Source of the DNA: a virus
Length of the DNA stretch: 36,226 bases
Virus record (IMG/VR): IMGVR_UViG_3300045988_120291
Span: 1 to 36,226 of that record
Strand: one strand, 5' to 3'
Shown here: positions 1 through 36,226 of the stretch, piece by piece
How the letters are laid out: every line of letters begins with the position of its first letter
Position numbering within the stretch: position 1 is the first letter of the stretch
Notes under the pieces: model-generated
What the model saw: the letters and a program-made list of their open reading frames with translations, nothing else
The model's database searches: none
Told to the model about the DNA's origin: nothing
Translations under genes and position numbers: made by a program

Positions 1-55
1 GCCGCACGTTCTTCCTCTGACATTTTAGATTTTTCGTATTCATCCAGCTTTTTCT
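1..55. repeat. 55-bp terminal direct repeat, identical to 36172..36226. This is a circular-assembly overlap, giving a unique genome length of 36171 bp.
   Basis: Direct comparison: gccgcacgttcttcctctgacattttagatttttcgtattcatccagctttttct occurs at both ends of the window. Confidence 0.95.
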
Positions 56-290
56 GTAGCTCATCCGCACGTGCTTTTTCAGCATCAACGCGGCCACTCC
101 ACTCAGCCGAAAGATCATGACGTATTTTATCAACGTCAATATCATTAGTTCCGTTTCCTGACTGTTCACTATCACCCCCTTTCCCTTCCCCGGAATCAGC
201 ACTGTTCTGTGCATTCTCATTCGTTGATTGCACACCGGCGCTGCCGCCTGTTTCCGCGCCCTCAATTGCGCGCAGCAACATCATTCGCAT
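1..290 (-). CDS. Scaffolding protein, 5' (N-terminal) part. The ORF wraps the linearisation point and continues in 36171..35871.
   Basis: ATG at 290..288 lies just after the stop of the MuF-like gene. My translation MRMMLLRAIEGAETGG...ELQKKLDEYEKSKMSEEERAA is open to base 1 and is in frame with the MSEEER ORF at the window end (89 + 107 = 196 aa). The protein is acidic and looks coiled-coil, and sits between the MuF-like and major capsid genes. Confidence 0.6.
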   Translation of the reverse strand, partial: MRMMLLRAIEGAETGGSAGVQSTNENAQNSADSGEGKGGDSEQSGNGTNDIDVDKIRHDLSAEWSGRVDAEKARADELQKKLDEYEKSKMSEEERA

Positions 291-297
291 TGTCTTC

Positions 298-1482
298 TTA
301 TGCACTTACTTTCTTCCTTTCATTCTCAATTGCTTGGTTAAGTCTTTTCTCTGCCCGGCGCGTTATTTCCTTGATTTCGGCGTCGCGCCAATGCCATGGG
401 AAATCGCTATTAAGCCGTGGTGATGCGGTGCGCAGGTATCCGTTTTTGTGCAGGAGGCTGATTGCTAGGTCTGTGTCCCCGTCGGCTCGGCGGTAGATTT
501 CTTCCGGCATGAGGCGCGGCACGGTGGCCATGCGGTGTTTGTAGCCCGGCTTGCGTTCCAGCCTCGCTCGGTAGGCAGCCTTGATGTAGTTGTAGGCGTG
601 CCCACGTTTCGTTGTTCCCTCAGTCGTGGCCACCGGGCGGCCCCGGAAACCATCAGCGGCTACGCTGATTCCCCTGCGGGCGTTGACCACTTGCGCGGGG
701 TCGGCCCCGTCGCGGATCGCGGCGGCACCGGCGCGGGTGAATATCTTATTTTGCTCAGCCTCTGTGAGGGCGTCGAAGTATTCACTCGGATCAAACACCA
801 TATCTTTGATCTCAGGTAGATGCTTGCGCCGGTCAAAGTCGGCAATCGGCACTTGGATACAGTCGCACCCGGGGTGCCGCTGAAAACCTACTGTCGGCGA
901 CCTGTGCATCTTTCCCGCTAGGATTGCGCACCGTGAGCAACACGGCGGCGTGACAGCGCGTATCCACCCGGTTCCTTGACGTCCTAGCATCTGAATGCTT
1001 GTTGATGCCCGCGCGGCGTCGGCAACCGCAGTGCGTGCAGCCATTACTAGGCTGCGTCCTGACTGCTCCCATATGGTTGCCAGTGCCTGCGGCGTGTGTT
1101 CCGGGGCGTCGAAAACCTCAGCAACCCGGCGCGCGTAGGCGTATGGTAATCCCTCTACCGGTCGGCCGTCACCGGCGACACCGGCTAGATTCAGTACTTC
1201 CGGTTCCCATTCCTCAGTGAGCGGCCGGGCTTGCGCTAGAAGCTGCTTATCGACGCCCTCAGCGGCAATGATCGAAGCTTCCAGCTGTGCCGCAGCCATG
1301 CGGTACATTACCTCGTCGAATTGCTGGTCCCACCACACACGGGGGTTCATTGGCTGGTTTCCCCACCCGGCGCGGCGTATCCACTTAGCTAGGTCTGCCC
1401 CAACCTCCGCGGTCGCCATAGCGGTACCGCGGGTTTCTGGCATGAGCTTTTCCCATTGCAGCGATGCAAGCGGTGGCGTCAT
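298..1482 (-). CDS. MuF-like minor capsid / head morphogenesis protein
   Basis: 394-aa ORF directly after the portal gene with a 4-nt overlap. It carries the Cys/His motif CCSRCAILAGK...HPGCDC, typical of SPP1 gp7 / Mu F-like proteins. Confidence 0.65.
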   Translation of the reverse strand: MTPPLASLQWEKLMPETRGTAMATAEVGADLAKWIRRAGWGNQPMNPRVWWDQQFDEVMYRMAAAQLEASIIAAEGVDKQLLAQARPLTEEWEPEVLNLAGVAGDGRPVEGLPYAYARRVAEVFDAPEHTPQALATIWEQSGRSLVMAARTAVADAARASTSIQMLGRQGTGWIRAVTPPCCSRCAILAGKMHRSPTVGFQRHPGCDCIQVPIADFDRRKHLPEIKDMVFDPSEYFDALTEAEQNKIFTRAGAAAIRDGADPAQVVNARRGISVAADGFRGRPVATTEGTTKRGHAYNYIKAAYRARLERKPGYKHRMATVPRLMPEEIYRRADGDTDLAISLLHKNGYLRTASPRLNSDFPWHWRDAEIKEITRRAEKRLNQAIENERKKVSA

Positions 1483-2825
1483 AATAGCGTTTCACCCGGC
1501 GCGGGTTCCGCTGATCGTTCCAGCTTCTCATCCCAGATCAGCTGTTCCTCATCAAGCCAGCGCAATTCCTGTTCAATGCGGGCCTGCGACCAACCCATAC
1601 TATTCAGTGCGCCGCGGACAGATAGCGTTTGCTTGCCCGCGGTGTATTTGCTCACGGCGTCAGCGCGCTGCGACTCAGTGGGGGTTGCGGGGTTGTGCCA
1701 GCCGATACTGATCATGCCGTCGCTATCCCATTCGCGGGTGCGGATTCGCTCAGCGATGCCCAGTACCCATGCCCAGAATGTGCCCATCGTGCTATTGAGG
1801 CGTTCCACCTGTTTCACTAGGCGCGACTCCTCAGCCTTGATAGCACCCTCAGCCGCAGGGTTCGCTGTATTCTGCCCCATCATTCGCACCGGCAAACCGG
1901 TGACCGTGGCCGCTTGTTCTGCCAGCATCTTGATTGTGCTGTGGAAACCGTCTAGCGATGCACCCGGCAGCTGTAATACTTTCGCGTCCGAGTTTGAAAG
2001 CGCAAGCATGGCACCCATGTACATTTCCCATGGATCGCTAATAGGTTCGCCGTCTTCGTCGCGGAAATCATCAGACGAAACACCCAGGGCAACCTTCTGC
2101 GGCGTGGCCACCGTTTCCATTGCTAATTGCAGCTGCAGCATGACGCGACCGCACATGTCCACGATTGGTTTCAGGTCGGTTAATTGTGATTCACCTGCCC
2201 ACACGCCGGATTCTTGCCTGTTCCAGGCCGCTACCACAGGCACGCGCCCAAGGTCGTGCGGTATCCGCAGGCTATCTTCCCACTTACCATTGACTTGACC
2301 AATCAGGATCGTCTGATCAGGCAGATACAGTGTTGACAATACGACCTGTTTTGTCTTCTCACTCCGATACGTGCGCAGGGCCGCGACAGTTTCGCGGGTC
2401 ACCTGGTCAACAAGGATCGACATACAGCGGGGGTTTTCCACCCGGATACGCGGCCGACCACCGTTAGGATCAGCCGCTACCGTTGCGAAACAGCGGCCGT
2501 AGATAAGGAGGTCACGTTGCGCTTTGTGGGATTCCGCGTCAAGGTTGTTCGCGTCCCAGTCCCGCCGCAGTTCCGTATCTTCCACTACGGTTCCCTGCCG
2601 CATTATCAGCCTCACATCCTGCCGCTCCTCCAAGGCGTCTACGTAGGTTCGGCACCAGTTCAGCGGGAAGGCAAAAGGTTGCACATCCGGCGGGATACTG
2701 ATACCCAGGTTTCCAACCACTTGCAAGCCTCGGTAATAGTCGCGGTTCCGTTTATCTGTCTCACGCTGTTTCTGCTGTTCAGCGTAGAGTTTCTGCAGGA
2801 TACCAATTTCTTTTGGTGTGAGCAT
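1479..2825 (-). CDS. Portal protein
   Basis: 448-aa ORF immediately downstream of the terminase. Strong SD GGGAGGTGA upstream of the ATG at 2825. Size and N-terminal features resemble SPP1 gp6-type portals. Confidence 0.8.
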   Translation of the reverse strand: MLTPKEIGILQKLYAEQQKQRETDKRNRDYYRGLQVVGNLGISIPPDVQPFAFPLNWCRTYVDALEERQDVRLIMRQGTVVEDTELRRDWDANNLDAESHKAQRDLLIYGRCFATVAADPNGGRPRIRVENPRCMSILVDQVTRETVAALRTYRSEKTKQVVLSTLYLPDQTILIGQVNGKWEDSLRIPHDLGRVPVVAAWNRQESGVWAGESQLTDLKPIVDMCGRVMLQLQLAMETVATPQKVALGVSSDDFRDEDGEPISDPWEMYMGAMLALSNSDAKVLQLPGASLDGFHSTIKMLAEQAATVTGLPVRMMGQNTANPAAEGAIKAEESRLVKQVERLNSTMGTFWAWVLGIAERIRTREWDSDGMISIGWHNPATPTESQRADAVSKYTAGKQTLSVRGALNSMGWSQARIEQELRWLDEEQLIWDEKLERSAEPAPGETLL

Positions 2826-2829
2826 TTTG

Positions 2830-3561
2830 TCACCTCCCTCGTCGTCGTCCGAATACGGTCATCGTTGATTTACGCTGTTCGCGCCAACCATCCGTTATGG
2901 CGTCCATTGCCGCCTCGTGAGCTATGATCGCAGCCATGGCCGCGTCAATCTTTTGATGATCTTCGGGCTTGCCCAAAATGTACATCTGCCCGGGTTTGGC
3001 CACCTTTTTCGCGTTGGCCATTGCTTCCACAGTGAGTGGGCAGCCGTCATGTTTAATGCGACCTTGCCGTAGGTCCACCTCGAAACGCCGGATCGCCGCG
3101 TACATACGCTTGATTTGGTTTGTCGGCCATTCCAGCACCTGGCATCCCTCGCTGCCGTAGTTCAGTGCCCATTCGCCGATCTCTGAATACCAGTCTTGAG
3201 GGTCGCAGTACATGCGGCGCACCTGATAGCGGTTCATCATTTCATCTACAGCCGCGTGCACTTCATCGCGCGGGATTCGGCCGCCCCATTCTTCCGGCTT
3301 CCAGATTGTCGGCCGCCGATCCGGCCCATACCGCATTGTAAATATCCGGCCGTCGCGGGTCTTCATTTTAAGGGCTGTCCAGTCGTTGTTTTCCGACCCG
3401 TCAAACCCCACGCAGATCGGCGTGCCGTCTGGTGGGTTAGGCATCCATTCCATCATAGGCCCCTTCCCATATTCCATCAGGCAGCCATGCACCAGCACTG
3501 TAGGTGATCTTGTTCCCGAAAAAGCGTTCCGCCTGATCCGGGTCTGTCTCCGACAGCTCAT
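2830..3561 (-). CDS. terL: Terminase large subunit, C-terminal nuclease part. Real coding probably begins near 3462 after a frame change.
   Basis: Contains PPDGTPICVGFDGSENNDW and a downstream acidic motif (YCDPQDW) typical of the RNase H-like terminase nuclease. The ORF overlaps the ATPase ORF by 125 nt in another frame. Confidence 0.75.
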   Translation of the reverse strand: MSCRRQTRIRRNAFSGTRSPTVLVHGCLMEYGKGPMMEWMPNPPDGTPICVGFDGSENNDWTALKMKTRDGRIFTMRYGPDRRPTIWKPEEWGGRIPRDEVHAAVDEMMNRYQVRRMYCDPQDWYSEIGEWALNYGSEGCQVLEWPTNQIKRMYAAIRRFEVDLRQGRIKHDGCPLTVEAMANAKKVAKPGQMYILGKPEDHQKIDAAMAAIIAHEAAMDAITDGWREQRKSTMTVFGRRRGR

Positions 3562-4492
3562 TAGCTTCTGCTAGCACACCGTCAATAGGCACCCACGGGC
3601 TGCCCGTGTAGACGTGCTCTAGGATTTTCCGGCGGTCTGCCTTGCGGGACCATTTAAGCCCCTTTGGTGGCGGCTCGTAGAACTTGAAAACGTCTTCCAC
3701 CGTAGACAAATAGGTTCTCTGCGCCACGCTATTTTCAGACGAATCATATGCGTTGGTGGTTTCCAATGTTCGGCCACCCATACCGGCCGCACCACGGCGT
3801 TGCGCGTCGGCAACTGCCATCATTCTATTTCTTTTGGTCCACAGGCCCGTTTCGTCCTGCAAGACGAATGAGACGGGGTTACCCACACGGCTTGTTGCTG
3901 ATGACGTCACGACGTCGATACGGTCGGCCTTGTCGCCGCCCTCACCGCCAAGAATGCGGATAAACCCCTCACGGTCTGCCAGCCGCTCACTGAGTGGCCC
4001 CAATTCGATCATTGATCGTAAGGGCCTGTAGGTGTTGTCTACCTGATCCTCCGATGTGGCCGTGAGCTGAATCAGTGGTGAAGGGTGCGGCCGCCCCATT
4101 GGTTCGCCCGGCTCATAGAAGTACTCGAAGCCGCATCCACAGCCCCAATCACTGCACTTGTAAACCTCGTCACCCTGTGCCCAGCCGTCAAATTCCGACG
4201 GCCCCACAGCCATGACAGCAACGATAGACGCGGCCGCCGGTCCTTTGCCTGTCTTCTGCGGCCCCATGATCTGAGCGCGGCGATAATGGAAAGCCTGCGA
4301 CCTGAGTGGTTCGCCTTCCCATTTCAGCCCCTCACGAATGCGGCCGAGGTTAGCGAAACACCAAAATTGCCAGTCGGACCACTCGAATGGTTCACCACGC
4401 CGATAGCCGTCTGGTATGCGGCAATGAGCGAAAACCCATGCATCCCATAGGTCGCCAAGGGTGGGAAAGTTCACAACCCATTTCGTGGCCAT
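3437..4492 (-). CDS. terL: Terminase large subunit, N-terminal ATPase part
   Basis: Walker A-like GPQKTGKGP and Walker B-like FVLQDETG. ATG at 4492 overlaps the small terminase stop (TAATG). It ends prematurely at 3437, just before the nuclease domain. Confidence 0.8.
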   Translation of the reverse strand: MATKWVVNFPTLGDLWDAWVFAHCRIPDGYRRGEPFEWSDWQFWCFANLGRIREGLKWEGEPLRSQAFHYRRAQIMGPQKTGKGPAAASIVAVMAVGPSEFDGWAQGDEVYKCSDWGCGCGFEYFYEPGEPMGRPHPSPLIQLTATSEDQVDNTYRPLRSMIELGPLSERLADREGFIRILGGEGGDKADRIDVVTSSATSRVGNPVSFVLQDETGLWTKRNRMMAVADAQRRGAAGMGGRTLETTNAYDSSENSVAQRTYLSTVEDVFKFYEPPPKGLKWSRKADRRKILEHVYTGSPWVPIDGVLAEANELSETDPDQAERFFGNKITYSAGAWLPDGIWEGAYDGMDA

Positions 4493-5019
4493 TACCCACC
4501 TTCCCCATCGTCTTGCGTGACGCCGCGCATACGCCGACGCCGCTGATCCCGGCGCGCCCTGAATGCGTCTGTCGCGTCGGTAACCGCTTCCAGCTCAGGT
4601 GTTGTCTTGATGATCTTCCACTGATTGAGCTGCAGCCCGGAGGGCGTAAGGCCAATAATGTCGGCCAACCGTAGCATCTGAGTGATCAGCGCGGGCTGTG
4701 ACTGCGGGTCTTCACACCGCACAGACAACCTCACATACAGGGCGATTTGCTGCCATAGCCATGGCATTTCTATCCACGCCTCCGCCTGTGGGCATTTCCA
4801 CAGCTTGCGCCATTGCGCTTTCTCACGAACCGTGTTCCGACCTGCCCCTTTTCCTGTTGGCAATGGCCACTCAGGGGCTTTACCGCTCCATCCCTCAGCG
4901 TCGAGGGTGCGCCACCCATCAGTGAGACCTCGACGGTCTGAACGCTTGGAACGCGGGTCGGCCGCCGGTCCGGAACGAATGCGTGCGCCACCACTAGGCA
5001 CCAAATCACCTCCCATCAC
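4492..5019 (-). CDS. terS: Terminase small subunit. The true start is probably the GTG at 5001, after the SD GGGAGGTGA.
   Basis: 175-aa ORF immediately upstream of terL with a 1-nt overlap. It has a basic C-terminus and sits between HNH and terL. Confidence 0.55.
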   Translation of the reverse strand: MMGGDLVPSGGARIRSGPAADPRSKRSDRRGLTDGWRTLDAEGWSGKAPEWPLPTGKGAGRNTVREKAQWRKLWKCPQAEAWIEMPWLWQQIALYVRLSVRCEDPQSQPALITQMLRLADIIGLTPSGLQLNQWKIIKTTPELEAVTDATDAFRARRDQRRRRMRGVTQDDGEGG

Positions 5020-5220
5020 TGGTTAGATCAACTGTTTTTAAATTGTCAAAGCGACACGCCGAACAGCGTGCCGAAACTTAAAATGCAACTTTGCAGGGTT
5101 CAAAAATCCGCAGGCCAAACCCAATTTTTTGAACCATGCGCACCCCCTGCTCACCTCACACCCGGCAAACCTTTTTCGTGTCCGTAGGGTGCTACCCCCC
5201 CCCTTGCGACCCGTTGCCGC

Positions 5221-5580
5221 TCAGTAATTCTTTCGGTACGGGGTCATAATGACCGCCGCATGTCTACTGTTACACGCGCGACAAAGCACTGTCAAGACCT
5301 GCCCCGCGTCGCCACCCTCCACCAACGCATCGTTGTGTTGCGCGGTTAGGTCTGCCGCCGGGTGCGGCGGCACCCCGTATCCAGGGCACCAATCACCGTG
5401 CCTCTGCCGCCACTCAGCAACAACAGCGGCGCGGCGGCGGCGCGTTCGACGCGCGTCCATCTTTGTCGGCCCCTGCGCATGTCGCCGCTCAACCTCCGCC
5501 GCGTGCTCACGACACCGGCCACGGTATACGGCTACCTGTGGGCAACCATCTTCGAAGCACGGGCGTGGTGCGCGTGGCAT
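5221..5580 (-). CDS. HNH endonuclease (terminase-associated)
   Basis: 119-aa Cys/His-rich ORF (CPQVAVYRGRCREH ... QHNDALVEGG ... CRACN) upstream of the terminase genes. Confidence 0.75.
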   Translation of the reverse strand: MPRAPRPCFEDGCPQVAVYRGRCREHAAEVERRHAQGPTKMDARRTRRRRAAVVAEWRQRHGDWCPGYGVPPHPAADLTAQHNDALVEGGDAGQVLTVLCRACNSRHAAVIMTPYRKNY

Positions 5581-5660
5581 TGGTGCCGCCTCTCATCTTC
5601 ATCAAAAAGCTTGATGCCCGCACCCGGCATGATTGCGGGTTGCTGGTTTGGGTGCAGGCG

Positions 5661-5719
5661 TTTTAAAACCCCCTTTTGGGCAAACACAGGATTGGAACTG
5701 TGTGCCCCTAAAGGGGGTT
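5661..5719 (-). terminator. Long imperfect hairpin followed by a T run on the minus strand. Candidate intrinsic terminator between the early and late operons.
   Basis: AACCCCCTTT (5667..5676) pairs with AAAGGGGGTT (5710..5719). Inner arms GGGCAAACACAG / CTGTGTGCCC also pair, with loop gattggaa. The minus strand continues with TTTTAAAA. Confidence 0.45.
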
Positions 5720-5812
5720 GTGGTAGTGGGGGCCTCACGCTAGTGGGTGTCCAGTCCGATCAGCGGGGCCTCACGCACTAACGACAGTCTACACATACCA
5801 GCGTTACACTTG

Positions 5813-6472
5813 TCAACTCTTCACCCGTTTCAGCACGTCACCAATGTTAACGCGGCCCGCCCCATCAACACGCACATGCCCCCGCGCTATCCACTGCCGC
5901 AGCGTCCCCGGCTTCACATCAACGGCGAACAGCGTGCGCAACACATCCACAGCTACACTTCGCGCCACCCACTCAACCACAGCGTCCCCGATCTTGTCGG
6001 AACTCACGGGCGCTTGATCCATGCCTAATCGGCGCTCAAACCGGCCCACAGCCGCATCAAACCCATTAACCGCATCAATCACCCTCACATCGCCCCCCAA
6101 CCCGTCTATGAGGCTCACAGCGCCTGATTCAACAACACCGGCCGCATACTCACACATCATGCACGCCATACGCCTCACCCGGCCCGCATCACGCAGACTA
6201 GGAACCACCTCAGCCCCGATCAACGAACCGACCATCAAACCCAGCCCCTCAGCAACCGTGATCCGATCATCCACCAAACCAATGTTGCACGGCGGCCGCG
6301 AACCAAACCCACCACCATGCACGCCCCCATCAGATGAACCACTCACCCCGAACTCATTGATCAACTCACACTCACCCCACCAATCACGAACAAACTCACA
6401 ACAAGAAAGAAACCTATCAAGGGAAACATCACAAGAAGACAAAACAAAACCCTTAGAAAGAACAACCAACAA
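5813..6472 (-). CDS. Putative DNA-binding protein with a C-terminal MerR/excisionase-like HTH. Start codon uncertain.
   Basis: The C-terminus VDVKPGTLRQWIARGHVRVDGAGRVNIGDVLK looks like an HTH. The ORF-track start is a TTG directly after an in-frame stop. The coding strand is extremely G+T-rich. Confidence 0.4.
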   Translation of the reverse strand: MLVVLSKGFVLSSCDVSLDRFLSCCEFVRDWWGECELINEFGVSGSSDGGVHGGGFGSRPPCNIGLVDDRITVAEGLGLMVGSLIGAEVVPSLRDAGRVRRMACMMCEYAAGVVESGAVSLIDGLGGDVRVIDAVNGFDAAVGRFERRLGMDQAPVSSDKIGDAVVEWVARSVAVDVLRTLFAVDVKPGTLRQWIARGHVRVDGAGRVNIGDVLKRVKS

Positions 6473-6540
6473 CTACAGGTAGTAGCTTACCAAAATCTCT
6501 ATTCCAGTAAAGAACATTGAAGGTAGTAATAAAGGTCTCC

Positions 6541-6565
6541 CCGACCCGACCCGACCCGACCCGAC
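6541..6565. repeat. Pentanucleotide tandem repeat (CCGAC)x5
   Basis: ccgacccgacccgacccgacccgac read directly, flanked by partial units. Confidence 0.9.
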
Positions 6566-6816
6566 CCGGTGGCAATGAAATAACCCACCCCTCCACCTTG
6601 GACATGTCCAGGCCACGTTACCCAACATGCTACCTGGTTTTGCGCACACCAAACCGGCGACCACCAAAAGGACAGTTTTCACCCAATCCACGCAAACGCC
6701 GAAAAAAAATCGCAAGCTACGCCACCATCTCGGCAACGCAACTTAAAAAAGACAAAGCTTCGCCAAATATAATCAGCAAAGCTTTTCAACAAAAGCGTTC
6801 GCCATGAGCTAAACCA

Positions 6817-7026
6817 CTACCGGCCGGTACTAGTCGCCTCACCACAGATCAGCCGCACTACACGACCCCGGCCACCGGCTACACGACGCCAAGCCACAAA
6901 AGACCCGGCGCGCCAATGGAGGGCACCCTTTTCCGCAGCCACCTGGCAAGGCCACGGACACGGAGACGCCGCACCGCGTTGGATACGCGGCCGCTCATTT
7001 CGTGCGTTAGTTTCCAATATTGTCAT
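6817..7026 (-). CDS. Hypothetical small Arg-rich protein (weak call)
   Basis: 69-aa ORF whose ATG overlaps the upstream stop as ATGA, suggesting translational coupling. No recognisable motif. Confidence 0.3.
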   Translation of the reverse strand: MTILETNARNERPRIQRGAASPCPWPCQVAAEKGALHWRAGSFVAWRRVAGGRGRVVRLICGEATSTGR

Positions 7027-8132
7027 CGCCTTTTTCGTTCGCTCATGCTGGTTTGCTGAGTCCGGCCATATGCGCGGCCACCATGGGTGTTCCCTAGATT
7101 CCTCGGGTTTACTGCGGTCGTGTTCCCGCCACCGGCAGAACCTACACCCCTCCTCGGTTTTACGCTTCCCATACGGGGGCCACCGTCAGAGTTGGTTTTA
7201 CGCTGCGTTTTTCCGGCGCGCCGTTGCCTTCCGTTTGCCTGCCTTCCGCTTTCGCCACGGTCTTTATCAGGATCAGACGCCACCATATTAAACCGCTGGC
7301 TGCGGCTAGGTGACTCATGGTCGGCTTTCTTTCTTCTAGTAGTTACCTTTTTCGTGTGCGGGGTTTCCCAGGCGTGGTTTCGCGGGGAATCCTCTATCAA
7401 TGCGCAATCCTTTTTATCGTCGAGGGGATTAGGCACATTGAGTTTTCGGGCCACACGGCTCGTTACGCTAGGCCATTTGCTCAATTGCTCTACCAGACCC
7501 GGGCCGTAAACCGGCTGGACCGGCGGGTCTAGGAGTGGGAACTCCTCATCAGGGTTAACCGAAGCGGCACGGCCTTCATTGCACGCAGAACATGCAACAA
7601 CGAAAGTGGCCGGTGTCGTCGGCGAGTCTATATCTCGATGGTCGAAAGTCTGTCCTCGATCAGACCGGGTATCGCCCCATACGACATCGACGCCGCAATA
7701 CCTACACTGGTCCCCATCCCTAAACAGAACAGGAACCACAAGAGAAGCCTTACGGCGATCGTTCTTCCTTTTATCTGCCTTCTTCTTATCATCCGACCTA
7801 ATCAGGTGCACAAAATTGACGTCATCCAGCAGCATGTAGGTTTTAACATCCCCATCATCACTCTGACCATGGGGGAGCTTTGGGGTGAGCACCCCAATAG
7901 CAATTAGGTCGTTAATAACCTCTTGATGACCCGCAATGCCGACAGTCTGAATAACCATACCTTTGGTCACCTCATAATCTGTCCAAGCCACTGCGGAAGA
8001 AATAAACAAGGCCGTAGTAACGCCCTTGAGTTTGATCACCAGAGACTCATCTCCTCTAGTCGCGGCCAATTCAGCCGCCCACATCCAAACCTTGTGGTCA
8101 TTGAAAGTATCGGAAAATCGTGCCCAGGACAT
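7023..8132 (-). CDS. HNH-motif protein with a long basic, low-complexity C-terminal tail. A replication or recombination role is possible.
   Basis: 369-aa ORF with RDGDQCRYCG ... FDHRDI ... ACSACN (HNH-like). The C-terminal ~120 aa are rich in R/K/G/S. Confidence 0.65.
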   Translation of the reverse strand: MSWARFSDTFNDHKVWMWAAELAATRGDESLVIKLKGVTTALFISSAVAWTDYEVTKGMVIQTVGIAGHQEVINDLIAIGVLTPKLPHGQSDDGDVKTYMLLDDVNFVHLIRSDDKKKADKRKNDRRKASLVVPVLFRDGDQCRYCGVDVVWGDTRSDRGQTFDHRDIDSPTTPATFVVACSACNEGRAASVNPDEEFPLLDPPVQPVYGPGLVEQLSKWPSVTSRVARKLNVPNPLDDKKDCALIEDSPRNHAWETPHTKKVTTRRKKADHESPSRSQRFNMVASDPDKDRGESGRQANGRQRRAGKTQRKTNSDGGPRMGSVKPRRGVGSAGGGNTTAVNPRNLGNTHGGRAYGRTQQTSMSERKRR

Positions 8133-8292
8133 CTATGACCTCACCGAACCGGGGGCTAGAAGCTGATACATGATTCCTCCATACTGGACAACAAGGATTC
8201 TGGCTATGTAGGGGACTTTCCCCTAACTAGTTGGCAATCATGGACATCACGTTACCTCGCCGTAGCACGGTAGCGCAACCTCCATGGCAGCC

Positions 8293-8326
8293 AACCTACA
8301 CAACACTTGCGTGGCCACGCAAGTGT
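8293..8326 (-). promoter_or_regulatory. Sigma70-like promoter overlapped by a perfect 24-bp palindrome
   Basis: Minus strand: -35 TTGCGT (8322..8317), 18-nt spacer, -10 TAGGTT (8298..8293). The palindrome ACACTTGCGTGGCCACGCAAGTGT spans 8303..8326. A G8 tract lies just upstream (8328..8335). Confidence 0.5.
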
Positions 8327-8346
8327 GCCCCCCCCTGAACACCCCC

Positions 8347-9063
8347 CTATGCAGGTGCAAACCTCGGCTGCTTCACCCCCACACGCCGCACACCATCAGA
8401 CGAACCAGCACCCGAACCACCGGGGCGCGCCGGGCTGTTTTCGGCGGCGTCTTCCTTTGATTCTCTGGCGAACAGGCAAGCGTTGATGCACTGCATCCGC
8501 GCATAGATACCGGTTGTTCCATCATGATTTTTGCGTGCGGATACAGTGAGCTGTGCGGTTTCTTCTGCGGCCATTATCGCTATCGTTCGGGCCGCATCAG
8601 CCCCGATTGTGAAGCTTTCATTTTCCACACTGATATGGTCGCAGTTCGGCATAATCAGCGCGTTTACCGCATCGCTGTATTCCGATGCTTTCACTACGAC
8701 GCTATCGCATTTTTCCGGCTCCATTGCTTCATCCTTGACAAGCATTGTCTCAGGCATTGGGCAAATGCTGACTTCCGACGCTTCACCTTCTTCATTCACC
8801 GTCGGCTTTATGCTTCTCATGATATGCGCGGCGGCATCTGCGGTGATTTCCCATTCCTTACCACGCGCATCATCATCACCAAAAATAATCGGCACATGCG
8901 CCGTGAAATGCATCGTCTTTGCCCTGCCCGTGACACTCACAATGTCTTTGGCTGTTCGCAGCGTCACCTTTTTATCGACGCCCTTTTTCGCCACGGCCGC
9001 AGCAATTTTCAACGCCTTCATCATCTCAGCAGCCTTTACGACCACAACGTTTTTCTTTTCCAT
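8347..9063 (-). CDS. Hypothetical protein
   Basis: 238-aa ORF with protein-like composition and SD GGAAGGAAA upstream. The antisense ORFs have implausible composition. Confidence 0.65.
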   Translation of the reverse strand: MEKKNVVVVKAAEMMKALKIAAAVAKKGVDKKVTLRTAKDIVSVTGRAKTMHFTAHVPIIFGDDDARGKEWEITADAAAHIMRSIKPTVNEEGEASEVSICPMPETMLVKDEAMEPEKCDSVVVKASEYSDAVNALIMPNCDHISVENESFTIGADAARTIAIMAAEETAQLTVSARKNHDGTTGIYARMQCINACLFARESKEDAAENSPARPGGSGAGSSDGVRRVGVKQPRFAPA

Positions 9064-9076
9064 TTCGTTTTCCTTC

Positions 9077-9802
9077 CTACCCGAATTGCAGCACTTGCTG
9101 TCCTAGACGCTTTGCGATTACCTCGCAGTACCGTTCTTCCAATTCAATCGCAATGACTTTTTGACCTAGATTCCTAGCGGCGACCACCGTGGCCCCGGTT
9201 CCCGCGAATGGATCAACGATGGTACGGCCACGCGGCATCCGCTCAATCAATCTTTCCATCAACCTCACAGGCTTAACAGTTGGGTGCCTGAACTTGTTTT
9301 CTTCACCATGCGACCCGCCACGCAGACCATCAACTGCAAGCACAGACCCGGCGCGCTTGAACCGGTATGGGCTGATTGCTTCTTCCATGTTCCACGCTTT
9401 TCCCAGCATGTGGATTTCCTCGTGCGAGTGCCCGAAGGGTGATTTTAGGTTTCCCATTCCTGGTGTTCCTGTTTTCCACCACACGAGTCGGTTTACTTCC
9501 CCTTCTGGGGGTTGTACTCGCCATGTTCCAAATACAACTCCAGCGGAGTTCTTGCACCCCGGCGTGTTGTCATATTCTAGCCATTCTCTGATTGCGGCGT
9601 CGCGTAACTCGGTTGATTCATCTCCTTTTACTCTCCATCCTTTTTCGTTTTTCCCTCTATACCCTGACTTGTACCCCATTCCATAGGGGGGGTCGGTCAC
9701 GAGGTTACGGTGTGGTACCCAGATTGGCAGTAGCTCAGGGCTGAGCGCGTCGCCATGGTATATTGCCACGCCGTCGATCTCATAGAATGGCTGCGGTGCC
9801 AC
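9077..9802 (-). CDS. DNA methyltransferase, beta-class (N6-adenine or N4-cytosine)
   Basis: A DPPYG motif lies N-terminal and FAGTGAT (the AdoMet-binding FxGxG) C-terminal; this order is that of the beta group. GTG start with SD GGAGAGG. Confidence 0.8.
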   Translation of the reverse strand: MAPQPFYEIDGVAIYHGDALSPELLPIWVPHRNLVTDPPYGMGYKSGYRGKNEKGWRVKGDESTELRDAAIREWLEYDNTPGCKNSAGVVFGTWRVQPPEGEVNRLVWWKTGTPGMGNLKSPFGHSHEEIHMLGKAWNMEEAISPYRFKRAGSVLAVDGLRGGSHGEENKFRHPTVKPVRLMERLIERMPRGRTIVDPFAGTGATVVAARNLGQKVIAIELEERYCEVIAKRLGQQVLQFG

Positions 9803-10319
9803 TGTCCACCTCTCCCAATGCTTCCAGGCTTTCCTTTGCCGCTTTCGCGGCTTCTTCCAAGGCTTTCGCGGCGGTGCTCAGCTTCGATGCAAAATCTTCG
9901 AGGCGTATTTGTGCATCGATTACGACTAGTGCTTCTTCATAAGAAACCTTTATTGGCTTATCGTCATCCACAAAGACACTTCCGTCTTCCCAGTCAAGCT
10001 CCACCATCCATGTGTTACCCGGCGCGCATATTTCTTCTGGATCGAAAATATCTCCCCCGCAATCTTCGATACATTCGCACACTAGACATATGTTAGTTTC
10101 TGTCGCATAGCCCCCACACCATTCGCTCATTATGTGCAGTTCGTCATGATTGTAGTAGCCACTACGCTCGTACTCATTGCCTAGTTTTCTTTTTTCTTCC
10201 TCTGTGCATTTTTCGCACTCGTGCCATGAATGCTGATCCTCACGACATGGGCAGTAAACGACTTCCCAGTTCCCTTCATCCGATATTTTTACAATGTGGG
10301 ACTTGTCTACTTTCGACAT
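9780..10319 (-). CDS. Hypothetical acidic Cys-rich protein
   Basis: 179-aa ORF with CPC...HECEKC and CLVCECIEDC clusters. AGATTGGA lies 8 nt upstream of the ATG. Confidence 0.65.
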   Translation of the reverse strand: MSKVDKSHIVKISDEGNWEVVYCPCREDQHSWHECEKCTEEEKRKLGNEYERSGYYNHDELHIMSEWCGGYATETNICLVCECIEDCGGDIFDPEEICAPGNTWMVELDWEDGSVFVDDDKPIKVSYEEALVVIDAQIRLEDFASKLSTAAKALEEAAKAAKESLEALGEVDSGTAAIL

Positions 10320-10322
10320 TTT

Positions 10323-10733
10323 TTAAATCCAATCTCCTACGATGCCTGTACAGTCGATACTTTCAGCTTGTTTTATAATTTCTTCCATTGCTCTTTCGCT
10401 CAGGACTGCAAATAATTCTTTCCCCTCGATTTGCCATTCACCGTGATTTCTTTGGCTTACTTTGTGCATTGACCCGAAGATCATTACACCTATAGTGTCT
10501 TTTCCGGTCTTCCAGAAAATATCCGACAGCGCTTCCAAAATGCTTACTTCCCAGAATCTTTTTCGCTCTAGGAGAAGTTTGCCCGCAAAGTTACGGTGCT
10601 CTTCCACACCCATCATCCGAAAATCAGTCATGTGCTGTTCGGTCATGCCCTGCCGTGCGACAAGCTTCACGCCGCCACCTACGTCATCCAGGACGACCCG
10701 GAACTGATCTGGTCTTTCTTCACTCTTCCACAT
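10323..10733 (-). CDS. Hypothetical protein
   Basis: 136-aa ORF packed tightly in the early minus-strand operon. Confidence 0.6.
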   Translation of the reverse strand: MWKSEERPDQFRVVLDDVGGGVKLVARQGMTEQHMTDFRMMGVEEHRNFAGKLLLERKRFWEVSILEALSDIFWKTGKDTIGVMIFGSMHKVSQRNHGEWQIEGKELFAVLSERAMEEIIKQAESIDCTGIVGDWI

Positions 10734-11127
10734 ATGGTTTCACATCCACAATGAAATCATCGAACCAGAACCCACGATTTTCGCCGCTCTTGAACACCAT
10801 TTCAACCCTATCACCTTTAAGTTTCAATACGTCACCTTCACGCGTTACGCTCACCTCACCGAAATTAACATTTTCCATCTTCACAGACTCAATGCCTGTT
10901 TCAACAATGAACAGATCAGCAACATCTATTGCTCGCATTTCCTGAGCAAATATATTGTAGTTAGGCGACTCATCCAGGCTTGTTGCATCAAGCACAGTTT
11001 GCATCAAAATGAACCCGCGATACCCATTAACTAGTTTTTCTTTCGCGAAAACATCCACGCCTTTAGCCCGAAAAACCAGATACAATCTCATTTCCATTAC
11101 CTCCATTGCCTTACTTTCTTCTTGCAT
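10720..11127 (-). CDS. Hypothetical protein. Likely start is the ATG at 11091, after SD GGAGG.
   Basis: 135-aa ORF in the track. An internal ATG at 11091 has GGAGG 8 nt upstream and avoids the overlap with the upstream gene. Confidence 0.6.
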   Translation of the reverse strand: MQEESKAMEVMEMRLYLVFRAKGVDVFAKEKLVNGYRGFILMQTVLDATSLDESPNYNIFAQEMRAIDVADLFIVETGIESVKMENVNFGEVSVTREGDVLKLKGDRVEMVFKSGENRGFWFDDFIVDVKPYVEE

Positions 11128-11369
11128 GTATCAAAATGGCAAGTATACAGCCGCTCTCGCCGAAGGTGTGCTATTTCCACTTCACCGGCCCGCAGATACT
11201 CTGCACGTCCGCACGATATTCGCCAATGCCCATCATCTGAATGAACAAGATTCAACGGCATGTTTTTACCCGCAACCGTTTTCACCCACCTTATCGGCTC
11301 TCCGCAATCACGGCAAAGCGCATTCGGCGGCCTTCTTCCCTCATCCCACATTTCGTTGATCCACTTCAT
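11097..11369 (-). CDS. Hypothetical zinc-ribbon-like protein
   Basis: 90-aa ORF with CRDCGEP ... CHFDTC Cys pairs. Confidence 0.55.
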   Translation of the reverse strand: MKWINEMWDEGRRPPNALCRDCGEPIRWVKTVAGKNMPLNLVHSDDGHWRISCGRAEYLRAGEVEIAHLRRERLYTCHFDTCKKKVRQWR

Positions 11370-11607
11370 GAATCATTTCCCTTAGCGCCTTACTTGAGTC
11401 GTAGATACATGAGAATACGACCGCTTCCACCACTCTAGCCATTCCACGGAAACTACTTCTCATTACTCGCGCATAGGTTTCGTCTTTTTCTCGATTTACA
11501 AATTCCTCTGTCACCTCTTCTACGAACAGGGCAACCTGATTCGCAAAATCAGCATCTCTTTCAATTTTCCCATCAAGCTTCCAACCGAGCTTTTCCTCTA
11601 AGCTCAT
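11341..11607 (-). CDS. Hypothetical protein, first gene of the early minus-strand operon. Start revised to the ATG at 11607.
   Basis: The track ORF begins at 11691 inside a G9 tract and the promoter. The ATG at 11607 (MSLEEKLGW...) is preceded by AGATTGGAGAT 8 nt upstream, the same leader seen in other genes. Confidence 0.55.
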   Translation of the reverse strand: MSLEEKLGWKLDGKIERDADFANQVALFVEEVTEEFVNREKDETYARVMRSSFRGMARVVEAVVFSCIYDSSKALREMIHEVDQRNVG

Positions 11608-11647
11608 TTCCGATCTCCAATCTTTCCAATCGATTTGGACAATGCAC

Positions 11648-11676
11648 ACTTTATCCATCACGGCATGGCCACGCAA
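11648..11676 (-). promoter_or_regulatory. Sigma70-like early promoter carrying half of the palindrome
   Basis: Minus strand: TTGCGT (11676..11671), 17-nt spacer, TAAAGT (11653..11648). A G9 tract lies upstream (11681..11689). It shares GCTTGCGTGGCCA with the 8303..8326 site. Confidence 0.5.
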
Positions 11677-11759
11677 GCAGCCCCCCCCCACTCAATCCAT
11701 TTTCCCAGCTTCACCCGCTATCCACACCCCCAAATGGTTACCCCCGTCCACAGCGCCAC

Positions 11760-11788
11760 TTTACAAATCTTCCGCGTTTTTCTAAATT
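11760..11788 (+). promoter_or_regulatory. Sigma70-like promoter for the plus-strand island
   Basis: TTTACA (11760..11765), 17-nt spacer, TAAATT (11783..11788). It is divergent from the early minus-strand promoter. Confidence 0.45.
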
Positions 11789-11830
11789 GACACTTGTCGC
11801 CAAACGGTGGCGGCAGATTGGAAAAGCGAT

Positions 11831-11980
11831 ATGTTCATCTTTGACTTACTAGCCCCCCTGTGTGGCGGCGTCGGCTTCACATCCATTGTCCTAATGAGTG
11901 CCGCCGCAATCTACAAAACTGTTACGGATTACGGCAACTTGACCTACACGGAAGGAACTCACCCTGATGATCACATTTAA
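11831..11980 (+). CDS. Small hydrophobic protein (49 aa) with a predicted single transmembrane helix. It is not in the ORF track.
   Basis: My translation: MFIFDLLAPLCGGVGFTSIVLMSAAAIYKTVTDYGNLTYTEGTHPDDHI, stop TAA at 11978..11980. CAGATTGGA lies 8 nt upstream of the ATG. It overlaps the next ATG by 14 nt. Confidence 0.45.
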   Translation: MFIFDLLAPLCGGVGFTSIVLMSAAAIYKTVTDYGNLTYTEGTHPDDHI

Positions 11981-12398
11981 CCTGCGCGGACTTCCTCAGC
12001 CCATACGGTCCACCGGCCTCATCAGCGCACTAGTCGAGCACTATAAACGAATCATAGCGGTAGAGAAGCACCCCGTATCGCCGAATATCCTTGTCATTGA
12101 CCCGGCAACCGGAACTGTGATCGGCGAAGTGCAAAACCTCACTGGCGAAGACGAAACCAACTCTGATCCTGATTACGCAGCTTTTCGCATTCGGCAAGCG
12201 CACACGCAAGAACGCAAGCTACAGATGGAACTGCGAGCAGCGAAAGCGCACAAGAAGCAGCTCATCCGCGAAGCCGTAAGCCTTAAACTGCTCACCTACC
12301 GCAACATCGCTGATCTTCTTCACCAAACGCCGCAGAACATCCGCAGCATTGCCCAACCCTCACCCTCAGAACTAGGAACGACCCATGCAAAATCTTGA
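11967..12398 (+). CDS. Hypothetical protein with a C-terminal HTH-like segment
   Basis: 143-aa ORF. LLTYRNIADLLHQTPQNIRSIAQ resembles an HTH. SD GGAAGGAA upstream. Confidence 0.6.
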   Translation: MITFNLRGLPQPIRSTGLISALVEHYKRIIAVEKHPVSPNILVIDPATGTVIGEVQNLTGEDETNSDPDYAAFRIRQAHTQERKLQMELRAAKAHKKQLIREAVSLKLLTYRNIADLLHQTPQNIRSIAQPSPSELGTTHAKS

Positions 12399-12831
12399 CA
12401 GCGCTAAATTCGTCGAGTCCCTTCTCAATGAAGAAGTCTTCCAGCTTCCTACTTCCGCAGACGATGAATTTCAAAAGCTAGTTGATTCTGGCAAGAAGCT
12501 AACCGAATCCCTCGCGGAAAGCCTCAACTTACAAACCCTTGCCGATCTCAAAGAATCAAACCCCCATAACCCCGTGTACATGGCGTGCCCACTAAACCCC
12601 TCAATGCCAGTGATGCACAGCGAAACGCAAAGCTACGCGCTTTCACTGACACTGAATAAGCGCACCGCTGGAAACACGCCGGGAATTGACGTCTACACCC
12701 TGTCTGCATACCCCGTATGCACCAGTCTAACCGGCTGCTACGTGCGCCACATAGTCGGATTCCCGAGCCTGCTTAACCAAATCGCACGTCTCGACGTCTT
12801 CGGCATCGATAGGTTTATAGATTCGCTCTAG
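12385..12831 (+). CDS. Hypothetical protein
   Basis: 148-aa ORF with a 14-nt overlap on the upstream gene and protein-like composition. Confidence 0.6.
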   Translation: MQNLDSAKFVESLLNEEVFQLPTSADDEFQKLVDSGKKLTESLAESLNLQTLADLKESNPHNPVYMACPLNPSMPVMHSETQSYALSLTLNKRTAGNTPGIDVYTLSAYPVCTSLTGCYVRHIVGFPSLLNQIARLDVFGIDRFIDSL

Positions 12832-12838
12832 CCGCTCC

Positions 12839-12986
12839 GACCTGCAACAATAAGCGCGCATCACCCCCAAATAAGGGCAACACACAACCAATGCATTGCG
12901 TGGCCACGCAACGGGTGATACAGTGAAAGACGTCCACAACAAAGGGGAACAAACCCCACACCAGATTGGAGATAAGCAATGAGCAC
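12839..12986 (+). repeat. Repeat A, copy 1 (partner at 15177..15320): an intergenic promoter/operator/leader module
   Basis: Hand alignment with copy 2 gives 12 mismatches and one 4-nt indel over about 144 positions. The repeat runs into the first codons (ATGAGCAC). Confidence 0.9.
12896..12924 (+). promoter_or_regulatory. Extended -10 promoter overlapped by a perfect 16-bp palindrome
   Basis: TTGCGT (12896..12901), 17-nt spacer, TGATACAGT with -10 TACAGT (12919..12924). Palindrome TTGCGTGGCCACGCAA at 12896..12911. Confidence 0.55.
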
Positions 12987-13281
12987 ACCCTACACATTCA
13001 CCCACCCAAGCCCCGGCGTTTTCGAGGCACACTACAGTGATCAAACGTTCGCAATCCTGGAACGCCATACCTGCGTTTCCTCAGTCGCCGGAACCGTTGA
13101 TAACCGCGAACTTTGGGTTATCGTCGATCCGCTCCAGGAGGCCAACATCAACACCCGCGACCTGAACTGCATCTACCACATCTGCGAAGGATTCCCAACC
13201 TACAAAGCCGCCGCAGCAAAAGCATGGGAAAACTACAACACGTACGGCGTCGCCCTTCCTATCGGTATTGCCGACTGCTGA
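12979..13281 (+). CDS. Hypothetical small protein (100 aa)
   Basis: The ORF follows repeat A. CAGATTGGAGAT lies 8 nt upstream of the ATG. Confidence 0.6.
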   Translation: MSTPYTFTHPSPGVFEAHYSDQTFAILERHTCVSSVAGTVDNRELWVIVDPLQEANINTRDLNCIYHICEGFPTYKAAAAKAWENYNTYGVALPIGIADC

Positions 13282-13284
13282 GAA

Positions 13285-13360
13285 CAAGCGCCCGGGGTGA
13301 GCGCACAATCACCCCCCACCCGGCGCGCGGCCACCGGAACAACGGCCGCAGATTGGATTT
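13285..13360 (+). repeat. Repeat B, copy 1 (partner at 15655..15731): an intercistronic double-hairpin element
   Basis: The first 31 nt are identical to copy 2 and the rest is near-identical with small indels. Hairpins: GGGGTGA/TCACCCC (13294..13315) and GCGGCC/GGCCGC (13327..13349). Confidence 0.9.
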
Positions 13361-13364
13361 GGTT

Positions 13365-13829
13365 ATGTATTCTTTGATTCCTGTTCCTGAGATGATTGTC
13401 CAGTCTGTTGACAGTCTTGATTGGTCTGCGGAGGTTCCGCGTGAATATGAGCCGCCTGTGTTTGGTTCGTGCGGGGCGTATAACACGGTTTTGACCGGCG
13501 ACGAGTTCTATTTGATCATGGACCGTTTGGCGATTTCGCCGCTTGATTTGTCACGGGCTACCGGCTTTCCTCAGACCAGCATCCTGTTTTGGAGGCGTTC
13601 TAAGCAAGTTCCTATGAATGTCGCGCTTACTGTTCGGCATCTACAGAAGCTCACTCACGGCGTCATCAATGCGCTTGATCACGTCACCGGGTGTTCATTC
13701 CACAACTACGGCTACCGCAGGATCGGCGATTTCTGGCTACCGGAATCGTGGTGGCGCATGTGCCTGGCCCGCAACTCTGAGCGCACGATCATGAAGGATT
13801 TTCACTACTCACATAAAAGGAGTCGCTAA
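13365..13829 (+). CDS. Hypothetical protein with an XRE-like HTH
   Basis: 154 aa from the ATG at 13365, after CAGATTGGA. LTGDEFYLIMDRLAISPLDLSRATGFPQTSILFWRRSKQVP resembles an XRE-family HTH. Confidence 0.6.
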   Translation: MYSLIPVPEMIVQSVDSLDWSAEVPREYEPPVFGSCGAYNTVLTGDEFYLIMDRLAISPLDLSRATGFPQTSILFWRRSKQVPMNVALTVRHLQKLTHGVINALDHVTGCSFHNYGYRRIGDFWLPESWWRMCLARNSERTIMKDFHYSHKRSR

Positions 13830-14546
13830 ATGTATACGGCATCTTTCCTGGAGTCTTGTGTGGCTCCCCATACCAGCGTGTACGATTCTTTCTCTGAAAC
13901 TTCCAAGCGTGTCATCTTCGGAAATGCTATCTCTATCGAGTTTTTCCCGCTAGATAAGCTTTTCTCTGTGGCCTTGGAAAATGATTCGATTGACACCTAT
14001 CGTGTCAATTTCCCTGATGATCGGCGGCGGCGTGATGAAGCGGCAGCACTCATTTCCTGGTTCGCTCATGTTGCGAATAAAACCAAGTCCCCCATTACCG
14101 ACAGTCTTCTGCATGGAACCATTCTGCCTAGCTGGTCTTCACAGTTGGCCCCGTTTGATCTTGACAATTTCCACATGCGCGGCGATTCAGTCTCATTGCT
14201 TTCTAGCCCTGCTGATTTCTTGCAATGTGGCTTATCGCATTTATGCGATGTGAGCATCAGCCTGTGTACTGATTCCCCACACGCCGCGATGGCTTCTTAT
14301 GGCGATTACAGCCTTATTCTTTCCTTCGATATAAGGAAATGCATTCTCACCAACGGCTACTACATTGGCAAGTTCTCTATCGAGGTTCGTGGCCCCGGTG
14401 CGTCCCCCATCGTGAAAGAAACAGGGCACTTTGTCACCCCATTCCACATCCTCAGTGATATTTGGGATTTCCGACACTTTGCCATTGAGCGCCTCCCCAT
14501 AACCAAAGAAGCGTGGAAAACGTACCGCGCAAACACAGAAGGATAA
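13830..14546 (+). CDS. Hypothetical protein
   Basis: 238-aa ORF. Its ATG directly abuts the upstream TAA. Confidence 0.6.
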   Translation: MYTASFLESCVAPHTSVYDSFSETSKRVIFGNAISIEFFPLDKLFSVALENDSIDTYRVNFPDDRRRRDEAAALISWFAHVANKTKSPITDSLLHGTILPSWSSQLAPFDLDNFHMRGDSVSLLSSPADFLQCGLSHLCDVSISLCTDSPHAAMASYGDYSLILSFDIRKCILTNGYYIGKFSIEVRGPGASPIVKETGHFVTPFHILSDIWDFRHFAIERLPITKEAWKTYRANTEG

Positions 14547-14551
14547 CTCCC

Positions 14552-15178
14552 ATGCCCTCCATGTTTTCACCCCTGTACCATCTGCGCTGTGTCGCTGAAA
14601 AACCGGCCCCCTACACGCGCACTGCCCATTGGTGGCGACGCTCGCTAGATATTCGCTTCTACTCATTTTTTGTTGACCGCAATACGCATTCCAGCTTTGC
14701 TACGGTCAACGGTCACACAATCACGATAGGCGACCACCCCAACCTATTCGCCGCCGGGTTCGACCCGTTCAAGAACGACATCAACTATGCCGTGTACACA
14801 ACTATCTGCGGGTTCTACACCTTCGAGCACGGCGGCATCAAGGACAAGGCCACAGCAAAGGCATACCTGCGCGAGACAACCCCATTCATCCTTGACCCTG
14901 AACCAAACCACCCTAACCGGCGATGGGATTTGATGCTCAAACAGCACCATATCGGGTTTGACCGTCTCACTGATGAAGGTATCAAGTTCCGCATCATTGA
15001 CAACTACCCGAACTCCACAAACAACCCCGATCCAATCAAGTTCAAGCGCGCCGTTGACTTGTGGGACATGCGCAAGCAAATCGCCGAATTTGAGACAGAA
15101 CGGCACCGCCTTCCCTACCCGCTCCCCTACGACTCCGCAATTCACCCTAGCCACGTCCTTGAATACATGCCGCGCTGA
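14552..15178 (+). CDS. Hypothetical protein. Start revised to the ATG at 14552.
   Basis: The track ORF starts at 14513 inside the upstream gene. The ATG at 14552 has GAAGGA upstream and gives 208 aa. Confidence 0.6.
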   Translation: MPSMFSPLYHLRCVAEKPAPYTRTAHWWRRSLDIRFYSFFVDRNTHSSFATVNGHTITIGDHPNLFAAGFDPFKNDINYAVYTTICGFYTFEHGGIKDKATAKAYLRETTPFILDPEPNHPNRRWDLMLKQHHIGFDRLTDEGIKFRIIDNYPNSTNNPDPIKFKRAVDLWDMRKQIAEFETERHRLPYPLPYDSAIHPSHVLEYMPR

Positions 15179-15320
15179 CCTGCAACAACAAGCACACACC
15201 ACCCCTAAATAAGGGCAACACACAACCAATGCGTTGCGTGGCCACACAACGGGTGATACAGTGAAACATGTCCACAAGGGGAACAAACCCCACACCAGAT
15301 TGGAGATTGGTAATGAGCAC
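15177..15320 (+). repeat. Repeat A, copy 2
   Basis: See copy 1. It begins within the stop codon of the upstream gene. Confidence 0.9.
15234..15262 (+). promoter_or_regulatory. Extended -10 promoter with the palindrome carrying one mismatch
   Basis: TTGCGT (15234..15239), 17-nt spacer, TGATACAGT (-10 at 15257..15262). Operator TTGCGTGGCCACACAA at 15234..15249. Confidence 0.55.
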
Positions 15321-15648
15321 CATCAACCTAGACACCCTCAATTGGGAATCCACCCCCGCAGAATGGGGCCTAACCTTCGGCGAAACCGCTAACCTGCCCG
15401 GCAGTGACCAGCGCGGCGGAAACGACATGATCCTTGACTTCGACCTTGACGGCACCCGCAAGGCACGCCTGGCAATCGATCCCGCACTTGTCGGCATGAA
15501 GACCCCACAGGGCATGGCTTTCAGTGATGACACGGCACACTGGCCCGTCCTGGATCGCGCATTCGGCCGCAAGCAATGGCAAGGCTTCCTCAGCCGCAAG
15601 ACCTCCGAAATGCTCAGCGACCTAGCCGATTGGGAACCAGAAGACTAA
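15313..15648 (+). CDS. Hypothetical small acidic protein (111 aa). Start revised to 15313.
   Basis: The ATG at 15313 is preceded by CAGATTGGAGAT at 8 nt. It shares the MST start with the copy-1 gene but has no other visible similarity to it. Confidence 0.6.
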   Translation: MSTINLDTLNWESTPAEWGLTFGETANLPGSDQRGGNDMILDFDLDGTRKARLAIDPALVGMKTPQGMAFSDDTAHWPVLDRAFGRKQWQGFLSRKTSEMLSDLADWEPED

Positions 15649-15654
15649 CCGCAT

Positions 15655-15731
15655 CAAGCGCCCGGGGTGAGCGCACAATCACCCCACAAACCCGGCGCGC
15701 GGCCACCGGACAACGGCCGCAGATTGGATTT
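15655..15731 (+). repeat. Repeat B, copy 2
   Basis: See copy 1. Confidence 0.9.
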
Positions 15732-15737
15732 CTTGTC

Positions 15738-16199
15738 ATGCACCTTCCTAGTGAGTCTTTTTCCACCCCCAAGATTAGGCTTTGCGACACCAACACCCCG
15801 CATGGGATTGTCCCCTCTGGACCTGATTCGCTTTATGACACGATTGAGCAGATGGTGTCTTCTGCGGGCACGATTCGGCCGGCGTTTTTGACGGCACATG
15901 AGCAGATCGCCGCGAACTATGGGCATGTTCTGGCATTGTTTTACGTTGTTCAGATTGTGCGTAACAAAGTTGCTGCTGATTCTCCTAACCCCAACGATCT
16001 GATTGCACTGAATGAGCTTTCCCGCGATTACTCAGCGCGCGCTAGGGGTTTGCACACTGCACTAGTTTCCCTCTACGGTCTTGTTGATGTTGACTTGGTT
16101 TCGCTGGCTGATGACGTTGCCGAATCCGCTCATCACATCGCTACTGAGCGCGCGGAATGGCTTTTCAAGAAGCCCGGTTTTTCCATCTCTGATCTGTAG
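15738..16199 (+). CDS. Hypothetical protein (153 aa). Start revised to 15738.
   Basis: ATG after repeat B and CAGATTGGATTT. The ORF ends 25 nt before the bidirectional terminator. Confidence 0.6.
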   Translation: MHLPSESFSTPKIRLCDTNTPHGIVPSGPDSLYDTIEQMVSSAGTIRPAFLTAHEQIAANYGHVLALFYVVQIVRNKVAADSPNPNDLIALNELSRDYSARARGLHTALVSLYGLVDVDLVSLADDVAESAHHIATERAEWLFKKPGFSISDL

Positions 16200-16224
16200 A
16201 AACACCCCTGAAACGCAAAAATAA

Positions 16225-16243
16225 CCCCCACCATTGGTGGGGG
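16225..16243. terminator. Bidirectional intrinsic terminator at the convergent junction
   Basis: CCCCCACC / GGTGGGGG stem flanked by AAAAATAA upstream and CTTTCTTATT downstream. It lies between the plus-strand island and the minus-strand lysis genes. Confidence 0.7.
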
Positions 16244-16260
16244 CTTTCTTATTGCCGTGG

Positions 16261-16734
16261 TTAGTTCGTCTGTCGTGGCTGGTTCCAGCCAATCATCGCG
16301 GCGACTACCGGCGGCAGATCAGGTTTCGGCGGCGGGTATGTTCCCATCACATTCAGGAAAGCATCGCGCACTGCTTCATCCATGACAGCGCGTTTCTGGA
16401 ACTCTAGCAATTCACGCTCGCGCTCATCAGCGGCGATTTGGCTTTCTTTCAGCTGGTCGGAAAGCCGCTTGATTTCTTCACTCAGTTCCACGCGAAAATC
16501 ACGCTGAGCTTCATCCAAGGCAAGCCGTAGCTTGTGTTCGTATTCCTTTTCGATACGGCGATTCTCTGCCTCGAACTTGTAGCTTTCGATCTCTACGTTT
16601 TTCCGCTGCTCAGCTTCTGTAATCTTGCCGTCTGCGCGGGATTTGAGGAGCGCGAAAATCCCGCCTAGCAACGCCACTATGGCGGCGTCCGACATGAATG
16701 GGTGCAGGCCGTCGATTATCGCGCCCATCTCCAT
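16261..16734 (-). CDS. Membrane-anchored coiled-coil protein, last gene of the lysis cassette
   Basis: 157 aa with an N-terminal hydrophobic helix (AAIVALLGGIFALL) followed by a long charged coiled-coil-like region. SD AAGGGGGA upstream. Confidence 0.55.
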   Translation of the reverse strand: MEMGAIIDGLHPFMSDAAIVALLGGIFALLKSRADGKITEAEQRKNVEIESYKFEAENRRIEKEYEHKLRLALDEAQRDFRVELSEEIKRLSDQLKESQIAADERERELLEFQKRAVMDEAVRDAFLNVMGTYPPPKPDLPPVVAAMIGWNQPRQTN

Positions 16735-16742
16735 TCCCCCTT

Positions 16743-17180
16743 CTACCGGTTCCGGCGCGCTACCTCAGCGCGCAGCTTGTCCAGCATCTCATTTCCACGG
16801 CGCTCGATTTCTTCCGGCAGCTTGGCCACGGAGGTATCGACGCTGTGACGAATGGTTTCACGGATCGCGTCAACGGCGTTATCGACGGCCATGGCAGCGG
16901 CGTCGGCGGCAATGTCGGCGGCATGATCCTCAGCGAGGGTAGGTTGCTGTGGGGGGCGCGTGTTGATTGCGGCTAGGCCGCCGCCGCCAATGAGCAGCAC
17001 TGACAATAAGCCGGTGATCTTATCGACGTTCGCGGTTACGGTCTGCGGATCAGCCTTGCCCAGGATTACCATTGCAAGGCCGACGGCGGAGGCAACGATG
17101 TAGATTGCCTGACGGATCATCCACGGCTCGAAGCGCAAGCGCTTATTACCGGTGGTGTCGATACTTAAACGGTGACTCAT
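16743..17180 (-). CDS. Holin (two predicted transmembrane helices)
   Basis: 145 aa with hydrophobic segments IYIVASAVGLAMVILG and ITGLLSVLLIGGGGLAAI and a charged C-terminus. It lies directly after the endolysin. SD AAAGGAGAG upstream. Confidence 0.6.
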   Translation of the reverse strand: MSHRLSIDTTGNKRLRFEPWMIRQAIYIVASAVGLAMVILGKADPQTVTANVDKITGLLSVLLIGGGGLAAINTRPPQQPTLAEDHAADIAADAAAMAVDNAVDAIRETIRHSVDTSVAKLPEEIERRGNEMLDKLRAEVARRNR

Positions 17181-17182
17181 TT

Positions 17183-18610
17183 TTAGTTCTCTCCTTTGAT
17201 TTTCTTGATCAGTTTTTCGCGTGCTTCACGCTTGATCTTTTCGGGGTCAAGTCCAATTGCGCGGGCAATTGCATCCTGCACCTCGCGGATTTCCCACGCG
17301 GCGGCGTCGATAAACGCAAGCGCTTGGGTCTGTTCCATTTCTGTCATGTTGTCCACGTAGCTCGGGACTTTCTTCTGAACGGCTATTTTTGTGTCGTTCA
17401 GCGCGGCGGCAGACACGCCGCCTAGTTCGATATAGCTCACACTCTCTCCATTCTGATGTGGTGCATCACCACCATAAAATAATTGTTTCAGCTGGTCAAT
17501 TGTGCCCCGGAAAGCATTAATGTCAACCTCACGCCCTGCGACCAATCCGCGTGACCCGAACTGCCAGATAACGGGCTTCTGGTCACCCAGCGGGTAATCC
17601 CATTGCTGGTGATAGTCTCCGCCGTAGATATGCGCTGGCACACCGCCGAAATTCCGGCCATATGCGGCCACCCATACAGCGCCGAACTCCTCAGTCTTTG
17701 GCTCGCCCTCAAATACGCGACCCTCCCACCATGGAACGTAGGAATAGACACCACAGACTCGCACACCCGCAGCCTCGAAAAGGCGTTTAGCTTCACGAAT
17801 GTGCTCGACACTCAGGCCCGCGTCAGTTTCGCAGTCAAGCCACATTGGACGGCGCGCATCCCCCATGACGGCAAGTGCCGCATCGACCTGCTGCGCCACC
17901 GTTGTCCCCTCTGAAGGGTTCCGCAGGTAGTGGTAAGCCGCAGTCACCATTCCCGCGCTTTCCGCGTCATCCAAGTGCGACTGGTAGCAACGATCCATAT
18001 ACGTGCCGTCCGTTGTGCGGATAATAGCAAACTGAATCCCCTCGTTTGCGGCTTGCCGCAGCGACATGCCGTCTTGATGCTCTGAAACATCAACGCCGAA
18101 CACTGTTCCTCCGAATCCCTCAATGCCCCCCGGCGCGGCTTGTTGCGCGGGTGCTGGTTGTTGTCCTTGTTCTGGTTCTAGTGCACCCGCAAGCCATGGC
18201 ACAGCGTCAATTGCTTCTCCACGGGCGAATGTCCATGGGTACACCTCAAAATGCAGGTGCGGGGCGACGCCGCCGTTAGTTGCGGAGTTTGGGTTGATGT
18301 GTGCAATGCGCTGCCCGGCGCGTACCTGGTCGCCGACGCTCACCTCGGCGATGACGTGGCCGTATACCGTCTGGCCGCCGCCTTGTTCGTCTGAGTGGTC
18401 GATGCGTACCCATCCCGCAGGGGAAGGCCCCCCGTAGCCGGAGGCTGCGCCGGTCTGTACTACGGTGCCCGCCTGCGCGGCGTAGACCGGCATACCTGCG
18501 CTGCCGCCTTCACGCCCGAAATCTGTTCCCCAATGCATCCACCCGTCACGCATCCCATATGGTGACGTCAACATTCGGCCGTTTCCTAGCGGCCAATATC
18601 GTTCTGCCAT
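17183..18610 (-). CDS. Endolysin: N-terminal M23 peptidase, central GH25 muramidase and an unassigned C-terminal domain
   Basis: M23-like: SPYGMR...HWGTDF...HLHFEV. GH25-like: GVDVSEHQDG...FAIIRTTDG...DCE. The last ~90 aa have no recognised motif. Confidence 0.8.
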   Translation of the reverse strand: MAERYWPLGNGRMLTSPYGMRDGWMHWGTDFGREGGSAGMPVYAAQAGTVVQTGAASGYGGPSPAGWVRIDHSDEQGGGQTVYGHVIAEVSVGDQVRAGQRIAHINPNSATNGGVAPHLHFEVYPWTFARGEAIDAVPWLAGALEPEQGQQPAPAQQAAPGGIEGFGGTVFGVDVSEHQDGMSLRQAANEGIQFAIIRTTDGTYMDRCYQSHLDDAESAGMVTAAYHYLRNPSEGTTVAQQVDAALAVMGDARRPMWLDCETDAGLSVEHIREAKRLFEAAGVRVCGVYSYVPWWEGRVFEGEPKTEEFGAVWVAAYGRNFGGVPAHIYGGDYHQQWDYPLGDQKPVIWQFGSRGLVAGREVDINAFRGTIDQLKQLFYGGDAPHQNGESVSYIELGGVSAAALNDTKIAVQKKVPSYVDNMTEMEQTQALAFIDAAAWEIREVQDAIARAIGLDPEKIKREAREKLIKKIKGEN

Positions 18611-18634
18611 TTCGTCTCCTTCCTCATTGATTCT

Positions 18635-21600
18635 TTATGGCTTATATACCGGTGGGTTCCTGTAGAAGCCCACCTGTTCTACCCAGTCTAGTGTTTCGAT
18701 GCGTATTCCCCTATCCACGCGACCATCCCACGGGTTGTTGTTGTCGTTTTCAGACCCTAACACGCCGGTGAATGTATCGTTTGTTATGTACATGTGGCCT
18801 ACGTTTGATACCCCTGCTTTCGTGAGGCATTTCCTTGCTGTTTCCACATCCGGGCAATTGTGGATTGCGTGCCAGAATCGTAGCGACATACGGCCCCGAT
18901 AATGCGCGGGCATTACTGTTTCTTTCAAATACTTCTCTGCGGATTGCTCAAATGACATGAGCGTATCGGCTGCGCCTAGCATAGCCTCAATCGTGTTCCC
19001 GCCCGGGTTTGCGACCACATAGAACGCGCTTCCATATTTCTCACGCAGCTTGGAATACAGCTCAGTATAGAAACTGACTTTCGCGCGCTGTTCTTCTGAC
19101 CAGCCGTTAATTGCCTCATCAAGAAATACGCCGTGAATATTGTTGCGCGTGTAGTACTCTATGTACTGGTCAATTTCCTTGATGATGTCTGCCTGCAAAC
19201 GCCCTGCCCATTGCGTTTTCACATAGGCGATATTGACGAATCCGCGCATCGTCGTGAGCGTAAGCGTATCGGCAAATTCCTGCTCTTTACGTGTACCCAC
19301 ACCTGATTTCGGATTAGCAATTTTCGGCCCTGAGATCATTGGGTTGTATGCGTAGTCTGCCCAGTTCTCATCGTTATTTTCAAGCAGCTTCCAGTAATTC
19401 GGGTAGTTGTATGATACTTCCGAATACCGACGCCCTTTATATCCCCACAATGCGAACGGGTGAATATCCACGCCCGGAATTGGCATGTCGCGTGTACGCA
19501 GTTTTCCCAGATACTTCATTGAGTCCAGGCTTACAGCTTGCACTTTCTTCATCATTTCATGCCATGATTCCTTTGTGATAATCACATCAGGATTATCAGG
19601 GTTGAAATTGCCGTTTTTAATCAGCTCTTTCTTAATCACCCCGTCCATTGGAATATTCATGATGAACGAGTTTCCACCTACCGCACTGCGCTGCGTCCCG
19701 TTTTTCAGAACTACTTTCACCATGTGTGCACAGTCGGCCTGCGGGTCATCCTGCGCGTAGTAATTTGCTTGCGCTTGGCAACCCCTTGGGTCCTCAAAAG
19801 CAACCGCCGCCCAGTCAGCCGGGTTTGCTGCAAGACGGGTGTTATTCTCAATACCCACATTCCAAATGTTATTAGCATTGATAATCGTACCCGGCCCCGA
19901 ACACGCAATGCCATGATTCCACGTTGAACCAATTGTATTACCGGTAACAACCGAATACGCGCCGATTGAAATTCCATTGTCTTTCGACACAGGGAACGAA
20001 TTACCCACAACTACAGTGCGATGACAGTCAATCGTGAAACCACATGGCTCAAACGCAATGGTCGCATTCTCAGCCATGAGCACCGAGTTATTCAGCACCT
20101 GCGTATCCACCGGCGCACCCTGCTTTGTCTGCGTCCCGCCGATCCCCATACCACATGACACGCCACGAATACGCAGGCCGATGATCTGATTGCGCTTTGA
20201 ATTGTCCTTCACTAGGCAACCAAAGCCAGAAGCGCCCTCCTGCACGGTGTTCTGTTTCAGGCCCGCGCCGTCAACAACGCAGTTGATCAGACGGTTATCG
20301 TTCGATCCGTTGCCCGTCGGCTTGTCTTTCAGCGCGAAACCCTGGACCAGAAAACCGTTGCCGCCTGATCGACGTACCTTCACTTCCGACACGTCCACGA
20401 AATCAGCGTTTGTCAATTGCAACGCCGTTGCTGGCTTGTCACCCGTATTCCATTGCATATCAAGAACAAAATCAGCAATGTACGCATCGCGGAAACCCGC
20501 GCCGGAAGTACAATGCATTCCGTTCTTCCCCAAACCTGGTTTCATATTCAGGATCGTTGCGCGCCCCTTGCCCTGGATCACCTTGCCGCTTGCCTTATCC
20601 AAGATGATCGTATCGGAAACGTCCCATTCACCGGCAGGCAAGAAAATCACTTTCTTTTTCGGGTCATTAATAGCCGCCTGCAGATCAGCTGTAATGTCCG
20701 TTTTCCCCTGCGGAAGAATGTTAATCACAGCATCCTCACCGGCCGACGCGATAGCCTCCGCCACCTGCCGTTTCACGGCCGCAGTGATCTGCTCATTCGC
20801 CGACTCAGCTAGCAGTTTCGCCACCAGCTCCTTAGTCTTAGCCTCATCCACCGGCCCCGGCGACGTCGGCAAGTTCTCTGTTTGCAGCCGCTCAATTACA
20901 CGGCGCGTTAGCGCCTCCATATCCACATCGCGGATATTCCCCATTTGTTTCAGCTGTTCAGCCAATTCTGTCGCTACCTGCGCGGGAATTTTTTTCAGCT
21001 CTGCCTGAACATCTTCCTTAGCTTTCGTGGCTTTCTGCGCCTCAGATTCAGCGGTTGATGCAGCGGTTGACGCCTGCGATGCGGCCGTTTTCGCTTGCTC
21101 TACAGCGGCAGTGCTTGTCGCCACTACCCCGCTGAGATCGCTCTTTGCGGTCGTTGCCGCCGTCTGCACCTCAGACAGTTGTCGTTTCGCTTGTTCCGCC
21201 GCGTCGGTCGCTTCCGCAGACGCCGCAAGCGCGGTTGTGGCGCGCTCTCGCGCCCATTCCGCCTGTGACGCCGCCGAATCTGCCGATAATGCGGCGTTCG
21301 ATGCTTTCTCTTCCACAGTCGCAGCCGCGGAGATTGCTTTGTCTGCCTTTTCCGATGCTGTGCCCGCTGCCGTAGCCGCAGTGTCGGCTGCAGCCTTAGC
21401 AGCTGCGGCGGCATCTTTCGCTGCCGCCGTCTCTGTGCTCGCATCCCCAATGAGCGCCTGCACCTGCGCGGCCACACGCTGCACTTCCGACTCCGCTAGT
21501 TCCTGCTCCGTAAGTGCCGCACGCGCCGCGTTCTCTAGGCTTATATCGGCCTTCCCGACCACGATAGGGATTGTCTCTAGACTTGACCCCCGTATTGTCC

Positions 21601-21811
21601 CCTGCGACTGGTGGACAAGTACCAGAACAGACTGCCCTTCCGACGCCTCGAAAGACACTTGCCCAGTCGTCGTGTCAATGGGCACTTTAGTAGGCTCTGA
21701 TGTGACGATCCCCCCGGCCACAGGCCGGGTATTTATTGCGCGTACCCACAGCTCTTTGATGGTGGACACCCGGCCGGAAATATTAACGACCTTGCCCGAT
21801 ACACGAGGCAT
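18635..21811 (-). CDS. Tail fibre / tailspike with an Ala-rich coiled coil, a beta-helix (pectate-lyase-like) module and a C-terminal Spherulin-4/Sph3-like module
   Basis: 1058 aa. Residues ~95-300 are an Ala/Thr/Glu-rich coiled coil. Residues ~365-720 carry DLQAAINDPKKKVIFLPAGEWDV and repeated GN/NN turns. Residues ~780-1045 carry ANPKSGVG, IAYVKTQW, HGVFLDEA, VVANPGG and NPWDG. Confidence 0.7.
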   Translation of the reverse strand: MPRVSGKVVNISGRVSTIKELWVRAINTRPVAGGIVTSEPTKVPIDTTTGQVSFEASEGQSVLVLVHQSQGTIRGSSLETIPIVVGKADISLENAARAALTEQELAESEVQRVAAQVQALIGDASTETAAAKDAAAAAKAAADTAATAAGTASEKADKAISAAATVEEKASNAALSADSAASQAEWARERATTALAASAEATDAAEQAKRQLSEVQTAATTAKSDLSGVVATSTAAVEQAKTAASQASTAASTAESEAQKATKAKEDVQAELKKIPAQVATELAEQLKQMGNIRDVDMEALTRRVIERLQTENLPTSPGPVDEAKTKELVAKLLAESANEQITAAVKRQVAEAIASAGEDAVINILPQGKTDITADLQAAINDPKKKVIFLPAGEWDVSDTIILDKASGKVIQGKGRATILNMKPGLGKNGMHCTSGAGFRDAYIADFVLDMQWNTGDKPATALQLTNADFVDVSEVKVRRSGGNGFLVQGFALKDKPTGNGSNDNRLINCVVDGAGLKQNTVQEGASGFGCLVKDNSKRNQIIGLRIRGVSCGMGIGGTQTKQGAPVDTQVLNNSVLMAENATIAFEPCGFTIDCHRTVVVGNSFPVSKDNGISIGAYSVVTGNTIGSTWNHGIACSGPGTIINANNIWNVGIENNTRLAANPADWAAVAFEDPRGCQAQANYYAQDDPQADCAHMVKVVLKNGTQRSAVGGNSFIMNIPMDGVIKKELIKNGNFNPDNPDVIITKESWHEMMKKVQAVSLDSMKYLGKLRTRDMPIPGVDIHPFALWGYKGRRYSEVSYNYPNYWKLLENNDENWADYAYNPMISGPKIANPKSGVGTRKEQEFADTLTLTTMRGFVNIAYVKTQWAGRLQADIIKEIDQYIEYYTRNNIHGVFLDEAINGWSEEQRAKVSFYTELYSKLREKYGSAFYVVANPGGNTIEAMLGAADTLMSFEQSAEKYLKETVMPAHYRGRMSLRFWHAIHNCPDVETARKCLTKAGVSNVGHMYITNDTFTGVLGSENDNNNPWDGRVDRGIRIETLDWVEQVGFYRNPPVYKP

Positions 21812-21825
21812 ATTTTGTTTCCCTT

Positions 21826-23034
21826 CTATGTGTTATCTTCACGCACAATGTAGAACACCGTTGTACTGTCTAGGTGCCGCAGGGTTCGACCCTCATGCCA
21901 CACACGTTTATTCTGATCAACATCATACGTCTGGATATATGCGGAGGCAGTTCGATAAGAAATAAACATCGATATTTGCCCCTTCCAATTTCCTTTTGCG
22001 GTAATTGTTGGTGCAGAATCTAATATCTTGTTTTCAATCTTGATATATCGATCTTCTACGGTCCATTCATTATCTGCGGCAATCATTCTTAATTGCAGCT
22101 GATTTACACGATGAATTGTGTTCTGATTGAGCCGCGTAGCTTCATCTAGCTTTTTGATTGCACTGTCATGCTCTTTCGATGCTTTATCCAGCGCCTCAAT
22201 TGCTCTGTTCTGCGCCGTTTGAGCGCGTCCCAGGACACGAATAGCTGCGTTGTTCAGGTCGATAGCCTCATTCTGCAGCTGATCATTGACCTTTTTTATC
22301 TTCCCGAACTCAGTATTTAAACCCTCTAGGGCTTTCTGTGCTTTTTCTGCATCTTCTAGCGCCTTAACAACCTCGTCTTTCTTCTGCGACGCGGTAGCCA
22401 CAGCCGACTTTCCCAGCTCAAGCGCAGCCGCTGAATCCTTCACGGCTTTATCAACCTCGCCGGTAATGCTTTTCAGCTCACGCAAGCGCTGCCGCTTCTC
22501 AGAAAGCACAGCATTGCGGATCGGATCATTATGCGCACGCAGCGCCTCAGCATCTGAAATCAACTGACCTCCGACATGCACCTTATACCCGGCGCGGTTG
22601 TCGTCGTCGGTTATCCAGTCAATACTTGTTACGGGGAGGTCTATTTGTTTTCCCCATAGCTGTACCGGAACTACATCGCCGACGTTGAAATCTATTTCGG
22701 GCCGTGTGAGTCCGAGGCCGGGGCCGGTTATGTCCTGCTCAAAGAAGGTATCTCCGGTGGTGCGTTTTTGCGCGGCGTCTACTACTGACTCCAGGTCTGT
22801 TGTTCCCGCGTCGAGGTCGATTGTCACATCTGCTCGGACAAACCCTATATCGAACTTTCCACGCAACACGCCCCGGCGACGAGGGTCGTAAACGTAGCCG
22901 TCTACGATGCGGTTATCCGCAGTGTGCTTTTCTTGCCCTTCTGGCAGCTTGACCTCGAACTTTCCATATGTATATGTGGCTATCGTTCGTGTCACTGTCA
23001 GTTCTCCGCCGGTGGCGGCTAGCATAATTCCCAT
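21826..23034 (-). CDS. Minor tail protein with a coiled-coil central region
   Basis: 402 aa in the tail-tip gene block. SD GAAGGGAGG lies 5 nt before the ATG. Confidence 0.6.
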   Translation of the reverse strand: MGIMLAATGGELTVTRTIATYTYGKFEVKLPEGQEKHTADNRIVDGYVYDPRRRGVLRGKFDIGFVRADVTIDLDAGTTDLESVVDAAQKRTTGDTFFEQDITGPGLGLTRPEIDFNVGDVVPVQLWGKQIDLPVTSIDWITDDDNRAGYKVHVGGQLISDAEALRAHNDPIRNAVLSEKRQRLRELKSITGEVDKAVKDSAAALELGKSAVATASQKKDEVVKALEDAEKAQKALEGLNTEFGKIKKVNDQLQNEAIDLNNAAIRVLGRAQTAQNRAIEALDKASKEHDSAIKKLDEATRLNQNTIHRVNQLQLRMIAADNEWTVEDRYIKIENKILDSAPTITAKGNWKGQISMFISYRTASAYIQTYDVDQNKRVWHEGRTLRHLDSTTVFYIVREDNT

Positions 23035-23112
23035 TTAACCTCCCTTCTCGTTCATGTTGCGCATATGATTCTATATCCTCTACCCACTCATATGCGTTGT
23101 CGTTCCAGAATC

Positions 23113-24030
23113 TCACTGCGCTTTTCTTCGTGTTGCTGTTACATCAACTATAATTACCGGTTTCATTGGTGTTCCTACTTCCGTGTTAATGAAGCCTTTG
23201 AATGGGAACCACATCCACGCTGAAATGTCTATCCCCGCTGCTAACGCCGGGGCTGATATTGTTTCCAGCAGTGGCCCATCTTGTGGCCGCAATAGAAGCT
23301 CAGGCGTTTTCTTTGTATCCCACCGTTTTCTATCGTTTAGCATTATTGGTGCATCGCGTTTGTTTATACCCGCGATACGCCAACATGCTTGCAGGCTTGA
23401 ATCTATGACCGTTCGTATTACTTCACGGGCTTCACCTTTTATTGTTGTACCGTCTGCCGATGTCGCCATTTGAATATCAGCCAAACGGCGCGGCCGCTTG
23501 AACTGTATTATTTTATCTGGTTCACCCTTCCAGTCGCGCGTGAAATCAAAGAATGCATTTTCCTTCCAACTTATCGGCCCACTCATAGCAGGGAACCGAT
23601 CAAGCATTTTCAGCACTTCGACGCCATGAATCTCAATTATAGAAGGCGCAAATGGGTTATTTCCCTTTGCTATACAATGAGTGACCCAATACACTCGATT
23701 CCTGTAATTACTTCGACGAATGAATAAAAAGCGCGTCTTGTCAACGATAGGCTTCATTCGGCCCTCGCTGTCCACTTCACCCAGCCCCTCGGCCATTAGA
23801 TGCGCTACGCAACGATGAGGAATCCCCTTGCCTGCATTGACCATTACGGTCGCCACAACCGACGCCGGTTCCCCACGAGTGCGCGACGCCTGCAAGTTCA
23901 ACAGCGGCGGAAGATCACACAGTGGCAAACCGTCTTCATCGAGTATCGCAGCATACTGGCCCATGTTTTCCGCTACCTCTAGCGCGTGCCGCGACCACTC
24001 ACTCCAACCTTTATCATCTAGAGACGCCAT
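23113..24030 (-). CDS. Minor tail protein (Tal-position gene)
   Basis: 305-aa ORF directly after the distal tail protein gene, with a 13-nt overlap. Confidence 0.55.
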   Translation of the reverse strand: MASLDDKGWSEWSRHALEVAENMGQYAAILDEDGLPLCDLPPLLNLQASRTRGEPASVVATVMVNAGKGIPHRCVAHLMAEGLGEVDSEGRMKPIVDKTRFLFIRRSNYRNRVYWVTHCIAKGNNPFAPSIIEIHGVEVLKMLDRFPAMSGPISWKENAFFDFTRDWKGEPDKIIQFKRPRRLADIQMATSADGTTIKGEAREVIRTVIDSSLQACWRIAGINKRDAPIMLNDRKRWDTKKTPELLLRPQDGPLLETISAPALAAGIDISAWMWFPFKGFINTEVGTPMKPVIIVDVTATRRKAQ

Positions 24031-24809
24031 GGATCACAAACCCCTATCTCCCATTCAAGTGAAGAACCTAGCGGCAGCTCAAAATCAGCCTGCCGACCCG
24101 GCGCGATTGGTTCTGCCACCACTCTTCCAATCTGGTTCCAGATCCACTGATCTAGGCTCCCGTCTGCATATAGCACCATGCATGATTGTAATTCGTCTAG
24201 CAGCAAGGTTCTTTGGTTTGCGACCTGCGGTAGTCGGAATGTGTAGCCTGATGGTAGTTTGACTGTTCCGCCTTCCCCGTTCCAACGGAGTGTCGGCCTG
24301 ATCAGGCAGTCACCGGAATTGTAGATGCTGATTTTGTTGCCAGCACCTTTACCCTCTTCACGGAATGCTGATGTCCACCACACGCCGTGGTCTGCGACTA
24401 GTGGGACTTCAATCTCACTGAACGCCACCTCGTCGCTGATGTCTGACTGCGGTGGGGCTATCGCGTCCTCTAAGCGCACGTGTATGGACAATCGGCCGGC
24501 CATTTCTGATTGAATTTCCAGCACGCCGCCGGATATACCGGCGAATATTGAACGCACTTCACGGTATTTGCGTTCAGCTTCCAGCATAGTTGTTGCCGCG
24601 ATACCGATAGTCAGCTTCCCAGTGACTGCGGGTATCTCCCATGATTCCACTAGCTGCCCCGGCAGGCCCGGCGCGGTGAGGGTTTTGGCTTCGATTTTGC
24701 CGACTAGGCCCTCGATTCCTGCGTGCATGATTGAGACGCGCCAATCACCGGCGCGCGTGAGGTCCAGTACACGCCCGTCTGTGGACGTGTACCGGATCGC
24801 GTTTACCAT
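24018..24809 (-). CDS. Distal tail protein (Dit-like)
   Basis: 263-aa ORF immediately downstream of the tape measure, which is the conserved siphovirus position. Confidence 0.6.
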   Translation of the reverse strand: MVNAIRYTSTDGRVLDLTRAGDWRVSIMHAGIEGLVGKIEAKTLTAPGLPGQLVESWEIPAVTGKLTIGIAATTMLEAERKYREVRSIFAGISGGVLEIQSEMAGRLSIHVRLEDAIAPPQSDISDEVAFSEIEVPLVADHGVWWTSAFREEGKGAGNKISIYNSGDCLIRPTLRWNGEGGTVKLPSGYTFRLPQVANQRTLLLDELQSCMVLYADGSLDQWIWNQIGRVVAEPIAPGRQADFELPLGSSLEWEIGVCDPWRL

Positions 24810-24844
24810 TTTGGTTCTCCCTTTTATGTCATGTTTGTTCCTTC

Positions 24845-27800
24845 CTAGAATAGCTGAGCGTTCAGCACGTCGGTAGCTGTGGGTTTGTTCAGCTCGGCGA
24901 TGCGCTTTGCCATTTCATCGCGCGCCGCGTCAAGCATTGCTTGTGTCTGCTTGCGGGTAAAGGCTTCACCCGGCGGCAGCTTGAACTCCACCTGTGCGGC
25001 GCGCACGCCGACTGCCTCAGCCTGTTTGCGTGACACATCAGCCATGAGGGTGATTCTGCGAGCCGTGTCCTCGGCGATGCGGTTCTGTGTCTGTGCCAAT
25101 GTGATCATGCGCTCGCGTTGCTGGATTTCCACCTTTGAGGCTTCGACCAGTGCTTGTGCTTCGGCTCGGCTTGACGATTCCGCGATCTGCTTTTGCAGTG
25201 ATGCATAGTTGACGTCTGATTTCAGGGCTTCTAGCTGTGCTAAGTGCCGTGATTCCAGTGCCGCGCGGGCTGCCTCTATACCGGCTTTCTGCGTGTCAGC
25301 GTTGAATTGAGCGGCTTCAGTTCGTTCCTCGTCCTTCCGCTTGAGCTTGTCAAGCTTGGTATCGATGTTGTGGGTTACCGATCCCACGGTTGCATCGACC
25401 AGCTGATCAGCTAGCTTAGCGCCCGCCGAAACCGCATCAGCCCCGTAGACTTGTGACGCGAAACCACCGGCCCCGGCGACGGCCGCGCCGCCACCAACAC
25501 CCAGGATCAGGCCGAGCTTCTGCCCAATGCTCATACCCTTCCATGCCTTGCCCACTTCACCCTTGTTGTGGAAAAGGCTAATGCCGCCCTGGATCAGGTC
25601 TTTCAACCCGGCTAGTGCCGTGCCAGCGCCGATCACTGCACCCAGTGGCCCACCGGTAGCGAAACCTGCGGCACCGGCGGCGATACCACCAACCAGCTTA
25701 CCCAGACCGGAACCGACCTGGCCCAGGCCGGTAATACCCGTCGCGGCACCCTTAGCCCCCTGCGGGGTCAACCCGTAGAGTTCCTTAGTGTGTGCCGCAA
25801 GCGCTAGGGTTTTCAGCCGCAGCATTTCCACAGCGGAGGCTTGCGTAAGCGTCGCCTCCTGCAAAGCCAGCTGCGCAAGCTGCTGCTTGTGCGTGGCCTC
25901 TAGGGCGTCTACTGCGGCCTGTGCGCGGGCTTCCTGTACCTTCCACTCAGCAGCGCGGATTTCGGCCGTCTTCTCAGCCGCCGACGCCGCCAACTCTTCC
26001 AGCCCGAACTTGCCCGTCTGGTAGAAGCGGTTGACGGCACCGCGCATTGCTTCCACGCTTGTCGAAGCGATCTTAGCCTGAGCCTTGCGGGCTTTCGCCA
26101 ACTCAGCCTCGGCGCGGGCGATACTCACGGCACCGCTTGTACGGGCACGCGCAACATCCGCTGTCGCAATGGCCTCTTCGATCTGTGCGCGGCGGCGGGC
26201 AATTCGGGTATTGATCTGGTTGATCCGGGCTTTCGCCTCTTCCTGCCGCAGCTTCTGCACAGCCTCAGCAGCCGACGCTAGGCCATTGAACAGACCAGAT
26301 ACGGTTTTTGCCGCACCCTGGAAAGCCTCGCCGATGTTTTCGGCAAGCTCCTGTGCGGCCTTGAACCGCGCGGCCACAAGCGCGCGCTCTGCGGCTTCCA
26401 AGCGTTCGGCCTGGTCGCCGGTTTTCGCGCGGGCATCTGAAAGCTTTTCCTCTAGCTTCTGAACCTTGTCCAGTCGTGTTTTGACTGTTTTCGCGTTCTT
26501 GTCGCTGTCTTTGTCAAGCTGCGTTTGCGCATCCTCGTGAGCGCGGTTCAGGCGCTTTTGAGCGTCGGCGATCTTATCGGCCTTGCCTGCGGATCGGGCT
26601 TTCGCTAGCGCTTCTTCGGCGTCGGCAATCTTCCGGCGGTTCGACGTGGAAACCGCCCCACCTTCTGACTCGGCTTTAGCTAGCTCGTGTTTCGCTTCGG
26701 CAAGGTCTTTCTCGATCTTTGCGACATCCTCTGTCTCATCAGACAGAGATTCACGCACAGCTAAAAGACCCGCCTCGGCATCTTGCACAATCTCAGTCTT
26801 GCCCAGGAAGTCTCCGCCGAAATTCTTGCTGTTCAGTGCATTCAGAATCCCCTTTGCGGCTTCTTCACCTACCAGCCCGGCAAGTACAGACGGGTCTGAT
26901 TCGCGGCCGATCATTGCCTTTTCGAGGTTGTCAGATGCGCGGGCGAAATTCCTTGCAGCTTCCGGCATCACACGAATGAACTCGTCGAACGCGCGCGTCA
27001 TATCCGGCGGCAAAATCCGCTCAGGGCGACCGGAAAGATTGATAGCCCCACCGCCCGGCGGCAAGATACCACCAGTGTCATACACGCGGGTCTTCACATG
27101 CCGTAGGGCGTCATTGTAAAGGTCTTGCGCCTTGCCCCATGAAACCGACTTGCCGCCGACCTTGATTCCATTGACGCTTGTGGAATCGACAATGCCTGAT
27201 CCCGAAGCATCCCATCCATGTCCGTTGCCGTCGATCAGCGGCCCCGATGCAGATTCACCACCTAATTTAATGTGTGCTCGGTGCGTGAACTGTGGATGAG
27301 AAGCGGGCGACGCCGCGCCGCCGATCTGCCCATTGCCACGGCCGCCACCCATCTCCACATTGACACCTGCGATGGTGCCCGATGTGTGACCACCCCAAGG
27401 GCCACCATTGAACCAGCCGATACTGAAATCATTGGGGCCACCCATCCCGGAACTGAACCCCATCGCAGACAGCGCCTGTGCCTGGTTTCCAGTCGCAAAA
27501 CGACTAGCAAACGCAGGGCGGCCGGTAGCAAAGTTCGCAAGCGCCGACATAGCGCCTGAGCAGTCACCCCAGTTCACACCACCCCACACATAGGGGGCAC
27601 CCTCCAAAGGTCGTGAAGCACGCTGCCCATTAACCGACGCGCCCTGAGCAAACGCCAACAAATCCCTTGCCGACACCACGCCACCATCCGCATACGCGGG
27701 CAATGCCCGGCGCGCGGCGGCGGCGATGTCGGCCGGTGATCCACTGTTAATTGCGCCTAGCAGTCCGTCGTATTGTTCGCTGCGGCCGCGCCTGATTACC

Positions 27801-30800
27801 CATTCCCCGGCGTCTACCCATGATGTGGGTACGCCGTCTGATCCGATGCCGAGTATGCCGTCTGTGCGGTCTGTTCCGGGGCCACTGGTTGGCAGTCGGC
27901 CGCCGAATGCGTGGCGGGGGATTCGGCCGCCGTTCGCGTGGCTGCCAAAGCTTGCGTTACCGCCGATTAGGCTAGCGGCAATGGCGATTGGGGTGCTCAT
28001 TTTCGCCTTTAACCGGTCGAACCAGCTACTTGCCTCGTTGATCCCAGCTTTGACGCCGGAGGTATCAAGGTTGGCTTTCGGGTTCGGGCGCTGAGCATCC
28101 AGGTTTTTCAGCTCTTCCAAGCCTGCTTGCTTCTTGGAAATCAGCTCATCAATTGTCAGCTTTGCCTGCGGGTCGGCAACCTCAGCGCTGAGTGACCGCA
28201 GTTCACTTAGGGAGGTGTCCTTGCCCGCTAGCAGATCATCAATGATCAGATTGGCTTTGGGGGACGCTGTTTCGCGGTCGATTCCTTCGACGATGGAACG
28301 CACCTCATCAGCTGCTAAGCCGACGGGGGCAATGTCCATGTTCACCTTGACAATCGCGGCTGTCTCTTCTAGCGACGCGGTTGTGTTGATGATGTTGTCT
28401 AGGGCTTCTTTCGCGGCGTCTGTGTTCGCCGTGACGCGGATTTGACCGGTCTGCTCATTGATGACCTGAACGCTGTAGCCGATGTCTTCCAGCGTCTGTT
28501 TCGTGGCGTTGGGGTCTTCGACACGCAGTTCTATTGGTTGCCCGGCTTTTGCCTGCAGCTTTTCCATTTCAGACCAGACGATACCTAGATCGCTTTTCGC
28601 CTCGTCTGCAGACACCTTCACTAGGGTTTCAACAACCCCCGGAAGGAGACCGTACTGTGCACCTAGCTCGCGGATTTGCTCTTTCGTGAGGCCGTACTTT
28701 TCGGCAAGCCGATCCAGCGCAGGCCCCATCTGATCCCACGATGCGCTAACGTCGCCGCCGTTTGCGGCCACGCTTGCCAGCTCATCGCGGAAACCGGTTA
28801 ACTCACCTTTGAGGGCGCGGGCGTTTTTCTGCGTGAGGTCAAGCTTTCCCGATGCATCGACCATCGCGGAGCCGAAACCATCAGCCTCATTGACTGCTTT
28901 ACCGGCCGACTCTGCTACCTGATCGATGTGCTCAGCCAGCTTTGCTGTTGCATCGTCCTTGCCTTCATTGACGTTGAAAATCTCATCCAAGACTTTCGTT
29001 AGCGCTTTTGCCTTGTCGGTTGCTGATGACGAGGCGTCGCCTAGCACCTTGAAAGCGTCTGCTATTTCTGTTGCCCCGGGGGCAAGCTGCATGAACTCAG
29101 TTTTTACCCTGAAATACGCCTCGCGCTGCTCATTCAGGCTGTTTACCAGCTGTTGGCCGCCGATTGAGGACTGGTCAATCTTCTGCGTGAACAGATTGTA
29201 CTCAGCTGCTGATGATGCAACGATCCGGGCTAGGTCTTCATGAGTGACACCTAGCCGCTCAATCTCTTTCTGTTGCGCTTGCAGCGCCTCATGATTTTGA
29301 CGATCCAGGTAGTTCTGGAACAGAACCTGTTTCGCACCCTGCGTGTCTCCGCTAAGTAGCTCCCCCCATGTGTTACCAGCCCTGGCCATGTAGGCCGAGA
29401 AGCTGTGAGGGTCGTTGGCTAGTGCGGTTTTTCGGGCGTCTTCTAGCTTCTGCATTCGGCCTATGAGGGCGTCGATTGCCGCGCCCTCGCCGCCTTCCGC
29501 TAGTGCTTTCCACAGTTCCCGCTGTGAGTTCGCCGCCGAATTGACAATCTCACTGTATGCCGCGGTGTAGCTCTTCATCTTCTGTACACCGTCGATGTAC
29601 GCGGTGACAGCGATGGTTGCCCCGGCTAATGCTAGGTTCCATGGCCCGCCGAGGGCGCTTACCAGCCCGCCGACCGCTGATTTCGCTGTTGATGCACCGG
29701 CGGCCATAGTGCCTTTAAGGGTTCCGGCGAACCGGCCTGATTCGGCGGAGGCGTCGCGGAATGCTTGCGATGCGCGGTTAACAGCGGCGCTGTGGGATTC
29801 CAGCGCCCCCCATGCGGCAGACATGCGGCCGATCTCTGTGCCGTTTGCGCGGGCCATTGCAGTTTGCAGCTGCATTGTCTCGCGGAAACCCTGAATGCTT
29901 GTGCGCGCCTGATCCACATGTGAGCGGAATACTGAGAAGGCTTTAGTGTTCTCAGCTAGTTTCAGCGCTACGAACGCGGCCGCGGCAAGCTTTAGGTTGT
30001 CTGGCAGCTTGGCCACGCCCTGCGCCGCCGATGTTGCAAGCACCCCTAATTGGCCCAGCCCCTCAGCTGCTTTCCCTGATAGAGATTCCAGCGCGGGAGA
30101 CAGATCGGAAAGCTTATCGGCCGCCGTCACGAATGCCTTGGATAACGGCCCCTCTAACTTTGTGTAGACGGCTAGGCCCAATTCCTCAGCCGCGTTCTGC
30201 ACCTTTTCCATCGCACCCGGAAGACCGAGGGTTTTAGCAGCGGCAAGTTCTGCGGCCTGCCCCTGCCGCGTAACGGCGGCGCGCACACGGTTAAAGCCCT
30301 CAATGCCTTGCTGCGATGCGATACCAGCGAGGCGCATGGCGTCGCTGCCGAAAAGCGTTGCCGTGGCAGCTTGATACTGCTCGTCGGTCATGCGGCTTGC
30401 AGCCTGATTCAGCTGGTCAAACAGATCAGGCAGGCCAACAAACTTACCCTGAGCATCGTAGACAGTAAGGCCCAGCTCCTCAATAGCCTTCTGCGCGGGC
30501 TTACCCTGATCAGTAAGCGCAAGCAACGCCGACTTTAGCAGTGTACCGGCGTCCGATCCCTGGATACCCGCGTTAGCGAACACCGCCAACGCTGTTGACG
30601 TGTCCTCAATACTGATCCCGAATTGGTGCGCGACAGTACCGGATTGCTGCAGACCGGCGGCGATACCCTGAATCTCAGCCGACGAGGCGTTAGCAGCGCC
30701 TGCCAAAAGGTCCGACGCGGTAGATGCATAGTCAGCGCTCAGGCCGAATGCTTGCAGCGCCTGCGATTGGATCGTGGCCGCACTTGCAGCGTCGATCTGC

Positions 30801-31195
30801 GCAGCGGCGGCAAGCTGCAACGTGCCCTTTGCCGCATCCATCGACTGTTGCAGCGTGAAGCCACCCTTAGCTAGCTCTGTCATGGCGGCGGCGGCATCGC
30901 CCGCCGACGTCGCAGGCAGGCTAATATCGTTGCCCAGCGCACGAGCCTTAGCTGCGGCGGCATCCATCTCACGCGCAGACGCCTGCGTAACCGCACCCAA
31001 TGCGTTCATCTCAGTGCGGAACTCAGCCCCCACCTTATTGATACCCTGAACAAGACCGGCAGCCCCGAAAGCCACGCCGACAAGACCGCCGACCTTCGAC
31101 GCCACACCAATGCCGCCACGCAATGAAGATTCAAGCTTTGAGGAAAAACTCCGTGTATTCGGCTCGATCAGAATATCAATTTTGCCACCGGCCAC
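24845..31195 (-). CDS. Tape measure protein (2116 aa) with an embedded NlpC/P60-like segment
   Basis: Largest ORF in the window, with a GTG start after SD GAAGGAGAA. It has long Ala/Gln/Glu-rich helical stretches, lies downstream of the G/T chaperones, and has an internal GVNWGDCSGAMS...GGHTSG motif. Confidence 0.85.
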   Translation of the reverse strand: MAGGKIDILIEPNTRSFSSKLESSLRGGIGVASKVGGLVGVAFGAAGLVQGINKVGAEFRTEMNALGAVTQASAREMDAAAAKARALGNDISLPATSAGDAAAAMTELAKGGFTLQQSMDAAKGTLQLAAAAQIDAASAATIQSQALQAFGLSADYASTASDLLAGAANASSAEIQGIAAGLQQSGTVAHQFGISIEDTSTALAVFANAGIQGSDAGTLLKSALLALTDQGKPAQKAIEELGLTVYDAQGKFVGLPDLFDQLNQAASRMTDEQYQAATATLFGSDAMRLAGIASQQGIEGFNRVRAAVTRQGQAAELAAAKTLGLPGAMEKVQNAAEELGLAVYTKLEGPLSKAFVTAADKLSDLSPALESLSGKAAEGLGQLGVLATSAAQGVAKLPDNLKLAAAAFVALKLAENTKAFSVFRSHVDQARTSIQGFRETMQLQTAMARANGTEIGRMSAAWGALESHSAAVNRASQAFRDASAESGRFAGTLKGTMAAGASTAKSAVGGLVSALGGPWNLALAGATIAVTAYIDGVQKMKSYTAAYSEIVNSAANSQRELWKALAEGGEGAAIDALIGRMQKLEDARKTALANDPHSFSAYMARAGNTWGELLSGDTQGAKQVLFQNYLDRQNHEALQAQQKEIERLGVTHEDLARIVASSAAEYNLFTQKIDQSSIGGQQLVNSLNEQREAYFRVKTEFMQLAPGATEIADAFKVLGDASSSATDKAKALTKVLDEIFNVNEGKDDATAKLAEHIDQVAESAGKAVNEADGFGSAMVDASGKLDLTQKNARALKGELTGFRDELASVAANGGDVSASWDQMGPALDRLAEKYGLTKEQIRELGAQYGLLPGVVETLVKVSADEAKSDLGIVWSEMEKLQAKAGQPIELRVEDPNATKQTLEDIGYSVQVINEQTGQIRVTANTDAAKEALDNIINTTASLEETAAIVKVNMDIAPVGLAADEVRSIVEGIDRETASPKANLIIDDLLAGKDTSLSELRSLSAEVADPQAKLTIDELISKKQAGLEELKNLDAQRPNPKANLDTSGVKAGINEASSWFDRLKAKMSTPIAIAASLIGGNASFGSHANGGRIPRHAFGGRLPTSGPGTDRTDGILGIGSDGVPTSWVDAGEWVIRRGRSEQYDGLLGAINSGSPADIAAAARRALPAYADGGVVSARDLLAFAQGASVNGQRASRPLEGAPYVWGGVNWGDCSGAMSALANFATGRPAFASRFATGNQAQALSAMGFSSGMGGPNDFSIGWFNGGPWGGHTSGTIAGVNVEMGGGRGNGQIGGAASPASHPQFTHRAHIKLGGESASGPLIDGNGHGWDASGSGIVDSTSVNGIKVGGKSVSWGKAQDLYNDALRHVKTRVYDTGGILPPGGGAINLSGRPERILPPDMTRAFDEFIRVMPEAARNFARASDNLEKAMIGRESDPSVLAGLVGEEAAKGILNALNSKNFGGDFLGKTEIVQDAEAGLLAVRESLSDETEDVAKIEKDLAEAKHELAKAESEGGAVSTSNRRKIADAEEALAKARSAGKADKIADAQKRLNRAHEDAQTQLDKDSDKNAKTVKTRLDKVQKLEEKLSDARAKTGDQAERLEAAERALVAARFKAAQELAENIGEAFQGAAKTVSGLFNGLASAAEAVQKLRQEEAKARINQINTRIARRRAQIEEAIATADVARARTSGAVSIARAEAELAKARKAQAKIASTSVEAMRGAVNRFYQTGKFGLEELAASAAEKTAEIRAAEWKVQEARAQAAVDALEATHKQQLAQLALQEATLTQASAVEMLRLKTLALAAHTKELYGLTPQGAKGAATGITGLGQVGSGLGKLVGGIAAGAAGFATGGPLGAVIGAGTALAGLKDLIQGGISLFHNKGEVGKAWKGMSIGQKLGLILGVGGGAAVAGAGGFASQVYGADAVSAGAKLADQLVDATVGSVTHNIDTKLDKLKRKDEERTEAAQFNADTQKAGIEAARAALESRHLAQLEALKSDVNYASLQKQIAESSSRAEAQALVEASKVEIQQRERMITLAQTQNRIAEDTARRITLMADVSRKQAEAVGVRAAQVEFKLPPGEAFTRKQTQAMLDAARDEMAKRIAELNKPTATDVLNAQLF

Positions 31196-31228
31196 GGTGA
31201 TTCTCCTTCGCTAAATAATTGCAGCCTG

Positions 31229-31702
31229 CTATTTCCCCCGCAATGACAGAAACTCTTTGATTGACACTTTACGGTTACTACCCGGCGCGGGCTTTTCTTC
31301 CGTTGTGTCTTTTTTGGGGAAGTATTTTTCTGCGATTTTGATGTTTGTTTCGATGATTTGGTTTGTTATTTCCGTTGGTCGCATTGCAACGGGTGTTAGT
31401 ATTGGGTTTGGTGGTGGTTTTTGTTTATTGAGTTTTTGTTTTGCTTGTTCGGCTTTTACTTCGGGGTCATCCGGGTCTGTTGTCCATTGGCCGTATTTTG
31501 CATTCAAGTAGTAATCGTCGCGGTCAACTAAGCGGGCTATGTTTTCGTCTGTCATTGTCCACTTGTCGAGGGCGTCGATAAGGACTACCACATCTTGCCA
31601 CATCATTTCCGTGAGTGCGCGGCGGTAGTCTAGGCCGTACTCACGACGAAACCCCGCAACACATTCGGCGAACTGTTGCGGGGTTTGGGAAATGATGCGC
31701 AC
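31229..31702 (-). CDS. Tail assembly chaperone, T-like ORF in the -1 frame relative to the G-like ORF
   Basis: 157-aa ORF whose GTG shares one base with the upstream TAG. It sits between the G-like ORF and the tape measure. Confidence 0.55.
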   Translation of the reverse strand: MRIISQTPQQFAECVAGFRREYGLDYRRALTEMMWQDVVVLIDALDKWTMTDENIARLVDRDDYYLNAKYGQWTTDPDDPEVKAEQAKQKLNKQKPPPNPILTPVAMRPTEITNQIIETNIKIAEKYFPKKDTTEEKPAPGSNRKVSIKEFLSLRGK

Positions 31703-32034
31703 TAAGGGGAAAGCAATTCCCCATCGTGGTTCATAAGACCGGCGGTCTCACCGATGAACACAAGCACCTTTGTCACCTCGGCGATGCTCAGGGACAGCAG
31801 CTGTTCGGCTACTTCCTCTTTGTCTTTATCATTGTCGAAGGTGCATGTGATGTTCAGGACAGCGTTGATGATTTTGTCCCAGGTGTTTTCTTCATCGTTG
31901 AACACCTTCACGTATTTGCGCACCTGTTTCGCTGAGTAGTTGCGCTTGATGTCAAATTTGACGTCGCCGACGTTGACGGTTACGGGGTCGCCGCCGTTGA
32001 TCGCTAGCGCGGCTTCCATGAGATCAATAGCCAT
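31702..32034 (-). CDS. Tail assembly chaperone (G-like)
   Basis: 110-aa acidic ORF between the major tail and tape measure genes. CAGATTGGAGA lies 8 nt upstream of the ATG. Confidence 0.6.
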   Translation of the reverse strand: MAIDLMEAALAINGGDPVTVNVGDVKFDIKRNYSAKQVRKYVKVFNDEENTWDKIINAVLNITCTFDNDKDKEEVAEQLLSLSIAEVTKVLVFIGETAGLMNHDGELLSP

Positions 32035-32060
32035 TGTGGTTCTCCAATCTGGTTTAAATT

Positions 32061-32092
32061 GTCTGGATACAAAAAGTGACCCCTCATTTATA
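32061..32092 (-). terminator. Candidate (leaky) intrinsic terminator after the major tail protein gene
   Basis: Minus strand: CCCCTC, 11-nt loop, GAGGGG, followed by TCACTTTTTG. Confidence 0.45.
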
Positions 32093-32211
32093 GCCCGAGG
32101 GGAGAAGGCTTGTGTGTCATGTCCTTGCCCAACATTTCACTAGTTAAGGAGTCTGCGTCACATTGCTGATCCACACTTTCCTTTATACACGCCCGGCTAC
32201 TGCGTGTCAAC

Positions 32212-32760
32212 TTACGGAATGTTCATGCCGTCTGGCAGGGCCACCATGACCTCTTGCGGCGGCTTAAGCGCGGTCAAGGTGAACTCGTAGCTATCCAGGG
32301 TCTGGCCGTCAATGTTCGCGCGTGTCGCAGGCGCAGAAAGCGTAACCAAAGGATAGTACATGGCCATTTTGTCATCGCCGTCATCCAAGGTCATGAGGAA
32401 GGAGAACTCCTCACCAATGCCCTGCGTTGCGATATACAGGTTGCCCTTTTTGGTGATCTTACCGCCCTGCAGACGGGTAAGAACTGCGGCCTCCGTGTTG
32501 TCAACTGCGCGGAATTTCACGCCGTTATCAACCGGGTCACGGGTCACTTTATACGCGGCCTGGCGATAATTGAACACTTTCAGTTTGTTCACTGACTGTT
32601 CGGCGGTGATCTCAAAGCCAGCCTCAATACCGCCGTAGGCTTTCCATCCTGCAAGGGTTTCAGCGAATGGATCGGCGGGCATTTCGGCGTTGGGGGCACC
32701 GCGATAGCCCTCACCCGTTAACCATACATATGCCTTATTCGGGTCTGCATGTTGCGCCAT
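32212..32760 (-). CDS. Major tail protein
   Basis: 182-aa ORF in the conserved position upstream of the chaperones. Good SD, and it is followed by a hairpin. Confidence 0.65.
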   Translation of the reverse strand: MAQHADPNKAYVWLTGEGYRGAPNAEMPADPFAETLAGWKAYGGIEAGFEITAEQSVNKLKVFNYRQAAYKVTRDPVDNGVKFRAVDNTEAAVLTRLQGGKITKKGNLYIATQGIGEEFSFLMTLDDGDDKMAMYYPLVTLSAPATRANIDGQTLDSYEFTLTALKPPQEVMVALPDGMNIP

Positions 32761-32774
32761 ATTTATTTCCTTCC

Positions 32775-33236
32775 TTATATTCCGAATTTACTTCGGGTGC
32801 GTATATGCGTTTCTACACGAATTGGTGCGTAATACAGCACCCTGTCAGCTCCACGCGATTTATCGTAAAGCTGAATTGGCCCGTCCACCCACCGGCCGAC
32901 AAACGCATTCTCATCATCTACCACAACCGGTTTCGTGCGGTGCAGAATCTGCGCGGCCGCTGTTGCTATATTCCATGCCGTTACGTCCGGGTCTTCATCA
33001 AGCCCTGTTACGTCTTGACCCGGCACCCACGGTGTTACCTGCACGATCACCCGGCGCGCCATGGGGTCGGCTCCTGTGTGGCCGACGGCGGCGATTGTGA
33101 CGTGTGGGAGGGTGAGGGGGTCTGGAACTTCACGGCATGAGATTGTGCCGCCGTGTAGGAGGTTCATAAAATCGGGGTCTTGCATAAGCCGGGTGCGTAT
33201 TGCTCCGGGCGTGTATGCCATTGGTTTTTTTGTCAC
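32775..33236 (-). CDS. Tail terminator / tail completion protein
   Basis: 153-aa ORF directly upstream of the major tail protein gene. Confidence 0.5.
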   Translation of the reverse strand: MTKKPMAYTPGAIRTRLMQDPDFMNLLHGGTISCREVPDPLTLPHVTIAAVGHTGADPMARRVIVQVTPWVPGQDVTGLDEDPDVTAWNIATAAAQILHRTKPVVVDDENAFVGRWVDGPIQLYDKSRGADRVLYYAPIRVETHIRTRSKFGI

Positions 33237-33245
33237 TGTTACCTT

Positions 33246-33548
33246 CTACCGGGGCTGTGTTCCACTATAGCTGCCGTATTCGATTGCGGCGTTTGTGAGC
33301 GCGGCATGAGCGGGGGTGTCAGACGTGCCGTATTCCTTGTGGATTGCTGTTTCGTCGTTGTCTACGACGCGTACTGTTAGGCCGTCTGATTCCACTGCGA
33401 TGCCGTCCCTATATCGGCCGGTGAGTACGGGTGCGGCGGCGCGGGCGTTATTTGCTATCTGCGCCGCTATCTTCATTCTTTGATGGTAGGTTTCCATCCT
33501 CAGAAGCCTTGGGATTCGGCTGTGGAAGATCGTTACCTTTGCCGTCAT
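33246..33548 (-). CDS. HK97 gp10-like neck / tail completion protein. Start uncertain (33548, 33497 or 33476).
   Basis: The RAAAPVLTGRYRDGI motif resembles the HK97 gp10 family. The upstream part of the track ORF (to 33665) overlaps the previous gene and looks non-coding. Confidence 0.5.
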   Translation of the reverse strand: MTAKVTIFHSRIPRLLRMETYHQRMKIAAQIANNARAAAPVLTGRYRDGIAVESDGLTVRVVDNDETAIHKEYGTSDTPAHAALTNAAIEYGSYSGTQPR

Positions 33549-33747
33549 TTCCTGCCGCCTTTGTATCGGTGAACTCCACAATGTTGTGCACAAGTTCCTT
33601 GCGGCGTTCAGCTTCGAGGTGGAATTGCGTGCCCATGGCACAGAAGAACGTATTACCGTCTTCATCGACGCCTTTGTAAACGAGGCCGTCGGGGTCTACC
33701 GCGCCGCCGGTGTCCAACTGTTCGGCGTTGCGGATCGGGGTTGTCAT
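33448..33747 (-). CDS. Hypothetical head-tail region protein with a low-complexity C-terminus
   Basis: 99-aa ORF with a 4-nt overlap on the upstream gene. Confidence 0.45.
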   Translation of the reverse strand: MTTPIRNAEQLDTGGAVDPDGLVYKGVDEDGNTFFCAMGTQFHLEAERRKELVHNIVEFTDTKAAGNDGKGNDLPQPNPKASEDGNLPSKNEDSGADSK

Positions 33748-34145
33748 GGTTGGTTTCCTTTCTTTTCTTTCTCACGTGCACGGCGTGCACGCAGTGCAAC
33801 GTATTCAGGTGGTCGGCCTGGTATTCCACGGGGGTGGCCGTCTGACACAGCTTGCCAGACCTCACCACGTGGCCCTATGAACTCATCATTCGCCTGCACG
33901 TCCAGGTCCATGATGTTCACTAGCTCAGGTGCCCACATGATGACACGCTCATCACTCACGGTTGTGGGTGTGACTTCCTTGTTTCCGGTCCACAGTGCTT
34001 CCTGTACTAGGCCCCGGCCGGGTTGATCTTCCACGCCCCCCGGCCTGGTGTTACCGGTCGCAGGGTCGATGGTCGGCGGCAGACGCCGCCGATACGTCCA
34101 ACCCGGCTGAAAAAGCACTGTTGCGCTGGCGTAGCGTGGAGGCAT
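33744..34145 (-). CDS. Head closure / head-tail adaptor protein
   Basis: 133-aa ORF in the head-tail joining block, with a 1-nt overlap on the upstream gene. Confidence 0.5.
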   Translation of the reverse strand: MPPRYASATVLFQPGWTYRRRLPPTIDPATGNTRPGGVEDQPGRGLVQEALWTGNKEVTPTTVSDERVIMWAPELVNIMDLDVQANDEFIGPRGEVWQAVSDGHPRGIPGRPPEYVALRARRAREKEKKGNQP

Positions 34146-34549
34146 CAGCGCACCACACTATCCGGCAGCACCGGCTTTGCCCGCCACCGCACCGAGCCGA
34201 CCTTGCGGCTAGCCGGGGGGGTGAGCAGCTTCACCTCGTCAAGGGTAAGCCACAGGGCATTTCCCTGCCCCATCCCCCCCGATTCCCACTCCATCGCGGC
34301 CTCCGGGTAGGACAACTTCGACAAACCGCCGCGATCTTCACTATCAAGGTAACGTGCCACCATGTCGATAACCACGGCTTCCACAACGCCGCGTGACAGC
34401 TTGCCTGTTTCTACGCGGCGGCGGGTCTGTGGAAACCGTGTGTCGATGATTCCCTCGGCCTGAGCGGCGCGGCGCATGGCCTCATCCACACGCCCAGGAT
34501 CAAGGCCCGGCCACGCAGTCAGTGCATGTGTGGACAAGTAGTGCAGCAT
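34145..34549 (-). CDS. Head-tail connector protein
   Basis: 134-aa ORF; its start overlaps the upstream stop (TAATG). Assigned by position. Confidence 0.5.
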   Translation of the reverse strand: MLHYLSTHALTAWPGLDPGRVDEAMRRAAQAEGIIDTRFPQTRRRVETGKLSRGVVEAVVIDMVARYLDSEDRGGLSKLSYPEAAMEWESGGMGQGNALWLTLDEVKLLTPPASRKVGSVRWRAKPVLPDSVVR

Positions 34550-34869
34550 TAGGCCACAGCCTCACCGGCGATTAGCTTAGCTGCCAAAACACGCAGCTCC
34601 TCGACTGTCATGCCAGCGACGATTTCACCGCGCGCAGTTAGCCACTCTTCCAGGGCCTTTTTGTTGGCTTTCGCCGGGTCGAATGGCTCATCCATAGCTG
34701 TATCAACCGTCGGCGCTGGATCGCCCTCACCGTCGATTGTGTAGCCATGACGGCGGTAATATTCCAGGTCTGCATCATCCACGACCTGACATACGCCATT
34801 GACGAAAATATCGTGCCCAACCGACCCGGTGTACTCAGGGTTAGGGCACCGTACTGTATGCAAAGCCAT
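34549..34869 (-). CDS. Hypothetical protein downstream of the capsid gene, with a C-terminal SAP/HeH-like helix pair
   Basis: 106-aa ORF. LEEWLTARGEIVAGMTVEELRVLAAKL resembles a Rho-N/SAP-like motif. Confidence 0.5.
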   Translation of the reverse strand: MALHTVRCPNPEYTGSVGHDIFVNGVCQVVDDADLEYYRRHGYTIDGEGDPAPTVDTAMDEPFDPAKANKKALEEWLTARGEIVAGMTVEELRVLAAKLIAGEAVA

Positions 34870-34870
34870 T

Positions 34871-35857
34871 TTAGCCCACCTTCACATTTCGCAGAACAGC
34901 GGCGGCGCGGGTGTTTTTCAGCGCCACAGCAAGCGGCCCCATTTCCACCTCGCCGATCTTCACAGCACCAGCCGTTGTGTAATCCGGTAGCCACGTCTGA
35001 ACCAGCGGCTGACCCGTGACGGTCACACCGTGGAAAGCGTCAAGACCGAGACGCACAACATAGATGCTGGTCTTACCGGCAGTGGTCGGAATGATCAGAT
35101 CACCCGAACCGGCTTTCTCGCCCGGATCAATGCACACAACACCGTTGATGATGGTGCGCTGAACAGGGTTGCCTTTATCGTCGGCAAGACCTTCCACCGG
35201 TTCAACGACGAACTGATTAGCCCGGCGCGCGGCGGCGCGCAGCTTGCCCATGGCACGCTTGTTACAGATGATGACTGAAGGGGTGCCGTTCAACTCAGCG
35301 AACAGGTCATCAAGCATGTCCAGTGCTTTGTGCGCGGCACCGGCGGCGTCCATGTCTGTGAGGTCAATATCTTTCGCACCGGCACCGGCGTTCAGCTCAG
35401 TGCTGGAGTTTTTCAGTGCCTTGTCCAGGCCGTCGAAACCGGTGGCGCGCACGGCGGTATCGCCGTTGATTACCTCATCCACAAATGAGACTGCGGCGGC
35501 TTTGACCTTTTCGGTCATCTGCAAAGCAATTTCATTCGATGCTGCAGGGCCGATGTTCGCAAGAACACGGTCCAGGCTGAACTTGCCGCCGAGCGGTTTC
35601 AGGTTCACTGTCACCTGCTCAGTGTCCACATTGTCGGCACCGTATTCCGCATTTAGGGCGCGGAAACCGGCAGTCGCGCGGGTCTTGAGGCGTCGATAAC
35701 CGTAGGTGAGTGTTGCGCCACCACCTGCGGGATTAACAGCCTGGTCAAATTCCATCATGTCCAAAAGGGCAGAGTTGCGCCTAAATACATCAATTACGAA
35801 CGGATCATAATCCGTTAGCGCATTGCGCTGCGCCATTTCTAGAGTTGTTGGGGGCAT
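34871..35857 (-). CDS. Major capsid protein (HK97-fold expected)
   Basis: 328-aa ORF after the scaffold gene, with typical size and position. Confidence 0.75.
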   Translation of the reverse strand: MPPTTLEMAQRNALTDYDPFVIDVFRRNSALLDMMEFDQAVNPAGGGATLTYGYRRLKTRATAGFRALNAEYGADNVDTEQVTVNLKPLGGKFSLDRVLANIGPAASNEIALQMTEKVKAAAVSFVDEVINGDTAVRATGFDGLDKALKNSSTELNAGAGAKDIDLTDMDAAGAAHKALDMLDDLFAELNGTPSVIICNKRAMGKLRAAARRANQFVVEPVEGLADDKGNPVQRTIINGVVCIDPGEKAGSGDLIIPTTAGKTSIYVVRLGLDAFHGVTVTGQPLVQTWLPDYTTAGAVKIGEVEMGPLAVALKNTRAAAVLRNVKVG

Positions 35858-35870
35858 CCCCTAATCCTTC

Positions 35871-36226
35871 CTATTCTCGGCCCATATTCATATTGCGGGC
35901 AATTGCTTCGGCGAATGAGCGCGGCTTTGCCGCAGCGTCCCCACCCTTCCCCTGAGTGGGGTCTTGCGGGGCACGATCAAACCCCAATGCCTTCGACAAT
36001 GCTTCTGCATCAGCGCGGCGTTCTTCCGGCGTCTCACCCATGATCCGGTGCGCCATTGTTTCAGGAATCTTGAACTCCTTGCACAATTCGCCGCGCTCAT
36101 GTTTCAGTTTCATTTCGGCGTTTTCTGCCATGAGTTTATCAACGCGGGCTTTCCACTCTTGTTCAGCGACGGCCGCACGTTCTTCCTCTGACATTTTAGA
36201 TTTTTCGTATTCATCCAGCTTTTTCT
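35871..36226 (-). CDS. Scaffolding protein, 3' (C-terminal) part. The ORF is open to the window end and continues from 290..1.
   Basis: The track ORF 35871..36194 starts at an internal Met. The frame stays open through 36226 and joins the 290..1 segment across the 55-bp overlap. Confidence 0.6.
   Translation of the reverse strand, partial: KKLDEYEKSKMSEEERAAVAEQEWKARVDKLMAENAEMKLKHERGELCKEFKIPETMAHRIMGETPEERRADAEALSKALGFDRAPQDPTQGKGGDAAAKPRSFAEAIARNMNMGRE

Follow-up and report, generated by a model that had tools for sequence, protein, structure and literature searches.

The plus-strand block of the siphovirus genome IMGVR_UViG_3300045988_120291 can, with moderate confidence, be read as a rightward early/accessory region that descends from a lysogeny module, with Cro- or Aca-like feedback exerted by its own protein p154 and control in cis by a structured element called repeat B. 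The genome is a complete circular assembly of 36,226 nt whose ends overlap by 55 nt, and its whole length is the window analyzed here. It belongs to an uncultivated, integrase-less and probably virulent siphovirus infecting an actinobacterium. The block covers 4.4 kb and nine ORFs (11831-16199; Table 1), for which the predicted promoters suggest three transcription units: p49-p143-p148, p100-p154-p238-p208 and p111-p153. A divergent gap of 224 bp separates p49 from the start of the leftward gene at 11607. The terminator-like hairpin at the other end is 97–100% conserved across relatives. The first-pass annotation considered the block the sole plus-strand unit, which holds as far as it can be tested; the coding strand at ~5.8-6.5 kb is uncertain, with minus favored.

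Table 1 Features of the island and associated sites. Transcript starts, operator and promoters were predicted at the level of consensus matches.
Feature	Position	Strand	Remarks
Leftward promoter-like site	8293..8322	-	Outside the island; perfect palindrome copy at 8307-8322
Leftward early promoter-like site	11647..11676	-	Outside the island; TTGCGT-17-TAAAGT; inverted repeat A match
Candidate promoter for p49-p143-p148	11760..11788	+	TTTACA-17-TAAATT; consensus scan, 9/12 matches
p49	11831-11980	+	Small hydrophobic membrane-type peptide; GRAVY +0.52; pN/pS <=0.05
p143	11967-12398	+	Basic, pI 9.6; pN/pS 0.07-0.14
p148	12385-12831	+	Acidic; variable alleles, 73-85% identity between genomes
Repeat A copy 1	12831..12985	+	Opens with conserved upstream block, closes with first p100 codons
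Copy 1 palindrome and -35	12896-12911	+	
Copy 1 -10	12919-12924	+	TACAGT, TG in front
Copy 1 predicted transcript start	near 12931	+	
Copy 1 leader hairpin	12944-12957	+	
Copy 1 AGATTGGA	12963-12970	+	
p100	12979-13281	+	Small acidic, pI 4.9
Repeat B copy 1	13286..13358	+	Near-invariant, GC-rich, two predicted hairpins; ends in AGATTGGA
p154	13365-13829	+	XRE-type HTH protein, candidate operator-binding regulator
p238	13830-14546	+	Hypervariable alleles, 64-94% identity
p208	14552-15178	+	Real gene by pN/pS
Repeat A copy 2	15169..15321	+	Closes with first p111 codons
Copy 2 palindrome and -35	15234-15249	+	
Copy 2 -10	15257-15262	+	
Copy 2 predicted transcript start	near 15269	+	
Copy 2 AGATTGGA	15297-15304	+	
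p111	15313-15648	+	Small acidic, pI 4.4
Repeat B copy 2	15656..15729	+	Ends in AGATTGGA 9 nt ahead of p153 start codon
p153	15738-16199	+	Hypervariable alleles, 65-98% identity; 153 or 172 aa long
Two-way terminator-like hairpin	16223..16245	both strands matched	Between island and convergent lysis genes

The nine ORFs are real genes, since pN/pS values are 0.05-0.37 and indels in-frame as a rule, and since more than 12 related metagenomic genomes of ~36.3 kb carry them in this same order. Compared with two relatives, substitutions fall mainly at third codon positions in all nine, and in related contigs an independent gene caller arrived at these nine genes as well. One exception to the in-frame indels comes from relative L002, where p100 is 98 aa long and the alignment has a gap of 5 nt at its 3′ end. 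The ORFs listed in the first pass were thus confirmed as coding, with corrected starts. Their description as ORFans also proved right: none of the nine proteins had a match in Pfam, PHROGs, PADLOC or NCBIfam or, by tblastn, among 50,697 isolated phages. The eight proteins tested against the PDB likewise remained without a match.

The small acidic proteins p100 and p111 belong to families found in metagenomes only (10 and 33 protein clusters, respectively). The AF2 model of p100 is of low confidence (pLDDT 62.6), that of p111 reaches pLDDT 77 and pTM 0.70, and neither has a PDB fold match. In BFVD, the single p111 match is an uncharacterized protein of an uncultured siphovirus. Neither PADLOC nor the structure searches of PDB and BFVD linked p100 or p111 to known anti-defense proteins.

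Both p143 and p154 had been considered HTH-like. For p143, which has no Pfam, PHROG or PDB match, this was not borne out; p154 appears to be of the XRE type, on weak scores. It shares 25% identity over 130 aa with L008 proteins matching Pfam HTH_19 and HTH_3, these HTH matches being near threshold and restricted to distant homologs, with none for p154 itself. The top PDB matches of the p154 family profile were all XRE/Cro-C1-type regulators, with weak E-values of 0.036-0.15. True p154 relatives numbered three among 1.84 billion representatives.

The duplicated order of repeat A, a 100- or 111-aa ORF, repeat B and a 154- or 153-aa ORF is exact. The cargo proteins are dissimilar: neither BLASTP nor hhalign showed similarity between p100 and p111 or between p154 and p153. 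The two repeat A copies are ~86-90% identical. Each contains a predicted sigma-70/SigA-type promoter (TTGCGT-17-TAnnnT, the -10 preceded by TG). A 16-bp palindrome encloses its -35, and downstream come a short leader hairpin and a ribosome-binding site with the extended Shine-Dalgarno sequence AGATTGGA(G). Across 16 repeat A copies, the -10 alleles TACAGT, TAAGCT and TACGGT all keep TAnnnT. The palindrome TTGCGTGGCCACGCAA has four matches in the window (0.42 expected). Outside the island, the copy at 8307-8322 shows no variation among relatives, unlike the sequence on either side of it, and the site at 11661-11676 keeps one half-site only, GGCCACGCAA on the plus strand. Because it also lies in a leftward promoter-like site, the palindrome is probably a shared early-gene operator, most plausibly bound by p154. 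As it includes the -35 hexamer, promoter function alone may account for part of its conservation.

Bicistronic units whose promoter holds a palindromic operator and whose first product is acidic also recall toxin-antitoxin-like pairs, in which an acidic antitoxin and a 153-154-aa partner would be autoregulated at the palindrome. We regard this as highly improbable. The pairing is not conserved, temperate relatives combining p111 with p100 and not with p153 or p154; p154 is an HTH protein and not toxin-like; and PADLOC, Pfam and NCBIfam gave no toxin or antitoxin match.

Repeat B (~73 nt) occurs in two copies whose differences are limited to a short linker and one loop base. It is strongly constrained, with variation in 7 of 144 columns (5%), compared with 63 of 206 third codon positions (31%) in p100 and p111 (Fisher p = 3.5e-10). 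Its linker length shifts by 1-2 nt, and it is therefore non-coding. In both A-driven units repeat B carries the ribosome-binding site of the second cistron, with AGATTGGA 7 nt ahead of the p154 start codon in copy 1. The same motif lies 8 nt upstream of the p49 ATG; in total there are nine matches (0.88 expected), eight of them 7-9 nt before an ATG. The predicted hairpins have no covariation support in this near-invariant sequence, and three of four singleton substitutions break predicted pairs. We found no Rfam match and no copy outside this phage type, the hairpin being absent from 185,579 species genomes.

The motif can be compared with the SAS/ESAS elements of Cluster K mycobacteriophages (PMC3203893). 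Both are short and asymmetric with a Shine-Dalgarno core, lie a few bases before an ATG, precede mostly non-structural genes and always point in gene direction; an inverted repeat, comparable to the 3′ half of repeat B, often lies upstream. The Cluster K motif is GGGATAGGAGCCC, as opposed to AGATTGGA here, where there are only eight sites, and repeat B, near-invariant and restricted to two copies, far exceeds the Cluster K elements in length (73 nt, two hairpins).

Similar in number and size are putL and putR of HK022 (PMC9378689), likewise two related elements of ~70 nt with two stems each, downstream of two early promoters. Repeat B could accordingly be a put- or nut-like antitermination RNA that makes RNA polymerase termination-resistant in cis, a reading which the placement after a small first cistron fits, as do loops that are invariant along with the stems, as expected if polymerase or a protein recognizes this surface. 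We nevertheless hold it to be very unlikely. There is no convincing downstream terminator within either operon to override, and the sole strong terminator (16223-16245) is expected to end transcription ahead of the convergent lysis genes. In addition, repeat B has no sequence or Rfam similarity to these elements, no covariation and no counterpart in relatives, and the host is an actinobacterium. It abuts and runs into the ribosome-binding site, which points to translation control.

The duplicated regulatory modules are kept in every close relative, and the gene order is fixed in more than 12 genomes. Contrary to the earlier idea, the repeats do not delimit variable cargo; the mosaic breakpoints, at ~12600, 13800 and 14500, lie away from the repeats.

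Repeated composite regulatory cassettes bracketing small ORFans are a feature of lambdoid morons. They also occur as T4-type PeSLs (PMC2839356, PMC4122927), which share with the island a setting that looks non-essential. One alternative makes repeats A and B mobile regulatory cassettes, akin to PeSLs or moron boundaries, that serve mainly as recombination anchors by which ORFan cargo is shuffled between phages. A promoter and a stem-loop flank ORFans as in PeSLs (PMC2839356), paralogous repeat A copies are no more diverged (0.08-0.16) than orthologous ones (0.09-0.13), -10 alleles have been swapped between copies, and the p153 allele cassette is bounded by the invariant repeat B copy 2 and the conserved terminator. 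Yet with identical gene content and order, with breakpoints elsewhere, and without cargo variation or indels, deletion or replacement at A-A or B-B in the genomes compared, such shuffling appears improbable. Repeat B is moreover confined to this phage type and has no U-tract, each repeat has two copies compared with dozens of PeSLs per genome, and promoter and structured element are not fused but flank the gene on opposite sides.

Temperate actinobacteriophages have a lysogeny/accessory module between lysis and early genes and can carry prophage-expressed defense genes there. The island was initially noted to occupy the usual integrase and repressor site of temperate siphoviruses, and temperate relatives indeed keep their integrase there: in the distant ones the lysogeny block follows the lysis genes, on the opposite strand and in the same position as the island. 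In two groups of temperate relatives the p111 homolog lies directly upstream of the p100 homolog, beside a tyrosine integrase. Genes like p154 were found in the lysogeny block of one of these groups, the ~51-kb contigs. Temperate relatives have a different palindrome, likewise duplicated inside the island, and encode their own HTH paralog between the copies. Because homologs of p111, p100 and p154 lie there, the island looks like a re-modeled lysogeny/accessory module and not an unrelated insertion. It shares position, strand, p111, p100 and an XRE-type HTH gene with the temperate module, but splits p111 and p100 into two separately promoted units. Three genes thus have homologs in the lysogeny block; the other six of nine are lineage-specific.

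An immunity or lysogeny-control module of an integrase-less temperate or carrier-state phage would share this position and strand. A repressor, p154 or p143, would then hold the leftward lytic promoters off via the palindrome, which the leftward promoter-like sites do contain, and the resident phage would express p49, p100 and p111 for exclusion or defense. The membrane peptide p49 is of a type common among exclusion proteins, and the neighbors of the integrase in temperate relatives include p111, p100 and p154-like genes. Still, this is an unlikely reading. The first-pass observation that no integrase is recognizable was upheld by domain scans of the main ORFs, covering those outside ~24-36 kb, a stretch whose ORFs were judged structural by position; nor did the scanned ORFs of this complete genome include a partition gene or a homolog of the CI/Cro-like pair seen in the relatives. 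The related contigs looked up were all free, genome-sized or shorter, none lying within host DNA; those with the p100 family begin at different points, stay within 50 kb and, where nearly complete, measure ~33.9-36.4 kb. Relatives of p111 were absent, like the repeat B hairpin, from the 185,579 species genomes. The strong promoters of the island also carry the same operator, and repression would silence them along with the lytic promoters.

The early/accessory region under p154 feedback is our preferred reading, and its overall layout is akin to regulatory designs known from phages. A single Aca regulator whose operators lie at several neighboring operons, and intergenic RNA motifs within an operon, have been described (PMC13551039). 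Like Acr-Aca operons (PMC13551039, PMC9410906), the island combines a strong predicted early promoter with an inverted repeat, small acidic proteins of no known family encoded first, an HTH gene in only one of two neighboring operons with a common operator, and, between adjacent genes, a structured element that is conserved and lies on the ribosome-binding site. The Acr/Aca-like layout proposed at first thus stands as architecture. The island proteins, however, are not homologous to any known Acr, repeat B lies between the small gene and the HTH gene, and the operator is not private to the island, recurring at promoter-like sites outside it, fully at 8307-8322 and partly at 11661-11676.

In the mechanism we propose, host RNA polymerase would fire the repeat A promoters after infection, yielding p100 and p111 in large amounts, and the first A-driven operon would also produce p154. 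A p154 dimer would then bind the palindromes and silence the leftward early promoter along with the two operons of the island, a Cro-like or Aca-like negative feedback. Repeat B would act in cis on the mRNA and set the output of the second cistron, as a translational operator, a processing or stability element, or an attenuator, possibly recognized by a phage protein. We infer that the island proteins have early accessory or anti-defense functions under this feedback, and the small acidic proteins may act on the host, in anti-defense or take-over.

The island comprises nine plus-strand ORFs, named by their length in amino acids and running in the order p49, p143, p148, p100, p154, p238, p208, p111 and p153. 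Three start codons were corrected from the position of the upstream motif and from homologue alignments (p208 to 14552, p111 to 15313 and p153 to 15738). Compared with two close relatives that carry the whole block at 84–90% DNA identity (L001 and L002), every ORF showed third-position-dominated substitution with pN/pS values of 0.05–0.37, and indels were in frame, the one exception being p100 of L002, with a 5-nt gap at its 3′ end. In further genomes, the nine genes were called alike by the public collection's own gene caller. The first-pass annotation had described one architecture occurring twice, with a promoter and palindrome cassette (repeat A) preceding p100 and p111 and a double-hairpin element (repeat B) preceding p154 and p153. 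This observation is sound and its architectural reading largely right: we verified the ORFs, their order and both repeats, which are real and placed exactly as described. It had also seen no similarity between the paired cargo proteins, and our comparisons of p100 with p111 and of p154 with p153 agreed; paralogy of the cargo was accordingly rejected.

Coordinates of the island, its repeats and other features in the window, and of related elements in the temperate relative L008.
Feature	Position	Strand	Remark
Island, nine ORFs	11831-16199	+
Repeat A copies	12831-12985; 15169-15321	+
Repeat B copies	13286-13358; 15656-15729	+
Palindrome TTGCGTGGCCACGCAA	sites 8307, 12896, 15234
Perfect palindrome copy	8307-8322		in minus-strand promoter-like site upstream of HNH gene
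8.3-kb site	8132-8340	-	palindrome, leader hairpin, upstream ORF
Site of half-conserved palindrome copy	11676-11647		leftward promoter-like site
Further GCGYGGCCAC copies	2102, 7072, 21466, 26368	+	all inside minus-strand genes
G-U-rich hairpin in 5′ part of repeat A	12855-12886; 15193-15224	-	in minus-strand RNA only
p148, divergent alleles	12385-12831	+
p238, divergent alleles	13830-14546	+
p153, divergent alleles	15738-16199	+
135-aa gene, divergent alleles	10720-11127	-
219-aa ORF	5813-6472	-	unusual codon usage
p154	13365-13829	+	unusual codon usage
Large terminase, two ORFs	2830-4492	-
Terminase ATPase part	3437-4492	-	matches full length of 347-aa PHROG
Terminase nuclease part	2830-3561	-	125-nt overlap with ATPase part
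Gene-poor stretch	6473-7022
Tandem repeat (CCCGA)x5.8	6540-6568		within gene-poor stretch
Promoter-like TTGCGT-N16-TAGCTT	6741-6714	-	within gene-poor stretch
UUCG hairpin	L008 15750-15800	-	identical sequence in L014, L016-L020
Duplicated promoter-palindrome CTACTAGACATATGTCGCGTAG	L008 14438-14481; 16188-16231		inside island of 51-kb relatives
Separate 34-bp palindrome	L008 19095-19128		divergent switch region, adjoining CI/Cro-like HTH genes

The first 55 nt of the window recur identically at 36172–36226, so it is a complete circular assembly of ~36.17 kb; it contains no tRNA. The minus strand encodes a portal protein, a large terminase, a DNA methylase, an HNH endonuclease, a 2116-aa ORF of tape-measure size and an M23+GH25 lysin. 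The portal shares 44% identity with its counterpart in Arthrobacter phage Hum25, and the best matches of the lysin are phages of Mycobacterium, Corynebacterium and Gordonia. From this gene set and these matches, we assign the genome to an uncultivated actinobacterial siphovirus. The host probably belongs to the Mycobacteriales, to which the lysin similarity points loosely (e.g., Corynebacterium); scanning genomes with a p111 profile for host identification gave no match. The large terminase is distributed over two overlapping ORFs; the gene could truly be split, or the arrangement could stem from a frameshift or an error in assembly. Genomes that are otherwise close differ in a gene-poor stretch of ~550 nt, which is extremely skewed in GC and AT and may serve as an origin, in packaging or in regulation.

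Over a dozen contigs of this type of phage share the nine genes, their order and both repeats. These contigs come from ENA, Logan and IMG/VR assemblies, measure ~33.9–36.4 kb when near full length and differ in their start points; none was seen embedded in host DNA. The repeats are therefore not boundaries of variable cargo, a possibility raised in the first-pass annotation, and mosaic breakpoints between three genomes lie elsewhere, near 12600, 13800 and 14500. This bears on the idea that the repeat-bounded units are cassettes for recombination, like PeSLs or morons (PMC2839356). Morons carry their own promoter and terminator; a promoter is predicted here, and the hairpins of repeat B lack a U-tract and abut a ribosome-binding site. 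As presence/absence or swapping of cargo at the cassette boundaries was not seen in any of these genomes, we consider such cassettes quite unlikely.

The most variable genes by identity are p238 (64–94%), p153 (65–98%), p148 (73–85%) and a leftward 135-aa gene (52–95%). Sharply different alleles of these four genes (52–85%) sit in genomes that are otherwise 90–100% identical around them, as is typical of genes that are swapped or that diversify under pressure from the host. A diversity-generating retroelement was rejected, because the search revealed no reverse transcriptase and the repeat copies do not differ in an A-specific way. Separately, both genes 3′ of repeat B, p154 and p153, share an unusual codon usage with a minus-strand 219-aa ORF (third-position A 0.05–0.06, T 0.32–0.40). 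The neighbors of these three lack this bias, and p238 is intermediate.

The anatomy of repeat A was derived from an alignment of 16 copies from 8 genomes. A conserved 5′ block, AAATAAGGGCAACACACAACCAATGC, is followed by the palindrome TTGCGTGGCCAC(G/A)CAA, the left half of which is the −35 hexamer; in both copies of the window this 16-bp palindrome overlaps the −35 element. After a 17-nt spacer and a preceding TG, the −10 element occurs in the alleles TACAGT, TAAGCT and TACGGT, all of the form TAnnnT. Conserved downstream of it are, in order, GTCCACAAC, the small leader hairpin GGGGaacaaaCCCC, CCAGATTGGAGAT and ATGAGCA. Repeat A thus looks like a SigA-type promoter combined with an operator, a leader and a ribosome-binding site. 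The transcript starts predicted from this promoter, near 12931 and 15269, fall close to those proposed in the first-pass annotation (12930 and 15268). Copies within a genome diverge by 0.08–0.16 and orthologous copies by 0.09–0.13, and the −10 alleles are mosaically spread between the copies. As paralogues are no more diverged than orthologues, the copies must be constrained, homogenized or both. The 5′ part of repeat A can also form a 14-pair, G-U-rich hairpin followed by a T-rich tail in minus-strand RNA, which might stop antisense read-through from the late operon. Across 12 copies, 96% of its cells are pairable; shuffled controls were equally good, giving no evidence for or against such a terminator, and this candidate was dropped.

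The palindrome is not confined to the island. It has four matches in the window against 0.42 expected, including a perfect copy and a half-conserved copy in leftward promoter-like sites. At the perfect copy, near 8.3 kb, the palindrome is followed by a leader hairpin, GGGGaaagtCCCC, that resembles the one in repeat A, and then by an upstream ORF of 12 codons directly ahead of the gene for the HNH endonuclease; among relatives the palindrome at this site is invariant and both flanks are variable. We infer that the palindrome is a shared early operator, a reading that stays conditional because promoter function alone could explain part of its conservation. The degenerate 10-mer GCGYGGCCAC has 11 matches in the window against 0.44 expected, the operators and repeat B included. 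Repeat B contains GCGCGGCCAC, one base off the operator core GCGTGGCCAC; this closeness and the excess of the 10-mer are a lead rather than a finding. Four further copies of the 10-mer lie inside minus-strand genes and could be either additional binding sites or an effect of composition.

Repeat B begins 5–8 nt downstream of the p100 or p111 stop codon and ends in AGATTGGA, 7–9 nt ahead of the p154 or p153 start codon, so that in either operon the second cistron has its ribosome-binding site within repeat B. RNAfold predicted two hairpins, GGGGUGA...UCACCCC nested in a GCGCC/GGCGC stem, and GCGGCC...GGCCGC. Among six distinct genomes, 7 of 144 columns of repeat B are variable versus 63 of 206 third codon positions in p100 and p111 (Fisher p = 3.5e-10). 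Its loops are no less conserved than its stems, and the sole variable part is the linker CC(A)CCACCC, by 1–2 nt. The p154 and p153 reading frames stay open across repeat B into the upstream gene, but the shifting length of this linker rules out a coding role or a frameshift fusion, and no slippery site is present. The element is too invariant for a covariation test, and three of four singleton changes break predicted pairs, so the fold remains a prediction. Repeat B gave no match to known RNAs in Rfam and, by covariance model, no homologue in the distant relatives. A 22-mer from its hairpin is absent from 185,579 species genomes and occurs in metagenomes in this phage type only.

Repeat B most likely works at the level of the mRNA, where it could be a translational operator, influence processing or stability, or cause attenuation. 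Its two predicted hairpins also recall the put-like antitermination RNAs (PMC9378689); given the lack of covariation, of an Rfam match and of any internal terminator of note within the operons, an antitermination role appears very unlikely.

The terminal motif of repeat B is more widespread: AGATTGGA has nine matches in the window (0.88 expected), eight of them 7–9 nt upstream of an ATG and all oriented with the gene. Seven of these eight lie in the early and island region, several with a small hairpin on their 5′ side. The motif presumably corresponds to a large part of the complement expected for the 3′ end of 16S rRNA. Start-associated elements, SAS and ESAS, have been described in Cluster K mycobacteriophages, where their function is also unknown (PMC3203893). 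By analogy only, both are asymmetric motifs with a Shine-Dalgarno core, a few bases upstream of starts and in a single orientation, but the Cluster K elements have the consensus GGGATAGGAGCCC and 17-bp inverted repeats, and the motif and inverted repeats here differ (PMC3203893).

None of the nine island proteins matched Pfam, PHROGs, PADLOC or NCBIfam. Neither tblastn with the concatenated proteins nor blastn with the island found a match among 50,697 isolated-phage records, and PDB sequence searches with p143, p148, p238, p208 and p153 were empty. The p111 family comprises 33 protein clusters and the p100 family 10. None of these clusters carries a name, and nearly all stem from metagenome assemblies; a single NCBI assembly contig encodes one member of each family. 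For p111, a model of adequate quality (pLDDT 77, pTM 0.70) shows four strands followed by three helices; it matched no PDB fold, and its sole BFVD match is an uncharacterized protein of an uncultured siphovirus. The p100 model, of poor quality, gave no informative fold match. Both proteins thus have no known-Acr homologue, no annotated fold match in PDB or BFVD and no homologue among isolated phages. Small, acidic, encoded by first cistrons and always under their own promoter, p100 and p111 are plausible host-directed or anti-defense proteins.

For p154, encoded downstream of p100, three true relatives were found among 1.84 billion representatives. The profile of this family matched only XRE/Cro-C1-type regulators in the PDB, and these weakly (C.BclI, P22 C2 and HigA, E-values 0.036–0.15); together with distant homologues that match Pfam HTH_3 and HTH_19, these matches suggest an XRE-type HTH domain.

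Distant relatives form two groups of contigs (~35–38 kb and ~51 kb), which encode a tyrosine integrase (Pfam E-values 2.8e-27 and 3.6e-16) in an opposite-strand block after the lysis genes. Homologues of p111 and p100 adjoin this integrase on the same strand and each other, in the order p111 then p100. The gap between them holds a strongly conserved UUCG-tetraloop hairpin, CCGGGGGCuucgGCCCCUGG, then GGATTAAGGA and the p100 start codon. In the leader hairpin 5′ of p111, the AACAA loop is kept and the stem differs between the groups. The ~51-kb group also encodes two HTH proteins (HTH_3 and HTH_19) that align to p154 over 130 residues with terminal motifs in common, and it has its own, different palindrome, duplicated in the block with one HTH gene between the copies. 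A toxin–antitoxin arrangement of the cassettes would call for a conserved two-gene pair, which is missing, as the relatives pair p111 with p100 and not with p153 or p154; we regard it as extremely improbable.

Because homologues of p111 and p100 and, in the ~51-kb group, of p154 lie in the integrase block of these relatives, we regard the island as a derivative of a lysogeny or accessory module, now a fixed and conserved part of the lineage and not a set of swappable cassettes. The p111-p100 unit appears to have been split in this lineage, each half receiving copies of the promoter cassette and of repeat B. The island could in principle still serve immunity or a carrier state. Against this stand the lack of an integrase domain in the main ORFs scanned of the complete circle and of a repressor/Cro-type pair at the divergent gap, whose flanking genes (a leftward 88-aa gene and p49/p143) had neither an HTH match nor similarity to the CI-like proteins of the relatives. 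No partition gene was found among the ORFs scanned either, and we consider an immunity module rather unlikely.

In the model that is best supported, the island would be the rightward early and accessory region of a phage that lacks an integrase. The same operator-bearing promoter would head two operons of the island, its operator being shared with a leftward early promoter, and the XRE-type p154 would be the natural candidate to bind the operator and close the early promoters, in a Cro- or Aca-like feedback. The closest published design is one in which a single Aca regulator controls several neighboring anti-defense operons via promoter DNA sites, with RNA motifs between genes (PMC13551039). 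As in Acr-Aca operons, an inverted repeat, here a candidate operator, lies inside the operon promoter; unlike in these, the upstream proteins p100 and p111 lack homology to known Acrs and the operator reaches beyond the island. We do not claim membership, and the likeness is one of architecture. More speculatively, repeat B could be a new kind of cis-regulatory element of actinobacterial phages, read as RNA or DNA by p154. With the shared operator, it would provide two-level feedback, transcriptional and translational, on p100 and p111 as two hitherto unknown anti-defense or host take-over proteins, conserved in virulent and temperate oral Mycobacteriales phages; we hold this extended version to be unlikely. 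The names of several contigs point to a possible origin in Human Microbiome Project samples.

The phage lineage described here is common in metagenomes and has no cultured member. Its comparison with the temperate relatives shows a way in which a lysogeny-associated accessory unit may be split and re-promoted by copying of its regulatory cassette. Experiments would be most rewarding on repeat B, with its near-invariant sequence, and on the two conserved families of small proteins. Repeat B, a non-coding element, is clearly better conserved than the surrounding proteins and could help to explain the role of start-associated elements in actinobacteriophages. Kept by temperate and integrase-less relatives alike, p111 and p100 are good candidates for new host-directed or anti-defense functions in the Actinomycetota, where few are known. 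If the model holds, the island would be a compact, directly testable circuit made up of an operator, a single HTH protein and an invariant element between cistrons.

Follow-up and report, generated by a model that had tools for sequence, protein, structure and literature searches.

A repeated promoter-leader cassette with a putative operator in front of two unrelated genes of an uncultured phage

Repeated promoter-operator regions are already well known in phage genomes, and the co-regulation of accessory genes by such means is fairly ordinary. The conserved inverted repeats (CIRs) of phiC31, 17 bp in length, and the Pleft operator of L5 with its asymmetric stoperators, about 30 in number, are repressor sites that lie over the -35 or spacer of several promoters and recur around the genome. 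Morons, reportedly described by Juhala and Hendrix in 2000, are said to be units of promoter, gene and terminator inserted in phage genomes. The promoter-early stem-loop (PeSL) cassettes of T4-type phages are intergenic repeats, about 50 per genome, that run from an upstream stop codon to a downstream Shine-Dalgarno (SD) motif and start, carry a sigma-70-type promoter in which an inverted repeat lies between the -35 and -10 or over them, accompany ORFans in a variable region and recombine with one another (Arbiol et al. 2010, PMC2839356; Comeau et al. 2014, PMC4122927). In Cluster K mycobacteriophages, the Start-Associated Sequences (SAS), a 13-bp motif GGGATAGGAGCCC located 3-7 bp before starts, and the Extended SAS (ESAS) are asymmetric, SD-containing elements before the ATG of non-structural genes of different families; an inverted repeat often precedes the motif, and involvement of a DNA- or RNA-binding factor has been suspected (Pope et al. 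2011, PMC3203893).

The DNA analysed here, referred to as the window, is the whole 36,226-nucleotide stretch of the IMG/VR record IMGVR_UViG_3300045988_120291, a circularly closed phage assembly of ~36.2 kb in which bases 1-55 equal 36172-36226. Its proteins include an SPP1-type portal, a terminase, a 2116-aa tape measure and an M23+GH25 endolysin, and the lineage has no integrase. Given that the endolysin is like the LysA proteins of Mycobacteriales phages and that the GC content is ~55%, this actinobacterial siphovirus is probably a phage of Corynebacterium or of another member of the Mycobacteriales. Nearly all genes lie on the minus strand, except for a rightward island at ~11800-16200, none of whose proteins matched a family in Pfam or PHROGs. 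Searches with megablast and blastn of 50,697 phage records gave no isolate-phage match to the island or to Repeat A, the element under study. The analysis provides a first regulatory map for an otherwise unannotated, uncultured phage lineage.

Within the island, two units of the form A-X-B follow one another, each with a full copy of Repeat A, a small ORFan (X) and a copy of a second repeat, Repeat B, behind which lies a further gene (Y):

12832-12986, plus strand: Repeat A copy 1 (A1), filling the whole intergenic region behind the stop of 12385-12831 and reaching into the first codons of X1
12979-13281, plus strand: X1, small ORFan, first gene behind A1
13285-13360, plus strand: Repeat B copy 1 (B1), between X1 and Y1
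13365-13829, plus strand: Y1, 154 aa, behind X1 and B1 and predicted to be transcribed from A1
15179-15320, plus strand: Repeat A copy 2 (A2), reaching from the 14513-15178 stop codon into the first codons of X2
15313-15648, plus strand: X2, small ORFan, first gene behind A2
15655-15731, plus strand: Repeat B copy 2 (B2), between X2 and Y2
15738-16199, plus strand: Y2, behind X2 and B2

By analogy, the anatomy and function of this arrangement come closest to PeSL (PMC2839356) and its 3' part comes closest to the Cluster K SAS/ESAS (PMC3203893). With PeSL it shares the stop-to-start intergenic layout, the sigma-70-type promoter with an inverted repeat over it, the ORFans of a variable region and recombination between copies. 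It differs in that it belongs to an actinobacterial siphovirus and not to Gram-negative T4-like myoviruses, and in having two full and two partial copies. Whereas PeSL stems are variable GC stems, the inverted repeat here is one fixed, operator-like sequence; a long conserved leader and a separate Repeat B are present, and allele exchange, without mini-circles or cassette-bounded indels, was the only rearrangement seen in 11 genomes. The likeness to SAS/ESAS lies in the asymmetric SD-containing motif a few bases before the ATG of non-structural genes of different families, often behind an inverted repeat; it is positional only, since the motif here, (C)AGATTGGA(GAT), is not GGGATAGGAGCCC. There are also fewer copies, the promoter lies inside the repeat, and the upstream inverted repeats differ from site to site. 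In sequence, copy number and demonstrated behaviour, the cassette belongs to neither PeSL nor SAS.

The resemblance to phiC31 and L5 is that a site, here a candidate operator, covers the -35 and spacer of several promoters; however, the window lineage has no integrase and the CIR sequence differs from the palindrome found here. As for morons, each A-X-B unit comprises a small gene with its own predicted promoter and a downstream hairpin, and in temperate relatives the corresponding region, which directly follows the repressor gene, is the lysogeny module; unlike morons, the two A-X-B units share identical control sequences. The locus is relevant to the way in which phages acquire accessory genes and regulate them together, and overturns nothing known.

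Anatomy of Repeat A and its promoter

Between stop and start codons, A1 and A2 are ~91% identical, with 130 matches, 12 mismatches and one 4-nt indel. A repeat finder returned the similarity as two blocks, 12831-12939/15169-15277 (109 nt, 90%, offset 2338) and 12942-13003/15276-15337 (62 nt, 82%, offset 2334), and the difference between the two offsets indicates the same single indel of 4 nt. An earlier note on this DNA had described a direct repeat of a ~145-bp cassette, more conserved than the neighbouring coding DNA, and both points hold: the recount gave its 12 mismatches and one 4-nt indel, and the flanking proteins share no similarity, X1 and X2 being unrelated (E=0.56) as are Y1 and Y2 (E=38). 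The sub-elements that it had named were all found in place in both copies, including the single mismatch in the second palindrome, and are listed here together with an upstream block:

12839-12895, plus strand: upstream block of A1 (A2 equivalent, 15177-15233)
12896-12901 (A1) and 15234-15239 (A2), plus strand: -35 TTGCGT, with a spacer of 17 nt to the -10
12916-12924 (A1) and 15254-15262 (A2), plus strand: extended -10 TGATACAGT, with hexamers at 12919-12924 and 15257-15262
12896-12911, no strand assigned: palindrome of A1, 16 bp, perfect, TTGCGTGGCCACGCAA, overlapping the -35 and spacer
15234-15249, no strand assigned: palindrome of A2, imperfect with one mismatch, TTGCGTGGCCACACAA
12944-12957 (A1) and 15278-15291 (A2), plus strand: leader hairpin GGGGAACAAACCCC, GGGG-AACAAA-CCCC
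12962-12981 (A1) and 15296-15315 (A2), plus strand: extended SD motif CAGATTGGAGAT plus ATG, with CAGATTGGAGAT alone at 12962-12973 and 15296-15307

Both copies end in the same first codons, ATGAGCAC. Transcription from A1 would start at ~12930-12932, and the leader of Repeat A is ~48 nt long. In the upstream block, the core AATAAGGGCAACACACAACCAAT, at -42 to -64, is near-invariant among related copies and may be a UP-like element or a site for an accessory protein. Additional half-sites of the palindrome in this block were considered and dropped, because 8-mers with one mismatch are too common (85 found against 52 expected).

The evidence for a promoter is comparative. All 28 related copies that retain a -10 have T1, A2 and T6 of the hexamer, while positions 3-5 vary (TACAGT in 16, TAAGCT in 10 and TACGGT in 2); every related Repeat A copy has 17 nt between -35 and -10, and only one of them, the A1 of contig L012, lacks the TG of the extended -10. 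This pattern of fixed outer and free inner bases is strong comparative evidence for a promoter. The -10 hexamers have the TANNNT form of SigA/sigma-70 promoters, and TTGCGT lies 17 nt upstream in all Repeat A copies, within the 16-18 nt usual for a TTGNNN -35. The arrangement TTGCGT-N17-TANNNT occurs three times in the window, against 0.16 expected. A generic promoter scan of the window did not list the Repeat A sites, since TTGCGT matches the Escherichia coli consensus TTGACA at only three of six positions. Promoter activity of the SigA type is thus a strong inference from comparison of the copies. In one relative, L022, a deletion of ~31 nt between CCAC repeats has removed the A1 -10 region, and X1 has suffered a frameshift, so that promoter and gene have decayed together.

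Parts of the cassette recur outside the two A-X-B units, at two sites on the minus strand (P1 and P2), and a separate promoter is predicted for the island:

11605-11676, minus strand: P2, partial third copy of Repeat A, placed to drive the first leftward early gene, 11341-11607
11676-11671, minus strand: -35 TTGCGT of P2, followed by a 17-nt spacer and the -10 TAAAGT at 11653-11648
11623-11613, minus strand: AGATTGGAGAT of P2, downstream of GTCCA and followed by ATGAGC at 11607-11602
8293-8322, minus strand: P1, promoter-like site upstream of 7023-8132, and fourth palindrome site
8307-8322, minus strand: perfect palindrome of P1, with -35 TTGCGT at 8322-8317 and -10 TAGGTT at 8298-8293
11760-11788, plus strand: rightward-island promoter, TTTACA-17-TAAATT, separate and without a palindrome

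P2 occupies the divergent region, at the point from which the leftward early operon has to start. The left half of the palindrome is all that is found there in the window and in the relatives R and L011, and the palindrome is absent in L012 and L014; these last two keep the TTGC, the spacing, TAAAGT, the leader and the SD motif in a region otherwise only ~70% identical. P1 lies between two leftward genes. Its spacer is 18 nt in the window and 17 in relatives, and its leader has a GGGG..CCCC hairpin of its own (8223-8211), with the stem shifted in L012. The island promoter keeps its hexamers in relatives, with a diverged spacer. The map of the window holds four or five predicted promoters, three of them with a common palindromic site. 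The view of Repeat A as a promoter and leader cassette, already put forward in the earlier note, is well supported by comparison, through the -10 pattern, the 17-nt spacing and the recurrence of the same core at P2. P2, the perfect palindrome of P1, Repeat B and the minority status of the perfect palindrome among relatives had not appeared in that note.

Concerted evolution of the two copies

Relatives collected from IMG/VR and metagenome assemblies form a clade with 83-94% nucleotide identity to the window, and ten further contigs span both loci (L004, L011, L012, L014, L022, L024, L025, L026, L031 and L037). A1, A2, B1 and B2 are all kept in each of the ten, at a spacing of 2333-2383 bp, and gene order is unchanged in 11 of 11 genomes, the window included. 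Mean Repeat A identity is 90.5% between paralogues within a genome, 91.0% between orthologues and 90.0% for cross pairs; these values are practically equal, which means that there is no locus-specific signal. Two alleles of the promoter core, alpha (CACGCAA with TAAGCT) and beta (CACACAA with TACAGT), are found at A1, at A2 or at both according to the genome, and recombinant forms are also present. Spacers between the ribosome-binding site and the ATG that are particular to one genome are common to both of its copies, namely CCGCAATG in L031, TGGAAATG in L004 and CGGAAATG in L037. As read from these alleles, the pattern of A1 and A2 is one of concerted evolution by exchange between the repeats, and it offers a clean natural case of such evolution in control regions around unrelated ORFans.

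It had been suggested that recombination between the repeats could delete or exchange the four genes that they enclose. The allele shuffling between the loci supports exchange or gene conversion, but the deletion was seen in none of the 11 genomes that span both loci. Some 33.8-kb contigs that end in A1 or B1 were considered as deletion variants and proved to be assembly breaks at the repeats. Nor did inspection of the sequence around A-X-B reveal terminal inverted repeats or target duplications, and a mobile element of the MITE or MPME-like kind was rejected.

A second clade, of temperate phages (L006/L008, L009, L010 and L016-L020), shares X2 (56-62% aa identity), X1 (48%) and a tail fibre with the window, and part of it (L006/L008) also the endolysin (64% aa). 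Repeat A, Repeat B and the palindrome are all absent from this clade. Its island has the order repressor-like HTH gene, promoter, X2, hairpin, X1, xis, int and attP, with a hairpin in the X2 leader, GGC-AAACAA-GCC, at the same place as GGGG-AACAAA-CCCC but with a different stem. Since X2 and X1 are adjacent behind one promoter there, the window lineage has split the pair and duplicated the control region. Host searches of genome contigs gave no match with the X2 profile, and none with the tRNA 3' end of the temperate-clade attP, for which the search pattern, with CCA in it, was probably too strict.

The palindrome, its candidate binder and rival explanations

The window holds four sites that match the palindrome with up to three mismatches, against 0.42 expected, and none of 100 shuffles reached four. 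A two-fold symmetric site lies over the core promoter at A1, A2 and P1, and a half-site at P2. The centre of the palindrome is near -27.5, so that a bound dimer would occlude RNA polymerase. At P1 the 16-mer is conserved in flanks unlike Repeat A in five aligned genomes as well as in L022 and L024, and this persistence in an unrelated context marks it as a discrete element. One palindrome is common to all genomes of the clade; among 27 intact related copies, 16 are imperfect and 10 perfect, the imperfect TTGCGTGGCCACACAA found at A2 being the commoner allele. The variants are single changes without compensation (G13A, T6C) or changes at the centre (positions 8 and 9, seen at P1 of L012 and L021), and a protein site fits them better than a stem in plus-strand RNA. 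Two exact matches to the palindrome in IMG/VR, L002 and L003, are due to chance, both being unrelated to the window by blastn and tblastx; a third is a true relative.

We consider it fairly probable that Repeat A is a promoter-operator-leader cassette, with the palindrome as operator, whose copies are kept alike by selection together with exchange. It would be a complete cassette for the initiation of transcription and translation, from the upstream block through ATG-AGC, placed before two unrelated ORFans, X1 and X2, of a rightward accessory island, with a reduced form at P2 before the first leftward early gene; A-X-B would then amount to two look-alike, moron-like units. A dimeric phage regulator bound to the palindrome would block RNA polymerase, and P1, A1 and A2 would be switched together. 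The likeness of A1 and A2 would be held by purifying selection on the signals and by repeated gene conversion or recombination. A palindrome shared by three promoters and a candidate Xre-type regulator would make up a small circuit.

An operator is the most likely identity of the palindrome, judging from its sequence and placement. Confidence in operator function and in the identity of the binder is moderate to weak. The proposal of an operator for a dimeric repressor, made in the earlier note, is favoured by the conservation of the 16-mer at P1 and by the presence nearby of Y1, a remote Xre-HTH protein; the imperfect state of 16 of the 27 copies, the half palindrome or none at P2, and the deletions in L022 weigh against it. 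In that genome, which appears complete, deletion has taken the left half of the palindrome from A2 and the right part from A1 and left P1 intact.

Three HTH proteins had been named as possible binders, encoded at 11967-12398, 13365-13829 and 5813-6472. The second, Y1, gained support for an HTH, whereas no HTH was found in the other two; for 11967-12398 (gp143), the AF2 model had a pLDDT of 68 and Foldseek gave no match in the PDB. A full HMMER search with the Y1 profile finds small proteins, two of which pass Pfam HTH_3/HTH_31, and the homologues share the segment ISG..LR..R..LGLS..DLA..LG......W......IP and a C-terminal DGW...LPESWWR motif. With hhalign, Y1 scored a probability of 97.6% (E=3e-12) over residues 43-138. 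Helices 45-96 of its AF2 model are compatible, at low confidence, with an Xre bundle, the pLDDT of 46 being too poor for a fold search, and PDB sequence searches with Y1 and gp143 returned nothing relevant. Judged from these profiles, Y1 is a remote Xre-type HTH protein and the best candidate for a regulator that binds the palindrome, the link between the two being positional. Given that Y1 lies in the A1 unit, an autoregulatory loop acting on A1 is plausible. The closest Y1 homologue beyond the clade (P0043, in L040) stands in an unrelated context, with no motifs in common.

A different account takes Repeat A as a composite cassette of the PeSL kind, in which the palindrome is a stem-loop acting as terminator or attenuator, and A and B are homology for the shuffling of ORFans. 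We hold this to be unlikely, even though the anatomy fits the published description well, from stop codon through promoter and stem-loop to SD and start, with ORFans in a plastic region (PMC2839356), and alleles have indeed been shuffled between A1 and A2. A terminator scan gives a minus-strand call at the palindrome. At P1 the palindrome lies 25 nt past the stop of 8347-9063 on the transcribed strand, its stem in the window is extended to 12-13 bp, and a U/G-rich tract comes after it. The P1 palindrome may have a dual role as attenuator, because it directly follows the stop and reaches a length of ~26 bp in the window. For A1 and A2 the sense strand is the plus strand, and there the commonest allele places a C.A mismatch in the middle of the 6-bp stem and no U tract follows, which argues against a plus-strand terminator at these two sites. 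Moreover, the 16-mer is conserved at all sites as a sequence, beyond what pairing would call for; there are 2-4 sites per genome, compared with ~50 in T4-type phages, and none of the 11 genomes showed an indel, a replacement or a deletion with A or B at its boundary.

Processive antitermination, after lambda nut or HK022 put, would have the leader hairpin recruit factors on the nascent RNA, and Repeat B would be a terminator that is read through to Y1 and Y2. The layout lends itself to this, with a promoter, a hairpin, a first gene, a double GC hairpin and later genes, duplicated in the manner of PL-nutL and PR-nutR. The leaders of the temperate clade and of P1 have, at the matching place, a hairpin whose loop is rich in A and C, and Repeat B is almost invariant in 17 copies. 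The proposal, drawn by analogy, is very unlikely. No N- or Q-like protein or put-like fold was identified, Rfam 15 gave no match at the gathering score for the window or at E<=1 for 12780-13420, and fold z-scores are unremarkable (-0.1 to -2.0). RNAalifold found no compensatory pairs in 11 copies of Repeat A, on both strands, or in eight copies of Repeat B, a result that speaks neither for nor against RNA structure; Repeat B also lacks a U tract. A broader form of these ideas, that A and B are a mobile or exchangeable bracket in actinobacterial siphoviruses, either through A-X-B swapping as in PeSL (which would be the first outside T4-type phages) or through read-through as with lambda nut, seems quite unlikely; if true, it would account for a constraint that is stronger on the non-coding flanks than on the genes between them. 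That the repeats are a neutral remnant of a recent segmental duplication, with the coding parts replaced later, is consistent with the ~91% identity, but it is extremely unlikely: both copies are kept in 11 of 11 genomes that differ by ~10% elsewhere, the similarity ends exactly at stop and start codons, variation is patterned (TA...T fixed, inner -10 bases free), and P1 and P2 have the same elements in different surroundings.

Conservation is highest in the upstream block and in Repeat B, and the promoter-operator model favoured above does not account for these stretches. Repeat B, nearly identical across its 17 copies, is made up of a pair of GC-rich hairpins and, behind them, CAGATTGGATTT, which serves the next gene as ribosome-binding site. 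Folding predicts two stable stems (-33 kcal/mol), with the tail AGAUUGGAUUU in place of a U tract, and the terminator scan made no plus-strand call, so Repeat B does not qualify as an intrinsic terminator of the usual form. Terminators without a U tract have been reported in Actinobacteria, so that Repeat B may act as an attenuator; a role as attenuator or stabiliser is weakly suggested. The motif AGATTGGA(G) is found nine times in the window, in eight cases just before a start codon and usually right behind a GC hairpin.

A natural variant and the elements around the repeated cassette

A related phage contig, L022 (VALL22-1_SAMEA10741384 scaffold_363), carries natural lesions in both copies of Repeat A, the promoter, palindrome and leader cassette, at L022 positions 7520-7600 and 9830-9960. 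In its copy 1 (A1), about 31 nt are missing, which removes the right end of the palindrome together with the -10, and X1, the small gene behind this copy, has a 1-nt frameshift. In copy 2 (A2), 13 nt are missing, with loss of the -35 and the left half-site, and the gene behind it, X2, is intact. The palindrome at P1, a further promoter-like site, is also intact in this genome.

Three kinds of short element accompany the genes and promoters of this region:
13285-13360 and 15655-15731: Repeat B, about 76 bp, intergenic, 3' of X1 and X2
10335, 11623, 11815, 12963, 13350, 15297, 15721 and 32050: extended Shine-Dalgarno motif AGATTGGA(G)
8323-8335 and 11677-11690, minus strand: G-rich homopolymer tracts immediately upstream of the -35 of P1 and of P2, a second promoter-like site

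Repeat B consists of two GC hairpins and CAGATTGGATTT; it is near-identical across 17 copies in related genomes, a conservation exceeding that of the neighbouring coding DNA. The extended Shine-Dalgarno motif, which has additional complementarity to the 16S 3' end, precedes eight genes, chiefly in the rightward gene island and the early region, and a GC hairpin usually lies directly 5' of it. The tracts at P1 and P2 differ in length from one related genome to another (5-10 G).

X2 and X1 in the temperate sister clade

L009 8098-11130: X2-X1 region of the temperate sister clade (also in L006/L008, L010 and L016-L020)

In these genomes, X2 and X1 are adjacent and stand immediately behind the gene for a 124-aa HTH repressor-like protein, and are followed by xis, a tyrosine integrase gene and then an attP containing a tRNA 3' end. 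[quoted passage not shown]

Genome ends and other features of the window

Positions 1-55 of the window are repeated exactly at 36172-36226; this 55-bp terminal repeat identifies the window as a circularly closed (permuted) assembly, the genome being about 36,171 bp long.

6473-7022: non-coding gap, 550 bp
16223-16245: predicted strong bidirectional terminator, CCCCCACCATTGGTGGGGG, T runs flanking both sides
2830-4492, minus strand: large terminase, in two ORFs that overlap and differ in frame
3437-4492, minus strand: terminase ATPase ORF (phrog_19179)
2830-3561, minus strand: terminase nuclease ORF (phrog_21277)
9077-9802: phage N6/N4 DNA methyltransferase gene, full length, 241 aa

The non-coding gap has a strong strand skew (AT skew +0.39, GC skew -0.36). 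The pentamer GGGTC is repeated in tandem ((GGGTC)x5) at ~6540-6568, and the gap also contains a T8 run and, at 6688-6695, a single isolated half-site, TTGCGTGG. Possible roles for the gap are those of an origin, a packaging site or a region of late promoters. The predicted terminator is located between the rightward island and the convergent lysis genes. Given that the large terminase of relatives is likewise called as two ORFs (351 aa and 207 aa), the arrangement seems to reflect a true split or a programmed frameshift, and not a sequencing error. In some close relatives (L025 and L027 3110-3442), the gene call for the methyltransferase covers a fragment of 110 aa.

Follow-up and report, generated by a model that had tools for sequence, protein, structure and literature searches.

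We analysed a 36,226-nucleotide stretch of viral DNA (IMG/VR record IMGVR_UViG_3300045988_120291, positions 1 to 36,226; the window, below) and found that it encodes a tail fibre with two glycan-related modules, a right-handed beta-helix and a C-terminal Spherulin4/GH135-type barrel. We consider it likely that this fibre is the distal receptor-binding protein of an oral siphovirus with a Corynebacterium host, and that it depolymerises surface polysaccharide by means of its GH135 tip and of a beta-helix that probably also cleaves. Enzymatic activity is suggested by the folds and conserved residues described below, and we infer a trimeric state for the fibre. According to the mechanism that we propose, the N-terminal anchor of ~95 aa would plug into the baseplate, the Ala-rich heptad coiled coil of ~250 aa would form a stalk, the groove of the beta-helix would bind host surface polysaccharide and probably cleave it, and the barrel at the tip, with its intact Asp-Glu...Glu set, would be a retaining endo-glycosidase that hydrolyses polysaccharide of the surface or matrix. 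Glycan cutting of this type may allow the virion to tunnel through an outer glycan layer or plaque matrix to the wall, and it may release progeny as well.

Nearly every phage depolymerase studied to date is a beta-helical tailspike from a phage of a Gram-negative host. To our knowledge, a single GH135 enzyme has been characterised, one that serves biosynthesis in a fungus; studies of GH135-type enzymes have dealt solely with biofilm formation by fungi and bacteria, and none has tested them as a phage tool. The present analysis places GH135 on many uncultivated phages of Gram-positive/actinobacterial hosts, often paired with a beta-helix and with a presumed location on the virion.

Fibre gene, genome context and host

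The open reading frame reported by the sequence-only reading at 18635..21811 on the minus strand was recovered exactly in the ORF list as a complete gene of 1058 codons plus a stop codon. Judged from the sequence, its product is a phage tail fibre and the gene is the final tail gene of the genome. In the fibre, the N-terminal anchor is followed by the Ala-rich heptad coiled coil and then by the right-handed beta-helix, and a linker connects the latter to the Spherulin4/GH135 barrel at the C-terminus (Table 1).

Table 1. Features of the fibre and of the neighbouring genes (positions in the window)
Feature	Residues	Position	Strand	Basis or remark
N-terminal anchor	1-94	21530..21811	-	predicted baseplate attachment; 4% Ala
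Ala-rich heptad coiled-coil stalk	95-343	20783..21529	-	29% Ala, heptad periodicity
Right-handed parallel beta-helix	344-715	19667..20782	-	AF2 model, Foldseek, homologue profiles
Candidate active site of the beta-helix (successive coils)	E588 to H633	19913..20050	-	conservation; role putative
E588		20048..20050	-	
D611-N612		19976..19981	-	
H633		19913..19915	-	
Linker/neck	716-790	19442..19666	-	low pLDDT; one predicted helix
Spherulin4/GH135-type (beta/alpha)8 barrel	791-1058	18638..19441	-	Pfam, phmmer, AF2/Foldseek
Putative catalytic D898-E899 (19115..19120) and E955 (18947..18949)		18947..19120	-	alignment to Sph3
Endolysin, M23 peptidase + GH25 muramidase, directly downstream		17183..18610	-	PF01551, PF01183; phrog_3084 E 4e-123
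Three minor tail/baseplate genes, directly upstream		21826..23034, 23113..24030, 24018..24809	-	PHROGs 20692, 16996, 106
Tape measure gene, precedes minor tail genes		24845..31195		PF10145 on 2116-aa protein of relative contig

When the full-length fibre was used as query, a sole relative was returned out of 8000 candidates (P0001, 94% identical, 102 member sequences). This search was dominated by the Ala-rich coiled coil, and the domains were therefore searched one by one. Comparison of the fibre gene to 50,697 phage records by megablast gave zero matches, as did tblastn of the N-terminal 343 aa against phage records, and an NCBIfam search returned no family for the whole fibre or for the beta-helix segment. 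By PHROG search, residues 1-305 were matched by the 'tail fiber protein' family phrog_18185 (E 2.4e-10), and a second family of the same annotation, phrog_3279, matched the stalk region. The coiled coil that had been read from the sequence was borne out: residues 95-300 (20912..21529) are 33% Ala, and over residues 95-343 a hydrophobic periodicity of 3.5 residues was detected with a power of 74 compared to 7.8 +/- 8.1 for shuffled sequences, a value reached in 0 of 500 shuffles. In the linker, a helix was predicted at approximately residues 750-771 (model positions 407-428), and partial conservation of this segment was confined to P0008 and P0009, the nearest relatives.

The gene order is tape measure, three minor tail genes, fibre, endolysin and a holin-like gene. 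An identical fibre protein is encoded on a 36.3-kb contig from a human oral metagenome, and the genome is regarded as that of a ~36-kb siphovirus of the human oral cavity. One of the minor tail proteins (305 aa) was found to match Corynebacterium phages only (12 of 12 records), and relatives of the endolysin were confined to phages of Mycobacteriales hosts. Based on this minor tail protein, the endolysin relatives and the oral source, the host is probably a Corynebacterium. The barrel was also considered as a part of the neighbouring lysis cassette; this assignment was rejected, since the reading frame of the fibre runs on into the barrel, and the M23+GH25 endolysin is a separate gene.

The beta-helix module

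The central module was modelled by AF2 as a helix of more than 30 short strands that extends from approximately residue 362 to 719, with a pTM of 0.79 (shallow alignment of 5 sequences, mean pLDDT of 75, disordered ends). Foldseek comparison of this model to the PDB returned 182 matches at E <= 1e-3, and the best 50 of these 182 were all beta-helix proteins. Among the matches listed were GH87 6k0q (E 2e-9), GVE2 ORF18 (7chu), the lyase RbmB (9ozl), AlgE4, the Sf6 and CBA120 tailspikes and the adhesin PfbA, with the fold closest to GH87 alpha-1,3-glucanase, the GVE2 tailspike and RbmB. At the sequence level, a search of the PDB with the central segment alone provided a chance match at most and a profile was needed; the profile of beta-helix homologues matched 7chu (E 3e-9) and GH87 7c7d (E 1e-6), links that span the N-terminal cap alone and lie outside any catalytic region. 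Of 21 homologues, 17 matched PF13229 and 9 matched PF12708. Within the fibre itself, no Pfam beta-helix family was above threshold, and the best Pfam match was CatAgl_D2 at 26 bits compared to a cut-off of 27, with 42 cap residues aligned. Thus, of the earlier description of this region as a right-handed beta-helix similar to the pectate lyase superfamily, the fold was supported by the AF2 model, Foldseek and homologue profiles, whereas at the level of Pfam profiles the fibre's own sequence stayed below threshold and most of its homologues were matched.

Candidate active-site residues were identified by conservation. In an alignment of 39 homologues (26-64% identity), E588, D611 and N612 were invariant, H633 was kept in 85% and D451 was highly conserved. 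E588, D611-N612 and H633 are located on successive coils, approximately 22-23 residues apart. Acidic residues about one coil apart are the usual active-site layout of tailspikes and of GH28 and GH87 enzymes. In this respect the module resembles Sf6 TSP, CBA120 TSP2 and TSP3, GVE2 ORF18 and the GH87 catalytic domain, all right-handed beta-helices with acidic residues on successive coils. The module may thus be a glycanase, a lyase or a groove that binds glycan, and its invariant acidic residues make catalysis plausible. With two catalytic modules on one fibre, the host might bear a two-layer glycan coat, as the sequence-only reading suggested.

The strongest alternative to the two-enzyme reading is that the fibre carries one enzyme and one binder, with GH135 alone catalytic and the beta-helix a non-enzymatic shaft or a lectin-like receptor-binding module. 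The position of the beta-helix below every curated family threshold, the presence of the non-hydrolytic PfbA adhesin and of AlgE epimerases among its fold matches, and the restriction of the GH87 and 7chu profile links to the cap are consistent with this view. By contrast, the invariance of E588, D611 and N612, the high conservation of H633 and D451 and the layout of these residues on successive coils argue against it, and we regard it as possible, if somewhat unlikely.

Membership of the beta-helix in GH87 was not accepted, as CatAgl_D2 stays under its cut-off and aligns with the cap alone. As a separate observation, which is a comparison of spacing alone and a lead only, the 23+1 spacing of E588, D611 and N612 is that of the GH87 triad D1045/D1068/D1069 of a Paenibacillus enzyme (as given in PDB titles).

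The target of the fibre could also be the matrix of the plaque community, that is, polymers of other species such as streptococcal alpha-1,3-glucan (for the beta-helix) or a Pel-like polymer (for GH135) that would be degraded en route to the host. This possibility is in line with the oral source, with GH87 alpha-1,3-glucanases as the top matches of the beta-helix by both fold and profile, with the detection of the two-module cassette on a contig of 43.5% GC binned with Streptococcus oralis, and with the Pel loci of oral streptococci; such loci have been reported for both streptococci (S. thermophilus, S. salivarius) and actinobacteria (PMC7112168). Depolymerases borne on fibres are, however, normally host-specific receptor-binding proteins, the assignment to GH87 failed as described above, and the cassette also occurs on numerous contigs whose habitat is unknown. 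We therefore consider a community-matrix target distinctly unlikely.

The C-terminal Spherulin4/GH135-type barrel

The resemblance of the fibre's C-terminus to the Spherulation-specific family 4/Sph3 fold, first proposed from sequence motifs, was confirmed. All of these motifs were found in place: ANPKSGVG (residues 832-839), AYVKTQW (862-868), DIIKEIDQY (875-883), HGVFLDEA (893-900), VVANPGG (932-938) and NPWDG (1026-1030). Pfam family PF12138 (Spherulin4), used as a proxy for GH135, matched residues 823-1013 over profile positions 25-222 of 239 with 90.7 bits (gathering score 30.2; E 1.4e-25). By phmmer, the best PDB sequence match of the barrel was Sph3 of Aspergillus (5c5g and the GalNAc complex 5d6t; E 3e-4). 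The AF2 model of the barrel (pTM 0.73) was built on a shallow alignment of 6 sequences and had a mean pLDDT of 68, disordered ends and poorly modelled N- and C-terminal edges. When this model was compared to known structures by Foldseek, Sph3 was first (E 2e-10, TMt 0.65), other TIM barrels were at E >= 9e-4, and PelA (5tcb) was among the weaker matches at E 1.3e-3. In BFVD, the barrel matched viral 'Spherulation-specific family 4' proteins at up to E 1.5e-23 with 39% identity. Residues 780-1045, for which a relationship to GH135/Spherulin-4 proteins had been claimed, thus have both HMM and structural matches, and the claim stands.

D898, E899 and E955 align with D166, E167 and E222 of Sph3 with the same 56-residue spacing. 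In a set of 122 homologous domains, these putative catalytic residues were conserved in 100%, 94% and 98%, respectively, and the NPG, Y863 and D949 motifs, which Sph3 has too, were conserved across this set as well. When an enzyme gives rise to an inactive lectin, catalytic residues are usually lost. This level of conservation thus argues against a barrel that does not hydrolyse and only binds carbohydrate at the tip or caps the fibre for folding or trimerisation. We find such a role highly unlikely, even though lectin-like tips are frequent among phage receptor-binding proteins and the edges of the barrel were poorly modelled.

For a hydrolytic barrel, the substrate is possibly an alpha-1,4-linked polymer rich in GalNAc/GalN (Pel- or galactosaminogalactan-like), by analogy to Sph3. 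GH135 and GH166 are retaining alpha-GalNAc-ases (PMC12054363). The phage barrel and Sph3 share only approximately 20% identity, and at this distance the barrel could act on something other than GalNAc polymers. The hydrolase domain of PelA (GH166) and Ega3 (GH114) are likewise (beta/alpha)8 barrels that act on alpha-1,4-GalNAc/GalN exopolysaccharides, but they belong to other CAZy families and have no sequence-level match to the barrel, and the fold match to PelA is far weaker than that to Sph3.

Recurrence in other phages and relation to known systems

Spherulin4 modules were detected on at least 209 IMG/VR contigs, whereas a collection of 50,697 records of isolated phages contained 3 distinct phages with the module. 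The sequence-only reading had not counted this fold among the common phage depolymerase modules, a view that holds for isolated phages but not for uncultivated ones. Both modules were present in 9 of 155 representative proteins and at 13 of 80 IMG/VR loci. The pair recurs across several phage lineages with the domain order swapped in at least three of them, the N-termini of the other two-module proteins differ, and the per-domain identities of two-module proteins correlate (r = 0.88). Based on this recurrence, the swapped order, the differing anchors and the correlated identities, the beta-helix and Spherulin4 pair behaves as a functional cassette, as judged by comparative analysis. Other arrangements were also found: one locus (L081) joins Spherulin4 to collagen repeats, and another (L061) joins it to a beta-helix of a different type (PF12708). 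Rothia phage Spartoi (gp21) and a prophage of Rothia amarae (JCM 11375) have it in the tail module as a separate gene of ~320-360 aa, without the beta-helix fusion of the present fibre. A prophage with a Spherulin4 tail gene is likewise carried by the S. thermophilus VA460 host. Several viral UniProt entries (Siphoviridae sp.) have been named 'Spherulation-specific family 4' automatically; these entries, their BFVD counterparts and Spartoi gp21 share the domain, are named in this way or left as 'hypothetical protein', and none has been analysed as a tail-fibre enzyme. When GTDB genomes were scanned, 3 loci only were returned with alignment A1 and zero with the two-module alignment A4, the patterns of which were too specific.

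A broader proposal, which we put forward tentatively and hold to be rather doubtful, is that GH135 barrels are widespread, unrecognised phage depolymerases of Pel- or galactosaminogalactan-type alpha-1,4-GalNAc/GalN polymers, and that the cassette is a two-enzyme fibre that removes two glycans in sequence. If so, phage-borne GH135 would imply that oral Corynebacterium, Rothia and streptococci display Pel-like polymers as receptors or barriers, and the phage enzymes might act cross-kingdom on biofilms of Aspergillus galactosaminogalactan (GAG) and Pseudomonas Pel, as do Sph3 and PelA. Should the activity of the barrel be as predicted, this would point to a GalNAc-rich surface polymer as a phage receptor or barrier in these oral bacteria, the barrels would be naturally diversified enzymes for the probing or dispersal of Pel- and GAG-type biofilm matrices, the fibre would be a tractable example of two glycan-active modules on one chain, and the interpretation of viral Spherulin4 proteins as sporulation genes would be corrected.

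The latter interpretation comes from the sole paper found on viral Spherulin4 proteins, in which three such proteins from Atacama soil (~1265 aa, thus also large) were read as sporulation auxiliary metabolic genes (PMC8269230). The corresponding reading of the present gene, as a host-derived metabolic or extremotolerance ('sporulation/spherulation') gene that alters host development, draws on that paper and on the Pfam family name and was rejected as scarcely credible: in place of a stand-alone, host-like gene outside structural modules, we found a barrel with glycoside-hydrolase catalytic residues in frame with an anchor, coiled coil and beta-helix, inside a tail module and adjoining the endolysin, while elsewhere Spherulin4 is fused to collagen repeats or sited among tail genes, and the characterised member Sph3 is a glycoside hydrolase and no sporulation regulator.

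The preferred reading, a glycan-depolymerising fibre, relates to two known types of system. Similar to beta-helical tailspikes, the fibre has a beta-helix after an N-terminal anchor and its gene is in the tail module. Classical tailspikes stop at the beta-helix or at a small beta-sandwich, whereas this fibre continues into an unrelated glycoside-hydrolase fold, and it is further set apart by the 250-aa coiled-coil stalk before the beta-helix. With Sph3, the barrel has in common the PF12138 family, the fold, the equivalents of D166, E167 and E222, and the NPG and Y/T motifs. Sph3 is membrane-anchored and belongs to the gene cluster with which its producer makes galactosaminogalactan, whereas the phage barrel would act at a fibre tip on the glycan of another organism. 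The roles of Asp166, Glu167 and Glu222 in Sph3 have been described (PMC10485009), and in a second paper the catalytic pair is printed as Asp196/Glu222 (PMC12054363). In the fibre, the residue that corresponds to D196 is Ala929, and we consider Asp196 to be a misprint for Asp166.

Fibre gene, stalk and C-terminal barrel

The sequence-only reading had proposed a tail-fibre gene, and an ATG-initiated open reading frame of 1058 aa occupies precisely 18635..21811 (minus strand), with all of the quoted peptide motifs where they had been placed (see table). The Ala-rich coiled coil was likewise borne out: Ala content is 33% in residues 95-300 (20912..21529), the stretch originally assigned to it, and residues 95-343 display a 3.5-residue hydrophobic periodicity (power 74 compared to 7.8 +/- 8.1 for shuffled sequences, with 0 of 500 shuffles as high) with no signal at periods 3.6 and 3.67 in the same test. 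Residues 95-343 are a heptad coiled coil, more than mere low-complexity sequence.

The predicted Spherulin4/Sph3-like C-terminal domain was confirmed. Residues 823-1013 matched Pfam Spherulin4 (PF12138) at E 1.4e-25 (90.7 bits compared to a curated cut-off of 30.2), and phmmer analysis of PDB sequences gave Aspergillus clavatus Sph3 (5c5g and 5d6t; E 3e-4) as its only notable match. An AlphaFold2 model of residues 780-1058, which rests on a shallow alignment of 6 sequences, had strands alternating with helices (pTM 0.73, core pLDDT 80-94), and its best Foldseek match in the PDB was Sph3 (E 2e-10, TMt 0.65). Other TIM barrels were far weaker, all at about E 1e-3, including the PelA hydrolase domain for which a model comparison had been suggested.

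In Sph3, the putative catalytic set is Asp166, Glu167 and Glu222 (PMC10485009). In the printed alignment, the Asp of Sph3 FFDE and the Glu of VVFE are 56 residues apart, the exact 166-to-222 distance, and the counterparts of the FFDE Asp/Glu and VVFE Glu in the window protein are D898, E899 and E955. Conservation of these positions is 100%, 94% and 98%, respectively, across 122 homologous domains from an exhaustive HMMER search. The Sph3 pair is printed as 'Asp196/Glu222' in a 2025 structural paper (PMC12054363); the window residue aligned with Sph3 D196 is Ala929, and we take 'Asp196' to be a misprint for Asp166.

Features of the window fibre protein (residues) and of the surrounding genome (nucleotides)
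Feature	Position	Strand	Remarks
Motif ANPKSGVG	residues 832-839		fibre protein
Motif AYVKTQW	residues 862-868		fibre protein
Motif DIIKEIDQY	residues 875-883		fibre protein
Motif HGVFLDEA	residues 893-900		fibre protein
Motif VVANPGG	residues 932-938		fibre protein
Motif NPWDG	residues 1026-1030		fibre protein
Terminase, nuclease half	2830..3561	-	243 aa; phrog_21277 from residue 37, E 7e-102
Terminase, ATPase half	3437..4492	-	351 aa; phrog_19179 end to end, E 8e-164
HNH-endonuclease-like protein	7023..8132	-	369 aa; early region
N6/N4 DNA methyltransferase	9077..9802	-	early region
Holin-like gene		-	two TM; after endolysin
M23+GH25 endolysin	17183..18610	-	
Tape measure	24845..31195	-	2116 aa

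The central beta-helix

The fold claimed for the central module was supported by modelling, Foldseek and homologue profiles, but the window segment itself fell below the cut-off of every curated profile. Its sole Pfam match was CatAgl_D2, a GH87 domain (42 residues, 26 bits, cut-off 27), and NCBIfam gave no match. Among 21 homologues, 17 matched Pfam Beta_helix (PF13229) and 9 matched PF12708. A homologue-built profile matched the tailspike 7chu of Geobacillus virus E2, labelled 'putative pectin lyase', at E 3e-9 and a GH87 alpha-1,3-glucanase at E 1e-6, both alignments passing through the N-terminal cap. The AlphaFold2 model (pTM 0.79) is a long pile of short strands over approximately residues 362-719, with 182 Foldseek matches in the PDB at E <= 1e-3; all 50 of those listed are right-handed beta-helices, led by GH87 (E 2e-9, TMq 0.57-0.60); next come 7chu, RbmB (a polysaccharide lyase of Vibrio), AlgE4, and the tailspikes of Sf6 and CBA120.

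E588, D611 and N612 are invariant in 39 homologues of 26-64% identity, with D451 kept in 92% and H633 in 85%. E588, D611/N612 and H633 are spaced 22-23 residues apart, or one coil each; active-site residues of tailspikes and of GH28/GH87 enzymes likewise lie one coil apart. Along the sequence, E588/D611/N612 have the same spacing (23, then 1) as the GH87 triad that PDB titles give as D1045/D1068/D1069, and a possible correspondence to this triad is taken as a lead only.

Relatives of the two-module architecture

The HMMER search returned 1314 proteins at E <= 1e-3. Both modules were present in 9 of 155 proteins (the 150 best matches plus earlier finds), with Spherulin4 first and beta-helix second in three of the nine and two Spherulin4 copies in one. 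The 1220-aa homologue P0011 has a beta-helix followed by tandem Spherulin4 domains at residues 689-935 and 989-1157. Per-domain identities to the window protein correlate (r = 0.88, 13 non-independent proteins) and the N-terminal anchors differ among two-module proteins; thus, the pair behaves as a distal cassette exchanged between fibres.

Spherulin4 relatives were detected in at least 209 IMG/VR viral contigs. The 80 examined have 37-67% GC, ORFs of 347-1184 aa and, in 13 cases, the beta-helix pair. Among other architectures, collagen repeats are joined to Spherulin4 in L081 and a different beta-helix (PF12708) is joined to it in L061. The swapped pair also occurs on a contig of 43.5% GC that was binned with Streptococcus oralis. 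On two phage contigs unrelated to each other (L003, 10001..12250; L015, 7470..9995), the gene for a Spherulin4-first protein lies between those for the major tail protein and the tail chaperone/tape measure proteins, unlike the window fibre gene, which follows the baseplate genes; this swapped-order protein may be a side fibre attached to the tail tube instead of a tip fibre.

Among 50,697 deposited phage records, Spherulin4 was found in only three distinct phages. In Rothia phage Spartoi and a Rothia amarae JCM 11375 prophage, the barrel is a separate tail-region gene just before the lysin. Streptococcus phage vB_SthS_VA460 of S. thermophilus encodes a 429-aa 'hypothetical protein' with Spherulin4 (AUN43448.1; locus L002, 5860..7149) between holin and lysin, i.e., in the lysis region and away from the tail genes. 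Variation in the Pel locus has been reported among strains of S. thermophilus (PMC7112168).

The beta-helix module also has a homologue on a bacterial chromosome (P0005; locus L008, 5331..6821, GCA_041854585.1), which is 35-37% identical and has a signal-like N-terminus, a hydrophobic C-terminal anchor and housekeeping neighbours (ABC transporter, two-component system, GreA, P-type ATPase). Thus, the same family also occurs as a bacterial cell-surface protein.

Genome setting, probable host and proposed function

Minus-strand genes run from major capsid through connectors, major tail protein, chaperones, tape measure, three minor tail genes and the fibre to the endolysin and holin-like genes. 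The left end of the window holds portal, protease and terminase, so that the genome is permuted and essentially complete; neither an integrase nor a repressor nor a tRNA was detected in any part of it. A protein identical to the fibre is called on a 36.3-kb human oral metagenome contig, and a 94%-identical variant (102 member sequences) occurs on three further contigs of 26-36 kb. Endolysin relatives were confined to phages infecting Mycobacterium, Gordonia, Rhodococcus, Corynebacterium and Tsukamurella, a 305-aa minor tail protein matched Corynebacterium phages only (12 of 12 records), and window GC is about 55%. From these sequence data, we infer that the host is most likely an oral Corynebacterium.

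In the proposed mechanism, the first ~95 residues would anchor a presumably trimeric fibre, held out by the coiled-coil stalk, and the fibre would present two glycan-active modules in series, the beta-helix groove and then the distal GH135 barrel. The most likely substrate of the barrel is a surface or matrix polymer rich in GalNAc/GalN, which it would hydrolyse with D898/E899 and E955 through a retaining mechanism. The beta-helix would bind, and probably cleave, either a different glycan or a different portion of the same coat. Catalysis by the beta-helix is plausible but unproven, and a module that only binds glycan is a rival explanation, as is a barrel that only binds; alternatively, the targets may be matrix polymers of other plaque species. 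Overall, the sequence-only reading is supported in both observation and interpretation. What the data show directly are the domains with their folds, the conserved residues, the place of the gene in the tail module and the recurrence of the pair; trimer state, activities, substrates and host are inferred.

The one characterised GH135 member, Sph3, is a retaining endo-alpha-1,4-N-acetylgalactosaminidase, and galactosaminogalactan and Pel are substrates of enzymes in three related families, GH114, GH166 and GH191 (PMC10485009, PMC12054363). Reports of Pel loci extend to bacilli, clostridia, actinobacteria and streptococci, among the last S. thermophilus and S. salivarius (PMC7112168), and the hosts of the Spherulin4 phages found here overlap with these groups. 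Three Spherulin4 proteins of ~1265 aa from Atacama viral genomes were previously read as sporulation-related auxiliary genes (Hwang et al. 2021, PMC8269230), a view contradicted for the window by the fusion of Spherulin4 within a fibre protein and the position of its gene. Our literature search found no other work tying the family to viruses, and nothing relevant for GH135, Sph3, PF12138 or galactosaminidase combined with phage tails. Several uncultivated-phage proteins in BFVD carry the UniProt name 'Spherulation-specific family 4', so the domain call itself is already present in automated annotations. On this reading, the fibre would belong with phage fibre-borne depolymerases, with nothing exotic in its mechanism; its enzyme family is not known to have been studied on a phage, and its two-module layout recurs across lineages. 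Reading viral Spherulin4 as a fibre enzyme would correct the sporulation reading and suggests a connection, open to direct testing, of GH135 enzymes and Pel-like polymers with the phages that infect oral Gram-positive bacteria.

Two further features of the genome were observed. A plus-strand block (11967..16199) of 6-7 ORFs of 100-238 aa, oriented against all other genes, has no PHROG match. The large terminase subunit (2830..4492, minus strand) is encoded by two overlapping ORFs in different frames whose homologous parts meet near 3440-3455, which points to a frameshift, either programmed or due to an error in assembly, or to a truly split gene, the latter being an option because each half has its own PHROG.
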